Assembly: GCF_963676685.1 (NCBI RefSeq)
Contig: NC_092347.1
Location: 67,456,001 to 67,520,000 of the forward strand
Reading direction: 5' to 3'
Length of the DNA: 64,000 nucleotides
Origin: Mytilus edulis
Lineage: Eukaryota
A program made the position numbers and the translations under genes. Each line of letters opens with the position of its first letter. The first letter of the stretch is position 1. The notes beneath the pieces were generated by a model that was not told the origin of the DNA, did no database searches, and saw nothing but the letters and a program-made list of their open reading frames with translations. Shown here in pieces: positions 1 through 64,000 of this stretch.

Positions 1-1036
1 TTAATGGTGAAGCAACAAACTAGTAACGATAGAGGAAACCAGCAGCTGACTTAGATCTTTGCAATAATCTTAACTGTCTCTCGTAAAGTTTATAATCAAG
101 TAAAGCGTTACTTTACTTTGAAAATTTGCTAATCACAAAATAAGCAATTATTTTGTAAATTTTGCTGGAAAGAAACTTAAGTTCTCAAGAAATGCAAAAG
201 TGACAAAGTCTGCAAGCAATTACATAATAGTAGATAAAATTTAGTATGTAAACAATCTGTCTGTGAAGTTCAGGAATAATTAGTGATAACTGTAGGAGGC
301 GATGATTACACAACATTTGCACCCTGTTCCCTAAATTTGTACCAAAAATTACTTTGTTCTTAATCTGGGTTAATGAAAAAATATCCTCATATACTTTCAT
401 AAAAGAAGGTCACACTGACAACTTCAACATATATATGCAACTATTCTGTGAAGTTTCAGGTATCTGGATTGAAAATTGTTGGAGTTGAATATATAAACTA
501 TGTACTCATTTTCCCCAGCTCCGACATCATTACACTATAAGCCGGATGAACCTTTTCTTACCCACTCAAACATCAATATGAAAACATTGCATGACTTTAT
601 TGTTTTGTTCAGTTATGTTAAATAAATCAGTTTTGAGAGATTCTTGGAGTTACTGCTGATGTATAACTTTAGATCACAAATTTATAGTAGACTATAACTT
701 TAAATATACATAAAATTCCATTGATTTGAAAGACGTTTAACACAATATTTTTATTAATCTAATCTTTCGCCTCTCTTTCACTAGAAAAAAATACCTATTT
801 TGTATTTGTACAATAAGACGACAGTTGTTAATCAATGTTAAATCCCGTGAATCGAGTTAGAAAATACAAATCAAGGTTGCAAAATAAACCTGAATAATTC
901 ACATGAATTCAAAACGCATGAAAAAGGAGAAGGGCAAGATGATACGATAGGGTGAGCGTCAGTGTCTTACCATGCGTGCCCGCAATGCAAAACCACACTC
1001 AGTCATTTAGAATTTTTTTTTCTTCGATTTTGACAT

Positions 1037-1241
1037 AATAAAATTGAGAATGGAAATGGGGAATGTGTCAAAGAGACAACAACCCGACCAAATAAAAAAA
1101 CAACAGCAGAGGGTCACCAACAGGTCTTCAATGTAGCGAGAAATTCCTGCACCCGGAGGCGTCCTTCAGCTGGCCCCTAAACAAATATATACTAATCCAG
1201 TGATAATGAACGCCATACTAATTTCCAAATTGTACACAAGA
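1037..1241 (+). repeat. Dispersed ~200-bp interspersed repeat (SINE/HINE-like, family unassigned)
   Basis: Reverse-complement copy at ~5470-5680 (ggggaatgtgtcaaagagacaacaacccgacc...ccttcagctggcccctaaa) and a fragment at ~42245-42285. Confidence 0.7.
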
Positions 1242-1732
1242 TAATACATACACACAGTTAAAAAAAAGATAATAAAATGAATGTAAGGTCATCCCGGTAT
1301 GTGATTTAAAGTTATATACATGTTTCAAATCAGCAGTATTTCCTTGAACCTCTCAAGGGTCAAATTAGTTTATAAATAGTGTGTCCTAAATTGATGGACT
1401 TTGGAACTTTGATACAGACTGTACATGTCTCACTACGGTTAAAAAAGAATGTACTTTGTATATCTACACCCATAAAAAAAAACTGTTATACTATGATCTG
1501 GAGTCTATCGAAAACAACAAACCAGCAAATTTAATAGGTACGGGAACGATTTGTTGTGTCGAAATATTTGTCAAAACGATATTATGTCATCTTACTCGTA
1601 TATCATTATTTTGTATCAGTATCGTTGCACAAATGTTTCGACTTTATTCTATGGATATGTAGATATTAATATACATATCAGTACAAATAAAAATAGAGAG
1701 AGAATTATTAAAGTTTGTCAAAATATCATTAC

Positions 1733-1830
1733 CTGGGCATTTGTTGTTGGTGCAGGTAAACAACGAGGAAGTTCATTGATGATAACCAATCAGAAGATTA
1801 CACGTTTGCATAGTAGCTTTCAAAAAACCT
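1733..1830 (-). other. Probable 5'-UTR exon of a TRIM-like paralogue whose CDS would lie left of the window
   Basis: Paralogue of 44673-44770 with the conserved donor CAG|GTAATG (reverse complement of cattacctg, 1727-1735). Confidence 0.35.
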
Positions 1831-2990
1831 AACTTGTCTTTGTAGTTTGTAATTTTTATATATGACTGTATTCTTCCAATTTTTTGCTTAAAAAAAACAC
1901 AAGGGATAAAAAAAATGTTTGTTCATGATCATTAAATTTGAAGCATGTTGATAATATCTAGGACATACGTGTAAACCTGCGTAACTTTTTTTCAAAGATC
2001 TTGATTTTTTTAATGGTTATCCTTTCTATCTGTTTTAATTCAATTACTATAGGATTACACGCCTTTTTAAAGGAATTTATTGATGAATAGACTCACCAAT
2101 TCACTCACAGACGAATAAAAGTCTGACTTTTATTATACGTTTGTGAGTGACCCGGTCCAGTTTATACACAAAACAATTCTTTAAAAGTACTTATAATTCT
2201 TTAAAATTGGAGATAAGGAATATATTTTTTAACAGTCGTAACCTCTAGCACACGTAAATTGTATATTTGTGTCATTCATTAGGCCTGGCGCATGAATATA
2301 TTTGTTGGCTAACGCAAAAACATACTCCGTAAAATTTGCTATCTGATAAAACATTAACTACAAAACTCTTTAAAATATTAATCAAACGAATGTGTAGTTA
2401 ATGATTAACGTACAGTGAAAATAAATTCATCCACCGCCATCTTGCTAAAATTGGTTACGAAAAGAAGTTCGGTCAACTTCGTCTATCGAAAACAAAAAGG
2501 TCAATATCAAATACCGGAAGTTCTCTCGGCCAATCAAATTAACGTATTCCCGAATGTCAAATTATATAAGAAATATCACTTTATAACTTTTTAAACATAT
2601 TAACTTTGAAGATTTTTCACAAGTAAATGATTTGTCTTCTGTGTATTGTAAAAAGAAGAACAAAACTATGAGTTCAGGAATCAATACTTGAAATTATAGA
2701 GAAAGGATGAATGATACAGTTTTTTCCTCAAGAATTTTTTTTCTGCCAGATTCAGGTTTTCAACATTTCTGTAATACAGTCACTCTTCTTGTTTCTTCAC
2801 TACCAATTGAGGCATTTTTTCAAAGTGATAGCCGAAAGACAACTGTTGGAGGAAGACGTACTATCCCACTTGCAACCCCGTCTGGTTCTAAAATGATCAG
2901 TCTATTTAATAGTTGTGTGCTTTTATGCTAACTTTAAAGCCTGATTCAACCTAGCCATAGTTATCAAAGGTACCAGGATAGTAATTTAGT

Positions 2991-3034
2991 ACGCCAGACG
3001 CGCGTTTCGTCTACATAAGACTCATCAGTGACGC
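2991..3034 (-). ncRNA. Minimal type I hammerhead ribozyme
   Basis: Minus strand reads GCGUCA-CUGAUGA-GUCU(UAUGU)AGAC-GAAA-CGCGCG-UC^UGGCGU: stem I GCGUCA/UGGCGU, intact core, 4-bp stem II, palindromic stem III (ACGCGCGU), GUC cleavage triplet. Confidence 0.9.
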
Positions 3035-3332
3035 TCGTATCAAAATATTTATAATGCCAAACAAGTACAAAGTTGACGAGCATTGAGGATCCAAAATTCC
3101 AAAAAGTTGTGACAAATACGGCTAAGGTAATCTATGCCTGGGCTAAGAAAATCCTTAGTTTTTCGAAAAATTCAACGATTTTGTAAACAGAAAATTTATT
3201 TTAAAAAAATGACCACATTATTGATGTCAACACCGAAGTGTTGACTACAGGGCTGGTGATACCCTCGGGGACGAAACGTTCACCAGCAGTGGCATCGATC
3301 CAGTGTTGTAAATAGTTATATTATAATTCAGT

Positions 3333-3376
3333 ACGCCAGACGCGCGTTTCGTCTACATAAGACTCATCAGTGACGC
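3333..3376 (-). ncRNA. Minimal type I hammerhead ribozyme
   Basis: Same sequence as 2991-3034. Confidence 0.9.
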
Positions 3377-3700
3377 TCGTATCAAAATATTTATAAAGCC
3401 AAACAAGTACAAAGTTGAAGAGCATTGAGGATCCAAAATTCCAAAAAGTTGTGCCAAATACGGCTAAGGTAATCTTTGCCTGGGATAAGAAAATCCTTAG
3501 TTTTTCGAAAAATTCAACGATTTTGTAAACAGGAAATTTATTTTTTTAAAAATGACCACATTATTGATATTCATGTCAACATCGAAGTGTTGACTACTGG
3601 GCTGGTGATAGTATTACCCTCGGAGACGAAACTTTCACCAACAGTGGCATCGACCCAGTGGTATAAATAGTTATCAAAGGTACCAGCATTATAATTTAGT

Positions 3701-3744
3701 ACGCCAGACGCGCGTTTCGTCTACATAAGACTCATCAGTGACGC
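3701..3744 (-). ncRNA. Minimal type I hammerhead ribozyme
   Basis: Same sequence as 2991-3034. Confidence 0.9.
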
Positions 3745-5194
3745 TCGTATCAAAATATTTATAAAGCCAAACAAGTACAAAGTTGAAGAGCATTGAGGAT
3801 CCAAAATTCCAAAAAGTTGTACTAAATACGGCTAAGGTAATCTTTGCCTGGGATAAGAAAATCCTTAGTTTTTCGAAAAATTCAACGATTTTGTAAACAG
3901 GAAATTTATTAAAAAAAATGACCACTTAATGTTACAGTATGATAACTATTATTAATGCTTCGAAAAATAGGTAGTTCACAATTGCATAATGTTCATGAGA
4001 TCCAACCCATGTTAAAAAGGAATCTTAATAATGTACTGAATTTAATGGAGTTATTGAAAATATATCCCTCTATTTTAAACTTTGCTCCCTATTTTTGTTT
4101 TACTGGAATTGAAAAACAAGATGCAAAGTATCAGAATATTGTGAATATTCTACAAGAAGATTATTGACATTTGTTAAATCTTTTAAGTTTTATTTTTGTA
4201 TTGTGTATTGTATATTGTACATATTGTTTAGTTAATCTTTTCCTGTTTTGATGATAAATTGAAATAAAATAAGACGGTGCATTGAAACCATGGGTTTCAT
4301 AAACTGATAACAGTAACTCTTCTTTTTTGAAAAAAAAATACATATATGCTAATGCTAATGTTTACCTGTAGCTATTGTTTAACCAGATTGAAACATTGAC
4401 AATACAATATGGACATTTAAATTGACCAGTTGGTTTGGAAGATTTAAATCTACCTTGATGCTACCTGTACAGTTTTTTATTCACCTAACCAAAACTTTCA
4501 GCATGCTTTTTTCCTGAAGTATTTCTAATCCTATCACTTCACCTGTTTAATTGTTACTGTTGTAGTATAACTGAGATAGGTTTTTTTTTTAAACTTATAA
4601 AAAAAAAAATATGGTATCAAGGCTTCAATTTTTATCTTTGTTGAATAAAATGATATGCATTGAGTCTAAATTAGTTTATACAAGGTATGAATAATTCTAG
4701 AATATGACTACTTTTATTTGATAACTAGACACAAACTTATTTCATGTTCTTACATTAACTAAACACTGTGAAACTTTTCTCATGTTTTTTTATTAGAGAA
4801 TCATAAAACAGGTAAAGAAATTAACATTGTTATAAGTCTTTTTTGTTATGGAAATGGATGTTTTCCCTGAAATAATTAATCATTCAAATGCCAAAAAACA
4901 TAACATTTAGACGGAAAAAGAGAATTTTTTTACTGTCATTTAAAATTTTAGAAGGTGGAAACAAATATATTTTATCAGGGAATTTAATTGCATGTCATAT
5001 AATTCACTACATTACCTCTTTAATGTTTTCATAGCCAAATACTATGAGTACTAAGATTTCTTGATAGTTGAAAAAAAACCTTTTTAATATCTCTTTGGGT
5101 TTTTAATGGGAAATAACTCAAAATAATTTGTTTTTGACATGTTCCTTGTACAAATTGTTAATGTATATTCTCTGGCCTTTGTTAGTCTTCTGAT

Positions 5195-5455
5195 GTACAG
5201 TAGTTGTCGTTTGTTTATGTAATATATACGTGTTTCTCGTTTCTCGTTTTGTTTATATAGATTAGACCGTTGGTTTTCCCGTTTGAATGGTTTTACACTA
5301 GTAATTTTGGGGCCCTTTATAGCTTGTTGTTCGGTGTGAGCTAAGGCTCCGTGTTGAAGGCCGTACTTTAACCTATAATGGTTTACTTTTTAAATTGTTA
5401 TTTGTATGGAGAGTTGTCTCATTGGCACTCACACAACATCTTCCTATATCTATTG
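5195..5455. repeat. Dispersed ~260-bp interspersed repeat
   Basis: Near-identical copy at 14235-14465, inverted copy at ~31840-32100, fragments at 14050-14110, 24040-24085 and 35625-35665 (gagagttgtctcattggcactcataccacatct). Confidence 0.75.
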
Positions 5456-5681
5456 TATGATTTTTAATGTTAGTTTCTTGTATATAATTCGGAGTTTAGT
5501 ATGACGTCCATTATCACTGTACTAGTATACATATTTTTAGGGGCCAGCTGAAGGACACCTACGGGTGCGGGAATTCTCGCTACATTGAAGACCCATTGGT
5601 GGTCTTCGGCTGTGGTCTGCTCTATGGTCGGGTTGTTGTCGCTTTGACACATTCCCAATTTCCTTTATCAATTTTATCATA

Positions 5682-5712
<31 letters not shown>

Positions 5713-8700
5713 TATTTTATATTTTTTCCATACATAAGTTATACATTCATATTAATTACACAGATTGAGTTTGCGTATAAATTATTCACAATATTCTACC
5801 AGTAAATAAAATACATCAAAAGTCCCCCAAAACACACTATAATCTACACAATAATTTACCTTTACTTATATAATTGACATTTTATTTTTTGTACTTTTAA
5901 CACCTGGATTACATTGTTATGTGTCGGTCAGTGATTTTATAGGTCACATGCTCGACCTTGTAAATGCGTGTATTGTATATTTCTATAGTTGGATGTATTA
6001 TTATGTTCTAAAAAGAAAAGGAAAGTAAGTACAAATTATTACGTCACTTACTAATGTATAAGATTTATTATAAGTTTTATTTCAGCTGCAAAATTTTCTT
6101 TTTTAGATGATAATGATTTGTCCATAGATTCAATTAAACTGCTCAGTTCCCGTTTTGCATATGCTATCAATTGACTGGAAGTAAAACTTTTAGACTGATA
6201 TTTGATTATATTCCTACATTTCCAAATAATCCATTTAACTGTATTCATAATCGTATTAGTTATGACATTGTACTTTTTGTTGTAATCGTACATTCCTAGT
6301 ATGATAAGTTCTTCGCTCAATGGAATATATACAGTGTTATTAAGTACATTATATGTTTTAAGCGCATCAAAAATGTGTTCCCAAACAACCATTATAATGT
6401 TACAGCTGTGAAAAAGGTGTGTGAGAGTTTCATTTTCAGTTTTACAAAAATGGCATTTGCCATTATTTGATTTGTCGATTCTAAATAGTTTTTGCTCCGT
6501 ATAGATAATGTTATGAACAATTTTCCAGCTAATTTGATTTGCTTTCCTAGAGGACATACTTTTATTTAAATTTATCCAGATCTTTTTCCACGGTAATTCC
6601 GAATTATACTGAATATTCCATTTTATTTGACAGTTTGGAACTATATCTAAATTTAACGAATATTGGATTAATTTCAAAGATATCTCACTTGGGATTACTA
6701 CTTTATTCTGTTTATCGTAAAATTCAAATGTATTTTTAATGTAATAACCATTTTTGGGGGTTCTTGATCAACGTGGACGTTTTTTAGTCTGTCCTTGAAC
6801 AATTTTGGAATAGCTAATTTCAGCCTTGTCCATTCCGAGATCCAGTTTCTCTTATCTTTAAGAGTATTGTATATAAAGTTGTCGCTTTTGATGTTTTTCG
6901 TTTCTTCATCCCAAATATCTTTTATTGTATGAATTCCACTTTTTCCGAAGTTAGCGAAAAAAATAGGTTTTTTGTTGTATTGAATTTTTATGTTTCCAAA
7001 AAGTTGTTGGTTTAGGATATCGTTTTTATTTATTGGACTTTGTATACTTAAAAATTTTGACCACGTTTTAATTAACTCAAGATAGTATTTTGGAAAATTT
7101 TCCATTTGTAATCCTCGTAAGTCCGAACACTTTGCTAAAAAATTATCACAATTATATTTGATATCAAACTTCTGTAGCCACCATTTGGCTATTGTATTCC
7201 AGTTATCGGTTTTTGATCTTAAAATCTTTTGCATACTTTTGATTTGTTTGGATTTAATGAACGAGTGTATATTGATCATACCAATCCCCCCTTCCTCTAC
7301 CGGTAAGCAACACACGTCCCTTTTAATTAAATTCACTTTTCCCTCCCATATAAAATTCCACATGACATTGTTTATTTCTTTTTTATATTTTTCAGGTATA
7401 CCTCGCATTTCGATTTCGAACCCTATTTTAGATATAATCAATGATTTTAATATTAAGACCCTGCCCTTCAATGTTAGGTCACGAGATTTCCAAACCTCAA
7501 GACACGCCTTAACCTTCTTTATTTTTTCTAACCATATAGCTTCTATATCAACACTGTATCCATGCATGACTCCCAATGCTTTAATTGGTTCGCTTGACCA
7601 CCTAATTTTTTTTATATTTTGGTGTTTTATTTTTCCAACGACCCAAATATACCCCTACAGTCTTTTCATAATTTATCTTAGCACCCGATGCTTTCTCGTA
7701 TATTTCTAAAACCTTGAATGTTTCCTCGATTGATTCCTCTGTTCTATTAAAAAATAGTGTATCGTCTGCAAACATGTTAATCTTAACCTCTTTCTTTTCA
7801 TTTTCTATGTCAGGGTGGGGTAAATTTATTCCTTGAATTTTCGGATTAGCCCTAATTGTGGCTGCCATCGGCTCTGCTTGTAAAATGTATAGCATCGGCG
7901 ATATTGGACAGCCCTGACGGATTGATCTAGAAATTGGGACGTATCTTGATTGAAAACCGTTAGTCATTAAACAAGTTTTAGCATTTTTTAGTAACATTTT
8001 AACCCATTCCCGAACATTTTCCCCAACTTGAAATTTTTCTAAACATGCATCTAACCATTCCCATTCTGCATAGTCAAAAGCTTTTGTTTGATCAAGAAAA
8101 AGGATTGATCCTTCTTCGTCTTCCATATCTATAAAATCGAAAATATCTTGCAGCATTCTATTAGAATCAAAAATATTTCTGCCCTTAACAAACCCTTTTT
8201 GATCTGTTTCTATAATAGATGGTAGAACTATTTTCAAACGTTCAGCCAGAATTTTTGAGCAAATTTTATAGTCTACATTTAATAATGTTATAGGTCGCCA
8301 GTTTTTAATATCATCCCTCTCCCCACTTTTATATAATAGGCTTATCATTCCAAGTATCTGCGATTCGGAAAGTGTTTTATCAAAAAAGGTTTCTTTTAAT
8401 ATTTGCGTAAGCTCATCCTGTATCAAAAACCAATATTCCTGATAAAATTCTGCAGTTATGCCATCTTCCCCTGGTAATTTAATTGCTTTGAAAATTTCAT
8501 CTTTTGTAATTTCACTATCACATAACCGTTTTTCTGCTTCAGATAGAGTTTTATTTACATTATATAGTAATTTTTCCCCAGCCTCTCTATTACAACCACC
8601 CGAGGTAAAAAGTTTCTCATAATATTTTAATTGTTCACCTAAGATTTCATTAATATTATTTTTGTATGTGCCATTTTCGGCTTTTATTTTTGACCATAGT

Positions 8701-10750
8701 TTTTCTTTTCCTCGTTTTTGTTCTAATCTGAAAAAATAATTTGTGGATTTCTCACCTTTTTCATACCAATTTATTTTTGATCTTATGCGTGCTGCTTCTG
8801 CTTTTTGTTCGTAATATTTATATATATCATTTTTTAGTTTTTCAACCTCATTCAGATTTTGTTGTGTTCCATCATTTTCTAACAGATTTTCTAATTTATC
8901 TTCCCAATTTTTAATTTCATTTTCATTTAACCTAAGTTTCTTTGAAACAGTTGTTGTTATGTCCTTTATTTTAGTTTTTGTTAAATCCCAGAACTCCTTT
9001 TTATCTTTAAAATTATTTATGTTAAGTTTCCAAGATTTCCAGAATGTTTCAAAAGTATTTTTGAAAAGGTCGGTTTTAATTATACTATTGTTCATTTTCC
9101 AATAACCCGGGCCTCTTTCTGGTTCGACGATGTTCATTGTAATTGTTACGCCGTCGTGATCGCTGAAGGGAAAATAAACAATTTTTGCATTGTTTACTCT
9201 ACAATCGATATTCTCACTAGTGAATATATAATCTATTCTCGAGTATGATTGACCCCTTGAAAATGTATATTGTTTTTTGTTTGGATATCTGAGACGCCAA
9301 ATGTCCGTCAGTTCATTTTTTTCAATGAAATTTTTTAGTTCATTATTTCCCGCATCTTCACGTTTGGGCATATGTTTTCTATCTAATTTCCTATTTAGAC
9401 AACAATTAAAATCTCCCATAACGTAATTCACAATATCATTTTCTTTATCTATTTTTAACTTATTAAAGAAATGTTTTCTTTCTATGCCATTATTAGGGGC
9501 GTAGATATTAAAAATTCTAATAGTTTCGTTTGAGTCTAATTTGAATTCAACTATCAATTTCCTTCCCTCCGCATCTTTATATTTTTCAGTGATGTTTATA
9601 TCTAAATTTGGTTTCACTAAAATTGCTATCCCTTTGGAAACGGAAGTCCCGTTACACCAAAAACTTAACCCTCCCCATTCTTTTTTCCATTCATTTTCTA
9701 CAAATTTTGTACAATGAGTTTCCTGCAAACATATAAAATCAAAAAAAAATTTCTGACACCACTGGAATAATGCATTTCGTTTTGACTTATCTCCCATACC
9801 GTTTACGTTTAATGAAACTAAACGAATAGACATACTTTATGGGAAAAAATAAATATGTATATTATTGTCTTCAAAATTCTGAATATTTAGTTTGCTATAC
9901 AGTTCACCGATTTCATTTATGTAATACAACATAATAAAAGTCCAACATATATTCAATATATTTACAACAAATGAATTTGCATGTACACTTACAATGCATT
10001 TTTTTTAGAGTTATCTCCCATACCATATATTTCATATATAATCATTTTTTGCCTCCTTATTTCACCAACAAATACACATATTTGTATCACTAACATAATA
10101 CAGTTCAATAATTTTCCAAAATATTTACAATAAATGCAAGATTTTGCATACACAATAATAGCATGGATTTTTTTTTAAATTTTATCATATTGAAATATCA
10201 AAATCATATTTGAATGAACTATTTTATTTATAATCCTCACTTTACAAATATTTTGGATAAGTTTATTCATATATTTTCACTGTATCACTTGATTTTATTA
10301 CATCCACAGTATTGAGTTTTTATTTCAGTTACATGTATATATTCCAATCAAACAATTTTAGACCCAGAACGTTATAATGATTACTTCCAATTTCACATTC
10401 ATATTATCCCAACATTAGGAATATTTTGGAATATTTTACTTTTTCATTTCACTTTATAACTACATTAGTCTATATCCACTTTATGAATTTAACATTTTGT
10501 TTCATTTCCATGATAATTCCAATGATATATATTCCATTTAAACAGGTGAATAACTCCTATAATATATCTCAAAACTTATAATGAATGTGTTGCAATTATT
10601 TCTCTTTCTTGCATTCAAGTTTGATTTTTTTATAACCTTTTAGATAACTTATTCCACATTTTGCAAATTGAATTTCCTTCAGTGAACACAGTATTTTTTT
10701 CCACAAAAATCCTCTTATAATAAATTTTATTATTTAAAAACAGTTTTAAT
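5682..10750 (-). mobile_element. L1/Tx1-clade non-LTR retrotransposon, 5'-truncated (no ORF1), with poly(A) tail
   Basis: Poly-T at 5682-5707 is the minus-strand poly(A) tail; 3' UTR 5708-6050; ORF2 6051-9833; AT-rich non-coding leader upstream. The 5' boundary is uncertain (10177 or ~10750). Confidence 0.85.
6051..9833 (-). pseudogene. L1/Tx1 ORF2 (APE endonuclease + reverse transcriptase + C-terminal zinc knuckle), broken by two frameshifts
   Basis: EN motifs SLNVNG, LQETH, NIYAPN, GDFN, SRIDYIF, FSDH; RT motifs NWRPITLLNVDYK, QKGFVKGR, LDQTKAFD, RQGCPISP, FADD; CHFCKTENETLTHLFHSC. Three consecutive ORFs (9833-7602, 7576-6698, 6677-6051), plus an apparent short in-frame deletion before PGEDG. 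Confidence 0.93.
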
Positions 10751-11986
10751 TTTCATGCATATTAATATGCAGTTAACAAAATATTTTAATGATTAAGATT
10801 TTTTGGTAAATTTTAGAAATATTATCAATACTGGGGATTTAAAACAATAAAAACCTAAAAATATTTCTACCCTTTCAAATTTTTGATGGAATAATCCTAG
10901 GTAAAGAAAAATTTCAGGAAAAAAGCATGCTGAAATTTTGGGTTAGGTGAATAATTTTTTTTACAGGTAGCATCAAGGTAGATTTAAATCTTACAAACCA
11001 ACTGGTCAATGTAAATGTCCCAATTGTATTGTCAATGTTTCAATCTGGTTGAACAATAGCTACAGGTAAACGGTAACACCCATAGTCAACCTACTGTAAC
11101 TGTTCTTTTTATCTAAATAACTATTATTAATTTTTTTATTAGTGGCGCATTTACTTATTTCACTGAAAACCTCAACTATTACAGCTGATATTTGACAATA
11201 TCTTTTATTTTATTTTTCAAACCCCTTTATATTATATATTGTATTATTATTAACGCTTCTCCCTTATAACACGTTTTTAAAGTCTGGCGATGAACAAAGA
11301 AGGTAATTGTCAACTACAAAATTCAAGGGAACACGTTTGCTTTCAGTGTAATTGTTTGTTTCAACTAAATAATTTAAAGACGAATATAACTCTGGAATAA
11401 CAAATTTTAAATTCCATAAATTAAGCATAACTATGTGTAAGTAGGTGTGTAAATGCATAAAAGAAACATTGTACAAATAGTATTATTGTGCTTAAACAAT
11501 AAATTCGATTTCTTTTAACTCACCAAAGAGCGTGCTCAAAAGTACGTAATATATACTGTATACAACAACAAAAGAACGAGCTTTTTTCGAAACAGTCATA
11601 AATCATGGCTGTCTATGTGCTTTTTATGAAAAGGGAAGACAAGACTCGACCGTTCGGCTCTCTCAAGAAATGTTTTTTTTTCAATTCCTTTGCAACAAAA
11701 ATGGAAGATAACGAGCATACGGACAGTGTATTCCTAACAAGTGTTTTCTATTGTCAGGCTCACAACCAAGTCAGGAATATGGCAGTTGTTTTTCACTCAT
11801 TCTGTTGGTTGACGACGTTTAGCTTTTCAGTTTTCTTAGACTACATTTTGGAATATATATTGGAGTTCGGTATTTATGTGGGGTTTTTTCTTCTCTAAAT
11901 ATCCGTTTATGTGAAAGTAGTTTTGTTGTGATGTTACAACAACTTATTATTCGCATGAAGTTTTATAAATATGTGTGCTAATAGAA

Positions 11987-12987
11987 AAAAGTAAAATCAC
12001 AAAAATATTGAACTTAGAGGAAAATCAATTCGGAAAGTCCATAATCACATGGCAAAATGAAATAAAAAAACGCATCAAAAACGAATGGACAAGAGCTGTC
12101 ATATTCCTGACTTGTTACAGGCATTTTAAAATGTGGAAAATGGTGGATTAAACCTGGTTTTATAGCGCTTATCCTCTCACTTTGATGACAGTCTCATCAA
12201 ATTCCGTTATATTTACATTGATGCGTTAACTAAACAGACACAATAAATAAAATACTCAGAATATGGGTACATCATTCATCATCGTATAACAATTTTAAAA
12301 GAAACAATTTAACAGAACACAAAAACATCTATCTACAAACACATTCATTGATTTGTGTGACGTCAGAAAATTTTATACGTCACATAGATTTGTCGTTCAA
12401 TGTGCATACAAACAATTTTAAAATTTACCTAGGCAAAGGATTAAAAAATCAAAAGTATGTAAGAATAAATTTCAGAAATAGACCGAGATTTAAACTAGTC
12501 CAAAAGTTATATTTAGAATTTATAAGAATCCACAAATAGTTAATTCCACTACGCGATTGAATGATTTTGACGTTAGTGGTTCAACGTATATTGTAATTCA
12601 TAATAAAAATATATCATAATGACATAAAATAGAACAATATCATACTGACGGGATCTTTTAAAGTACAGAGTCACGTTATAATAACCAAAGAAATACAAAA
12701 AAACGCATTTACAAAACACACCACAAAAAAATGAAAGACAATACAAACACATTGACGAAATGTATAAGTACCGAGCCACGTCAAACGGATATCACATAAA
12801 ACCATTCAACAGTAAAAGTAATATTAATAATAGAACAAAGACAAATGAAAGAAGTATAAAACACGTTGTTAAGATGATAAACAACATCAGTACGCAGAAT
12901 CTATACATCAAGACCACCGTGTATTATTTGTTTAGTTGATACGGAATATTTATCAACAAGGTCTTGATACCTTCCGATGAACTTTTG
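11987..12987. mobile_element. ~1-kb insertion specific to copy A, flanked by a TAGAAA duplication
   Basis: Copy B has the empty site (gttaatagaaacacactgatgc, ~48336-48358); copy A reads ctaa-TAGAAA-[insert]-TAGAAA-cacactg. Related fragments at 21640-21850 and 22470-22640. Confidence 0.7.
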
Positions 12988-13854
12988 TAGAAACACACTG
13001 ATGCACTTTTGGTAGAAATGGTTAAAATTCCAACTATATTGAAAACAGAAAGAAGTGTTAAGCTAGTACTATTGATAATTACGTTATTATTCAGGATTTG
13101 TATTGAAATAATATAGACATTATTGAAATGTTTGACAAGAATATTTGTTTCTAATATTACCCTATTATTAAGGCCATTTACGACTAGACAGGAAATTAAA
13201 AAAAACAAATTATATGATATCAGGGATTTTTCAGATCTATACAAGTATGAATTAGGAAGGTGAAAGGCATCTTGGTTCAAATACATACCTTAATAAATAT
13301 CAAACGTCGCATGGATACCATAAGTACACTGTAATTTTTTCAATTTATTCATCTATTTTAAGACACAAAGGAAAGTCTCTCTTTTTAGATGATTAGTATA
13401 ATTTCTATGATGTTTCATATTCCATATTTTTTGCAATCAATATACTGTTATTGAAATATGGCAACGATAAAAAAAAAAGGAATATTATTACAAACATGAA
13501 TCAATAAAAAAAAAGTAAAATCAAGGTGTGAAATCTGGTATCTATAATGACTTTATTTAAATTTACATATTGTTTATCAATGATTGCGACTTTGTATGTA
13601 AATTCATTTCGTAGCATTCTCATTGTACAATATACACTATGCTGACTGACCTTTATCAATCTTGATTGTAGTGTAGGTTTACTGTCTTGTTCGTCCTGGG
13701 CTTTTTTTTAATTATCTAAGTATTTTAGCATAAATTTGAACAACCTCTTGTTTCAAAAAAAATTAATAAAATCTTATTGCCCTGTAGAATTTTATATCAT
13801 TTTCTTCCATAGAAACCCCTTGTATTCAACTCTTCAGACTACGGAGAGAAGCCG

Positions 13855-14040
13855 TAGAATGAAATTCATAACAGTGTAGCTATGGCCATTCATTGACTGG
13901 GGAAAATTAGGTGAACGTTCGTCTGTAATGCCCACTGCTCACGACGTACTTATCATAGAAATTTAAACTGTGAGGTCACCAAAGGTTCTAAACGCCTAAA
14001 TAAAATAATTAAAAATACTAATCAGGAATAACCCTTGTAA
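13855..14040. mobile_element. Half copy of the palindromic TAG...CTA MITE at 49972-50418
   Basis: tagaatgaaattcataacagtgtagctatggcc...ggtcaccaaaggttct matches the left arm of 49972-50418. Confidence 0.7.
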
Positions 14041-15199
14041 TTTGAAAATAAATAAAAATGGCCTTCAACACGGAGTCTTGGCTCACACCGAACAGCAAGC
14101 TATAAAGGTTGAATACTTAAAATTCTTTACTTCATTTTTTGTTATGGTTTGACCATCAATTTTCCTAATATGATATCGCACGTTCTTTCAGATTATTTTT
14201 TTTACTTAATTGGCTTTAAAAGTTACAATGCATGATGTCGTCTGTTTGTGTAGTTCATATGTGTTTTTCGTTTCTCGTTGGTTTTCCCGTTTGAATGGTT
14301 TTACACTAGTAGTTTTGGGGCCCTCTATAACTTGCTGTTCGGTGTGAGCCAAGGCTCCGTGTTGCAGGTCGTACCTTGACCTATAATGGTTTACTTTTAT
14401 AAATTATTACTTGGGAGGAGAGTTGTCTCATTGGCACTCATACCACATCTTCCTATATCTATCTATATCTATACATTTTTTTTTTCAACAAAAGAATACA
14501 TCACAAGAATATAAGTTTTGTAAGAAACGTGAGAAATTGTGTTGAACTTGAAGATAAGGCAAAGTGACAAATATCTGAAAGAATGAATCGTTTTATGGTA
14601 TTAAACAAAGAAATCAAATGATTTTTTAATTATCCAGAACTCTTCACAAACAAAACCCACATGTATACGCATTGAATAAATAGTAGGCCATTCTAAAATG
14701 ATCACACCGTAGAAGTAGTTGTGCTCTTAATCAATGAGATATTTTGTGAACTAACCCCATCAACTTAATAGTTTTTTTTACAATGGATAAACCTATTTTT
14801 GTATTATTATTAAATAATATTATCTCTGAACATTATTATTTTTATAAATGACACGGTTGTATGTGATGATTATAATAAATATTTAAAACAAATTCCTTTC
14901 AAGCTTTGTAAAAAGAAAGTTTCATTTTATGTATCGGAATGTGTAACAAGTGAATATTTCAATCAATCCTACTCATCGATGTTAAGCTATTTCAGATATA
15001 ACTGCAGCATAGTCGGTGGTGGTTTACACAAATCATTTTTATTTCATTAACTCATCAAGAATACTAGTCAGATGATTTTGCGTGCCAGATTTGCATGTTT
15101 TCTACATCAGAATTGTTAGTGGAAAGCGAACTTAAACAGACGGAATGCGAAATCAAATTACAGTAAAGCCGTCTGCATTTGTTCTTAATTTGATGAAAT

Positions 15200-17480
15200 A
15201 TTGCAGCTAACAAGTTAACATATGGATATGGATTTTGACACAGGAGATAATAAATGTTATCAAATACGTAAATATATATACAAAAGTTTTTTTCATTTCA
15301 GATTCTTATTAGAAAAAAACCACGTAAGGTTTAGAAATATCAATTTTCAGCACAGTCAGCTTTTTGTCATCAAATTAGAAGACCATAATCAACAAAGAAT
15401 TTTGGGTATAAGGTAAAATGTTAATACAACACGTAGAAAAGTTTAAGGATTTCATTTTCTTTCTTTCTTATATTTTGCAGAGTGCAAGCGACAAACCACA
15501 TGATGTGGATTTATATTAACTTCGCCACTGTCAGCTTTTCTGTTATCAACTCAAGAGATCACATCAAAAAAGGTATTTAGATATGTGACCCACTAATCAC
15601 TCATATGAGTATTCCTTGAATAGAAAATTCTTTATATTTTCGTTTAATTAATTTTATTAAGACGTGCATAAATAATGCATAAATGAAATGTTCATCTAGC
15701 GCACTAAGGAGAACTTACGAAAGCAATGAAAAGTACTCGTGTTCTTAGTATTCTTTAGATCAAATAACTAAGTTGACATATACTTGCCAAGAAGACTAAT
15801 TGGTGTTATTAAATTTATTTTAAGATTTAATTCCTAGCAGTTTTGTGGCTTGTTTTGTCACAACCGCTTTCTTTTCCACTGATCTTAAATAGAGAGTGGA
15901 CAGATATATGGAGGAAGCGTTAGAAATGTATATTCATCTATTGCATCCGAGTTCATCTCAAGTTGTAAAATAATCTTTAGTTTTAACTTTTTTTTGTAAT
16001 TCAAAATTTGTTAACGTATGTCTATCTATGAAATCAAGGATCACTATAAATCAAAGTCGAAAATATTCTACCAAAAGAAACAAAAGGTAGAAAATGAAGA
16101 GTGAAAACATTTTTTTTTACGAGAAACCCATGCTAATGTTAATATGCGCTTACGCACAAAATAGAATTTCATCAAAATTATTTTGGGGGAGAGCAAGTTC
16201 TTCACTTTATACAAAAAGTAATTCTTCATTTCATGCTCTATGCTTAAGAATTACCTTTGCAGAAGAACGATCGTTTGTAAACTGTTCATCAACTAGAGCT
16301 GCTACTGAACTCCACAGGGTTCTAACTATGACATTGTTTTCTTATATTACAAACTAACCTGAACAATTTAACCTTATGGTTTAAAATTTGCATCTAGTAT
16401 ATGTTTATCTTCAATTATAACTGTTCTTTTGACAAGTGCAGCTACAATCGTTGAGGTTCATTTAATCAAGCCTTTGACGAATTAAAGCTAATGTTTGATA
16501 TAGAAATATTATCTTCCTTGAAGAGAATAGCCTAGGTCCTTCTTTTCTTGTTTCTACTTTAATTGATCTCTGAATAATGCTCACCAGTCAGGATCCGCCA
16601 TTCGGAAATTAAAAATTGAATTACTACAAAACTGTTCAATAGATCGTCCGAGAGAAGACTGAATAACAATTTGAATGACATTCTTGCGAGAGAGAGAAGT
16701 TGATGTTTGGATTTCATTAATCAAATGCTGGATTGATGGTAGATGCCTGTAAAAAGAAAAACTAAGTGATTGCGGTTACATACATATGCATCTCAATTAG
16801 AAAGTGACAGGAAAGTCTAAGATTCCTTTGTATAAAAGCATGTCAAATATTGATTTATATTCTTGAACCGGATGAAAATGCATAATTTATTGACAAAGGA
16901 TTCACTTTAACAGGATCTGTATTATTAGTTTTTCTGCACCGATGCAATTCTCTGAATTATTTGTCTGGATTACTATTTGAACTGTACAATGTAACGAACA
17001 GCTGGATAACCTTTTAATTAAGGACTTAAATGGACAGATGCTTCAAACTAATATCGTTTTGGACTTGCAAAAAAGATTCATGATTTAGATCTTCTTTCAT
17101 ACAGTATCTTATTTCATCCAAAGAATTGCTGTATAAACAAGAGCAAAGTCCTTAATTGTGTCATCGTTTAATTATGCTTTAGCTTTATATCACATACTTT
17201 TGTTTCAGTTTTGATTGATTGATACGCTCAAAACATAAAATTTTTATAACTAGGACTGTAGCCTTTATATTTTTATACTTATTTGTACGGGTCACATTCG
17301 ATTTGTTTATAATAATTAATTAAACAGATCAGCTGTTCTAGTTTGTCGGGAATTTGCCATCGCCTTCCGTTTTCATGGGATAGTTAGCTTTGGATATTAA
17401 TGGATCCACTAGATCCCTGTCCCAGCTCAACAAGTGAATCTTCTATAGATAGCTTGACTACAAATGCCATCATATCACCT
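15200..17480 (+). pseudogene. Heavily decayed Toll-like receptor-like pseudogene (LRR + TIR), copy 1A
   Basis: LRR-like remnants in shifting + frames: YAQNRISS (~16150), FLEENSLG (16514), KIELLQNCSIDR (~16612), LNNNLNDI (~16660). TIR-like IHDLDLL...INKSK at 17077-17146. Many stops and frameshifts; assigned by motif resemblance only. Confidence 0.45.
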
Positions 17481-17819
17481 GGAAATGATACTTATGCGAT
17501 ACATATTCATCCAGTCATTGTATATATTAAGTCGTTAAAAGTTCGTTTGGTGTACTTGCAATTTTATTTCTAGAATTTGTTGATGCGTTTAACTGATAAC
17601 AGTGGACAGTGTTTTTTTAAGATGTAGACGCATGAAAACATAAACAGTACCACCTTGTAATAATAAATAAACATATTATCAAAACAAGACATAATCGGCA
17701 ACTGGACTAAATTATAGATACACATTTTTATGCGTTTCATTTTTATAAATTGATAAAAATAACATAAATAATAATTGTTAAAATATTTGTACAGAAATAG
17801 CAAACCAAATGAAATTCTT

Positions 17820-20700
17820 ACAGTTATCCTTTAATGGTTACGCAAATATGTGATATTGGTGACTGTAAACAAGGGCAGCTTATTCATAGATTAAAATAAT
17901 GACAATCCCGATGAATTTCAAGAACATCCACACTATGAGTTCGTACCATTTACATCTGACTTGATATTTACTTGTGTCCAATTGAAGTAAAGTTGAAGGC
18001 ATTTTGACGGTTTCAGTTGATTCGCATGTACTTTTCTTACTTGAAAAGAGTAGATGTAGATCGATCGCAAATAAACATTTATCAAACAGTCGACAAGAGT
18101 TCATCACCTGAATCCTCGGTAATTTATTTCTTAAAAAGCAAAAAAGTGTTAGTTATGAGTATATGTCCACGACTCGGAAATTATTTTTTTATCTTGACAC
18201 TCAACTTCTTATGAAGTCCATTAAATCAGGTAGAAGATACATGGATATCAAAGAATCACCTACATTCAAGAAAAAATAAAAGGTCCAGTTTTAGGACAGT
18301 TAAAAAAAATACGTTGTTAAAATTGACAACAAGAGTGATAACTGGTTTATGGATATGGCGGTTAAAAAATAACATCGTAATAGAAATATTTTGACGGTTT
18401 CGATTGATTCTCATGTACTTTTCTTACTTTAAAATAGTGCATATATCTATTGCAAATCAACATTAATGAACGACAAGAGTTCAACACCCGAATCCTCGGT
18501 GATTGATTTCTTACAAAGCAAAAACATGCTGAGTTATGTGTTTATCACACATCCGCGACTCGGAAATTATTTTTTTTCTTGACACTCAATTTCTTATGAA
18601 AACCATTAAATCAGGCATTAGATACATGGATATCAAAGAATCACTTACATTCAAGAAAAAAATATAGGTCCAGTTTTTGGACAGTTGAAAAATATACGTT
18701 GTTAAAATTGACAATAAGAGGGATAATTGGTTTATGGATATGGCGGTTAAAAATAACATCGGAATGAAAATATTTTGACAGCTTAATAATTTCAAAGAAA
18801 CTGTAGCCTGTCAAGAAACAGCGTCATCCAGAAATAATTTTGAACTTGGCGAATTAGAAAAATTAATTACAAGAAGTATATTTTTCTGACGTATTCAAAA
18901 CTATTGCTTATTATTTATCAAATTGCAAAACCGGAATCCATGTTTTGTCAATGTAACGTAATAATGTAACAACGAAAGTGTATATACAGAGAATATTTTA
19001 TGTGTACTTTCTTGGACGGAAACTCCCAAAAATAGCGCAATCGATGAAGTTAAAAACACTCATACTCCACAGTTTGCTTTAAAAACTAAATTCTTCTATA
19101 GTTTTAAATAAATTTTGCTTCCACAATGGATCGATACCTCTACTGGTGGACTTAGACTTTCAACTCCAAAACATTCTGTTTGCCCACATTCTGATAAATT
19201 TAGTAAAACCTCAAAAACAAGTAGACCTTAGATCGTTCAAAACTATATAAAAGACCCTTTTTGTCGTGCTGAATTTGAATATTAAATCGCGTTGTTTAGC
19301 TTGTGAGCAATCTTATAGGAGGTAACCTATAAAAAAAAAAACTGCACCAAATTTTTAAAATTAACAACATGTTGTTTTGCTTCTGTGGTACTTTTTATGA
19401 TATAAGTGTAGTTCCAGGACATGTCATTATTGCATAATGTTATTTATCGTAATACAAATAGTAATGTAGATGAACAACAGACATATCAGGCAATCAGAAC
19501 CAAACGAGGTAAACAAACCCATAAAAAACTAAAATCAAAGTAATTAAATCTCATTTATTTGCTTTATGTTTGTTATTTTTAAACCGTACTCTTCAGGCAC
19601 TAGTATTGTTATATTTTTGCTATGCCAGTTAACACAGATACGTGCATATAATTTCTATTTTATAAAATCGATAATGTTCTATGAACAACAGCATTATACC
19701 AACCGCACATACACACAGTTATATTGTAAAAATATTTTATTGCATTAAATGATGCATCAGTTTTTGAAACATTCTAACGTCTTAAGGGTGACGGACATGC
19801 TTAATTGTCGAAGTACAAAATCCCGTCATTGTTTCTTCGTTGGTACCTTTCTCTGCTTCTAGATTGTAATGAGTAACACTATAGGTTTTTAGATTATATT
19901 ATACAAAAAAATGGAAAAACAAAATTACCTATTTCTTTTAATGTATACATTAGAACGCTTTATGCAGAAAAAGTGCTACTATTATGTGTAAACCATACAG
20001 TTTTGAAAAAGGGATTGTATTTCAACTTCAACTTAGTGTACACAAGGTTCTAGTATTTATTCAAAGAAAACTCACACTAGCAGTGTATCTGGCGTGAATA
20101 TGACGATCTATGTTCATCAAGATTTGAATCAAGAAGCAGATCTGGAACCGACTACATACTATAGACCGATAAAGCCACCGCTCACGTCACCTGTTTTTAT
20201 ACCTTACAAGTATACATCAAAATGAAACATTTTTGTACCACCATATTCTTCGCGTACATGTATGTAACCCTCCAATGAAATAGAAATACACAGATACAGA
20301 AACTTTACTAAATAATAATAAGGAAAATAAGGAAAGTACTGTTCACGGTCCAAGCTGTCATTTAACCCGCAACAGAACAATTGGAAGGTAAGAGACATTT
20401 CATTAACGAACTGAACCATCAATCAAATTCTATCTCTTCCACACAACTCTCAAGACGTGGTACTGTACTTAATATCTTGGTTAATACCAATACTAGACGA
20501 AATCATCGTAGAATATTGAGATATTAATACAAGCTATTTTTACTACCCGAAACATTCATGAAGAAACCAATTGCTGGAGGCAGTTATATCTATAGTTATA
20601 TAACCAAAGGTACTGAAATAGACATATTTAAAACATGCAAATTAAAACTAGAACAGAAATCGTTTGCAGTAGTATGGATAGTATAAAATATTCTAGATCT
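17820..20700 (+). pseudogene. Heavily decayed Toll-like receptor-like pseudogene, copy 2A
   Basis: IGDCKQGQL (17855, LRR N-cap-like), FSYLKRVDVDRSQINI and ESSVIYFLKSKKVL (ORF 18017), GPVFGQLKNIR (18667), LRR-CT-like DCN...RFLDYI (~19860), TIR-like PILDEIIVE..INTS (~20490). Confidence 0.45.
18001..18780. repeat. Local tandem duplication (~385-bp unit x2) in copy A only
   Basis: attttgacggtttcagttgattcgcatgtac (18001) recurs at ~18388; copy B (58690-59220) has a single unit. Confidence 0.8.
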
Positions 20701-21919
20701 ATTTTCCTTTTCTTTCTAAAAACAATTACCGATACTGATAAGACTGATCAATTTCGACATCTACTCCATTTAACTGTAAATAAAGGCAACAGTAGTATAC
20801 CGCTGTTCAGAATTCATAAATCGATAGAGAAAAAACAAATCCTGGTTACAAACTAAAACTGAGGGACACGTATCAAATATAAGAGAACAACGACACAACA
20901 TCGAAATGTAACACACACAGAAACAAACTATAATGTAACAATGGCCATTTTCCTGACTTGGTACAGGGCATTTTATGAAAAAGTGGTGGATTGAACCTGG
21001 TTTTGTGGCATGCTTTAATGGCAGTGTAAATTATAACATTAAAATGACAACATTACACGACAGGGTTACAATACATAAACAGATAAATGGGAGAAAATAT
21101 AGGACAGAGAAAAAAGACTAATAATAGCCATCTAAAGGTAACAGGTTAAAAATACTTTGATAAGCCAAACGCGCGTTACGTCCACACTAAACTATGCTCA
21201 GATGTAATTTTTTAAGTTAAGAAAACATTTTTGTGTGATTCCATGATGATTTAACGAGGACATCCCCTCTTCTGAATTGGATGTGACGATGTACATATAT
21301 GTCTTAAAACTACAACTAACAAAGTTTCCGAGACGTGTCAATCATTCGAAGATGCTTGGCCATACCTATTTGCCAATGCTGTCATAATTATGTCATGAAA
21401 TATCACACAATATTATAGTTTTCTTTGAAAAAAGCTGTAAATGGGTTTTTTTCAATTCATGCTCGTTTTATTGGCAACAGGTTTTCTTGTTCTAAATATC
21501 ATGAATATTATTCGAAAGAAATAAAAACCGAAGAAACAAAAAAGAAATGAATGTGTGCTTTGTATATTATTCAAAGAAAAACGTCGCTCATTCAGATGCC
21601 TTTTACGTCATTTTCATGGTATCCCACTCTTCCAAAAAGAAGGTAAATTACAAAATGACAAACTCCGAGGAAAAATTAACACGAAAAGTTCCTTATCAAA
21701 TGGCAAAATCGAAATCTCAAACACATCAAACGAATGGATGACAACTGTAATATTCCTGACTTGGTAGAGGCATTTTTAGAAAATGGTAGATCAAACCTGG
21801 TTTTATAGCTAGCTAAACCTCTCACTTACATAATAGTCGCATAAAACTCCATTATATAGACAAGCAATATGCTTCCAAAACTATAAAACTCTTTCAGATT
21901 ATGAAACCAAACTTAAAAT

Positions 21920-22420
21920 GGAGACTGCTGCTTCATGCTAGAAACATCTATAAAATATGCCCACGTATATCAAAAAATACAATAAAAAGCTATTATACAA
22001 TAAATATAAAACTTTATAAATTTCTTACTTCTAGAAAATCTAGAAATTGACAATGAGGGTCGGTTGAAAACAAGACTTTAAAACAAAAGAGATGATTTCA
22101 GCTTCCCAATTGTGACTTTTTGATTTTTGACAAGAGATCCAAATGGTGTAGTTGTAATCATCACTTCGTAAATATTACGGACGCCATCACGAGTTTGTTG
22201 ACCGTTATGGAATATTCGTTATACTAATGATATCGGATATTTTCGTCGTTACTACAATCCCATTCCCTTTTCACGAATGTGACCTACGAAATTATACTAT
22301 TTACCGGCTTTGTAACAATATGTGCAATACGACGGGTGCCATATGTGGAGCAGAATCTGATTCAACTTCCGGAGCACCTGAAATTACCCCTATATTTTGA
22401 TGGGGTCCGTTTTGTTTTTG
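21920..22420 (+). mobile_element. Penelope-like element 3' fragment
   Basis: Degenerate EIDNEGRLKTRL.KRDDFSFPIV and SSLRKYYGRHHEFVDRYGI, typical of the PLE RT C-terminus, followed by a GC-richer tail. Confidence 0.7.
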
Positions 22421-24529
22421 TACCCCTTTTTGAGACATTTTGTTCATGCATCAATGTCAATATAATGGAAATTGATGCGACTGTCGTACAATTGAGAGGT
22501 TTAGCACTATAAAACCTGGTTTAATCCACCATTTATCTGCATTTGAAAATACCTGTACCAAGTCAGGAATATGACAATTGTTGTCCATTCGTTTGATGTG
22601 TTTTATCATTTGATTTTGCCATTTGATTGGGGACTTTTTACATAATCAACCGGTAATTTTTCACTTTAATATCATGTCAGGACCGAAGCATAAACTACTC
22701 TTCTAACTGTCCACCGGAGGTGGTATCAACCCATTGCTAGCGCGAGTATATATGTTAGTGTTTAGTTTGTTTTGCCGTTTGTCTGACACACATAAGGTCA
22801 GATAAGAAATTCAAAATTACACATTTAAAATGTGTATCGCCTAACCAACATTTACCAACAAATCTTAAATGAAACTTTGTATGTGTAAAATGCTGTTATT
22901 GAAGGAACGTATACAATGTGTCAGATCTGTATTTCTAATTGTATCAACTGTAGTTTTAGAACAATTTGATACATCATGTCAGTACTGAAGCATTGACTTC
23001 TATTCTGATAGTTCACAACGGAGGTATCGACAAAGTGTTAGTAATACACACGAAAACCTTCATGTATAATAATCATATCTTTAAAATAGTCTCCTAATGT
23101 GTTCACTACTTGTCTGTCTCAGTTCTTGACATATTGTATAGAGCCACTTCTGATGTGGAAGAACATATGCTGACCTGCATACGTCTGTGTGATTTTTAAC
23201 ATCGTGCTGCCGACGGGCGATTATTTTACTCCATGGTTTGACATCGGTTCTTCCTAGTAAGAAATAAACTATTACTAAGATAATTAAAAAAAAATTAGGT
23301 TAAACTACACATCAAAATACAGTAACCAATAACATTTAATGTTATAACACATCGTAATAGTTCATTGTATTTTAATGATAAATCATCGTTCTATTATCAT
23401 CTACTGGGATTTGTGGTAACACGTACAGCTAATACGACCTCCAGTTTAAGAAGGAAGCAGATGCTGAAAAACAAGATTTTATCTTCGTTTCCGTTAACTC
23501 AAAGAAGACAAATTCAATTTCAAAACCCCTTAAGGAAACAAAACTAATACTGCTAATACATTTATATAAAGTTATAGTTAAGGGCGAGTCAAAAAGTGTT
23601 TAGAATATGTTTAAACGACAACTTTTCTCAAACACTTACGCAACAGCGGGCAATCAAAGGGTATTGTATAGATAATTTGTATAGATTCTCTTTCTATAAA
23701 AAAAAAAAATAACCCCAAAAACAATGATTAAACCAAAATAAAGATATTAAGTAGAAATTAACAAAAGAGGCTTACAGGAGCTTGAATTGCTTATCCTGCA
23801 AAATGTTTGCGAAAAAACACAAAAAGAATACTAATTAAGGATTAAGGACATATTAAAAGTATAAATGAAAAATAACATTTCAATAGTTACGTGCGATCAA
23901 ACCGATTTTCTCAAATTAAATTAAGTAGGAACGCAAATTTTAAAAAGCCTGGAATGTAAAAAGGCGGAGAAATACAAGAGCTATTTGACACATATATACC
24001 AATTAACTTTGTAAACACATTATTCAAACTCAGCTTGGATAGGAGTTGTCTCAATGGCACTCGTACCAGATCTTCATATATTTATCAGCTGTCAACTTTG
24101 CAAGAAAGAGTTAAAACCATAGTTTCTTAGTATTTTTTCATTCATCAACGGGAAGTTTTTAGAAGAACACTTTATAAATCATCTCAATAACGAATCACTG
24201 ACTTCTGAGGTAATATCATGCAGTGGTACCGACCCAGAGATAGTAAATGAAAATTAGAAATAGATTGATAATTTCGGTATAATTTAAATCATGTCAATCA
24301 TAGGTCATCAGAACTACAATATATAATAAAACAAAATGTATAAACGTCATACATCATGTTCTCTGTAAAAACATAAAATAAAGTCAACAAAGGACATGCA
24401 TTGCTCGACAATCGAATTGTATTAGTCAAGAAGTCAGGTGCGCTGCACGGATTAAGGTGGTTGGAACGATATCATTAATTTGAACAGATTTGTTTTAGGT
24501 CAGACTGATCCTGATGTGAATATTGAATA

Positions 24530-27500
24530 TCATATCGTATTTGAACATTTTTTTACTTCTTTTTCGCCAGAGGTGTCATAGTTTGCTTTGTACAAACAAA
24601 ACTCGTATTCATTTTTCTTGTGAATTACATCAGCATTCAAGGAACAATACGGGTTTATATAGTCAGATAAGGAGCGGAGTGACCGTAAAGATGAGTCGTC
24701 AGCGCTAGTACTATTTGATTTGCTATGAGTAAAAATTTCAACAGTTGCAATTTCCATTGTAGACGCAGCTATTCCACTAGGTACATTTTGATGAGGAAGT
24801 ATCCCATCTTGTAATTCGTCAATTGTTTCATACTCCACATTATCAGACCGGTTCGGTGGTGGATTTTCAGAATTTGGATTGACTGATTCAAGGTGTACTG
24901 CTCCGTGGCTTCGTCTGTATATGACTACACTACTGGCCAACAAAATGGAAACAATCACAAACGATGTTCCTGACGCTATTATAAGCAGGAATGGTGTTTG
25001 TTGTCTTTTACCATTATCTATAAATACAACAGTTATTATTCAACAATAATATGTATTCAAAAGTATGCTAAGTCTCGAACATCATTGCATGCTAAAACTA
25101 AATGTGGTAGTATTATGATGAAAAACTGTGTTGGCCGATTTGTTTAGGTACTTTCCATTTACAATTGTCCTCGAAGTTTGGTATTTTTAATATTTCATTT
25201 CCAACTGTACAATGCATATGCTAGGTATAAAAAAAATGAATGCATATTCTAAATAACACCAACTAAAAACGGAAAATTGTCATGTAAGAAAGGGGAAAAG
25301 TAAAGTTGACAGAGAATTATCTCAGGCTTGAAATGATAAATGTCAAAATGAAACTGAGAAATGTCTACTTGGAACTATGACATTGCAACTTTGAAGCAAG
25401 AAAATGAAATGCCAAGTTGGTAGTGAGAAATGTCAAAATAGAAAACAGAAATTAGAAAAATAGAATGCCGGTCTTTCGTAATAAAATCTATTTCCAAATA
25501 AATGTATATAATTTTGGTCTTTTAAGTAAATAAAAATATGCTTACAGCTTTCATATAATAAACAATAAAAATTCGAGCAGTCATTCATAAAAGAAAGGCG
25601 AAATATACCGAAGGTACATTCAAACTCATTAGTCAAAAATAAACTGTCAAAACCATATCGGACATGTCGGAGGAAGTTAAGTTTTATTTACCGTATATTT
25701 CAAAGTGTTAATCTATGATGTATAGAAATTGATTTGGTTGATTGCTTCTCTGAACCTCTCTAGCTGCTTATAAATACCGAATTTTGAAATTTTCTAATGA
25801 ACAAATTGTTTTGTAGAGGAAGTTATTTTTGCAGCTACAATTTTAGATTAAAGTCAAATGCACCTGCCACGTGCGAGATTCGAACTCACAACCTCAGTAT
25901 TAATGACAGGCTAGTGATTCAGTAGTTTGACCAATCTGCCACCGTTGCTCATAATAGGAAATGAGAAGTCATTTCTTTATAATCTAATTGAACCTTATTT
26001 ATATAACAAAACATGTCAATACAAATGTTTCACTCTTTACTTTCTGTACCGCAAGAATATATCATTTTTCAGTTAAATAGATTTATAATTCTTTGTCTAC
26101 GGAATGCATGGACCAAAACCATGTTATGCATTTTGAGTGTGAGCTACACTTCTACTATGATTTGAATTAACTTGATCGGTTTTGTATTTATTCTTAAGTT
26201 TTTGTGATACATACTAAATTTTCATAATGTCTGAACGTCTATGCTTTATATTGTCCACGTTTATTGACATGTACACTTAACAGTGGGAATATCTTGAAAT
26301 GTTTACCATATCTTTCAGATGTATTTGTCCATTGTGAAGTCAAGTAAGTGACATCGTTAACATCATAAGGATGTGTTTTTTCTACAAAAAAATAAACACA
26401 GATATATGTACATATTAACATATAATTTGAAAACCACAATTTAAACACGAAAACATACTGAGAACGTCTGTCGTAAAGATGTCACACATTCAAATGAATG
26501 TAATAACATAAATTCCATCTTCGACAAAGAAAGACTTTTCTTAACCAAAGAAAGATTACTCGATTACATAACCTAGTTTGCAATTGTTGCTTAATAACAT
26601 TTTTGTTATTTTACTTTTTGCAACGACTTCACATAAATATTGGTTAACAAAATCAGATCTAACATAGTTCAACTAAATTTAAGACTATAGTACGAATGGG
26701 AAAATAAGCCGAGAAACTTTTTGACAACATTCGATTCAAAATTTAAACAGGGTAAGGCATGTTGATATAAGGAATAGTTCGACTTCAGAGAAGCAGTTAA
26801 GTCCAGTGTAGCAACTTTAATAAATCACTAGAATCCTAGTAAAAACAAAGAACTTGATAAATTGACACAAATGAGAGTGTTTTACCTACCGTCGTTTTTC
26901 AAAATTTTCTCTTTTTAAAGTTATAATATATTTTTTATTTGCAAGAATGCCATAAAGGAGGGTATGGATGGGGGGTCTGTTATTCTGTAAACATTTAATT
27001 TTCACCCCATTTTTCTCTAATCTTTAAAAAATTAACCCCTTTTTCTCTAATCTTCCAAAAATTAACCCTTTTATTCTCTAATCTTCTTTTTTTTGGCTCA
27101 TTATTCTCTAATCTTCATTTTTTAAGGGCATTATTCTTTAATCATTTAACCCCATCCAAACCCTCATAAAGGGTGACACGGGTTATATTGGGTATTGGGC
27201 ATTTAAATAATATGTTTGGCATCGGACGTTCCTGATGAAGGAGATTCAAGAAAAACGCTTTGGACGCACAAAATTTATAACGTGTTGTTTTCATTTGTTG
27301 TAACAAGAAATGTTTAATGCCACGCATTAGTGTTTGGCTATTTTCTTTATGCTCATTAATTTGTGTTCCAAATTTAAAGTTAAACTTTGTTTAAGACTTT
27401 CAATAAATTCGCTCAAATTACACAAAACGAACATATTATCACATAAAGCCCTGCGTAAAATATCAAGAATTCATTAGATTTGTAAACTAGATTTATTGAA

Positions 27501-30500
27501 TAAAGGACATGTTTTCACAAAGCAAATCATTCTTCCATGCCATTGCTCAGATTGTTGACATAACGTCTTCTTGTACTTCAAATTCAATCTTACCTTTTAC
27601 ATTGAAGGAAACATAACTATATCCTTCTCCCCATTGATTGACCACTGAACATTTATATATGCCAGCATCCCTCGTTTGTGCGTCAGTTATACATAGTTCC
27701 GTCGATCTGAATGGTAATATAGTGTCGTCTTTCAGCCAAGTTAAACTTCGTAGATCAAACAGATTATCCATGACACAAGACAAGGTCACATTTTCACCAA
27801 CCTGAACTTCGGTTCCAGGGTATACTGCAATTCTTACACGAGGTTTCTCTAAAAAATATACATTCGGTATGCTTTATACAAGTAACAAAACGTGCTATGT
27901 ATTGCTAAAACAAGGTAAACAAAGGCAACAGCAGTATACCGCTGTTCAAAGGTCTTTTGCGATTATAACAACCTGCTTCAAATTTGAAAAGACCAGCACT
28001 GAATCGTCTAGCATTGAAGAAACGGCAATTGTAAACAGGAAAAATATACAATTCTGATTCTGATAAAAGACAACATACTAACAAAATGAAATAATATCAA
28101 ATACTAGTAGTGCTCATATACATAAGTACTTTTCAAATTTAATCCGTAATCTTGAAGGCCAAGTAACAAACAAAACTCAATACTATACTCAATACCAATA
28201 ATGTTCTTAACATTTCAAAGCAATCCCGGCATGCTGATAGGAGTATAAATAAACATGCACGTGCGTCCTGCACCCCTACAGTCAGTAGAAATTGCTAAAC
28301 GTCATAGCAGATTTTATACAACGTCGTCATAAACAGTGCAGCAAGACGCCATTTTGTCAAGTTTCATACAGAACTTTTAAAGCCAATCAAATACAAGATT
28401 TCAGTCTAATCTCAAAAATTAGATAAGCAAATAGATGTCAGACTCTATTCAAATAATAATTTGGTACTAGCCATATTGTCTGAACAACAATGGTATAATT
28501 CTAACATTTAGCTATACGTTTAGTAAGCGTATATGGAAACTTAAGAGGACATTTCCTAAACTCATTAGCTTGTAGATATTATTTCCGTTAAACAACGAGA
28601 ATAACGATTTCAATTGCTTGAATAACACTTCTACAACACAAACCCTTTTTGTGTGAGAAAACATATCATATAGAAGTGGGTGGGATTCATGTTATGAATA
28701 ATGTCACAACAAATGAATTGAAATATACATCATTACAAACATATGCATATATAATTAAAAACCAACTGTTTAGAGAACATTTGAAGGTCTTCCTCCGATA
28801 AAGATCAATTTTGATATAGAACTTTGAAAATTCAGTTTGAAATATCATATCCAGCGTCAAATGATAGCTTATTGTACACTGATTAAAAAAATATATGGTT
28901 TCTATACATTAATTTCTAAATAAAGGAGATAAATTGTTACTTCCGGTTTTAAATATGTAACTCCTTGTTTTATTTGATAGTTTACTGCATACTAATTCCA
29001 AATATATTTTGTTCAATATACTTTTACACTAAATAAGTAAAAAAAAACAACACTTCCGGTTTACATAAGGTACTTTTTGGTTGGCTTTTCCATGGTCATG
29101 TGTCTTGCAACGTAATGCGAAAAGTTCCATGGCTTTATCATGTAAATGTATGAGGTAAAAGCAAAGGTCAAAATCTAGAATTTCAATTTAACCTATGATC
29201 TTGAGTTCAACTTCAAGGTCATAAACCAAGGGCTTCAAATCAAAAGACCAAAGGTCTAAATTATATATGGTTAATGAGTTATATCACTATATGCCTAATT
29301 TTTAATATAAGAGGGGAGAAAACTCCAATTTAATGTTATCGTTCCCTTTCAACCAAAATGTATGTGTCACGACATGTTGCAACTTACAATTTAGTAAAAA
29401 ATGTTGTCGATATCCTATACGGTTTTTGAAAAGAATTGAAAATAAGCCAAAATCAAAAACAAATTGAATATGACCTTGACCTCTGACCTTGACCTTATTT
29501 TCTTTTTTTCTTTGGATCAAGAACCTAAAATCAAAAGATCCTAGGTCTCTATGACTTATGGTTTACAAGATAGAAATGCATATCACTTATATCACAGGCA
29601 TAAGGGGGGAAAACTCTCATATTGAATATTCATATCTCTTCGGTCAAAATAGGACAAGTAAATTTGTCGCTTTTTTTTACCGTTACGGAGGAGATGTAGT
29701 CACAAGGAAAACAGTGTGCGGTGTAATAACTCTTACAAAAAAAAATTGTTCGTCTTAACAGGGTGGAATCTAAAAGGGCATGAACTATACGATACAATAG
29801 GAAAAATATCTAAGCGAAATATTGCGAAACAAATATTTTTCGCAAGAACAAAATTAGGTGGAAGAAAACAAAATAATCAGAAAAAATACAATAGGTCTTT
29901 CCACAGAAAAGTAGAAAGACCTAATTAACAATGAAATATACGGCAAAAGACACCAACTAACTACAACCACTGAATTACAGGCTACTGACTTGGACCCGTA
30001 TATATTGTGTTTGTAATCACATACTTGTTTAATCACACTTCAGTAATCATTATTTTGACATCCACCTTCTTTCGCCAAGCGATGAAAGTTTGTTTTTCTT
30101 TTTATTGTCATGTTATATTTCTGTGCTCACTTATTCATATACTTAAACCTATCATTCAGTTGTTTCCTTTTTCAGTGAATAGATTACGAAAACCAACGAT
30201 GAACAATTATAGACTGTTTTTGAATATGGCTAACGTAAAGATTTAAATGTTTTAAATTGGGTAAAAAAGACAAATTCAGTGAAGACGCACATCGTTGGAG
30301 TGCAGTTATATCTATCTCTCCGTCAAACAAGTAAACTGTTTCTTCTCTGTTAAAAAGTTAATTCTGAATATAAACCAAGTGATACAAGATTATTGTCAGT
30401 CGCCGATAAACAAATTGTTATGTATTGAGACCGATATATTCCATCACTTACCAGATAATATGAGTTGGAGCGTCTTTCTTAAAGGTTCGATTAAAGCTTC

Positions 30501-31231
30501 GTGTATAGCAATGCATTCGAAAACTTTCAAATGGTCACTACGTTTCACCTGAAAATTATACTCTATCTCCCCTGATCCATTTACAAAGGTCTTGTTTCCT
30601 GATTTCCAATAGAGATACTCTGAAGGTATTCCTGATATCACTTTGCACGTCAGATTTACTTTACTATCTTCCTCTGTATGGAATACATTTGACGTATGTC
30701 CAACAATGGAAAGATATGACGGTGGCACTAAATTAGAATAAAAATAAAATATTAATGTTTAACTCAATTAGAATTTGAAATTCTTATTGAAAAATAATCA
30801 GAAGTAGCTCAAGGGTATTGATGCAGATTTTATTATAGACGAAAATAGGTAAAGGTTTATCACTGTTCCTTTTTAGTTATTTTATATTTATGTTGGCGAG
30901 TTAGCTGTATCAAAATATACCCTTCACATACCCATTAACATAAGCTGCGTTGATGAATCAACCACGTTAGTATCACTTGTTGATACGCAAATGTATGTTC
31001 CAAGATCTACATCTGTAATGTTCATTATCTGCAGAAAATATTCCCCTGCCGAATGGGTTCTAACAACGGAAAGTCTTTTATGGTGCGGAATGTCTGTGTT
31101 AATTTCAGTAGATATGTAATAAACCTCCTGGTTATATCGCCAAGTTACAACAGACTCTAAACCATTAATGGGGCATTGTAGAATCACTGCACCTCCAATC
31201 CGAACATATTTCGATTCGTTTTTTAGTTGAG
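24530..31231 (-). CDS. Ig-superfamily type I membrane receptor (3 Ig domains, stalk, TM, tyrosine-motif tail; nectin/CD22-like layout). Exons 31231-30932, 30727-30452, 27848-27594, 26381-26307, 25017-24530; signal-peptide exon not located
   Basis: All five exons have AG/GT boundaries, are phase 1 and join without stops (300+276+255+75+488 nt, ~464 aa). Ig1 VILQCP..VTW..YFLQIMNITDVDLGTYIC; Ig2 VNLTC..LYWK..VFECIA; Ig3 VTLSC..LTWLKD..DAGIYKCSVVN; TM PFLLIIASGTSFVIVSILLASSVVIY-RR; tail VEYETI, DYINPYCSL. Confidence 0.85.
25845..25950 (-). mobile_element. tRNA-derived SINE head (fragment)
   Basis: Minus strand has an A-box-like TGGCAGATTGG and a B-box-like GAGTTCGAATCTC at tRNA-like spacing, but no full cloverleaf. 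Confidence 0.6.
26958..27165. mobile_element. 208-bp MITE with 16-bp TIRs, 6-bp TSD (ATAAAG) and an internal ~30-bp minisatellite
   Basis: ATAAAG|GAGGGTATGGATGGGG ... CCCCATCCAAACCCTC|ATAAAG; internal ttctctaatctt repeats. Confidence 0.75.
27227..27266 (+). ncRNA. Degenerate minimal hammerhead motif (possible Penelope terminal-repeat type)
   Basis: CGUUC-CUGAUGA-AGGAGAUUCAA-GAAA-AACGCUUU-GGACG: stem I and core intact, stems II and III mismatched. Confidence 0.45.
28760..29930 (+). mobile_element. Helentron/HINE-like non-autonomous element (intronic)
   Basis: Internal tgaccttgacc / aaggtca motifs and a 3' hairpin aggtctttcc-acagaaaagt-agaaagacct followed by aatt. Confidence 0.5.
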
Positions 31232-33699
31232 CTGAAATAGATTTCTTTAGAATATATAAAAAAAAATTATTAAATATGTTCAAATTGGAAATAACTAATG
31301 TGTCAATTCCATTAACTTTTTGAAATTTATGAAATTTAAGAGGGGGGTAATCAATTTCTTTACTGAGAAATCCAATTTTACGGTTTATACTCCGCATTAC
31401 ACAACTCTTGTGTAACGTTACAATATATTCTACTCCTACAAAGGCAGGTTTTTATGACTATGATCGTCATTAGAATCTCAAGATTAAATTGCTTATATTG
31501 TAAAGAATACGTTAAGCAATCATTTTAGTGCCTAAAAATATTTTGTGATGTAGACGACGTTGAGCTCAAAACGATCGCGTTGGATTTTGAAATCCAAACC
31601 AGGTAGCTCGGACATATTTTGACTTTGGGTAGTGACCACTTTTGTTTTAGGATTGAATATAACAATCACATTATAATGAGACTGAACAATATTTGTTTTG
31701 TTAAGATAAACTATTATTTTACCTGGCGTAGGTGTGAGTTAAATGTATTTCCGCATTTCTCTTCAAAAACTTGATTGATTAAATGTAATAAAATGTCTGA
31801 TTTGTAAGATTACTCTTTTTTCAACAAAATATGTTATCTAGATATAAGAAGATGTGATATGAGTGGTAATGAGACAACTCGTCATCCAATTAACAATGTG
31901 TGAATGAAAACACAGTTTAAATCAAAGTAAAGAACTCAACACGGAACCTTGGATCACACCGAAGAGAAATCTATGTGAGCCCCTAAATTGACTAGTGTAC
32001 AACCATTATAACGAGAAATCAACGGTCTAATCTATATAATAAACGAGATACGAGAAACACTAATGAACCACATCAACAAACGACAACTCCTGGACATCAG
32101 GTTCCTGACTTGGGACAGGTGCAAACAAATGCAGCGGGTTAAAATGTTTTAATAGGTACTAACCTCTACCCTTATCCGAACATAGTGAGCATCACAACAA
32201 ATTAAACACACTATAAAATATCAATTGAAATGGCTAACTCAATCAAAACAATATTGCAATAATAAACACAAACATGTTCTGTAATGGTATAATTTTTGGA
32301 TCTTTCATATGCGTATCTAAGTCAGGGGAAAGTTTTGGGTTCATGTCTACATAACTATTGACTTTATACAGAAAAATCTCTCTTCTCAAACTTTATTGTT
32401 TCACCAATAATTCATAGATAGAAAGTTAAATTAATCATTTCTTAAAACACGGCAAAAAGTGCGTTCAATTGAACCGTGGTATTGCAAACATCGAATTCCC
32501 TCACAAAATGTTATCACAAACTAACTAATTAAGAAAATAATAAATATCTCGATGGAAGTAACACAACTGTTTTAAGAAATATGAACAGGATTAGAGAATT
32601 TAACCTACAGAACACAAATTTTGAATTAAAAAGTATGGTGTATTAGTTCAGAATGAGTGAAATAATCAGATAGTTAAGAAGAATTTCGAGATATGGCCGG
32701 AAAAAAAACATCGACCTAAACATCCTATTTTAAAGTTGCCCTAATCCTTTTTAGAAATGGTAGATCTTTCGTTTCTTTGTGTGTGGTAATTCGAGATATA
32801 TTTTAGATCACTTTTGGTTAGAATGATAGCACTTTTAGGAGTTAAATTCCCTTAATTGTAAATTTCAAGTGTATTTGAACATAATCACTTCTTCAAATAC
32901 CAGAACAAAAATGGAAAACGAATGCTATATTTATACATTCGGGACATAAATTAATGTAAACTTGAGTAGGTTTCTTTTTGACATTTTTTCATTGAACTGC
33001 GCATATTAATAACATAGAGATTTAGTCGCATTCATCAGACTAAGGTAGCGACAGATGGTGTTTAAATTATCTCAAAGCATCTGTTTATTGTATTAAAGAA
33101 TTTTATTTGAAAGATTCAATCAGTTCTCGTTAACGTGGTTTACCAAATTGTGATTATTGCGGTTTATTCGACCTTAATAGTGTAAATGTATTATAGTAAA
33201 TATAGTAGCAATGATTGTCAAATAAAATATAAGAAATATTTTGGCTTTAGAAATGATACTGTAACTTATACAGTCAAACCTGTATTAAACAGTCCCTCAA
33301 GGGAAGTGTTAAAAGTGAACGTTCAAGTCAGCCGACCTTTGAAAAGAGGTATCACCTAATGTTGCTTCGACTTTCCCCGTGGATGGGTTCACGGCAAATA
33401 TTTTTGTGTTTTCCTTCGGGTGAGTTATAGTTCTTGTATCAGTGAAATAAAAAAGGTTGAATTTTCGCGTTTCAAGTTGGAAGAAACTTTTAAATTTGCT
33501 AATATTCGTGCAGAAATAAGTCTGTAATACTATGTTATTGAGAAAGTGAAAGAAGTAGAACCCAAGGAGTTCACAAATATACCTCCGATTGCGCGATCTC
33601 GCATGATATCTGGTTTTGATTGTGAATTTGCCTTAATGGTGCAAACTGAGATACCGGCGTTTTTATGATATAGAAATACAGCAAGCATTTACGAGAGAT

Positions 33700-35500
33700 T
33701 CCATAAGATTTGAGCTTCTCTAAAAAGTTGCATGCACACAGGAAAAGAACACTGAAAAATGCAGTTCGATATAGTGAACTTAACTATGTGACTCGCGACC
33801 TTAGCGTATCCAACATGAATCTTGGTTTAGTTTAATAGATCCATTAGTAGATTCCTAACAACCTATGGAACCTATTAGTAAACAAAGGAGCAATTGTTGT
33901 GGAACCAAAAGAGCAGTTCACTAAAGATAAAGATCCACCGCAAAGATTAAGTTTATCTGAGGATAAAATAAACGGCATGAAATAAAAAACGTCATAAAAG
34001 AATATAACATTACAAAGACGAAACACCAAATGCAACTGATAAAAAAATGAGCTTGAAGCATGACAAAACAAAATTCAAAATGTTAAAAATGATTGGAGCA
34101 ACTATAAAAGATCATGAAAAATACAGAAGCGGTTTCTTTGGCTTTGTAAAAAAATAGAAAATGAGATGCGAAAAAAGATCGGGATGAGAAACAACAGAAT
34201 TTAACAGGCAGAAGAAATTAAGTCCACCACCTAAAGTATTCAGTAGCTATTTCCAACAGGAATTTACAGTAAACATTAGGACTAGACGCGTTAAGAAAGT
34301 TCCCTGAAGTCAGGCCATGAATATACCACAAATGCCAATTTAATATGCAGATGTTTAAAAGAGAGGTCAACCAGACTATTGAATTATCTTCCCAACTTTT
34401 GGCTGTCAACCAACATGCAGAATAATACCAGCCCTATGTATTTCACTAAATTTGATGTATGTTATTGCTAATGATAGTCTGAAATCAGTACACCTACAAA
34501 AAAAGAGAGATAATGATCTCAGTGCAAACATTTAAACCTACTACATATGTTTATAAAGGGCATTCAGTAACAAAAATCCAACAGTCTGAAAATCTCAAGT
34601 AACCATGGCAAGGACCTTATATAGTCATTTAAGTAATAATCATGTTTTTTTTTCATATTAACGACCAAAAAGTAAAATTGAATTGTGCAACAGGATCACT
34701 TGAAAATATTACTACAACGGTAAATATCTGTCATATGTCAACAGATCCTCAAAAACAAATGCAAAAATCCCTGGAGACACAAATATTCATATTAATTTAG
34801 GCCATCATTTAACGAGTCGAGTCAAAACACGTCGGAATTTCCGATGTATGGGATGCGTCAATAGAAACATAGGATGTTCCAATGTACCGCATTACTATAT
34901 TAGAAACATCGGACATATCAGTGTACCATGATAACGCTGCAACGAAAAGTACTATCCACAAAAGAGAGTCGAATATTCTCAAAAAACAAGACAGACACAT
35001 TAACTGTCATTAAAAATTTGAATGACTTCAATACTGATCAAAAGATAGTTGATACAGATACGATAACAGGCGTGCTAATGGGCAAAAATATTCATAACAT
35101 TTACGGACACAGCGTATTTCTGTGACTATGCGGAATAATCTGTAGACAAGATGGTGTTCTGTTTGTGTATATGTCTAGTATTGTTTAAACTTTTGTCAGG
35201 ATATTGTGCTTGTCCAATAAATGTTTAGTTTTAATTTATGCATATATCCTGTGTATTTTGATGATGTCATATTTGATTGTAATGATTTTAATTGTGTCCA
35301 ATCATCAGATAGAGCTGTTAATGTTTGTATTTTTATCTCTTAAACGGACTTATTGTTTTCATTATTTTTAGCTTGTGTGTGTTCATGTTTATTATACTAA
35401 ATCATATAGAAAAATTCGGTTATCTCATTCATCAATTAAAGGTAGTTCCATTCGTCAGGGAAAGGTGCAGTCTTGAGCAGTTTGTTCAGACAGGTTCACA
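33700..35500 (+). mobile_element. Decayed Gypsy-like LTR retrotransposon remnant; putative LTR 35121-35500
   Basis: PWQGPYIV (~34603) resembles the integrase GPY/F motif; the downstream segment has TGTGA...TCACA termini. Confidence 0.35.
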
Positions 35501-36419
35501 AATGTAAAAAAAACTTGCTATTTGCTTTCATCTTCCATATATATCACAAGCACTACATTTTTGGATATAAAGACTACAGTTGACACAAGATAAGCTACTT
35601 CAAGTACATTTAATAAACACGGTGAGTTGTATCAGTGGCAATCATACCATATCATCTTTTTTATATATACAACATATATTTACTTTGCTATCCTGAATTA
35701 TGGGCATGAAAGACCATAGCATATAAAAGGCTTGCTGACTGATATTTGTAAATATCTAACAGTTAAATTTGAAGGTTTAGTCGAATTTGTCGAAGAGCAC
35801 CGTGATTTGTTTATTTGTTTAGGTGCGATACATCATTGGGCAGATATGCCTTTACGAAAGATGTTCAAATAAGTAAACGAACATACACCATAATATCTTA
35901 TTCACATTATACCGCTGCTTAATAGATTTAACTGAAACAAATCTGGGTCACAAACCAAACCCGAGGGAAACACATCAACCTTAAGAGACAACAATGGAAC
36001 AAAATAACACTGAAATGCTACATAAACTAACGCAAACCTACATAAAAACGGACTATTTGATAACAACTACAATATTTCTGACGTAATGAGTTGAGTCTTG
36101 TTTCATTGCTAGTTTAGCTTTCCGCTTATATGGCAATGTTTAAAGAATACCGCTAAATGACAACATAACGTGACAGGAGTACAGTACAAATAAAAGCAAG
36201 AACACTCAGGACACATATCAATGCGAATTCCCACTCGGCAAAGCAGTCATATTCGGTGATAATATTCGGTGATAAGTCACTTTTGGTACTTATCACACAC
36301 ACCAGACGACGTACATGATGAACCACCATCTTAGACGTGGTAAAATTTAGTATGTTTAGATACAGACACATTGTATAGATCAATCAATTTGTAATGCTGT
36401 CAATAAAATTTACGGAGGG

Positions 36420-37250
36420 TCTTTTTTAATCTTTCCTCCTCATAACTCTGTGGGAGCAGTTTCTGTTAAGTAGCACACTCATGTATAAGAAGTCCTCATA
36501 GTATAAACATGCACGAGCATAACATATCAACTGAGAAATGTAAACACCATACGATATGGCAGAGGATATGTTACTGCTGAGAAATTGGAAATCGATAATT
36601 GGGAAGTTGAAATCTTCCCGTTTGACATAGATTTTTGTGTGAATTCGTCCATTTATACAAATATTGACGGTGGTATCCTTAATTTCAAGTTCACTTGGAT
36701 ATATGAGTTGTAAGTACTGACTGAAATATTGGTTATTCATTGATATGACATCATCAATACATTTGAAAGTAAAATTAAAAAAAATTTGCACGGAGCTTTT
36801 TCTTTTTGTCTTTCATGTTCTGAATGAATTCTGCTATTCACGAGTACAAAAACAAATTGGCAAATAAGGATGCACAATTAGTACCCATTGGACCGATTGT
36901 CTGTTGAAATATCAATCCTCCAAACTAAAAATATATGTTGTCGATAAAAAAAATCCAGCATTTTGGTAATATCATCTTCAGTTTATTTTCTGATAGAATC
37001 AGTGTGGATCGTCACAAAATAATAATTACTCTAACCAGAAACAAGAAACTTATATATAAGATTTCAATTTCTATAGAAAAAAGATCTATTTGATGAGATG
37101 GTGAAGTCAATGGGTCAATTGAGCATGAGGAATAGTATTTGAAAGCGTAAAAAAAAAATCAAAAGTTTAAATATTTCTGCAAAATTTCAGAGATCGTGAT
37201 ATAAGATTTACCAGTAGATCTTTAGAACTTTTATATAATTAACATATGAT
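36420..37250 (-). mobile_element. Penelope-like element RT fragment (decayed)
   Basis: ORF 36426-36791: CIDDV, IYPSELEIKDT, IHTKIYVKREDFNFPI, SYGVYISQLICYARAC. Upstream, PMGTNCASLFANLFLYS is readable at ~36840-36890. Confidence 0.85.
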
Positions 37251-38023
37251 TGACACCACCGGTTGAATATATTTCATCAGAATGATTTTGAAGGTCAAAT
37301 TTTACTGAAGAAAAGCAACAGTCAACACTTTACAAAAGATGTTCAGTTGAGGACATCTTGACGATTCAGCTATGTGTCGTCCTTTTGAGGAGTTCTGTGA
37401 AGTTTTGTTTTCCAGCTGTATAATACATTTTGTTCGTTTTCTTTGATTTTTGTTTTTGTTAACATGTAATCCAAAAGATTCTTTAACATCATTTACAAAG
37501 GGTGAAATTTTACAAAATCACCGATTTGTGTTTCTTTTGCTACTAACATCAAAGAAACGAAGAACATCTACCGTCAATATAAAACGGAATGAAAGAAGAA
37601 TCTTGAATACGGGTTGTTGAATCTGGAAGAAATGATAAATGTTTATCCATCTGTGAGAAAGACTCTAGACAGTAGGTATCCTATTCAAAAATCGTGTTTT
37701 ATGAATAGTTCAAAAAGAAATAGAAAACATCCCATTCATAATAATGAATGAGAAATATCCTGTGATCAGTGGTGTTATCTGTGAAATGAATTTGCAAGAT
37801 CTGGTAATTGAGACCGCCGCCCATACATCAGAGAGATTGGCAGATAGCCAATAGAATAAAAAAAAATAGCCTAATAATGCAATTATTCGGAGAACAATTT
37901 TAAAAGTCTTTCAAAATTCACAATTGTTGATTATCAAAATTGAAATGAACTTGAGACAATAAATGGTTTTTTTTTTATAAGTTGAGGAAATAGTTATCAA
38001 AGGTACCAGGATTATAATTTAGT

Positions 38024-38067
38024 ACGCCAGACGCGCGTTTCGTCTACATAAGACTCATCAGTGACGC
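38024..38067 (-). ncRNA. Minimal type I hammerhead ribozyme
   Basis: Same sequence as 2991-3034. Confidence 0.9.
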
Positions 38068-38380
38068 TCAAATCAAAAATATTTTTAAAACCCAAACAAG
38101 TACAAAGTTGAAGAGCATTAAGGATCCAAAATTCCAAAAAGTTGTGCCAAATACGGCTAAGGTAATCTATGCCTGGGATAAGAAAATCCTTAGTTTTTCA
38201 AAAAGTTCAAAGTTTTGTATACAGAAAATTTATAAAAATGACCACATTATTGATATTCATGTCAACACCGAAGTGTTGACTTCTGGGCTGGTGATACCCT
38301 CGGGGACGAAACGTCCACCAGCAGTGGCATCGACCCAGTGGTGTAAATAGTTATCAAAGGTACCAGGATTATAATTTAGT

Positions 38381-38424
38381 ACGCCAGACGCGCGTTTCGT
38401 CTACATAAGACTCATCAGTGACGC
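38381..38424 (-). ncRNA. Minimal type I hammerhead ribozyme
   Basis: Same sequence as 2991-3034. Confidence 0.9.
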
Positions 38425-38835
38425 TCAAATCAAAAATATCAAAGCAATGCGGGTTTAAAAATTCACTTTTTGCATTTTTCTTACACAAATGATTTTAAAC
38501 ATGCACATACAATAAGGGGGTAAATCAACTTGTTTCTTTTTAATTAATCATAGATTACGTAACATATTAAGGACACATTTTTTAAAGAGTCTTATGTATT
38601 TCAGGTCTATTCTATATTTTTATTCTCGGGACAATTAATATAAAATTATTTTTCACAATAACGAAAAAAGAACTTAATGTCCTCAATTCTATAAAATAAA
38701 TTCGGTTTGATGATATACTTTACGCAACGTAAGACATATGTCTTAATGTCTGCGTATTCACTTTATTGTTTTATTGTGTATTCTATAAGATAAGATAGGA
38801 TTACAATGCGTCTGTCCTACTAAATTATTAGCCTA

Positions 38836-39200
38836 GTACCTTTGATAACTATTTACACCACTGCGTTGATGCCATTGCTGGTGGACGTTTCTTCCTCAAT
38901 GGCATCACCAGCCCAGCACTTCGGTGTTGACATGAATATCAACTATGTGGTCATTTTTATAAATTGCCTGTTTACAAGACTTTGAATTTGATCGAAAAAC
39001 TAAGGATTTTCTTATCCCATGCATAGATAACCTTAGCCGTATTTGGCACAACTTTTATAAAATTTGGGTGCTCAATGCTCTTCAACTATGTACTTGTTTG
39101 GCTTTATAACTATTTTTATCTGAGCGTCACTGTTGAGTCTGATGTAGACGAAACGCGCGTCTGGAGTATTAAATTATGATCCTGGTACCTTTGATAACTA
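38836..39200 (+). mobile_element. Older retrozyme-like monomer in opposite orientation; its hammerhead (39124-39167) has a core mutation (CUGUUGA)
   Basis: Starts and ends with gtacctttgataacta; reads gcgtca-ctgttga-gtctgatgtagac-gaaa-cgcgcgtc-tggagt. Confidence 0.8.
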
Positions 39201-40470
39201 ATCACACTCTCTGATGAAGAAGATGGTACCTTTGTTACACGAGGTGGATCGTTTCTAAGGCTAAAATGTCTTAGAAAGAACAAGATATTGGACTATGAAT
39301 TAAAAACTTATACTCTATACTGGTAGAATTCAGTTCTTTAAACTCTTATCTCTCTACAATTTTGTTTTACTGTTTCCCAAATATGTACAGGAATGTGCGA
39401 TGCCGTCTCGTTATATTGATACCAGGAATGTAGAAATCAAGTGAATTTTCAAAATGTTATCTATAGTTAAAAAGGTATTTGTCAAAAATGCATACACATT
39501 TGTTTTAAGTTGTGATCTTACAAAACTGTCCCAAATTAGGGGAGTGTTGCACGCTGACATATATGTTTAGCCCCGTCACATTCTGTATGTGACTGAGGTT
39601 CAATAAAACGATGCACATGATTCAACAACTGTCTTTACACATTTAGCTTCTCATTTTTAAGCGTGCATGACTCCACTAATACTTATAACGAAAGTAGTCT
39701 CAATTCATTAAATTTGACTATATCACTTGAAAAATAATACGACTCCATCAATACAGAACATTTTGTACTGACCGTTCATGTGTTCATTATATCCTAGTGA
39801 TTTTACTTTGCCCGAGTGATGCTATCTTGTGATATACTTTGAAATGCCGTTTCATACACAAATTAAACGACTCTTTAAATAAAATAAAAATATCGGAACA
39901 TATCATATACATATCTTTTATTCAATCAGTATGAATGGAGTCTTTGTACTAGTATTTTTATTAAAACTTTGAATGGATCGTGAGAATGTCATCCATGTCA
40001 TTTTTGTCACACATATTGCTGTATTCTAGCGAGAAATGTGTAACGCGTATCCTTCATCGTGTGCATATGTTATTGGAAAAAGAACTATTTTTCGGTCCTT
40101 CGTCTTTTTTCATAGTTCGTAAATTATTATTTGCTTTTAATTTACGAAATTATGATAGTCTTGCTAAACTGTTAGCAGTTTGATGATCTTCGTCAAGCAT
40201 GTTTACAATTTATTTGTACCACACAAATACCGAGATATGAGACAGACAAGACACGACAAAATGAACGCCTGTGGTATTACAACTACCCATTTCACATTTA
40301 TTGACGCAAAACAAAACCGACGAAAAAACTTTGACAATTTTTCTATAAAAGTATTTTAAAACGTTTTTTTATCAGTGTTCGTAGTTCTTACATTTTAGTT
40401 CGTCTAAAACAAAGTTTTACACACTACCACACAAATTAGTTGTCCTTATATTTAAATAAAAAAGGAACAT

Positions 40471-42156
40471 TTAAAAAATCAGCTTATACAAAATTGCAGT
40501 TCCATTATAATTGGCGACCAGAAGAGTGTCATTTTCTCCGTCGATAAAAATAACATATGGCTGGAAGATTCCATCTCCTTTCCCCAGTATTCGTCTTCCT
40601 TTTTTCCCGTCGGGTGAAATGACGACTATACTGTTATTTCCACGACTTGCGACGTAAATATTTGAATGTTTATCAGTGGTCACACCACAGGCACTTTTCA
40701 AAATTGATTCATCTTTGAATTCCCACAGTTTCTCCCCTGTCAAGGAATAACACTTTACTGCGTTTCTGTGGGTATGATATATTTTATCCTTACATGATGT
40801 TACATAGTTCCAGTGTGCCACTGCTTTGTCATTAACCAAGAGATAATTATTTGATTTTAACAATTCCACGATACGGATACCATATAAGTACTCGCAGCAT
40901 AAAATTTGGTTGTAATGACGATTAATGCCACTGCACTTGCCGAATGTGTTGATGGTTTTGACAACTTTTTTGGATATAATATTGATGATCTGAATAACTT
41001 TCTCACCATGAAATGAAGCTGCCACGGTTAAGTCGTCGATATGTGTTACATCAATAGGATATTGTGTTGGTGTATCAATTACACTGTCCGGTTTTCCATC
41101 CTTTGTTAGAATGATCAATTGATGCTCGTAGCAGTTCACAAATATGAATTTACCTGACGGGGTCATTGAACAGCCAGTAATTTGCGAAGGAACGGTCATT
41201 TTCTGTTGTTGCGTTGGGTTGATATCAAAAATAGATCTTGGTGTAACAACTGGCATTCTAAGGAGTTGCGCTTGCTTATCTGTTTCATTCTTTAATACAA
41301 CTAATGACGATTTATTTTCTGTTGAAACTGAACAAAATTTTTGAATAGATAAAATTTTTGATAATTCGTCATGAACTTCAAGATTAATAAAAACTTGTTG
41401 GAGTCGTCCATCAACAGACAAAGACTGGAGATATTCCTCTTTCTTTTTTATTTCCACCTCAAGGATTTTAGCTCCTAAAAATGTCTGAAGATTTGATGCA
41501 TATTTCCTAATTGAACACATTTCATTCTTCAACTCACTCATATGTTTGTAGTTTTGGGTTACATTTGTAATGACAGTTTCTATTTGCCTGCTAATATCTT
41601 TTTTAGTAGCTTGCAATTCCTTAAATGACTGTATTTCTAGGAGGTCTAGGTGTTTATTTATTTTATCACGAATCTGTGTTATCTCGCTCGAAAACTTATG
41701 GTGCTGGTTCTGGATTGAAGTGAGGTTCTGTTTACGGTCATCGATGATTTGTTCTGCATTACTCATCACATCTTTAAGGCGCAATTCCATACTGTCAAAT
41801 AAAGACGATGTCCTTGACGTTGCTATGACTTCTTCTACCGATAACAGGCCAATGCAGTTTCTATGGTTAGATGAGATACATAACGGACAACATAGGTTTT
41901 CATGCTGAGGACAGTACATCTGGAACTTTCTATTATGATCAGAACAGTGTTGCTGTATACTGGATATTGAAGATGGAAGTTGTTTGTAGTTTTCAACGGG
42001 AATAACCTCGTGATTTCTAGACGATTTCAAAGCATTGTGGTAGTTCAGGCAGTTTGAACATAGGCCTTGTTCACATTCAGGACACCAATATTCAGCTTCA
42101 ATTGTCTTGTGTTGTATTTCACATACACCACATACTGTGCTACATGAGGTCGCCAT
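40471..42156 (-). CDS. RING-less TRIM-like protein (two B-boxes, coiled coil, C-terminal NHL-like beta-propeller), 561 aa, single coding exon
   Basis: ATG at 42156 just after a splice acceptor (tacag, 42168). B-box CGVC..WCPECEQGLCSNCLNYH..H; B-box CSDH..YCPQHENLCCPLCISSNHRNC; helical heptad region; NHL-like repeats (PIDVT, ACGVTTDKHSNIYVA, QPYVIFID...LLVAN). Confidence 0.92.
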   Translation of the reverse strand: MATSCSTVCGVCEIQHKTIEAEYWCPECEQGLCSNCLNYHNALKSSRNHEVIPVENYKQLPSSISSIQQHCSDHNRKFQMYCPQHENLCCPLCISSNHRNCIGLLSVEEVIATSRTSSLFDSMELRLKDVMSNAEQIIDDRKQNLTSIQNQHHKFSSEITQIRDKINKHLDLLEIQSFKELQATKKDISRQIETVITNVTQNYKHMSELKNEMCSIRKYASNLQTFLGAKILEVEIKKKEEYLQSLSVDGRLQQVFINLEVHDELSKILSIQKFCSVSTENKSSLVVLKNETDKQAQLLRMPVVTPRSIFDINPTQQQKMTVPSQITGCSMTPSGKFIFVNCYEHQLIILTKDGKPDSVIDTPTQYPIDVTHIDDLTVAASFHGEKVIQIINIISKKVVKTINTFGKCSGINRHYNQILCCEYLYGIRIVELLKSNNYLLVNDKAVAHWNYVTSCKDKIYHTHRNAVKCYSLTGEKLWEFKDESILKSACGVTTDKHSNIYVASRGNNSIVVISPDGKKGRRILGKGDGIFQPYVIFIDGENDTLLVANYNGTAILYKLIF

Positions 42157-42419
42157 TGTTTCTTTACCTGTATAATTCAAAGTAAATATTAAACTTTAAA
42201 AATTATCTTATTTCATAGGATTTGGATAAAATTAAAACAAATGCTGTCACTTTGACACATTCCCCATTTCATTTCTCAATTTTATTAAAGTATCAAATGA
42301 CTGAGTTGCCATTTGTTACTAAGCAATGTTTTATGTTAACAACCTGCTTACAGACATTTGTGAACAATACACCAAAACAGAATGAGACTAAACTTATCTA
42401 AACAGAAATATAAATGTAC

Positions 42420-43200
42420 GGAGATTAGGCTTGAAAGACATTAAAAAAACAAAAAGGTAATATTCTCAAAAATTTGAGAGGAAAAAACCCAAAGAAATTC
42501 TTCCAGAAGTTCAAAAGACCAAACACTGAGAACGCGCATAAAATAAGTTTAGAACAATTAATTTCAGAAATATTTTAAACATGTCAAATAACTCAGAAAC
42601 AGACAGAGAAACAAAAACAAAAACTTTACCAAACGCAAATGAGGAACTAGACATTCCATTTTCAGGAAATAAATTAGAAAAAGCTTAAGGCTATTGAAAT
42701 ATGATAAAGCTACTAGGTTCAACACTATCATGAACGAATATCTTATTGCTGGAAAAACTGTTATTCTAATATTGTGTAAACTTTTTAATAATATTCTTAA
42801 TTTCGAAAATTTTCCTGAAATATATTAATCAACAGTATTATCGTACATGTTTTTAAAAAGGAAGACGAAAATTAACATAAAAACTACCGTGGAATATCTT
42901 TAGTATTTCATGTTTGGAAATTTTTCATCTCGTTGCTAAATACAAGGTTGCTTCATGGAGCGAAAAGAACAATGTGTTGACAAGTGCACAATTTTGGTTT
43001 ACGGCCTGGATTTGGAACTGTCAATACCGTCATTGCCCTTTATTCCCTTATCACTAATTCTTTGGGTAAGTTGAACGTTTATACTGTTGCTTTGTAGAGT
43101 ACGCTAGAGATTTTGATAGTGTCACGCATTACAAATTTTGGTAAATGGTTAATCAGATGTTGTAGGCTTTTAAAAGTCATTAAATCTATGTTTAGCTGGC
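42420..43200 (+). mobile_element. Decayed non-LTR retrotransposon RT fragment in the probable TRIM 5' intron
   Basis: Remnants NYRGISLV, FGLRPGFGT and YCCFVEYARDFDSV, with many frameshifts. Confidence 0.7.
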
Positions 43201-43668
43201 GTTTTCTCTAAAACAAAAATCCAACAGCAAATTATTTATTCTTTTAGTTTTTTTTCCATTTTTTATTTTTTCGTAAGAATCAAGTTTAAGCATTAGCATT
43301 TAACATGAATAACTTAGAAGTATACAGTCTGTATCAAATTTCCAAAGTCCCTTGATTTAGGACACACTGTCTAAACTTGTTTGACCCTTGAGAGATTTTG
43401 GGAAATACTACTGGTTTGATACAATTATAACTTTAGATCACATACCGGTCTGACCTTACATTTATTTCAATGACATTTTGTTAAACTGTGTGTTTGTATT
43501 GCATCAAATTTAAAAAAACAAATTATTTTAAATATACATAAAATGCCATTGATTTGAAAGACTTTCATCTAAACAAAGACTAGTATGGTGTTTATCTTAT
43601 CATTTAGACTATTTATACACTTTGTTTTCAACTCAGTACTTACAATGTTTTCGTAATCTTATATATTG

Positions 43669-44198
43669 AGGGGCTCGAGGGTATACATCCATATTTTTTT
43701 TTTTACTTATAAGATTTTGCATTTTTTTTTCTATTAATGAACTTCATCATATACTTAATAAAAAAAACAAAATAAAAAATGGGGTCACTGTGATTTAAGC
43801 TCACAATCACCCTTCGAAAGAAGCATGCATATTTGTTACGGTACTTTTTTCTGTTGAAATGATAGGAGAAAAAGAGGTAATATCGAGATAGAAAAAAGAA
43901 CTAAATTACATAAATTGGTTAAATTTTTCAATTGTTTAGTTTAAGTACAACTTACCTAAAAATATAATAATAAATATAGGTCACCGATGAGTTAAAATAC
44001 ATTTTTGATTGTAATGCCAAAAATGACATGTTTGCACCAAAGGGAGATAATTTTGAGCTTAATGATATATATAAAAAAAATCATTTGGGGCCTAAACTAA
44101 ATGATTTTTGTACCATATCATCAAAAAATAACTAATTGTGTAATAAAAAAATTGTACTGAAAAACAACCGCTGAATATTTTGTACCCTCTGGCCTCCT
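43669..44198. mobile_element. Kolobok-like MITE
   Basis: Imperfect TIRs aggggctcgagggta / taccctctggcctcct, followed by TTAA on the right. Confidence 0.55.
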
Positions 44199-44672
44199 TA
44201 AGACACCATAATAGTCGTCTGATCTATAATTTTACCCATTGTTTTCTATTCTCGATTGTTACATTTTAATTTAATGTGTTGACTGAGTGTGGATTCGTAT
44301 GGCGGGCGGGCATGTCACGAGAGTGACGCCCTCCCTATCGATTCATTGTGTCCTACTCTTTTTGAATTCATTTTGAATTCGTGTGAATCCCCCAGTTTTT
44401 GTTTTTACACCGTTTGAAGACTATTCTGGTGCGGCCGCTAGCTCTAAATTTCATAGTATATACCTTTTAATAGACTGATCTATATACACTTATTAGGTAT
44501 GGGATCAATGTTTTGTGTCGCAATAGATCAATGCGATATTATTTCATCTTGTATCAGTATCGTTCCACAAATTTTTGACTTTATTCTATATATATGTATA
44601 TACTAACATATCTATCATTACAAATAAAAAAAGAGAGTCCTAAATCAATATAGTTAGTCGAAATATCATTAC

Positions 44673-44770
44673 CTGAGCGATTGTTGTTTAGTGCAGGTAA
44701 ACAACAAGGAAGTTCAATGATGACAACCAATAAGATAATAACACGTATGCATAGTAGCTTTCAAAAAAGC
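44673..44770 (-). other. Probable non-coding first exon of the TRIM-like gene
   Basis: Donor CAG|GTAATG at 44673/44672 is conserved in the paralogous copy (1733); the CDS is preceded by an acceptor at 42168. Confidence 0.4.
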
Positions 44771-46349
44771 TTACCTGTCTTTGTAATTTGTGTTTTTGAT
44801 ATATGTATTCTTCCTTTTTTTGCTTAAAAATAAAACATATGGAATGAAAAAAAATGTATTTTTATAAGTTCATTAAACTTGGAGCATGTGAATAATACCT
44901 ATGACATATGTGTAACCTGTTTTTTTTTTTCTCCAAAAATCAGGATTTATTTATTGGTTATCCTTTCTATCTGTTTTAATTCAAGTACCACTGAAGGGAC
45001 TTTATAAGCATAGTAACTAGATTTTTCATATGTAAATGATGTGTCTTCTGTGTATTGTAAATAGAAGAACCAACGTATGAGTCCAGGAATCAATACTCAA
45101 ACTGCACAACTCAATCCAAAATTATAGAGAAAGCCTGTGTGATACTGTTCATTCAACAGGCAATTTTTCTGCCATATTCAGGTTTTTGACATTGTGGTAA
45201 AATTGTCACCCTTCTTGGTGTTTCACTACCAATTGAGGCATTTTTTCAAAGTGATAGACGAACGACAACTGTTCTTTTTTTCTAAATAATTATTATTCAT
45301 TTTTTTTATAAGTGGCTCATTTACTTATCGCCTTGAAAAGCTTCATATCTGAGTTACAGCTGATATTTGATAATATCTTTTACTTTATTTTTCTTAACCC
45401 TTAAAAATTATATATTGTATAGATTGTTCAGTTTACTTTTCCAGTTTTGATGAGAACTTATGTATGTCAAATAAAACCCATATATATTTTAAGACACAGC
45501 TGAATGGTTCGAAAATGTGCAGGCTATGATAGGCAATACCTGCAAATTATATTTGTAGTGTGGTACACAACGGCTGTTTAACATTTTCCATAAATTATAT
45601 CATTATAGAATACTTACCAATCGTGTATGTGTTCCCCTTATCCATATTAAACAATATAACAGACAAATGTAATTAACTGATATCTAACATAACATTACAA
45701 CAAAAAGCAAGCTTTAAATGTCATTTTATACAATAATATTCTCTATTTTCATAACTGATTTCTAATTTCGTTGAAAGTTTTTATTTTGCAACAAGTTTTG
45801 CCAATATTCTGAATAAGACGTAATAATGAATAAGTAAATGGACGTCCACGATTTTAGCAATGTGCAATGAATAATGAGTTACTTGATTAAAGTTATTTAT
45901 CTTGTTTGTGGTTACTACAATGGAACGACACCATGAAAACAAGTGGACGTCACTTAAATTTCAGAAATCAGCGATTAAAGATCATCATTATACAGATGCC
46001 ACTTGCACATCTTGTACTTGCAGCCCATTTGTGGGTTTTTAAAGGTCTTTCTGTGATGAAAATATGGCGAATAGCAACGCTTACACATTTGTCCAAAAAA
46101 ATGCAAAATACTTGTTCATTGTATTGGTATTCATTGTCTTTTCTTTTCTATTTACTTCAAATTTACCACCTTCCACTGAATTGGAGGTTATAAGCATCTC
46201 TCGGTTTCGGTTTTACGTTTACCATTTTGCGTTAAACAATGTTATATTCATGTTGAAGGTCAACACATATATATAATAATGACCATTCTGATCCTCCTGA
46301 TAATTAAAGTTTTATGTGGCCTAGGACTAATAATTGATGTGGCAATACT

Positions 46350-46800
46350 TTGATGACTTTTTATGGTTTGCAATGGTTTGTTTAAAAGTATAACTAAGCT
46401 GCGATGCTGCAACCTAAAAATACCAATTGAAACAGGAAGATGGTATGGAATTTCTAGAGATGAAGGCAGAGTCATCTCTGGTCCTTGTAAATTGGAAATG
46501 AGTTTCACTACTTATTTGAGTGCCAATCTGATCTTGTTAAAAATATCAGAAAAAATATATTTCAGAATAATACCGCATTAATCCATGTGTTGAGAAAATG
46601 AAGGGACTGCTTTTCATTTTGCAATATCACAGTTCTTAAAAATTTATCATTGTTTATTAAGAAATTAGTTAAGATATTGTAACTTATATGATTATATGTT
46701 AACATTGTTTTGTAGTAACCATAATAATGACTATGTATTTTGCCTCTTGTTGCACATGTAAATATGTGTCTGAGTGTTTCCAAATAAAGAATATTGTTAT
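46350..46800 (+). mobile_element. 3' end of a non-LTR retrotransposon
   Basis: KLRCCNLKIPIETGRWYGISRDE...GNEFHYLFEC C-terminal motif, followed by a 3' UTR with aataaa. Confidence 0.7.
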
Positions 46801-49800
46801 TATTGTTAATGTTTTTATGTTTAATATTCCAAACAAACACCAATAATAACTTTACCCACTTGGTTCTTTCATGTTATGTTACTTTAATTATGAATACATA
46901 TGTAATCATTATATTGTTGTGCCTTAAACTTCTTCATTGATGGCTTGACCGCAGAATAATCGCATGGTGAATTAAAAACTGCGTTCCTTGGGTACTGATG
47001 ACAAACTGTATACACACTCTTGTGCTATGATTTTTGAAACAATAACATCTTAGAAACAGTAATAGCCTTTGTAATTCATGAGACCAATATATCTGGTTTT
47101 TGGTGCTTTATCAAGTAATAACCTGCAAAGTTTACCAATACACTCTACTTGTTAACATTTATGAGATTGTTATTAGTTGTAAAAGTAACGTATACCGAAC
47201 ACATAAAATAAACAATTAATTACTTATATTAATGTAAGTAGCAGTATTGTATATGCTTTGAAAAGATAGAGAAATGGTCAAACCTTCAGAACATTACAAT
47301 TCTATATCATGTTATTCTGATAATAAAAGGATGTGTAGGTAAGACTCACTAAATGAAGACACAAAGAATTGCTTTACTCTGTTATTGGAAGTATATTGTG
47401 TGCTAAAGAACACCTTTATATTTCATATTTTAGATATTCCAAGTTCAAACTTAAAGAGAGGAATGCACATACGGCCAACGTTATCACAACGTTTTGGTTG
47501 GATACGCGCAAAGCTGCTTTACAACATGGGAACGTTTGTACTGGTAAAAAGTTTGACAAGAAGTATTATTCATAGATTTCATATGAAAACGTTATGAGTA
47601 TTATTAACGCTTCTCCCTAAAAACACGTTTTTAAAGTCTGGCGATGAACAAAGAAGGTAATTGTCAACTACAAAATACAAGAGAGCACATGTTCTTTCAG
47701 TGTAATTGTTTGTTTCAACTAAATAGTTTAGAGACGAATATAACTCTGGAATAACAAATTTTAAATTCCATAAATTCCATAAATTAAGCATAACTATGTG
47801 TTAGTAGGTGTGTAAATACATAAAAGAAACATTGTACAAATAGTATTATTGTGCTTAAACAATAAATTTGATTTCTTTTAACTCACCAAAGAGCGTGCGC
47901 AAAAGTACGTAATATATACTGTATACAACAACAAAAGAAGGAGATTTTTTCGAAACAGTCATAGATCATGGCTGTCTATGTGATTTTTATGAAATGGGGA
48001 AAAACTCGACCATTCGGCTCTCTCAAGAAATGTTTTTTCATTCCTTTGCAACAAAAATGGAAGATATCGTGCATACGGACAGTGTATTCCTAACAAGTGT
48101 TTTCTATTGTCAGGCTCACAACCAAGTCAGGAATATGGCAGTTGTTTTTCACTCATTCTGTTGGTTGACGACATTTAGCTTTTCAGTTTTCAAAGACTAC
48201 CCATTTTGGAATATATATTGGAGTTCGGTATTTATATGTGGTTTTTTTCTTCACTAAATATCCCTTCATGTGAAAGTAGTTTTGTTGTGATGTTACAACA
48301 ACTGTTTATTCGCATGTAGTTTTATAAATATGTGTGTTAATAGAAACACACTGATGCACTTTTGGTAGAAATGGTTAAAATTCCAACTATATTGAAGACA
48401 GAAAGAAGGGTTAAGTTAGTACTATTGATAATTACGTTATTATTCAGGATTTGTATGGAAATAATATAGACATTATTGTAATGTTTGACAAGAATATTTT
48501 TTTCTAATATTACCCTATTATTAAGGTCATTTATGGTTAGACCGGAAATTTAAAAAAACAACAAATTGTATGATATCAGAATATTGTGATTTTTCAGATC
48601 TATACAAGTATGAATTGGGAAAGTGAAAGGCACATTGGTCCAATAACATAGCGCAATATACATTAACACGTTTTATTGATGACATAAGTACACTGTCAAT
48701 TTTGCAATTTATTTTATCTTTCTTTAGTCTTTAATATTATTACTAGCATAGATCAATAACAAAAGAGGATTATCAAGGTGTATAATCTGGTAAAATCTGG
48801 TATCTATGATGAGATTAGTTTGTAAATTCCTTTTGCAAAATAACTGAACAAGTCAATTCCAGAAATATATTTACGTGGTCGTTCTCATTGTGCAATGCAC
48901 ACTATGCCTACCGACACCTCCACCTTGGTTAATCTTGATTGAAGTATACTTTTGCTCTGTCATTCGTCCTGTTTATTTATCGTGTTCTTAAAGTCGTAAG
49001 AAACCTCAAATTAAACAAACAAATGCATATGTTTTTTTATAACTCAATGGATAGTTTTCATTATAAAACTTATGTACATATACTTTTTTCTAAAGAAAAT
49101 TCTTTAATTTGTTCATATTTAGAAGGAGTTTACTTTATTTTAATTGCTTCCAGGAAGCAATTCCCCGACATATTTTCCGTATGCAAAGTGACCTCAGTGT
49201 GACCCATCTCGTAAAAATCCGGTGATCGCAATACGCATAGATGTCCTTAAAATAAACTATTATCTGATTGTACATGTTAAACACGTGCTCAATATCCATG
49301 CTTTTTTGTTGATTGTTGACACACAGGTGACAATCGTTAAACTTTGGCTTCAAAACACGAACTTTAATTACCTGCCAAATTTTCACAACAACACTGACCT
49401 TTTAACAAAAAAAATTGACGATTATACGAAATTTATGCGAAAAAAATGATAAAATCGTGCACAGAAGACTAAGTTTATGATGTTTGTATGCATTGGTTCA
49501 AGAATTGGAATAACATTTTTTTCACCGGTGACTCGTTTCATTTGTTTCCATTTACAAAGGTATTTTAACTTAAATTAGACAATCTCTTGTATTTTACAAA
49601 GGTTAATAAAATCCAATTAACCTGTATTGCAGTAATAGTATGAGTTGATTTTATGTTGTTTTCTTCAATTAAAACACCATGTAATCAACTCTTTTTAAAA
49701 GAAACACAAGCCTTGTCAGGCAATTCAAGAAGAGAAATAACTCTTTTAATAGGCTATTGGATAGGTGAAAATTGAACTGTACTTAAATACATTTTGAATC

Positions 49801-49971
49801 AAAATGTACGCAATATGTTTTAAAGTTTCTAAAAGAAGCCCCATAAACTGCAAAAACCTATATACTCTCGTTTAGAAAAATGTTCAGTTGAAAAGAAACG
49901 AGTTTCTAAGACGCAATAACTGTTCAATACAACATATCAAACATATCATCGACTTAAATTCAACAAAAGCA

Positions 49972-50418
49972 TAGAATGAAATTCAAAACAGTGTGGCTGT
50001 GGATATTGATTGACACATTAAATCCATCCATTGACTGGGACAATTTAGGTGAACGTTTGTATGTAACGACCATTGCTCACTGTGTACTTTTTAAAGACAC
50101 TTAAACTATGGGGTCACCAAAGGTTCTCAACACCTTAATAAAGTAATTCGAAAAAAATAATCAGAAATAACACGATGTTTTGATTTATATCAATTATATA
50201 AATCAAAACGTAAAGGTTATTTCTGATTAATTTTTCGAATTATTTTATAATTAAAGGCGTTAAAAAACCTTGGTGACCCCACAGTTTAAATGTTTATCGT
50301 AGGTACGTCGTGAACAGTGGTCGTTACAGACAAACGTTCACGTAAATTGTCCCAGTCAATGGATGAATTTAATGTGTCAATCAATGGCCACAGCCACACA
50401 GTTTTGAATTTCATTCTA
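49972..50418. mobile_element. Fully palindromic (fold-back) MITE with TAG...CTA ends (Academ-like termini)
   Basis: tagaatgaaattcaaaac...gttttgaatttcattcta; ~215-bp arms meeting near 50193. Confidence 0.8.
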
Positions 50419-51829
50419 ATTTCAAAAACAAGAGCCGTACAAGAAAATATCAGAACAAAAAAAAAACAAAAAAAAAAGTAAGGTGAAAAACCCCAAAAAA
50501 AACAATAGGGAATTAATACCAATATTGTTATCGAAATCCCAACTTTAAAAATATGTCGACAAGGTTAAAAAGAATTGAAATGAACTTAAATATGTCAAAT
50601 GTTGTACTGGTTGAATAGAAATTTGATTCAAGGGAATTCACTAGGTTATGAATTTACCAAAGATTGTCAGGTTTCTTCTAGTAGTTCTAGTTAAAGTTTT
50701 CCTGAAAAACATTTACCTTTTGGAAAGAAAACACCCAACAGGAAGAACAATTCAATGTTATGCGAATGATCGAATCACAAAGAAAATAAGATTAATTATT
50801 CAAAAAAGATCCATTTTCTAAATTTTTATATGTTATTCTTATTTAGAATCCTCAAAGGTTGCACATTTTAGTTAATAAAAGATCTAATTGATTATTTTTC
50901 CTATTTTAGATCGTTACATTTGTAAAATTATATCAATATCTCAATATTTTGGTTCCTAAAGCTCCTTCACTTTTAGTGAGAATTATTCTTCTAACTATTT
51001 TAATTCAAGTGCCACTTATGTCACGAAATGTAGACTGAATTTGCGGCTAGTGTACTTAATTATAAGTCTTCTATCTATAATGGTAGTGTTTGAGAGTTTA
51101 AAATGAGAGAAAAAAGTATTTTAATCTGATTTTTGTCTAGCGCCACTTTTGTTTTTAGAAATTTTTGCTATTGTTTCATGCTAAATGTCAGTCGTAGAAG
51201 ATTATTATCGAAGTCAACAAAACAATTTAGAAACATCTGAACTTAACATTTTGACGAAACACTTCAAGATGGACGCATAAAGATTTCAACTTTATACTCG
51301 TTTATAAGGATCATTGCAAATTTCTCAGATATTGCATTTAGAACCAAATTTCTCGATGGCATTCACTTTATTTTCGACCAAGATTGGAACCAAGAGTATC
51401 AAGAAAATAATTAAGTAAGTATTCGGTTATTGCAATAATAAATGCATTTTACTAATGGTATGCGCCACAAATTACTGATATAAAATTGATCACGACGCTT
51501 AATGAAATCCGGATAATAATAAAAAAAAAAAGGCGCAAACAGTTTGCACAAAGAACGACAATATGGTATATGGAGTGATGATGATTAGTTGCTCATACTC
51601 AGCGACATTAAATTATTTTAGATATTACTTCAGTATTGTTTGGGACTATTAAGTCGTTGGTGCTTTACACAAATGATTTTGAATGTATGAACTAATCAAG
51701 AATACCCGTCTCTTGATTTTGTACGCCAGATGTGCATTTTGTCTTCATATAAATGTTTAGTGGAAAGCGAACTAAAACAGACGGAAAGCAAAATCAATAC
51801 GAAGTAAAGCAGTCTGCATTTGTGCTCAA

Positions 51830-54370
51830 TTTGATGAGGTATTGTAGTTAGCGTGTTTACATATTTTCTGAAATCGATATTGACACAGAATTCAAAGGAA
51901 GTCATTATATCAAGTACGTAAATAGATACAAAAGTCCAAACAAGCAAATTTTTTTTCAGTTTAGATTCTTATTAAGAAAAAAAACACGTGAGGCTTATAC
52001 ATATCAATTTCAGCACAATCAGATTTCTGTCAACAAATTTGGAGACCATGATAAACTAATCATTTTGGGTATAAGGTAAAGGGTAATACAACACGTAGAA
52101 AAGTTTAAGGATTGCATTTATTTATTTTCTTATATTTCGCAAAGTGCAAGAAATAAACCACGTGGGGTGGATTTGTATTAACTTTGTCACAGTCAGTTTT
52201 TCTATCATCAACTCAAGAGATCATATCAAACAAGGTATTTATAAACGTGACTGAATAATTCCTTATATGAGTATTCCTAGAATAGAAAACTCTTTATATT
52301 GTCGTTATGTATTTTTATTAACATGTGCATTAATAATGCATAACTGAAATGTTCGACTAGTACTAAAGGGAACTTACGAGAAAGCAATGAAACGTACTTA
52401 TATTCTTTAGATCAAATGACCAAGTTGGCATATACTTGCACGAATGACTAAATAATTCATTAATTTTTAGATTTAATTATTAGCAGTTCTGTGAGTTGTT
52501 TTGTCACATCCGCTTTCTTTCCGACTGATCTTAAAAAGTGGGTAGACAAATATATGGAGGAATAGAAAATAAATGTATATTCATCTGTTGCATTAGAGGT
52601 CATATCATGTTGTTAGATCATCTATATTTGTTTTTGTAATTCAGCATTCGTTAACGTATGTCTATCTATGAAATCATGGATCGGTATAAATCGAAGTCGA
52701 AAGTATTCTACCAAAAGAAACAAAAAGGCAGAAAATGAAGAGTGAGAGAAAGAATTTTACGAGAAACCAGAAGACTAAATCTAGATGATCCGGAAGGGTG
52801 AGCATTTATGCTTCACCAGTGTTAGTTCCTAGTTGCTCCTGATACATCAGAGTTCATCTCATGTTGTAAGATCATCTATATTTTTAAAACAAATTGTAAT
52901 TCAGCATTCGTTAACGTTTGTCTATCTATGAAATCAAGGATCAGTATAAATTAAAGTCGAAAATATTCTACCAAAAGAAAAAAAGGCAGAAAATGAAGAG
53001 TGAGAGAAAGAATTTTACGAGAAATCAGAAGACTAAATCCAGATGCTACGGAAGGGTGAGCATTTATGCTGCACCAGTGGTTAGATTCTAGTTTCTCAAG
53101 TCAAGGTGGTTATGTGACATTGAACGTTTAACCGCATGATTATACCAATACGATCTATCCATGCTATCGTTAATATGACCTTTCGCACATAATAGAATTT
53201 CATCAAATTTATTCTAGGGGAGAGCAAGGTCTTCACTTAATACAAAAAGTATTTTTTTCATTTCATGCTCTATGCTTCTGAATTACCTTTGCGGAAGAAC
53301 GATCGTTCGTTAAAACGCTTCATCAACTAGAGCTGCTACTGAACTCCATAAGGTTCTATCTATGACATTATTTTCTTATATTACAAACTAAACTGAACAA
53401 TTAACCTTATGGTTTCATATTTGCATCTGGTATACGTTAACCTTCAATTATTACTGTTCTTCTGACAGGTGCATCCACAATCGCTGAGGTTCATTCAATC
53501 AGGCCTTTGAAGGATTAAAGTTACTGATTGATATAGAAATATTATCTTCCTTGAAGACAATAGCCTAGTTCCTTCTTTTCTTGTTTCTACTTTGATTTAA
53601 CTCTGAATAAAATCACCAGTCAGGATTACTACAAAATGTTCAATAGATCGTCCGAGAGAATACTGAATAACAATTTGAATGACTCTATTGCGAGAGAAAG
53701 TGACAGAAATGTCTAAGATTTCTTTGTATAAAAGCATGTCAAATATTGGTTTATATTCTTGAACCGGATGAAAATGCACAATTTATAGACCACTGAATCA
53801 CTGTAACAGGATCTATATTGTTTATTTCTTTGCATCGATTCCAATCACTGAATTATTTGTCTGGATTACTATATGAACTGTACATTGTAACGAATAGCCG
53901 GATTTCCTTTTTAGATAAGGACATAAGGACAGATGGCACAAACTAATACCGATTTGGACTAGCAAAATAGATTCATGATTTAGATCTTCTTTCATACATT
54001 ACCTATATCATCAAAAGCATTATGGTATAAACAAGAGCAAAGTCTTTAATTGTGTCATCGTTTAATTATGCTTTAGTGTTATATCGCATACTTGTGTTCA
54101 GTTTTGAATAATGGATACGATCAAAATCTTATATCTTTATAACGAGGACTGTAGCTATAGTCTTTATCAGTTTCTACTTATTTTTACTGGTCATCTTTGA
54201 TTTGTTTTTAATATTTAATTCACCAGATCACCTGTTCTATTTTGTAGTGAATTTGCATTCGTCTTCCGTTTTGCATGGGATAGTTAGCTTTGGATATTAA
54301 CGGATCCACTGGATCGCTGTCCCAGCTCAACAAGTGAATTTTGTATAGAAGGCTGGACTTAAAATGATAT
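51830..54370 (+). pseudogene. Decayed TLR-like pseudogene, copy 1B
   Basis: Paralogue of 15200-17480; FAHNRISS (~53182), FLEDNSL, IHDLDLL..INKSK, IHWIAVPAQQVNF (~54304, TIR box3-like). Confidence 0.45.
52595..53095. repeat. Local tandem duplication (~245-bp unit x2) in copy B only
   Basis: tgtaattcagcattcgttaacgt...ggaagggtgagcatttatgc occurs at ~52635 and ~52895. Confidence 0.8.
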
Positions 54371-55538
54371 CATATACCCTGTTATATGCTACTTTTACGA
54401 TACAGGTTCGTTCTGTCATTGTATATTTTAGTCGTTAAAATTTTGTTGGTGTACTTGCAGTGTTCTTTCTAGAATTTGTTGACAATGGACTGTGATTTCG
54501 GGATGTAAAAGCAGGGTTTTCTAGAAATCACACCAGTCACACCCTGTGGTCTCAATTCATTGTTATTTGTTAAATAATAGAAACCTGAAAGAATCGCACG
54601 AACTCCAAAACGAAGAGAGACGGGGTGTGTCGACATGATTTAAGTCTACTGCAGTTAATTTATTACGCGTAATGCAAACTAGTTTTTCCTTACTGGTGCA
54701 TAATACAGGACAACTAGATTTGGAATTTCCTCCACACACCCCATTCCCCCCAATAGTTATGTCCTTACTTATCTTAGTAATTTTATGTGTTTTCGGATGA
54801 TCATTAAAGTACCACTGGACCATGCCAAATATTTTTAATACGACGTACAATGACACATGTCGTAAAATACAGGTTCAGTCATATTATGATTATTGAAACA
54901 TTTATCTACATGAGTTGTCTCCCTTAGTTGCCTTTTAAATTAGAATTTTAAAGTTCTGGACGAAAATTAAAGAACCACTTCACCAATTTTCTACAAATAT
55001 GAAGACGATGCCATACACGGTCGCGAAACACGTGACTTGCTTGTGATCAGTTTCACGGGAAAATGGCGTCTGTCTGAATAAACAAGTTCGCTTGGAGGCA
55101 AATTGAACGTAAGTATTTACATATCATCGTATTCATACTATAGGACCCCCCTCATCATATGCAGCGTTTTGTTCCGAATATTTTGATGCCCATTAAGTTA
55201 TATTTCACTGTTGGTTTCATAGAGAACATTCACAGAATATTTCAGATCTGCCGAAGATTGATCAGGATTGTGTACACGATATGTCCGTAAAATCACTATA
55301 AATCCATTTATGTATCTTATTTTCGCCACTCGTGTACAGAAACTTGCCCACATTTACTTATTCATTCATACAAACTAGCGTCAGTGTATATTTTTGACAG
55401 TTTTGTCAGCTGAACGCAATAATATTTTTTTTTTCAAAAAATGATCAGTATCCACGGTATGAACATTATATGATCAGTTCCACGGTATGAATCTGAAAAT
55501 TATAGATCATTTCCCATAACTTTATATTTAGGTTTTAA

Positions 55539-55816
55539 ATGGATGCTGAGAAGGCAGAAAAGCTGTGTAAAATTTGTGGAAAGTCATTCCGGAGTATTTC
55601 AGCAGTGTATGATCACTCACCCGTCACCTCAAGATTCACGAGGAACACCCTGTAAAATTTAAATGTACAGTATGTGGTTTAGAGTTTAAGAAAGCACATG
55701 ATTGTGGTGATCACGAGGCTAGTCACAGGGGTGACAAACAGCATAGGTGCACATGTGGAAAGGCATACATCCACCACACAAACCTTTACAGACATAAGAG
55801 AAAATGTAATCATTGA
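55539..55816 (+). pseudogene. C2H2 zinc-finger gene, internally deleted and frameshifted at 55616
   Basis: MDAEKAEKLCKICGKSFRSISAVYDH / LTRHLKIHEEHPVKFKCTVCGLEFKKAHDCGDHEASHRGDKQHRCTCGKAYIHHTNLYRHKRKCNH*. Upstream donor (aac|gtaagt, ~55108), acceptor (55531) and AATAAA at ~55900. Confidence 0.75.
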
Positions 55817-55914
55817 CAATCAGGATTCATCTTGACTTTATTATTTATTTTACGTTTTGTACTTTGATCTCAAAGATGAGATACATACTGGTTTTGACAA
55901 ATAAAGATTTATTT

Positions 55915-56423
55915 CTATGAAAAATATTTATTCAATGCCCATTTTTTAACAGTTGGTAGAAGTTTGGCCTGGTTGCATCTAGCTTTTTCCCAACGAATTC
56001 CAAGTTCCCCTTTACATAGAGCATTTCTGTCAGTTGAAATTGTTGCCTCTCGCTTTCGTCCATTCAACCGTTTCCTCCCTGCAGAGTCGAATGTATGATT
56101 TCTGAAAATAAAGGAAAATACAAAGTGTACAAATTTATTCTACACTGGGGAAAACCTGGAGACCGTAATTCGATTCATGGTTAGCCGTAGGGCCATATGC
56201 ATATTAGAAATTGCAGTGAGGATGAAAATATTTTTCATAGACGAAAATCTTAGCACAAAATGTATCTTGCGTTACATGTGGAAACTACCATTGTCACATA
56301 TCAGTACCGAAACGTTCATTATACAAGTGCAAATTAACTAAATCTACCTGAATGCTATATCCAAAGGCAGTTCATTTACCAAACCTAGGCAAACCCTGCA
56401 GTTCACATGGTGAGTATCAATAT
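55915..56423 (-). other. Last two coding exons (56423-56348, 56101-55915) of an unrecognised gene convergent with the zinc-finger gene
   Basis: Canonical AG/GT sites with an in-frame join: IDTHHVNCRVCLGLVNELPLDIAF-R-NHTFDSAGRKRLNGRKREATISTDRNALCKGELGIRWEKARCNQAKLLPTVKKWALNKYFS*. Confidence 0.5.
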
Positions 56424-56500
56424 CTGTAAATGTCTCTTATGTTATTTTCAAAAATTTAGTGACAGTAATATGATAAGAATTCCATGAAATGAAAATTTAC

Positions 56501-56658
56501 CTGTGTCTTTTGATATTGGCTTTACTGAAAAAAACTTTCCTACAACACTTGTATGGCCCCTTCTTGGCATGCCTCCTTTCGTGATCATACACTGCTGAAA
56601 TACTCCGGAATGACTTTCCACAAATTTTACACAGCTTTTCTGCCTTCTCAGCATCCAT
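56501..56658 (-). CDS. First coding exon of the C2H2 zinc-finger gene in the right arm (partial)
   Basis: MDAEKAEKLCKICGKSFRSISAVYDHERRHAKKGPYKCCRKVFFSKANIKRH followed by a phase-2 donor (AG|GTAAAT). Confidence 0.65.
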
Positions 56659-58509
56659 TTAAAACCTAAATATAAAGTTATGGGAAATGATCTATAACTT
56701 TCAGATTCATACCGTGGAACTGATCATATAATGTTCATACCGTGGATACTGATCATTTTTTGAAAAAAAAATATTATTGCGTTCAGCTGACAAAACTGTC
56801 AAAAATATACACTGACGCTAAGTAAATGTGGGCAAGTTTCTGTACACGATTGGCGAAAATAAGATACATAAATGGATGTATAGTGATTTTACGGACATAT
56901 CGTGTACACAATCCTGATCAATCTTCGGCAGATCTGAAATATTCTGTGAATGTTCTCTATGAAACCAACAGTGAAATATAACTTAATGGGCATCAAAATA
57001 TTCGGAACAAAACGCTGCATATGATGAGGGGGGTCCTATAGTATGAATACGATGATATGTAAATACTTACGTTCAAAATTTGCCTCCAAGCGAACTTGTT
57101 TATTCAGACAGGCGCCATTTTTCCGTGAAACTGATCACAAGCAAGTCACGTGTTTCGCGACCGTGGATTATAAACAACATGTCAAATTCGATTTTGTTAA
57201 TTTTTACAATTGATGGTTAAGAGTATTGCCTTCATGTTTCTTCAAAAATACATTTTTTTTCCTAATTCCAAATAGTACTTTTTAAGTATGACTCGACAAC
57301 ACTTTGAACACAAAACATGGATTATGAAATAAATTCAAGTTCTATTTCGATATATACCGTTAAAACGATGTTCCCATTAGTTGCCTAACAATTTAAGATT
57401 GAAAGTACTTTTGATAAAAACTTTTAGATTTAAACACAATGTACGAAACAAATAATACAGGTCACATTCAATTTTATATTTATAAAAACTTGGATGATGT
57501 TAAAAAATCCTACAGTTTATTATTAAAACAGGCAAAGAGGAATCGCACGGGTTTTTTTTTAATAATTTAGAGAATACAGGAGTGTCGACAAGGCAAGAAT
57601 ATCCAGATATGCATACATCAACCGTCACACGATTACAAAGAAACGATTATCAAGTTATAATGTCAGAAGTGAGTTCAAAAATTGAATTAGTGTATCGATA
57701 ATTTCCAACAAGAAGTTCTTGTCATATCTTTGTTGGAGGAATCGTATTGTGTTGAAAATAAACCTCAGTAAAATGGCAATCCAAATAATTGACCCTAGCG
57801 AGAGCATATGTATATAGCAACAAAAAAACACCATTAGTTTGATAATATGATATATTTCTTTACAAGAATGGAAAGAAGGTGACAATACGAATTTTCAAAC
57901 GATTTCATTGTCATAGATGGCACCATTATGAAGAAGTGTGTGTAGATTTGAAGAAGTAATTCATGTGTATGTTTTATACTTCATTTAAAGTTCTTGGTAA
58001 TATTTCATTTGTTAGTATTTTAAAGCTGTAGACACTAGTAACCATTTTAACTGGTGAATTGGTCATTTTAAACTGAACAACTCTTAAATTCCTGAATTTA
58101 TCACAATGAAAAATGGTAAGATATTTTTCAGGTCTTCATAACATGTTCAGTGTATCGCGATCGATTAAGTACAAATCAGTTTTAGTTTAGGTTATTTAGA
58201 AATTATGCCAAGCGTTAAATCAAGTATTATCAAGTTCATTTTAGTACATTTCAGTTTATCAATATAATTGTTGGCTAGTACTCCTCATTGAATTAAAATA
58301 GTATGAGGTTTACTTCCCTAAGATAAGCATAGAAATCAAAATTTAAAAAAAGGAAAATAATAATGAAAAATAATAAATAAACAAATTATCATAAAGAGAC
58401 ATAATCGGCAACTGGTCTAGATTATAGATACACATTTTTATGCGTTGCATTTTGATAAATTGATAAAAATAACATAAAATATTTGTATAGAAATAGCAAA
58501 CCAAATGAA

Positions 58510-60400
58510 GTTCTTACAGTTATCCTTTAATGGTTACGCACATATGAGATATTGATGACTGTAAACAAGAGTAGCTTATTCGTAGATTAGAATGGTGAAA
58601 CATCCAGATGACTTTCAAAAATATCCACTATGATTTCGCACCATTGGTCTTCGACTTGATATTTATTTAAATGTCCGATTGAAGTAATGTTAGTAAATAT
58701 TTTGAAGGTATTTTTACGATACGATTCATAATTCTTACTTTAAAAGAGTGGAAAATCTATCGCCAATGACCAGTAATCAAACAGTCACCTAGAGTTCATC
58801 ACCTAAATCCGCGGTAATTTAAAAGCAAAAAAGTGCTGAGTTATGTGTTTATCACACATCCACGACTCGGAAATTAATTTTTATCTTGACACTCAATTTC
58901 TTATGAATTTCATTAAATCAGGCAGAAGATACATGGATATCAAAGAATCAACTACATTCAAGAAAAAATGAAAGGTCCAGTTTTAGGACAGTTGAAAAAA
59001 AATACGATGTTAAAATTGACAACAAATAAAGGCAACAGTAGTATATATACCGAGGGAAACACATTAAATACAAGAAAATGACGACACAACATAAAGATGT
59101 AACACATACAGAAACGGACTTAGCATTAGACAAAATCCGATGCGAATAACAAATATTACAAGAGTGATAATTGGTTTATCGATATGGCGGTTAAAAACAA
59201 CATCGTAATAACAAATATTTTGATATCTAAATAATTTCAAAGAAACTGTCAAGAAACAGCGTCATCCAGAAATAATTTTGAGATTGGCGAAGTAGAAGAA
59301 ATTAATTACAAAACGTATATTTTTCTGACGTATTCAAAAGTATTGCTTATTCTTTATTATATGGCAAAACCGGAGTCCATGTTTGTCAACGTTATGTTTT
59401 AATGACACAAAGAAAGTGTATATGCAGAGAGGATTTTGTATGTACGTTCTTGGAAGGAAACACCCAACCACAAAACAATCGATGAATTCAAATACACTCA
59501 TACATAGCAGTTTTTTTTAAAAAGTGAAATTTTACTATAGTTTTAACTGAATTTTGCTTCAACAATGGATCGATACCTCTACCGGTGGACTGAGACATTC
59601 AATTCCAAAGATATTCTGTCGATAAATTTAGTAAAACATCTAAAACAAGTAGACCTTAGATCGTTCAAGCCTATTCTAATAAGGCCCCTTTTTGTCATTC
59701 TGCATTTCAAATATTTAATCACTTGTTTGAATTGTTAGCAATCTTAAAGGAGGTAACAAATCAAAATCGCCATTGACGTATACCAAGTCATTTGAATTAA
59801 CAACATGGTTAATATGCGTGTTATTATGTTTCTCTGGTACTTTTAATGATTTAGTATAGTTCCATGACATGTCATTATTGCATAATGTTATTTATCGTAA
59901 TACAAATAGTAATATAGGTGAACAACAGAAACAGTAAGCAACCAGAACCAAACAAGGTAAATAAACCCATAAACAATTAAAATCAAAGTCATTAATTCGC
60001 ATTTATTTGCTTTTATGTTTCTTATTTTTAAATTGTCTCCTTTTAGTTAGAGTACTTTGTATCTTCTTGTTATCCTATGCCAGTAAACACAGATAGATAC
60101 GTGTATTTAATTTCTATATTATAAAGTCGGAAATTTTCTATGAACAACAGCATTAACCTAACCTCACATACACATAATCATATTTTTAACATATTTTATT
60201 AAGTTCTAGGACGGTCCATTTATGACTTTTGAACAGCGGTATACTCCTGTTGTCTTTATTTATTGCAAGTAATGCATCAGATACAATTTCTGTAACTGTG
60301 TTCATGTGTTCAAGGTGACAGAGGTGCTTAATTAAGCGAAGTACGTCTGTATTTCCTAGTTTGTAACTTTTCCCGGCTTCTTACATTTTATAAGAGATAC
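58510..60400 (+). pseudogene. Decayed TLR-like pseudogene, copy 2B (3' part lost)
   Basis: Paralogue of 17820-19870; GPVFRTVEK/GQLKK remnant at ~58975; homology ends near the MITE at 60432. Confidence 0.4.
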
Positions 60401-60431
60401 CATGGGTAAATAGAGTAGGACAGAAACTATA

Positions 60432-61481
60432 AAGGAGTAGGTCCGGTAATGGCCGATTATGGACTCCAATTTCAAGTTCATCTGACGAAAGATTGTGAAT
60501 ACTTTTTAAACACCTAAGTGTCTATTTCAGTTGATTCAATTAGTTTATGTTAAAGATTTTTCTTACTGATTTAGGCATTAAAATCGCTCCGCTTAAATAT
60601 GAAAAATCTATCAAAAATGCCAAAAAAATGTCACTTTTCAGATGTTTTTTTTTCAAAAAATTCAGCCACTGTCAATTTAGACTGAAACCGTCAAAAATTT
60701 AACTAAAATGCTAAAATTGTGAAGATTTCAGTAAGGAGAAGGTCCGGTAAGACCCCTTTTTGGCCCCAAAATATAGCAGTTTTACCAAATTGTTAAAATG
60801 TAAACTTTTAGTTATTTATTTGACAGTAGAATGCTTCTGCTACATAAATATGGGCTGTTTTTGACAATACAATGCACATATATCGAGTACTAGCACCACA
60901 AAGTCATGCTAAATTACTGAAATCTTCACAATTCTATCGTTTTAGTTAAATTTTAGACGGTTTTCGCTTAAAACGAAAGTGGCCGCATTCGTGTTCGTCC
61001 TTAATATTTGAATGAGAGTTGTATTTTATGATAATACATAACATATATAAAGGTTTAGGATGAACACGGATGCGGCCACTTTCATTTTTACAAAAACCAT
61101 CTAAAAAGTGACATTTTTTGGTAGATTTTTCATTTTGAGCTTGAATCGGATCGTTTTTAATGACTAAATCAGTTAAAATCTTTCTCAAAAACTAACTGAA
61201 TCAAATGAAATAGACACTTAAGTGTTTAAAAAGAGGTCAAAATCTTTCGTCAGATGAACCTGAAATTTGAGGCCAAAATCGGTCCCTACCGGACCTACTC
61301 CAAAAACAAGAGTTAGTGATGCTAGTACCCGATATATGTGTATTGTATTGTCAATAACAGCCAATATTTATGTAGCAAGTGCATTCTACTTTTCAATAAA
61401 TAACTAACAGTTTGCATTTTAAGAATTTTGTAAAACTGGTATAATTTGGGGTCAAAAGGGATCTTACTGAACCTATTCCTT
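60432..61481. mobile_element. Kolobok-like MITE with a second copy of the same family nested in opposite orientation (60734-61301)
   Basis: TIR core aggagtaggtccggtaa at 60432 and 60734, with reverse complements ending at 61301 and 61481; the inner sequence is the reverse complement of the outer halves. Confidence 0.75.
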
Positions 61482-63144
61482 TTTATATATTGTATTATAG
61501 AATAAAATCAGAAAAACAACATAACCCATTTATAAAAATGTATACATAAACTGTGCACACGAAAATAAAGTGTTAATTTATATGTAAAGTATTTAATTCA
61601 GGAATAAACGGATTGTATATCAATTGCTGTTTAGTGTTAACGATCACAATGGTTTGCAATTTATTCGAAGAATATTAATACTAGCATTGTGTCTGAAGTG
61701 AATAAGGGAAGTTGCGTTGAACCAAAACTTAAACTTGAATGCAGTTGCACATTTGGAACAACCTACATAATGTATACCATAAAACCATCGCTCACTACAC
61801 ATGTTTAAACACCTCACAAGTACATCAGCATGAAACAATTTTGTGCAGAGATTTTAGAAATCTTAACGACATTTAATTTTACATTTTTGCTTACTGTTTT
61901 TCTTCCTATGGGTTACTTGTAACAAGGAGCAGAAATACCATAAAAGAAAAAACTTTACAGTTATTCCTATAATGATCGAGGTTATGCTGTTTGTCCCTCA
62001 AACATGATGTCAGATAATAAATTAAAAAGCACACATTTAACTTTTCGTCGCCTCAATTAAACATAGCACGTGCCAACAAAGCTTATACATTTTTCATGTG
62101 TTAAAGGATGTCATTAAAAGATCTTATAAAATTAAAATAAAAGGTTTTTTTTCTTATTTTATCAACGATAGCTTTCGAACAGTTGTTATACATCATCTCA
62201 ATACTGAAGCACTGGCTTCTATCCTGATAGTTCACCGATGGTGGTATCGATAGTGTTAGAAAATGCACTCACACCTCCATGTCAAATATTCATATCTTTA
62301 AAATAGTCTTCTTATGTGTTCACTACTTGCCTGTTTCAGTTCTTGGCATATTGTAGAGAGCCACTTCTGCTGGGGAAGAACATATGCATATGTCTGCGTG
62401 ATTTGTCTTTTTTATTTTCAGCCATGGCGTTGTCAGTTTATTTTCGATTTATGAGTTTGACCGTCCCTCTGGTATCTTTCGTCCTTCTTTTTTGACATCT
62501 TATTGCCAACAGGGGATTATTTAACTTGCTTTATGGTTTAACATCGGTTCTTCCTTGTAAATAATATACTATTATTTAGATAATTAAAAAATAGGTTAAA
62601 CTATACATCAAAATACAGTAACCAATAAAAATTAATGTTGTAACCTGACACACATCGTAATAGTTCATTGTATTTTAATGATAAATCTTCGTTCAACTAG
62701 TTTTGTGTTCATCTACTGGGATTTATGGTAACACGTACAGTCAATACGACCTCCAGTTTAAGAAGGAAGCAGATGCTGAAAAACAAGATTTTGTCTTCGT
62801 TTCCATTAACTCAAAGAAGACAATTTTTTTTCCAAAACCCCTAAAGGAAACAAAACTAATACTGCTAATAAAGTTATCTAAAGATTAAGTTATGGTGGAA
62901 TAAAAAAGTGTTTCAAATATGTTTAAACGACAACTCTTCTCAAACACTTAAGCAACAACAGGTAAATAAAAAGGTATAGATAATTTATCTAGATTTTCTT
63001 TCTTAAACAATCAAATAGCCTCGCAACACTGATAAAACTAAAATAAAGATAGAAATACAGTAGTACAAAGTAGAAATTAACAATAGAGGCTCACAGGAAC
63101 TTGAACTGCTTATTCTGCAAACTATTTGGTAAAAGAACGCAATA

Positions 63145-64000
63145 AAGCTCGTAACAAGGCCAGACATACGGGGGTGGACATTATTATTTATTATACAAAG
63201 AAAAAAAAAGGAATGTAGAAATACTATTAAATTAGCACAGCAACAATATTGGGAAACCTTTTGCAGTGGCTTGAATAATAATAATAATATAGGGCAAGTA
63301 TGGAATACAATTAAGAGACTGATGGGTAAAACAATTAATTCTCTAATTATGCCTACTTTACCTTGCCTGATTTACAAAAATAAAATATATGAATCTACTA
63401 AAGAAAAGGCTAATATATTAGCTGAAGCATTTGCCAATGTCTGTGGTTCAATGAGCTATTCAGAAGCATTTATATTACATAAAGAACATATTGAGTCTTT
63501 AGAAGCTGAAAACTTGAAACAATATTTTTCTGAAAACTCCCAAAGTTATAATGAACCATTTACCCTTAATGAATTGCATGTTGCTATTGCTGATACATCA
63601 GGTACATCTCCTGGTAAAGATAAGGTTACCTATAGTATGTTTAAAAACTTCAGTGATTAATCACTTGGTGTACATCATTTATTATATAACAGAATTTGGT
63701 TCTCACAAGATATTCCTCTGGCTTGGAAACATTCAATAATAATTCCAAGCCTTAAACAGGGGAAAGATTCAAGTGACCCACATGCATATAGACAAATAGC
63801 TTTAACATCTAATCTAAAAAATTATGGACAATATGATAAATAACAGACTGAGGTGGTACCTTGAAAAAAATTATATTTACTCACCTTATCAGAGTGGATT
63901 TCGTCAAAAAAGAAGTACGATAGAACAAATAATTAGACTTGATAACGATATACAAAAATCATTTTTGGAAAAATATTTAGTTGGAGTTTTCATTGACTTC
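63145..64000 (+). mobile_element. Decayed non-LTR retrotransposon RT fragment (I/Nimb/Jockey-like), running off the window
   Basis: EKANILAEAFA, NEPFTLNEL, SPGKDKVTYSMFK, YRQIALTS, QSGFRQKRST, VGVFIDF, with stops and frameshifts. Confidence 0.8.

Follow-up and report, generated by a model that had tools for sequence, protein, structure and literature searches.

A rearranged transposon copy in Mytilus edulis and the family behind it, in which a C2H2 gene faces a predicted P-like transposase with an inserted YqaJ nuclease

The window analysed here is a stretch of 64,000 nucleotides from Mytilus edulis (contig NC_092347.1, positions 67,456,001 to 67,520,000). It contains a small element whose termini, CACGG..CCGTG, are both intact to the base. 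The element is bounded by two inverted arms, 55016-55616 and 56581-57165, which align over 606 columns with 95.7% identity (E=0) and differ by 6 mismatches and 3 gaps totalling 20 nt; four of the substitutions and all three indels fall inside the terminal inverted repeat (TIR) part. Near-identical arms of about 600 bp with such ends had been described in an earlier note made from the letters alone, together with a first exon, an intron and an ATG in each arm. These elements are recovered here as predicted splice donors, one per arm (55109 and 57070), an acceptor predicted in each, and the ATG of MDAEKAEKLCKICGKSF (MDAEKAEK start) at 55539 (+) and 56658 (-). The parts of the copy are the following.

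55016 to 57165, no strand assigned: the whole non-autonomous copy, with no target-site duplication.
55016 to 55497, plus strand: left family TIR with the CACGG end (482 bp in the parent), in which a promoter is predicted along with non-coding exon 1, whose donor is at 55109, and the greater part of intron 1, the exons being predicted from sequence.
55498 to 55616, plus strand: zinc-finger-end sequence lengthening the left arm, with acceptor 55531, ATG 55539 and a truncated first coding exon.
55616 to 55617, plus strand: junction 1, a deletion of about 577 bp within the C2H2 gene, with one shared base and a frameshift.
55617 to 55905, plus strand: 3' part of the C2H2 gene, with the last fingers, stop 55816 and AATAAA 55900.
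55928 to 56101, minus strand: last transposase exon, tail-to-tail with the C2H2 gene; its stop at 55928 is overlapped by an AATAAA, and when spliced the tail aligns with unspliced relatives at their C-termini (best E 2e-21).
56348 to 56438, minus strand: remnant of the penultimate transposase exon.
56436 to 56438, no strand assigned: junction 2, where parent base 2001 is joined to inverted parent base 746 at a 3-bp CTT microhomology.
56439 to 56699, minus strand: second copy of the zinc-finger end, with an acceptor, ATG 56658, a first coding exon that is intact and reaches 56501, and the start of intron 2.
56700 to 57165, minus strand: right family TIR with the CCGTG end and a private 17-bp deletion.

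In the left arm the reading frame breaks at 55616 and stops soon after, and the remaining fingers, the stop codon at 55816 and the AATAAA at 55900 lie in a different frame from the left-arm start, just as the earlier note had read this side. The TCAC microhomology it had placed at the left junction has to be given up, as both TCAC words are retained and a single base is shared. The right arm keeps the first coding exon of the C2H2 gene intact, and what had been taken there for a different finger is that gene's own second finger, within the exon. The exons lying beyond it had rightly been seen as the last ones of a gene ending tail-to-tail with the C2H2 gene, of which they are the last two, but the gene is not an unrelated one: it is that of the family's transposase. 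In parent coordinates the copy is composed of bases 1-601, 1178-2001 and then 746-1 inverted; in place of a transposase end it has a second zinc-finger end. Its flanks, CCATA and GATTA, form no target-site duplication, a point overlooked at first. In a hypothetical read-through RNA, 580 of the 601 left-arm bases would pair, as is expected of any such inverted repeat, and this is no sign that the RNA is made. In six runs of RNA, or guessed to be of RNA, the proportion of sequence words present is only 0.08-0.23.

A search of the M. edulis genome (1.37 Gb) gave 94 matches, and an exact census of the terminal 30-mer found 25 ends (13 forward and 12 reverse), which resolve into 12 two-ended copies, the window copy included, and one solo end. 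Full-length parents and the length of the target duplication had been named as the things to look for in such a search, and both emerged from it. An exact 5-bp duplication, for which the chance of a match is 0.002 per site, flanks 11/11 two-ended copies other than that of the window. The longest copy, taken as the parent (L031:966-8103, at C6:51264965-51272102), spans 7,138 bp and has 482-bp TIRs that are 99.4% alike, with repeated motifs around parent bases 428-476. A 144-aa C2H2 protein is predicted at one end; at the opposite end, an open frame of 1,443 codons together with two small exons gives a spliced model of 1,529 aa, the predicted transposase, whose spliced tail is the one that matches unspliced relatives. 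The two genes are convergent and meet tail-to-tail. Because they are located in the TIR, the first non-coding exon, its donor and most of intron 1 are predicted to be common to both genes, and only about 235 nt separate the TIR from the transposase ATG. The suggestion that the family has genuinely genic TIRs is therefore correct for these non-coding parts and wrong for coding sequence, which is absent from the family TIR and entered the arms only in the window copy.

Nine of the 12 two-ended copies are simple internal deletions, representing five independent events; all nine have kept the C2H2 gene region, with an open frame in six, and all nine have lost the transposase. Judged from these sequences, the family is apparently a young cut-and-paste transposon with an apparently intact parent. 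The copies and the anatomy of the parent bear out the earlier view of the window element as a young non-autonomous derivative of a convergent two-gene DNA transposon with one end duplicated; its sequence is multi-copy, is not that of a host gene and matches no family described in the literature searched. Public models of host genes already include exons of the element: the finger exon is 100% identical to a protein of M. edulis, and the start of the transposase is 99% identical to part of a M. galloprovincialis gene model. In one public annotation the finger exon is named 'KRAB'.

The arms also hold information about the origin of the copy. One substitution is common to both window arms and absent from every other arm covering the site, yet the arms differ, which indicates that one lineage supplied both of them, some time ago, and argues against an assembly fold-back. 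The missing target duplication, the 'KRAB' name and the two internal junctions, neither of which is confirmed among the contigs listed, might suggest that the fold-back was made in assembly or that a host zinc-finger gene was simply duplicated in inverted orientation. Both readings are highly improbable given that the arms, with their six substitutions and three indels, end precisely at transposon termini and that the finger gene belongs to a dispersed element. Contigs of two other studies reach 27-28 bases into the element from the left flank, which falls below the 31-base bar and is a hint against an artefact.

On balance, the copy would have formed when a sister copy inserted in inverted orientation beside the original and a microhomology deletion then removed both transposase ends together with the intervening DNA. 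This route is favoured because two zinc-finger ends and unmatched flanks arise from it in one step. The empty site was not recovered from two paralogues, a tandem one at 11-25 kb of the window, which is without the entire 54482-58369 interval, and a second that spans the right side only; nor does the genome census of 12 two-ended copies include a reciprocal copy. The private substitution common to both arms would also be expected if the TIR had been extended in place, through gap repair or conversion from the element's own left end, and an independent deletion in the flank had taken away the target duplication. Galileo copies are described as lengthening their TIRs by recruiting internal sequence in this way, the 'two recombinant TIR' route (PMC3573991). 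For the window copy this seems rather unlikely, as a second event would have had to take away the duplication right up to the terminus, and at both ends of the element every terminal base is in place. Recombination with another copy, producing an inversion, was dropped as a candidate: neither the window copy's flanks nor a pair of transposase ends occurs in any other copy, and each of the remaining two-ended copies has a duplication of its own. Whether formed from an inverted pair, as preferred here, or otherwise, the window copy taken alone is a rearranged derivative of an ordinary sort, and the family behind it is the finding.

The predicted transposase was modelled over residues 230-1425 of the parent protein (pLDDT 80.8, pTM 0.69). 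In Foldseek the model retrieved the LHK and lambda exonucleases as well as the P transposase (E 3e-5 to 5e-4). In structural alignment the P transposase 6p5a ranked first (Z 29.3, rmsd 3.4 A, 369 residues), followed by the LHK/lambda exonuclease (Z 15.7, 3.4 A, 180 residues), HzTransib (Z 11.6, 5.9 A, 362 residues), RAG1 (Z 10.3, 5.6 A, 357 residues) and Hermes (Z 9.4, 6.4 A, 275 residues), a comparison that does not cover Kolobok, Dada or CMC transposases, no structure of which was in the fold list. In the Atlas, residues 1200-1430 lie nearest to clusters of the P-type GTP-binding domain (score 0.96, the family being assigned on 27% of members) and residues 200-900 nearest to an unnamed 1,399-aa YqaJ cluster (score 0.92). 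Pfam gives the parent a weak P-type RNase H match (E 0.0025), whose 19.3 bits lie below the curated cut-off of 24.6. Among 31 aligned relatives, YqaJ is matched in 16 and the N-terminal P-type RNase H domain in 14; among 30 further-ranging proteins, three of them common to the 31, the figures are 18 for YqaJ and 3 for the P-type domain. No THAP domain is matched by Pfam in the parent or in either of these overlapping sets, although an upstream exon could escape in some relatives. Sequence and profile searches of solved structures never found the P transposase, gave no residue-level alignment to it on which GTP-binding residues could be compared, and returned the exonuclease alone, the YqaJ domain matching 3syy at E 5e-7. 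The model predicts a fold like that of the P-element transposase, a split RNase H with a P-type helical insertion domain. The guess that the second gene encodes the transposase, for which a search for a DDE or recombinase fold had been advised, gains support from the P-like predicted fold, first in structural rank, and from a conserved D/D/E triad.

Conservation was scored over the ungapped rows of an alignment of 85 proteins, each at least 1,000 aa long. D333 is conserved in 82/82 rows, D847 in 98% of 84 and E1386 in 97% of 74, and the DxxH motif (D1221xxH1224) is 97-100% conserved. An intact lambda-exonuclease-like YqaJ domain is located between the first two catalytic aspartates. According to the predicted model and the alignment, the first aspartate is separated from the rest of the RNase H strands by this nuclease (residues ~500-720) and a long helical hairpin. 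The domain has a PD-(D/E)xK site with QxxxxWxxxR and SPDG..ExKCP motifs, and its residues D623, E640 and K642 are 98-99% conserved. Because it is conserved as strictly as the catalytic triad, the nuclease is likely active and needed. A second insertion (parent residues 1045-1215) is confidently folded, with a pLDDT of 91; Foldseek found nothing for it at E<=0.001, and structural alignment gave a best Z of 5.1, with SAP/Rho-N-like entries at Z 3.1-3.6, none of which rises above background, so that the insertion is given no assignment.

Related elements occur in the same genome. A 200-aa probe gave 48 matches, of which 20 were picked for long open frames; 19 were examined with extensions and 16 could be delimited. 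These represent about 13 families of 8.8-16.2 kb, with roughly 25-41% protein identity. C2H2 fingers are found on the opposite strand in 16/16, in open frames in the 13 families displayed, so that as far as sequence goes the convergent two-gene layout is common to 13 sister families. The starts are CAC in 14 of the 16, CAA in one and CAG in one; the boundary search favoured CAC..GTG pairs, and the inverted repeats were found independently by BLAST. Duplications of 5 bp flank ten of the 16 and of 6 bp two, while four have none. Target sites are AT-rich (19% GC, 21 sites). A representative protein library contains 2,071 relatives at E<=0.001 and 354 at 1e-30, the named ones belonging to Mya, Dreissena, Ruditapes, Mercenaria, Pinctada, Mytilus, Owenia and Branchiostoma; one relative bears the label of a bacterial bin and probably comes from host DNA. 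Element ends and duplications were read in the M. edulis genome alone and other taxa are represented by protein matches, by which the transposase lineage with its nuclease is widespread in marine invertebrates, namely other bivalves, an annelid and a lancelet.

The ends of these elements recall other groups. Duplications of 5 bp and CAC ends are given as hallmarks of Transib, which prefers GC-rich targets (PMC1131882). The mussel family has CAC termini and 5-bp duplications, and two sister families start with CACAGTG, the RSS heptamer. ProtoRAG has two convergent genes, which the mussel gene pair recalls, and Chapaev, a CMC element, has CACGG ends with 3-4-bp duplications. That the family is a Transib/RAG-like or a Chapaev element is nevertheless very improbable: the fold is far nearer to P than to Transib or RAG1, the transposase has the DxxH motif, and the AT-rich targets differ from the GC-rich ones that Transib prefers. 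Chapaev had been the first lead on account of the CACGG ends and was dropped on the 5-bp duplication and on the fold. No CMC-type transposase came up in the Pfam or fold lists, an absence that does not speak against CMC.

Taken together, the window element is in all likelihood a transposase-less, rearranged copy of a 7.1-kb transposon in which a C2H2 gene faces a P-like transposase, with an inserted nuclease that would cut or trim the second strand at excision. The 5-bp duplications and the D/D/E triad suggest cut-and-paste by the DDE core, which would very probably nick the transferred strand and integrate with a 5-bp stagger. Since the nuclease is placed within the catalytic fold, the non-transferred strand is its suggested substrate. 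By analogy with TnsA, which serves TnsB in Tn7, the PD-(D/E)xK domain might handle this 5' strand, a reading that is plausible but falls somewhat short of even. The same domain may instead have no role in excision chemistry and act as an accessory in resecting the broken donor, after which repair from the sister chromatid would restore the element, raise its copy number and yield deletion derivatives. Lambda-type exonucleases generate 3' tails for recombination, the same nuclease family is an accessory in ISL2EU and KolobokE, and most copies are simple internal deletions, that of the window being rearranged. Deletion derivatives are commonly given by transposons without such a domain too, and a location within the split RNase H fold suits coupling to cleavage, which makes resection alone the less probable role.

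As for the C2H2 protein, there is about an even chance that it takes one of two roles, binding the element's ends where THAP is missing or regulating the twin TIR promoters. The retention of its gene region in every internal-deletion copy suggests that it may stand in for THAP, and could equally mean a cis requirement near that end. More tentatively, and with some doubt, the lineage may rank as an undescribed superfamily of animal DNA transposons: a P-type DDE enzyme without THAP, with end recognition handed to a separate C2H2 protein expressed from the mirror-image promoter in the other TIR, a phage-type 5'-3' exonuclease in the RNase H fold for second-strand processing, Transib/RSS-like ends (CACAGTG) and 5-bp duplications. 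If so, it would be a eukaryotic single-chain counterpart of the two-nuclease design of Tn7.

No description of a P-like transposase with a built-in YqaJ nuclease and a C2H2 partner was found in the full-text literature searched, a scope with Repbase, Dfam and most subscription papers outside it; Repbase or Dfam may hold an entry for the family. The curated library of a bivalve survey lists, in the portion of the source available, no P or Transib family (PMC10294476). Non-autonomous elements have been classed by a terminus-and-duplication rule (PMC4455052). By that rule CAC ends with 5-bp duplications fit Transib, so non-autonomous copies of the present family could be misfiled; the family breaks the working rule that equates these two features with Transib. 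Its reach is broad, with 14 families seen in the M. edulis genome and protein relatives in several phyla. According to PMC7776569, it is not known how P-type transposases cleave the non-transferred strand. With a young and apparently intact member that carries a dedicated nuclease domain within that predicted fold, the mussel family offers a direct test of second-strand cleavage.

Among known systems, Tn7 resembles the family in pairing a PD-(D/E)xK nuclease, TnsA, with a DDE enzyme, TnsB, alongside which it works, and in its 5-bp duplications. It differs in being bacterial, in using an endonuclease rather than a member of an exonuclease family and in belonging to an unrelated DDE lineage, and the parallel is one of functional analogy only. 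ProtoRAG and its kin differ in that the mussel partner gene encodes C2H2 fingers and is not RAG2-like. KolobokE (PMC9587614) and ISL2EU (PMC4482050) are described as DDE transposons with a lambda-exonuclease-like (YqaJ) nuclease. In KolobokE the duplication is TTAA, the ends are RR..YY and the nuclease lies downstream of the DDE domain, none of which is found here (PMC9587614). The YqaJ domain of ISL2EU is in a separate ORF, next to a Harbinger-type transposase with THAP, and its duplications are AT and its ends GG (PMC4482050). The DxxH motif is reported to mark the hAT/P/MuDR/Kolobok/Dada group (PMC9587614). Galileo, a P-type element with long TIRs, offers a likeness to the window copy, since in its 2RT and chimeric copies, as described in PMC3573991, non-autonomous elements duplicate the internal sequence of one end, and the chimeric ones have no matching duplications. 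The window copy differs in having recruited the start of a second gene and in taking its arms from one lineage, not from two subfamilies.

With the P superfamily as a whole (Drosophila P element, 1360, Galileo, THAP9; 6p5a) the family shares the predicted split RNase H fold, the DxxH motif, a GBD-like helical insertion and the D/D/E triad, as well as introns, internal-deletion derivatives and CA..TG ends. P elements themselves end in CA..TG. Their GTP-binding residues and GTP dependence, and the 17-nt staggered cleavage at their ends, are described in PMC7776569, and the superfamily is defined there and in PMC3698922 by target duplications of 7-8 bp (up to 9) and an N-terminal THAP domain. The duplications of the mussel family are of 5 bp against 7-9 bp in P, and no THAP was detected in its transposase. 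The protein, of about 1,530 aa, is enlarged by two insertions, the first of which places a coiled coil and a YqaJ nuclease between catalytic aspartates one and two, and a separate convergent C2H2 gene is added. The mussel element would work like a P element, yet by its duplication length and with no THAP found it is not filed as a member of the superfamily.

The shortened, two-ended members of the parent's family have kept the C2H2 gene region and lost the transposase in every case (9 of 9 internal-deletion copies, L032-L040, in the searched mussel genome, G000), and the C2H2 frame is still open in six of the nine. A solo element terminus of 31 bp lies within another repeat at L100:372-402 (G000:C5:40676671). 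No matching duplication was found at this terminus, which is possibly an excision scar.

Exons of the element also occur in public Mytilus gene models, where host genes are fused to them (proteins P0180 and P0198). This pair includes a protein named 'KRAB' that contains the finger exon of the element, as well as a COG8 model that terminates in the transposase N-terminus.

The window also holds the following features.

11000-25000 versus 45000-63200: tandem segmental duplication, 75-93% alike, ~36-40 kb apart
40474-42195, minus strand: 574-codon frame, its start presumably B-box/TRIM-like
6054-9836, minus strand: broken element, presumably a non-LTR retroelement, whose frames resemble an endonuclease and a reverse transcriptase
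24533-31451, minus strand: exons, presumably of an immunoglobulin-domain membrane protein
49972-50418 and 60434-61481: two fold-back repeats, older and unrelated, arms 75-87% complementary

Across the sister families, a YRSS/WRSS-like helix is frequent in the last finger of the C2H2 genes, and its recurrence hints that the encoded proteins have a common DNA target. Two sister families start with CACAGTG (L057:863, L058:909, L055:807), which matches the heptamer of V(D)J signals exactly, although the predicted enzyme is P-like.
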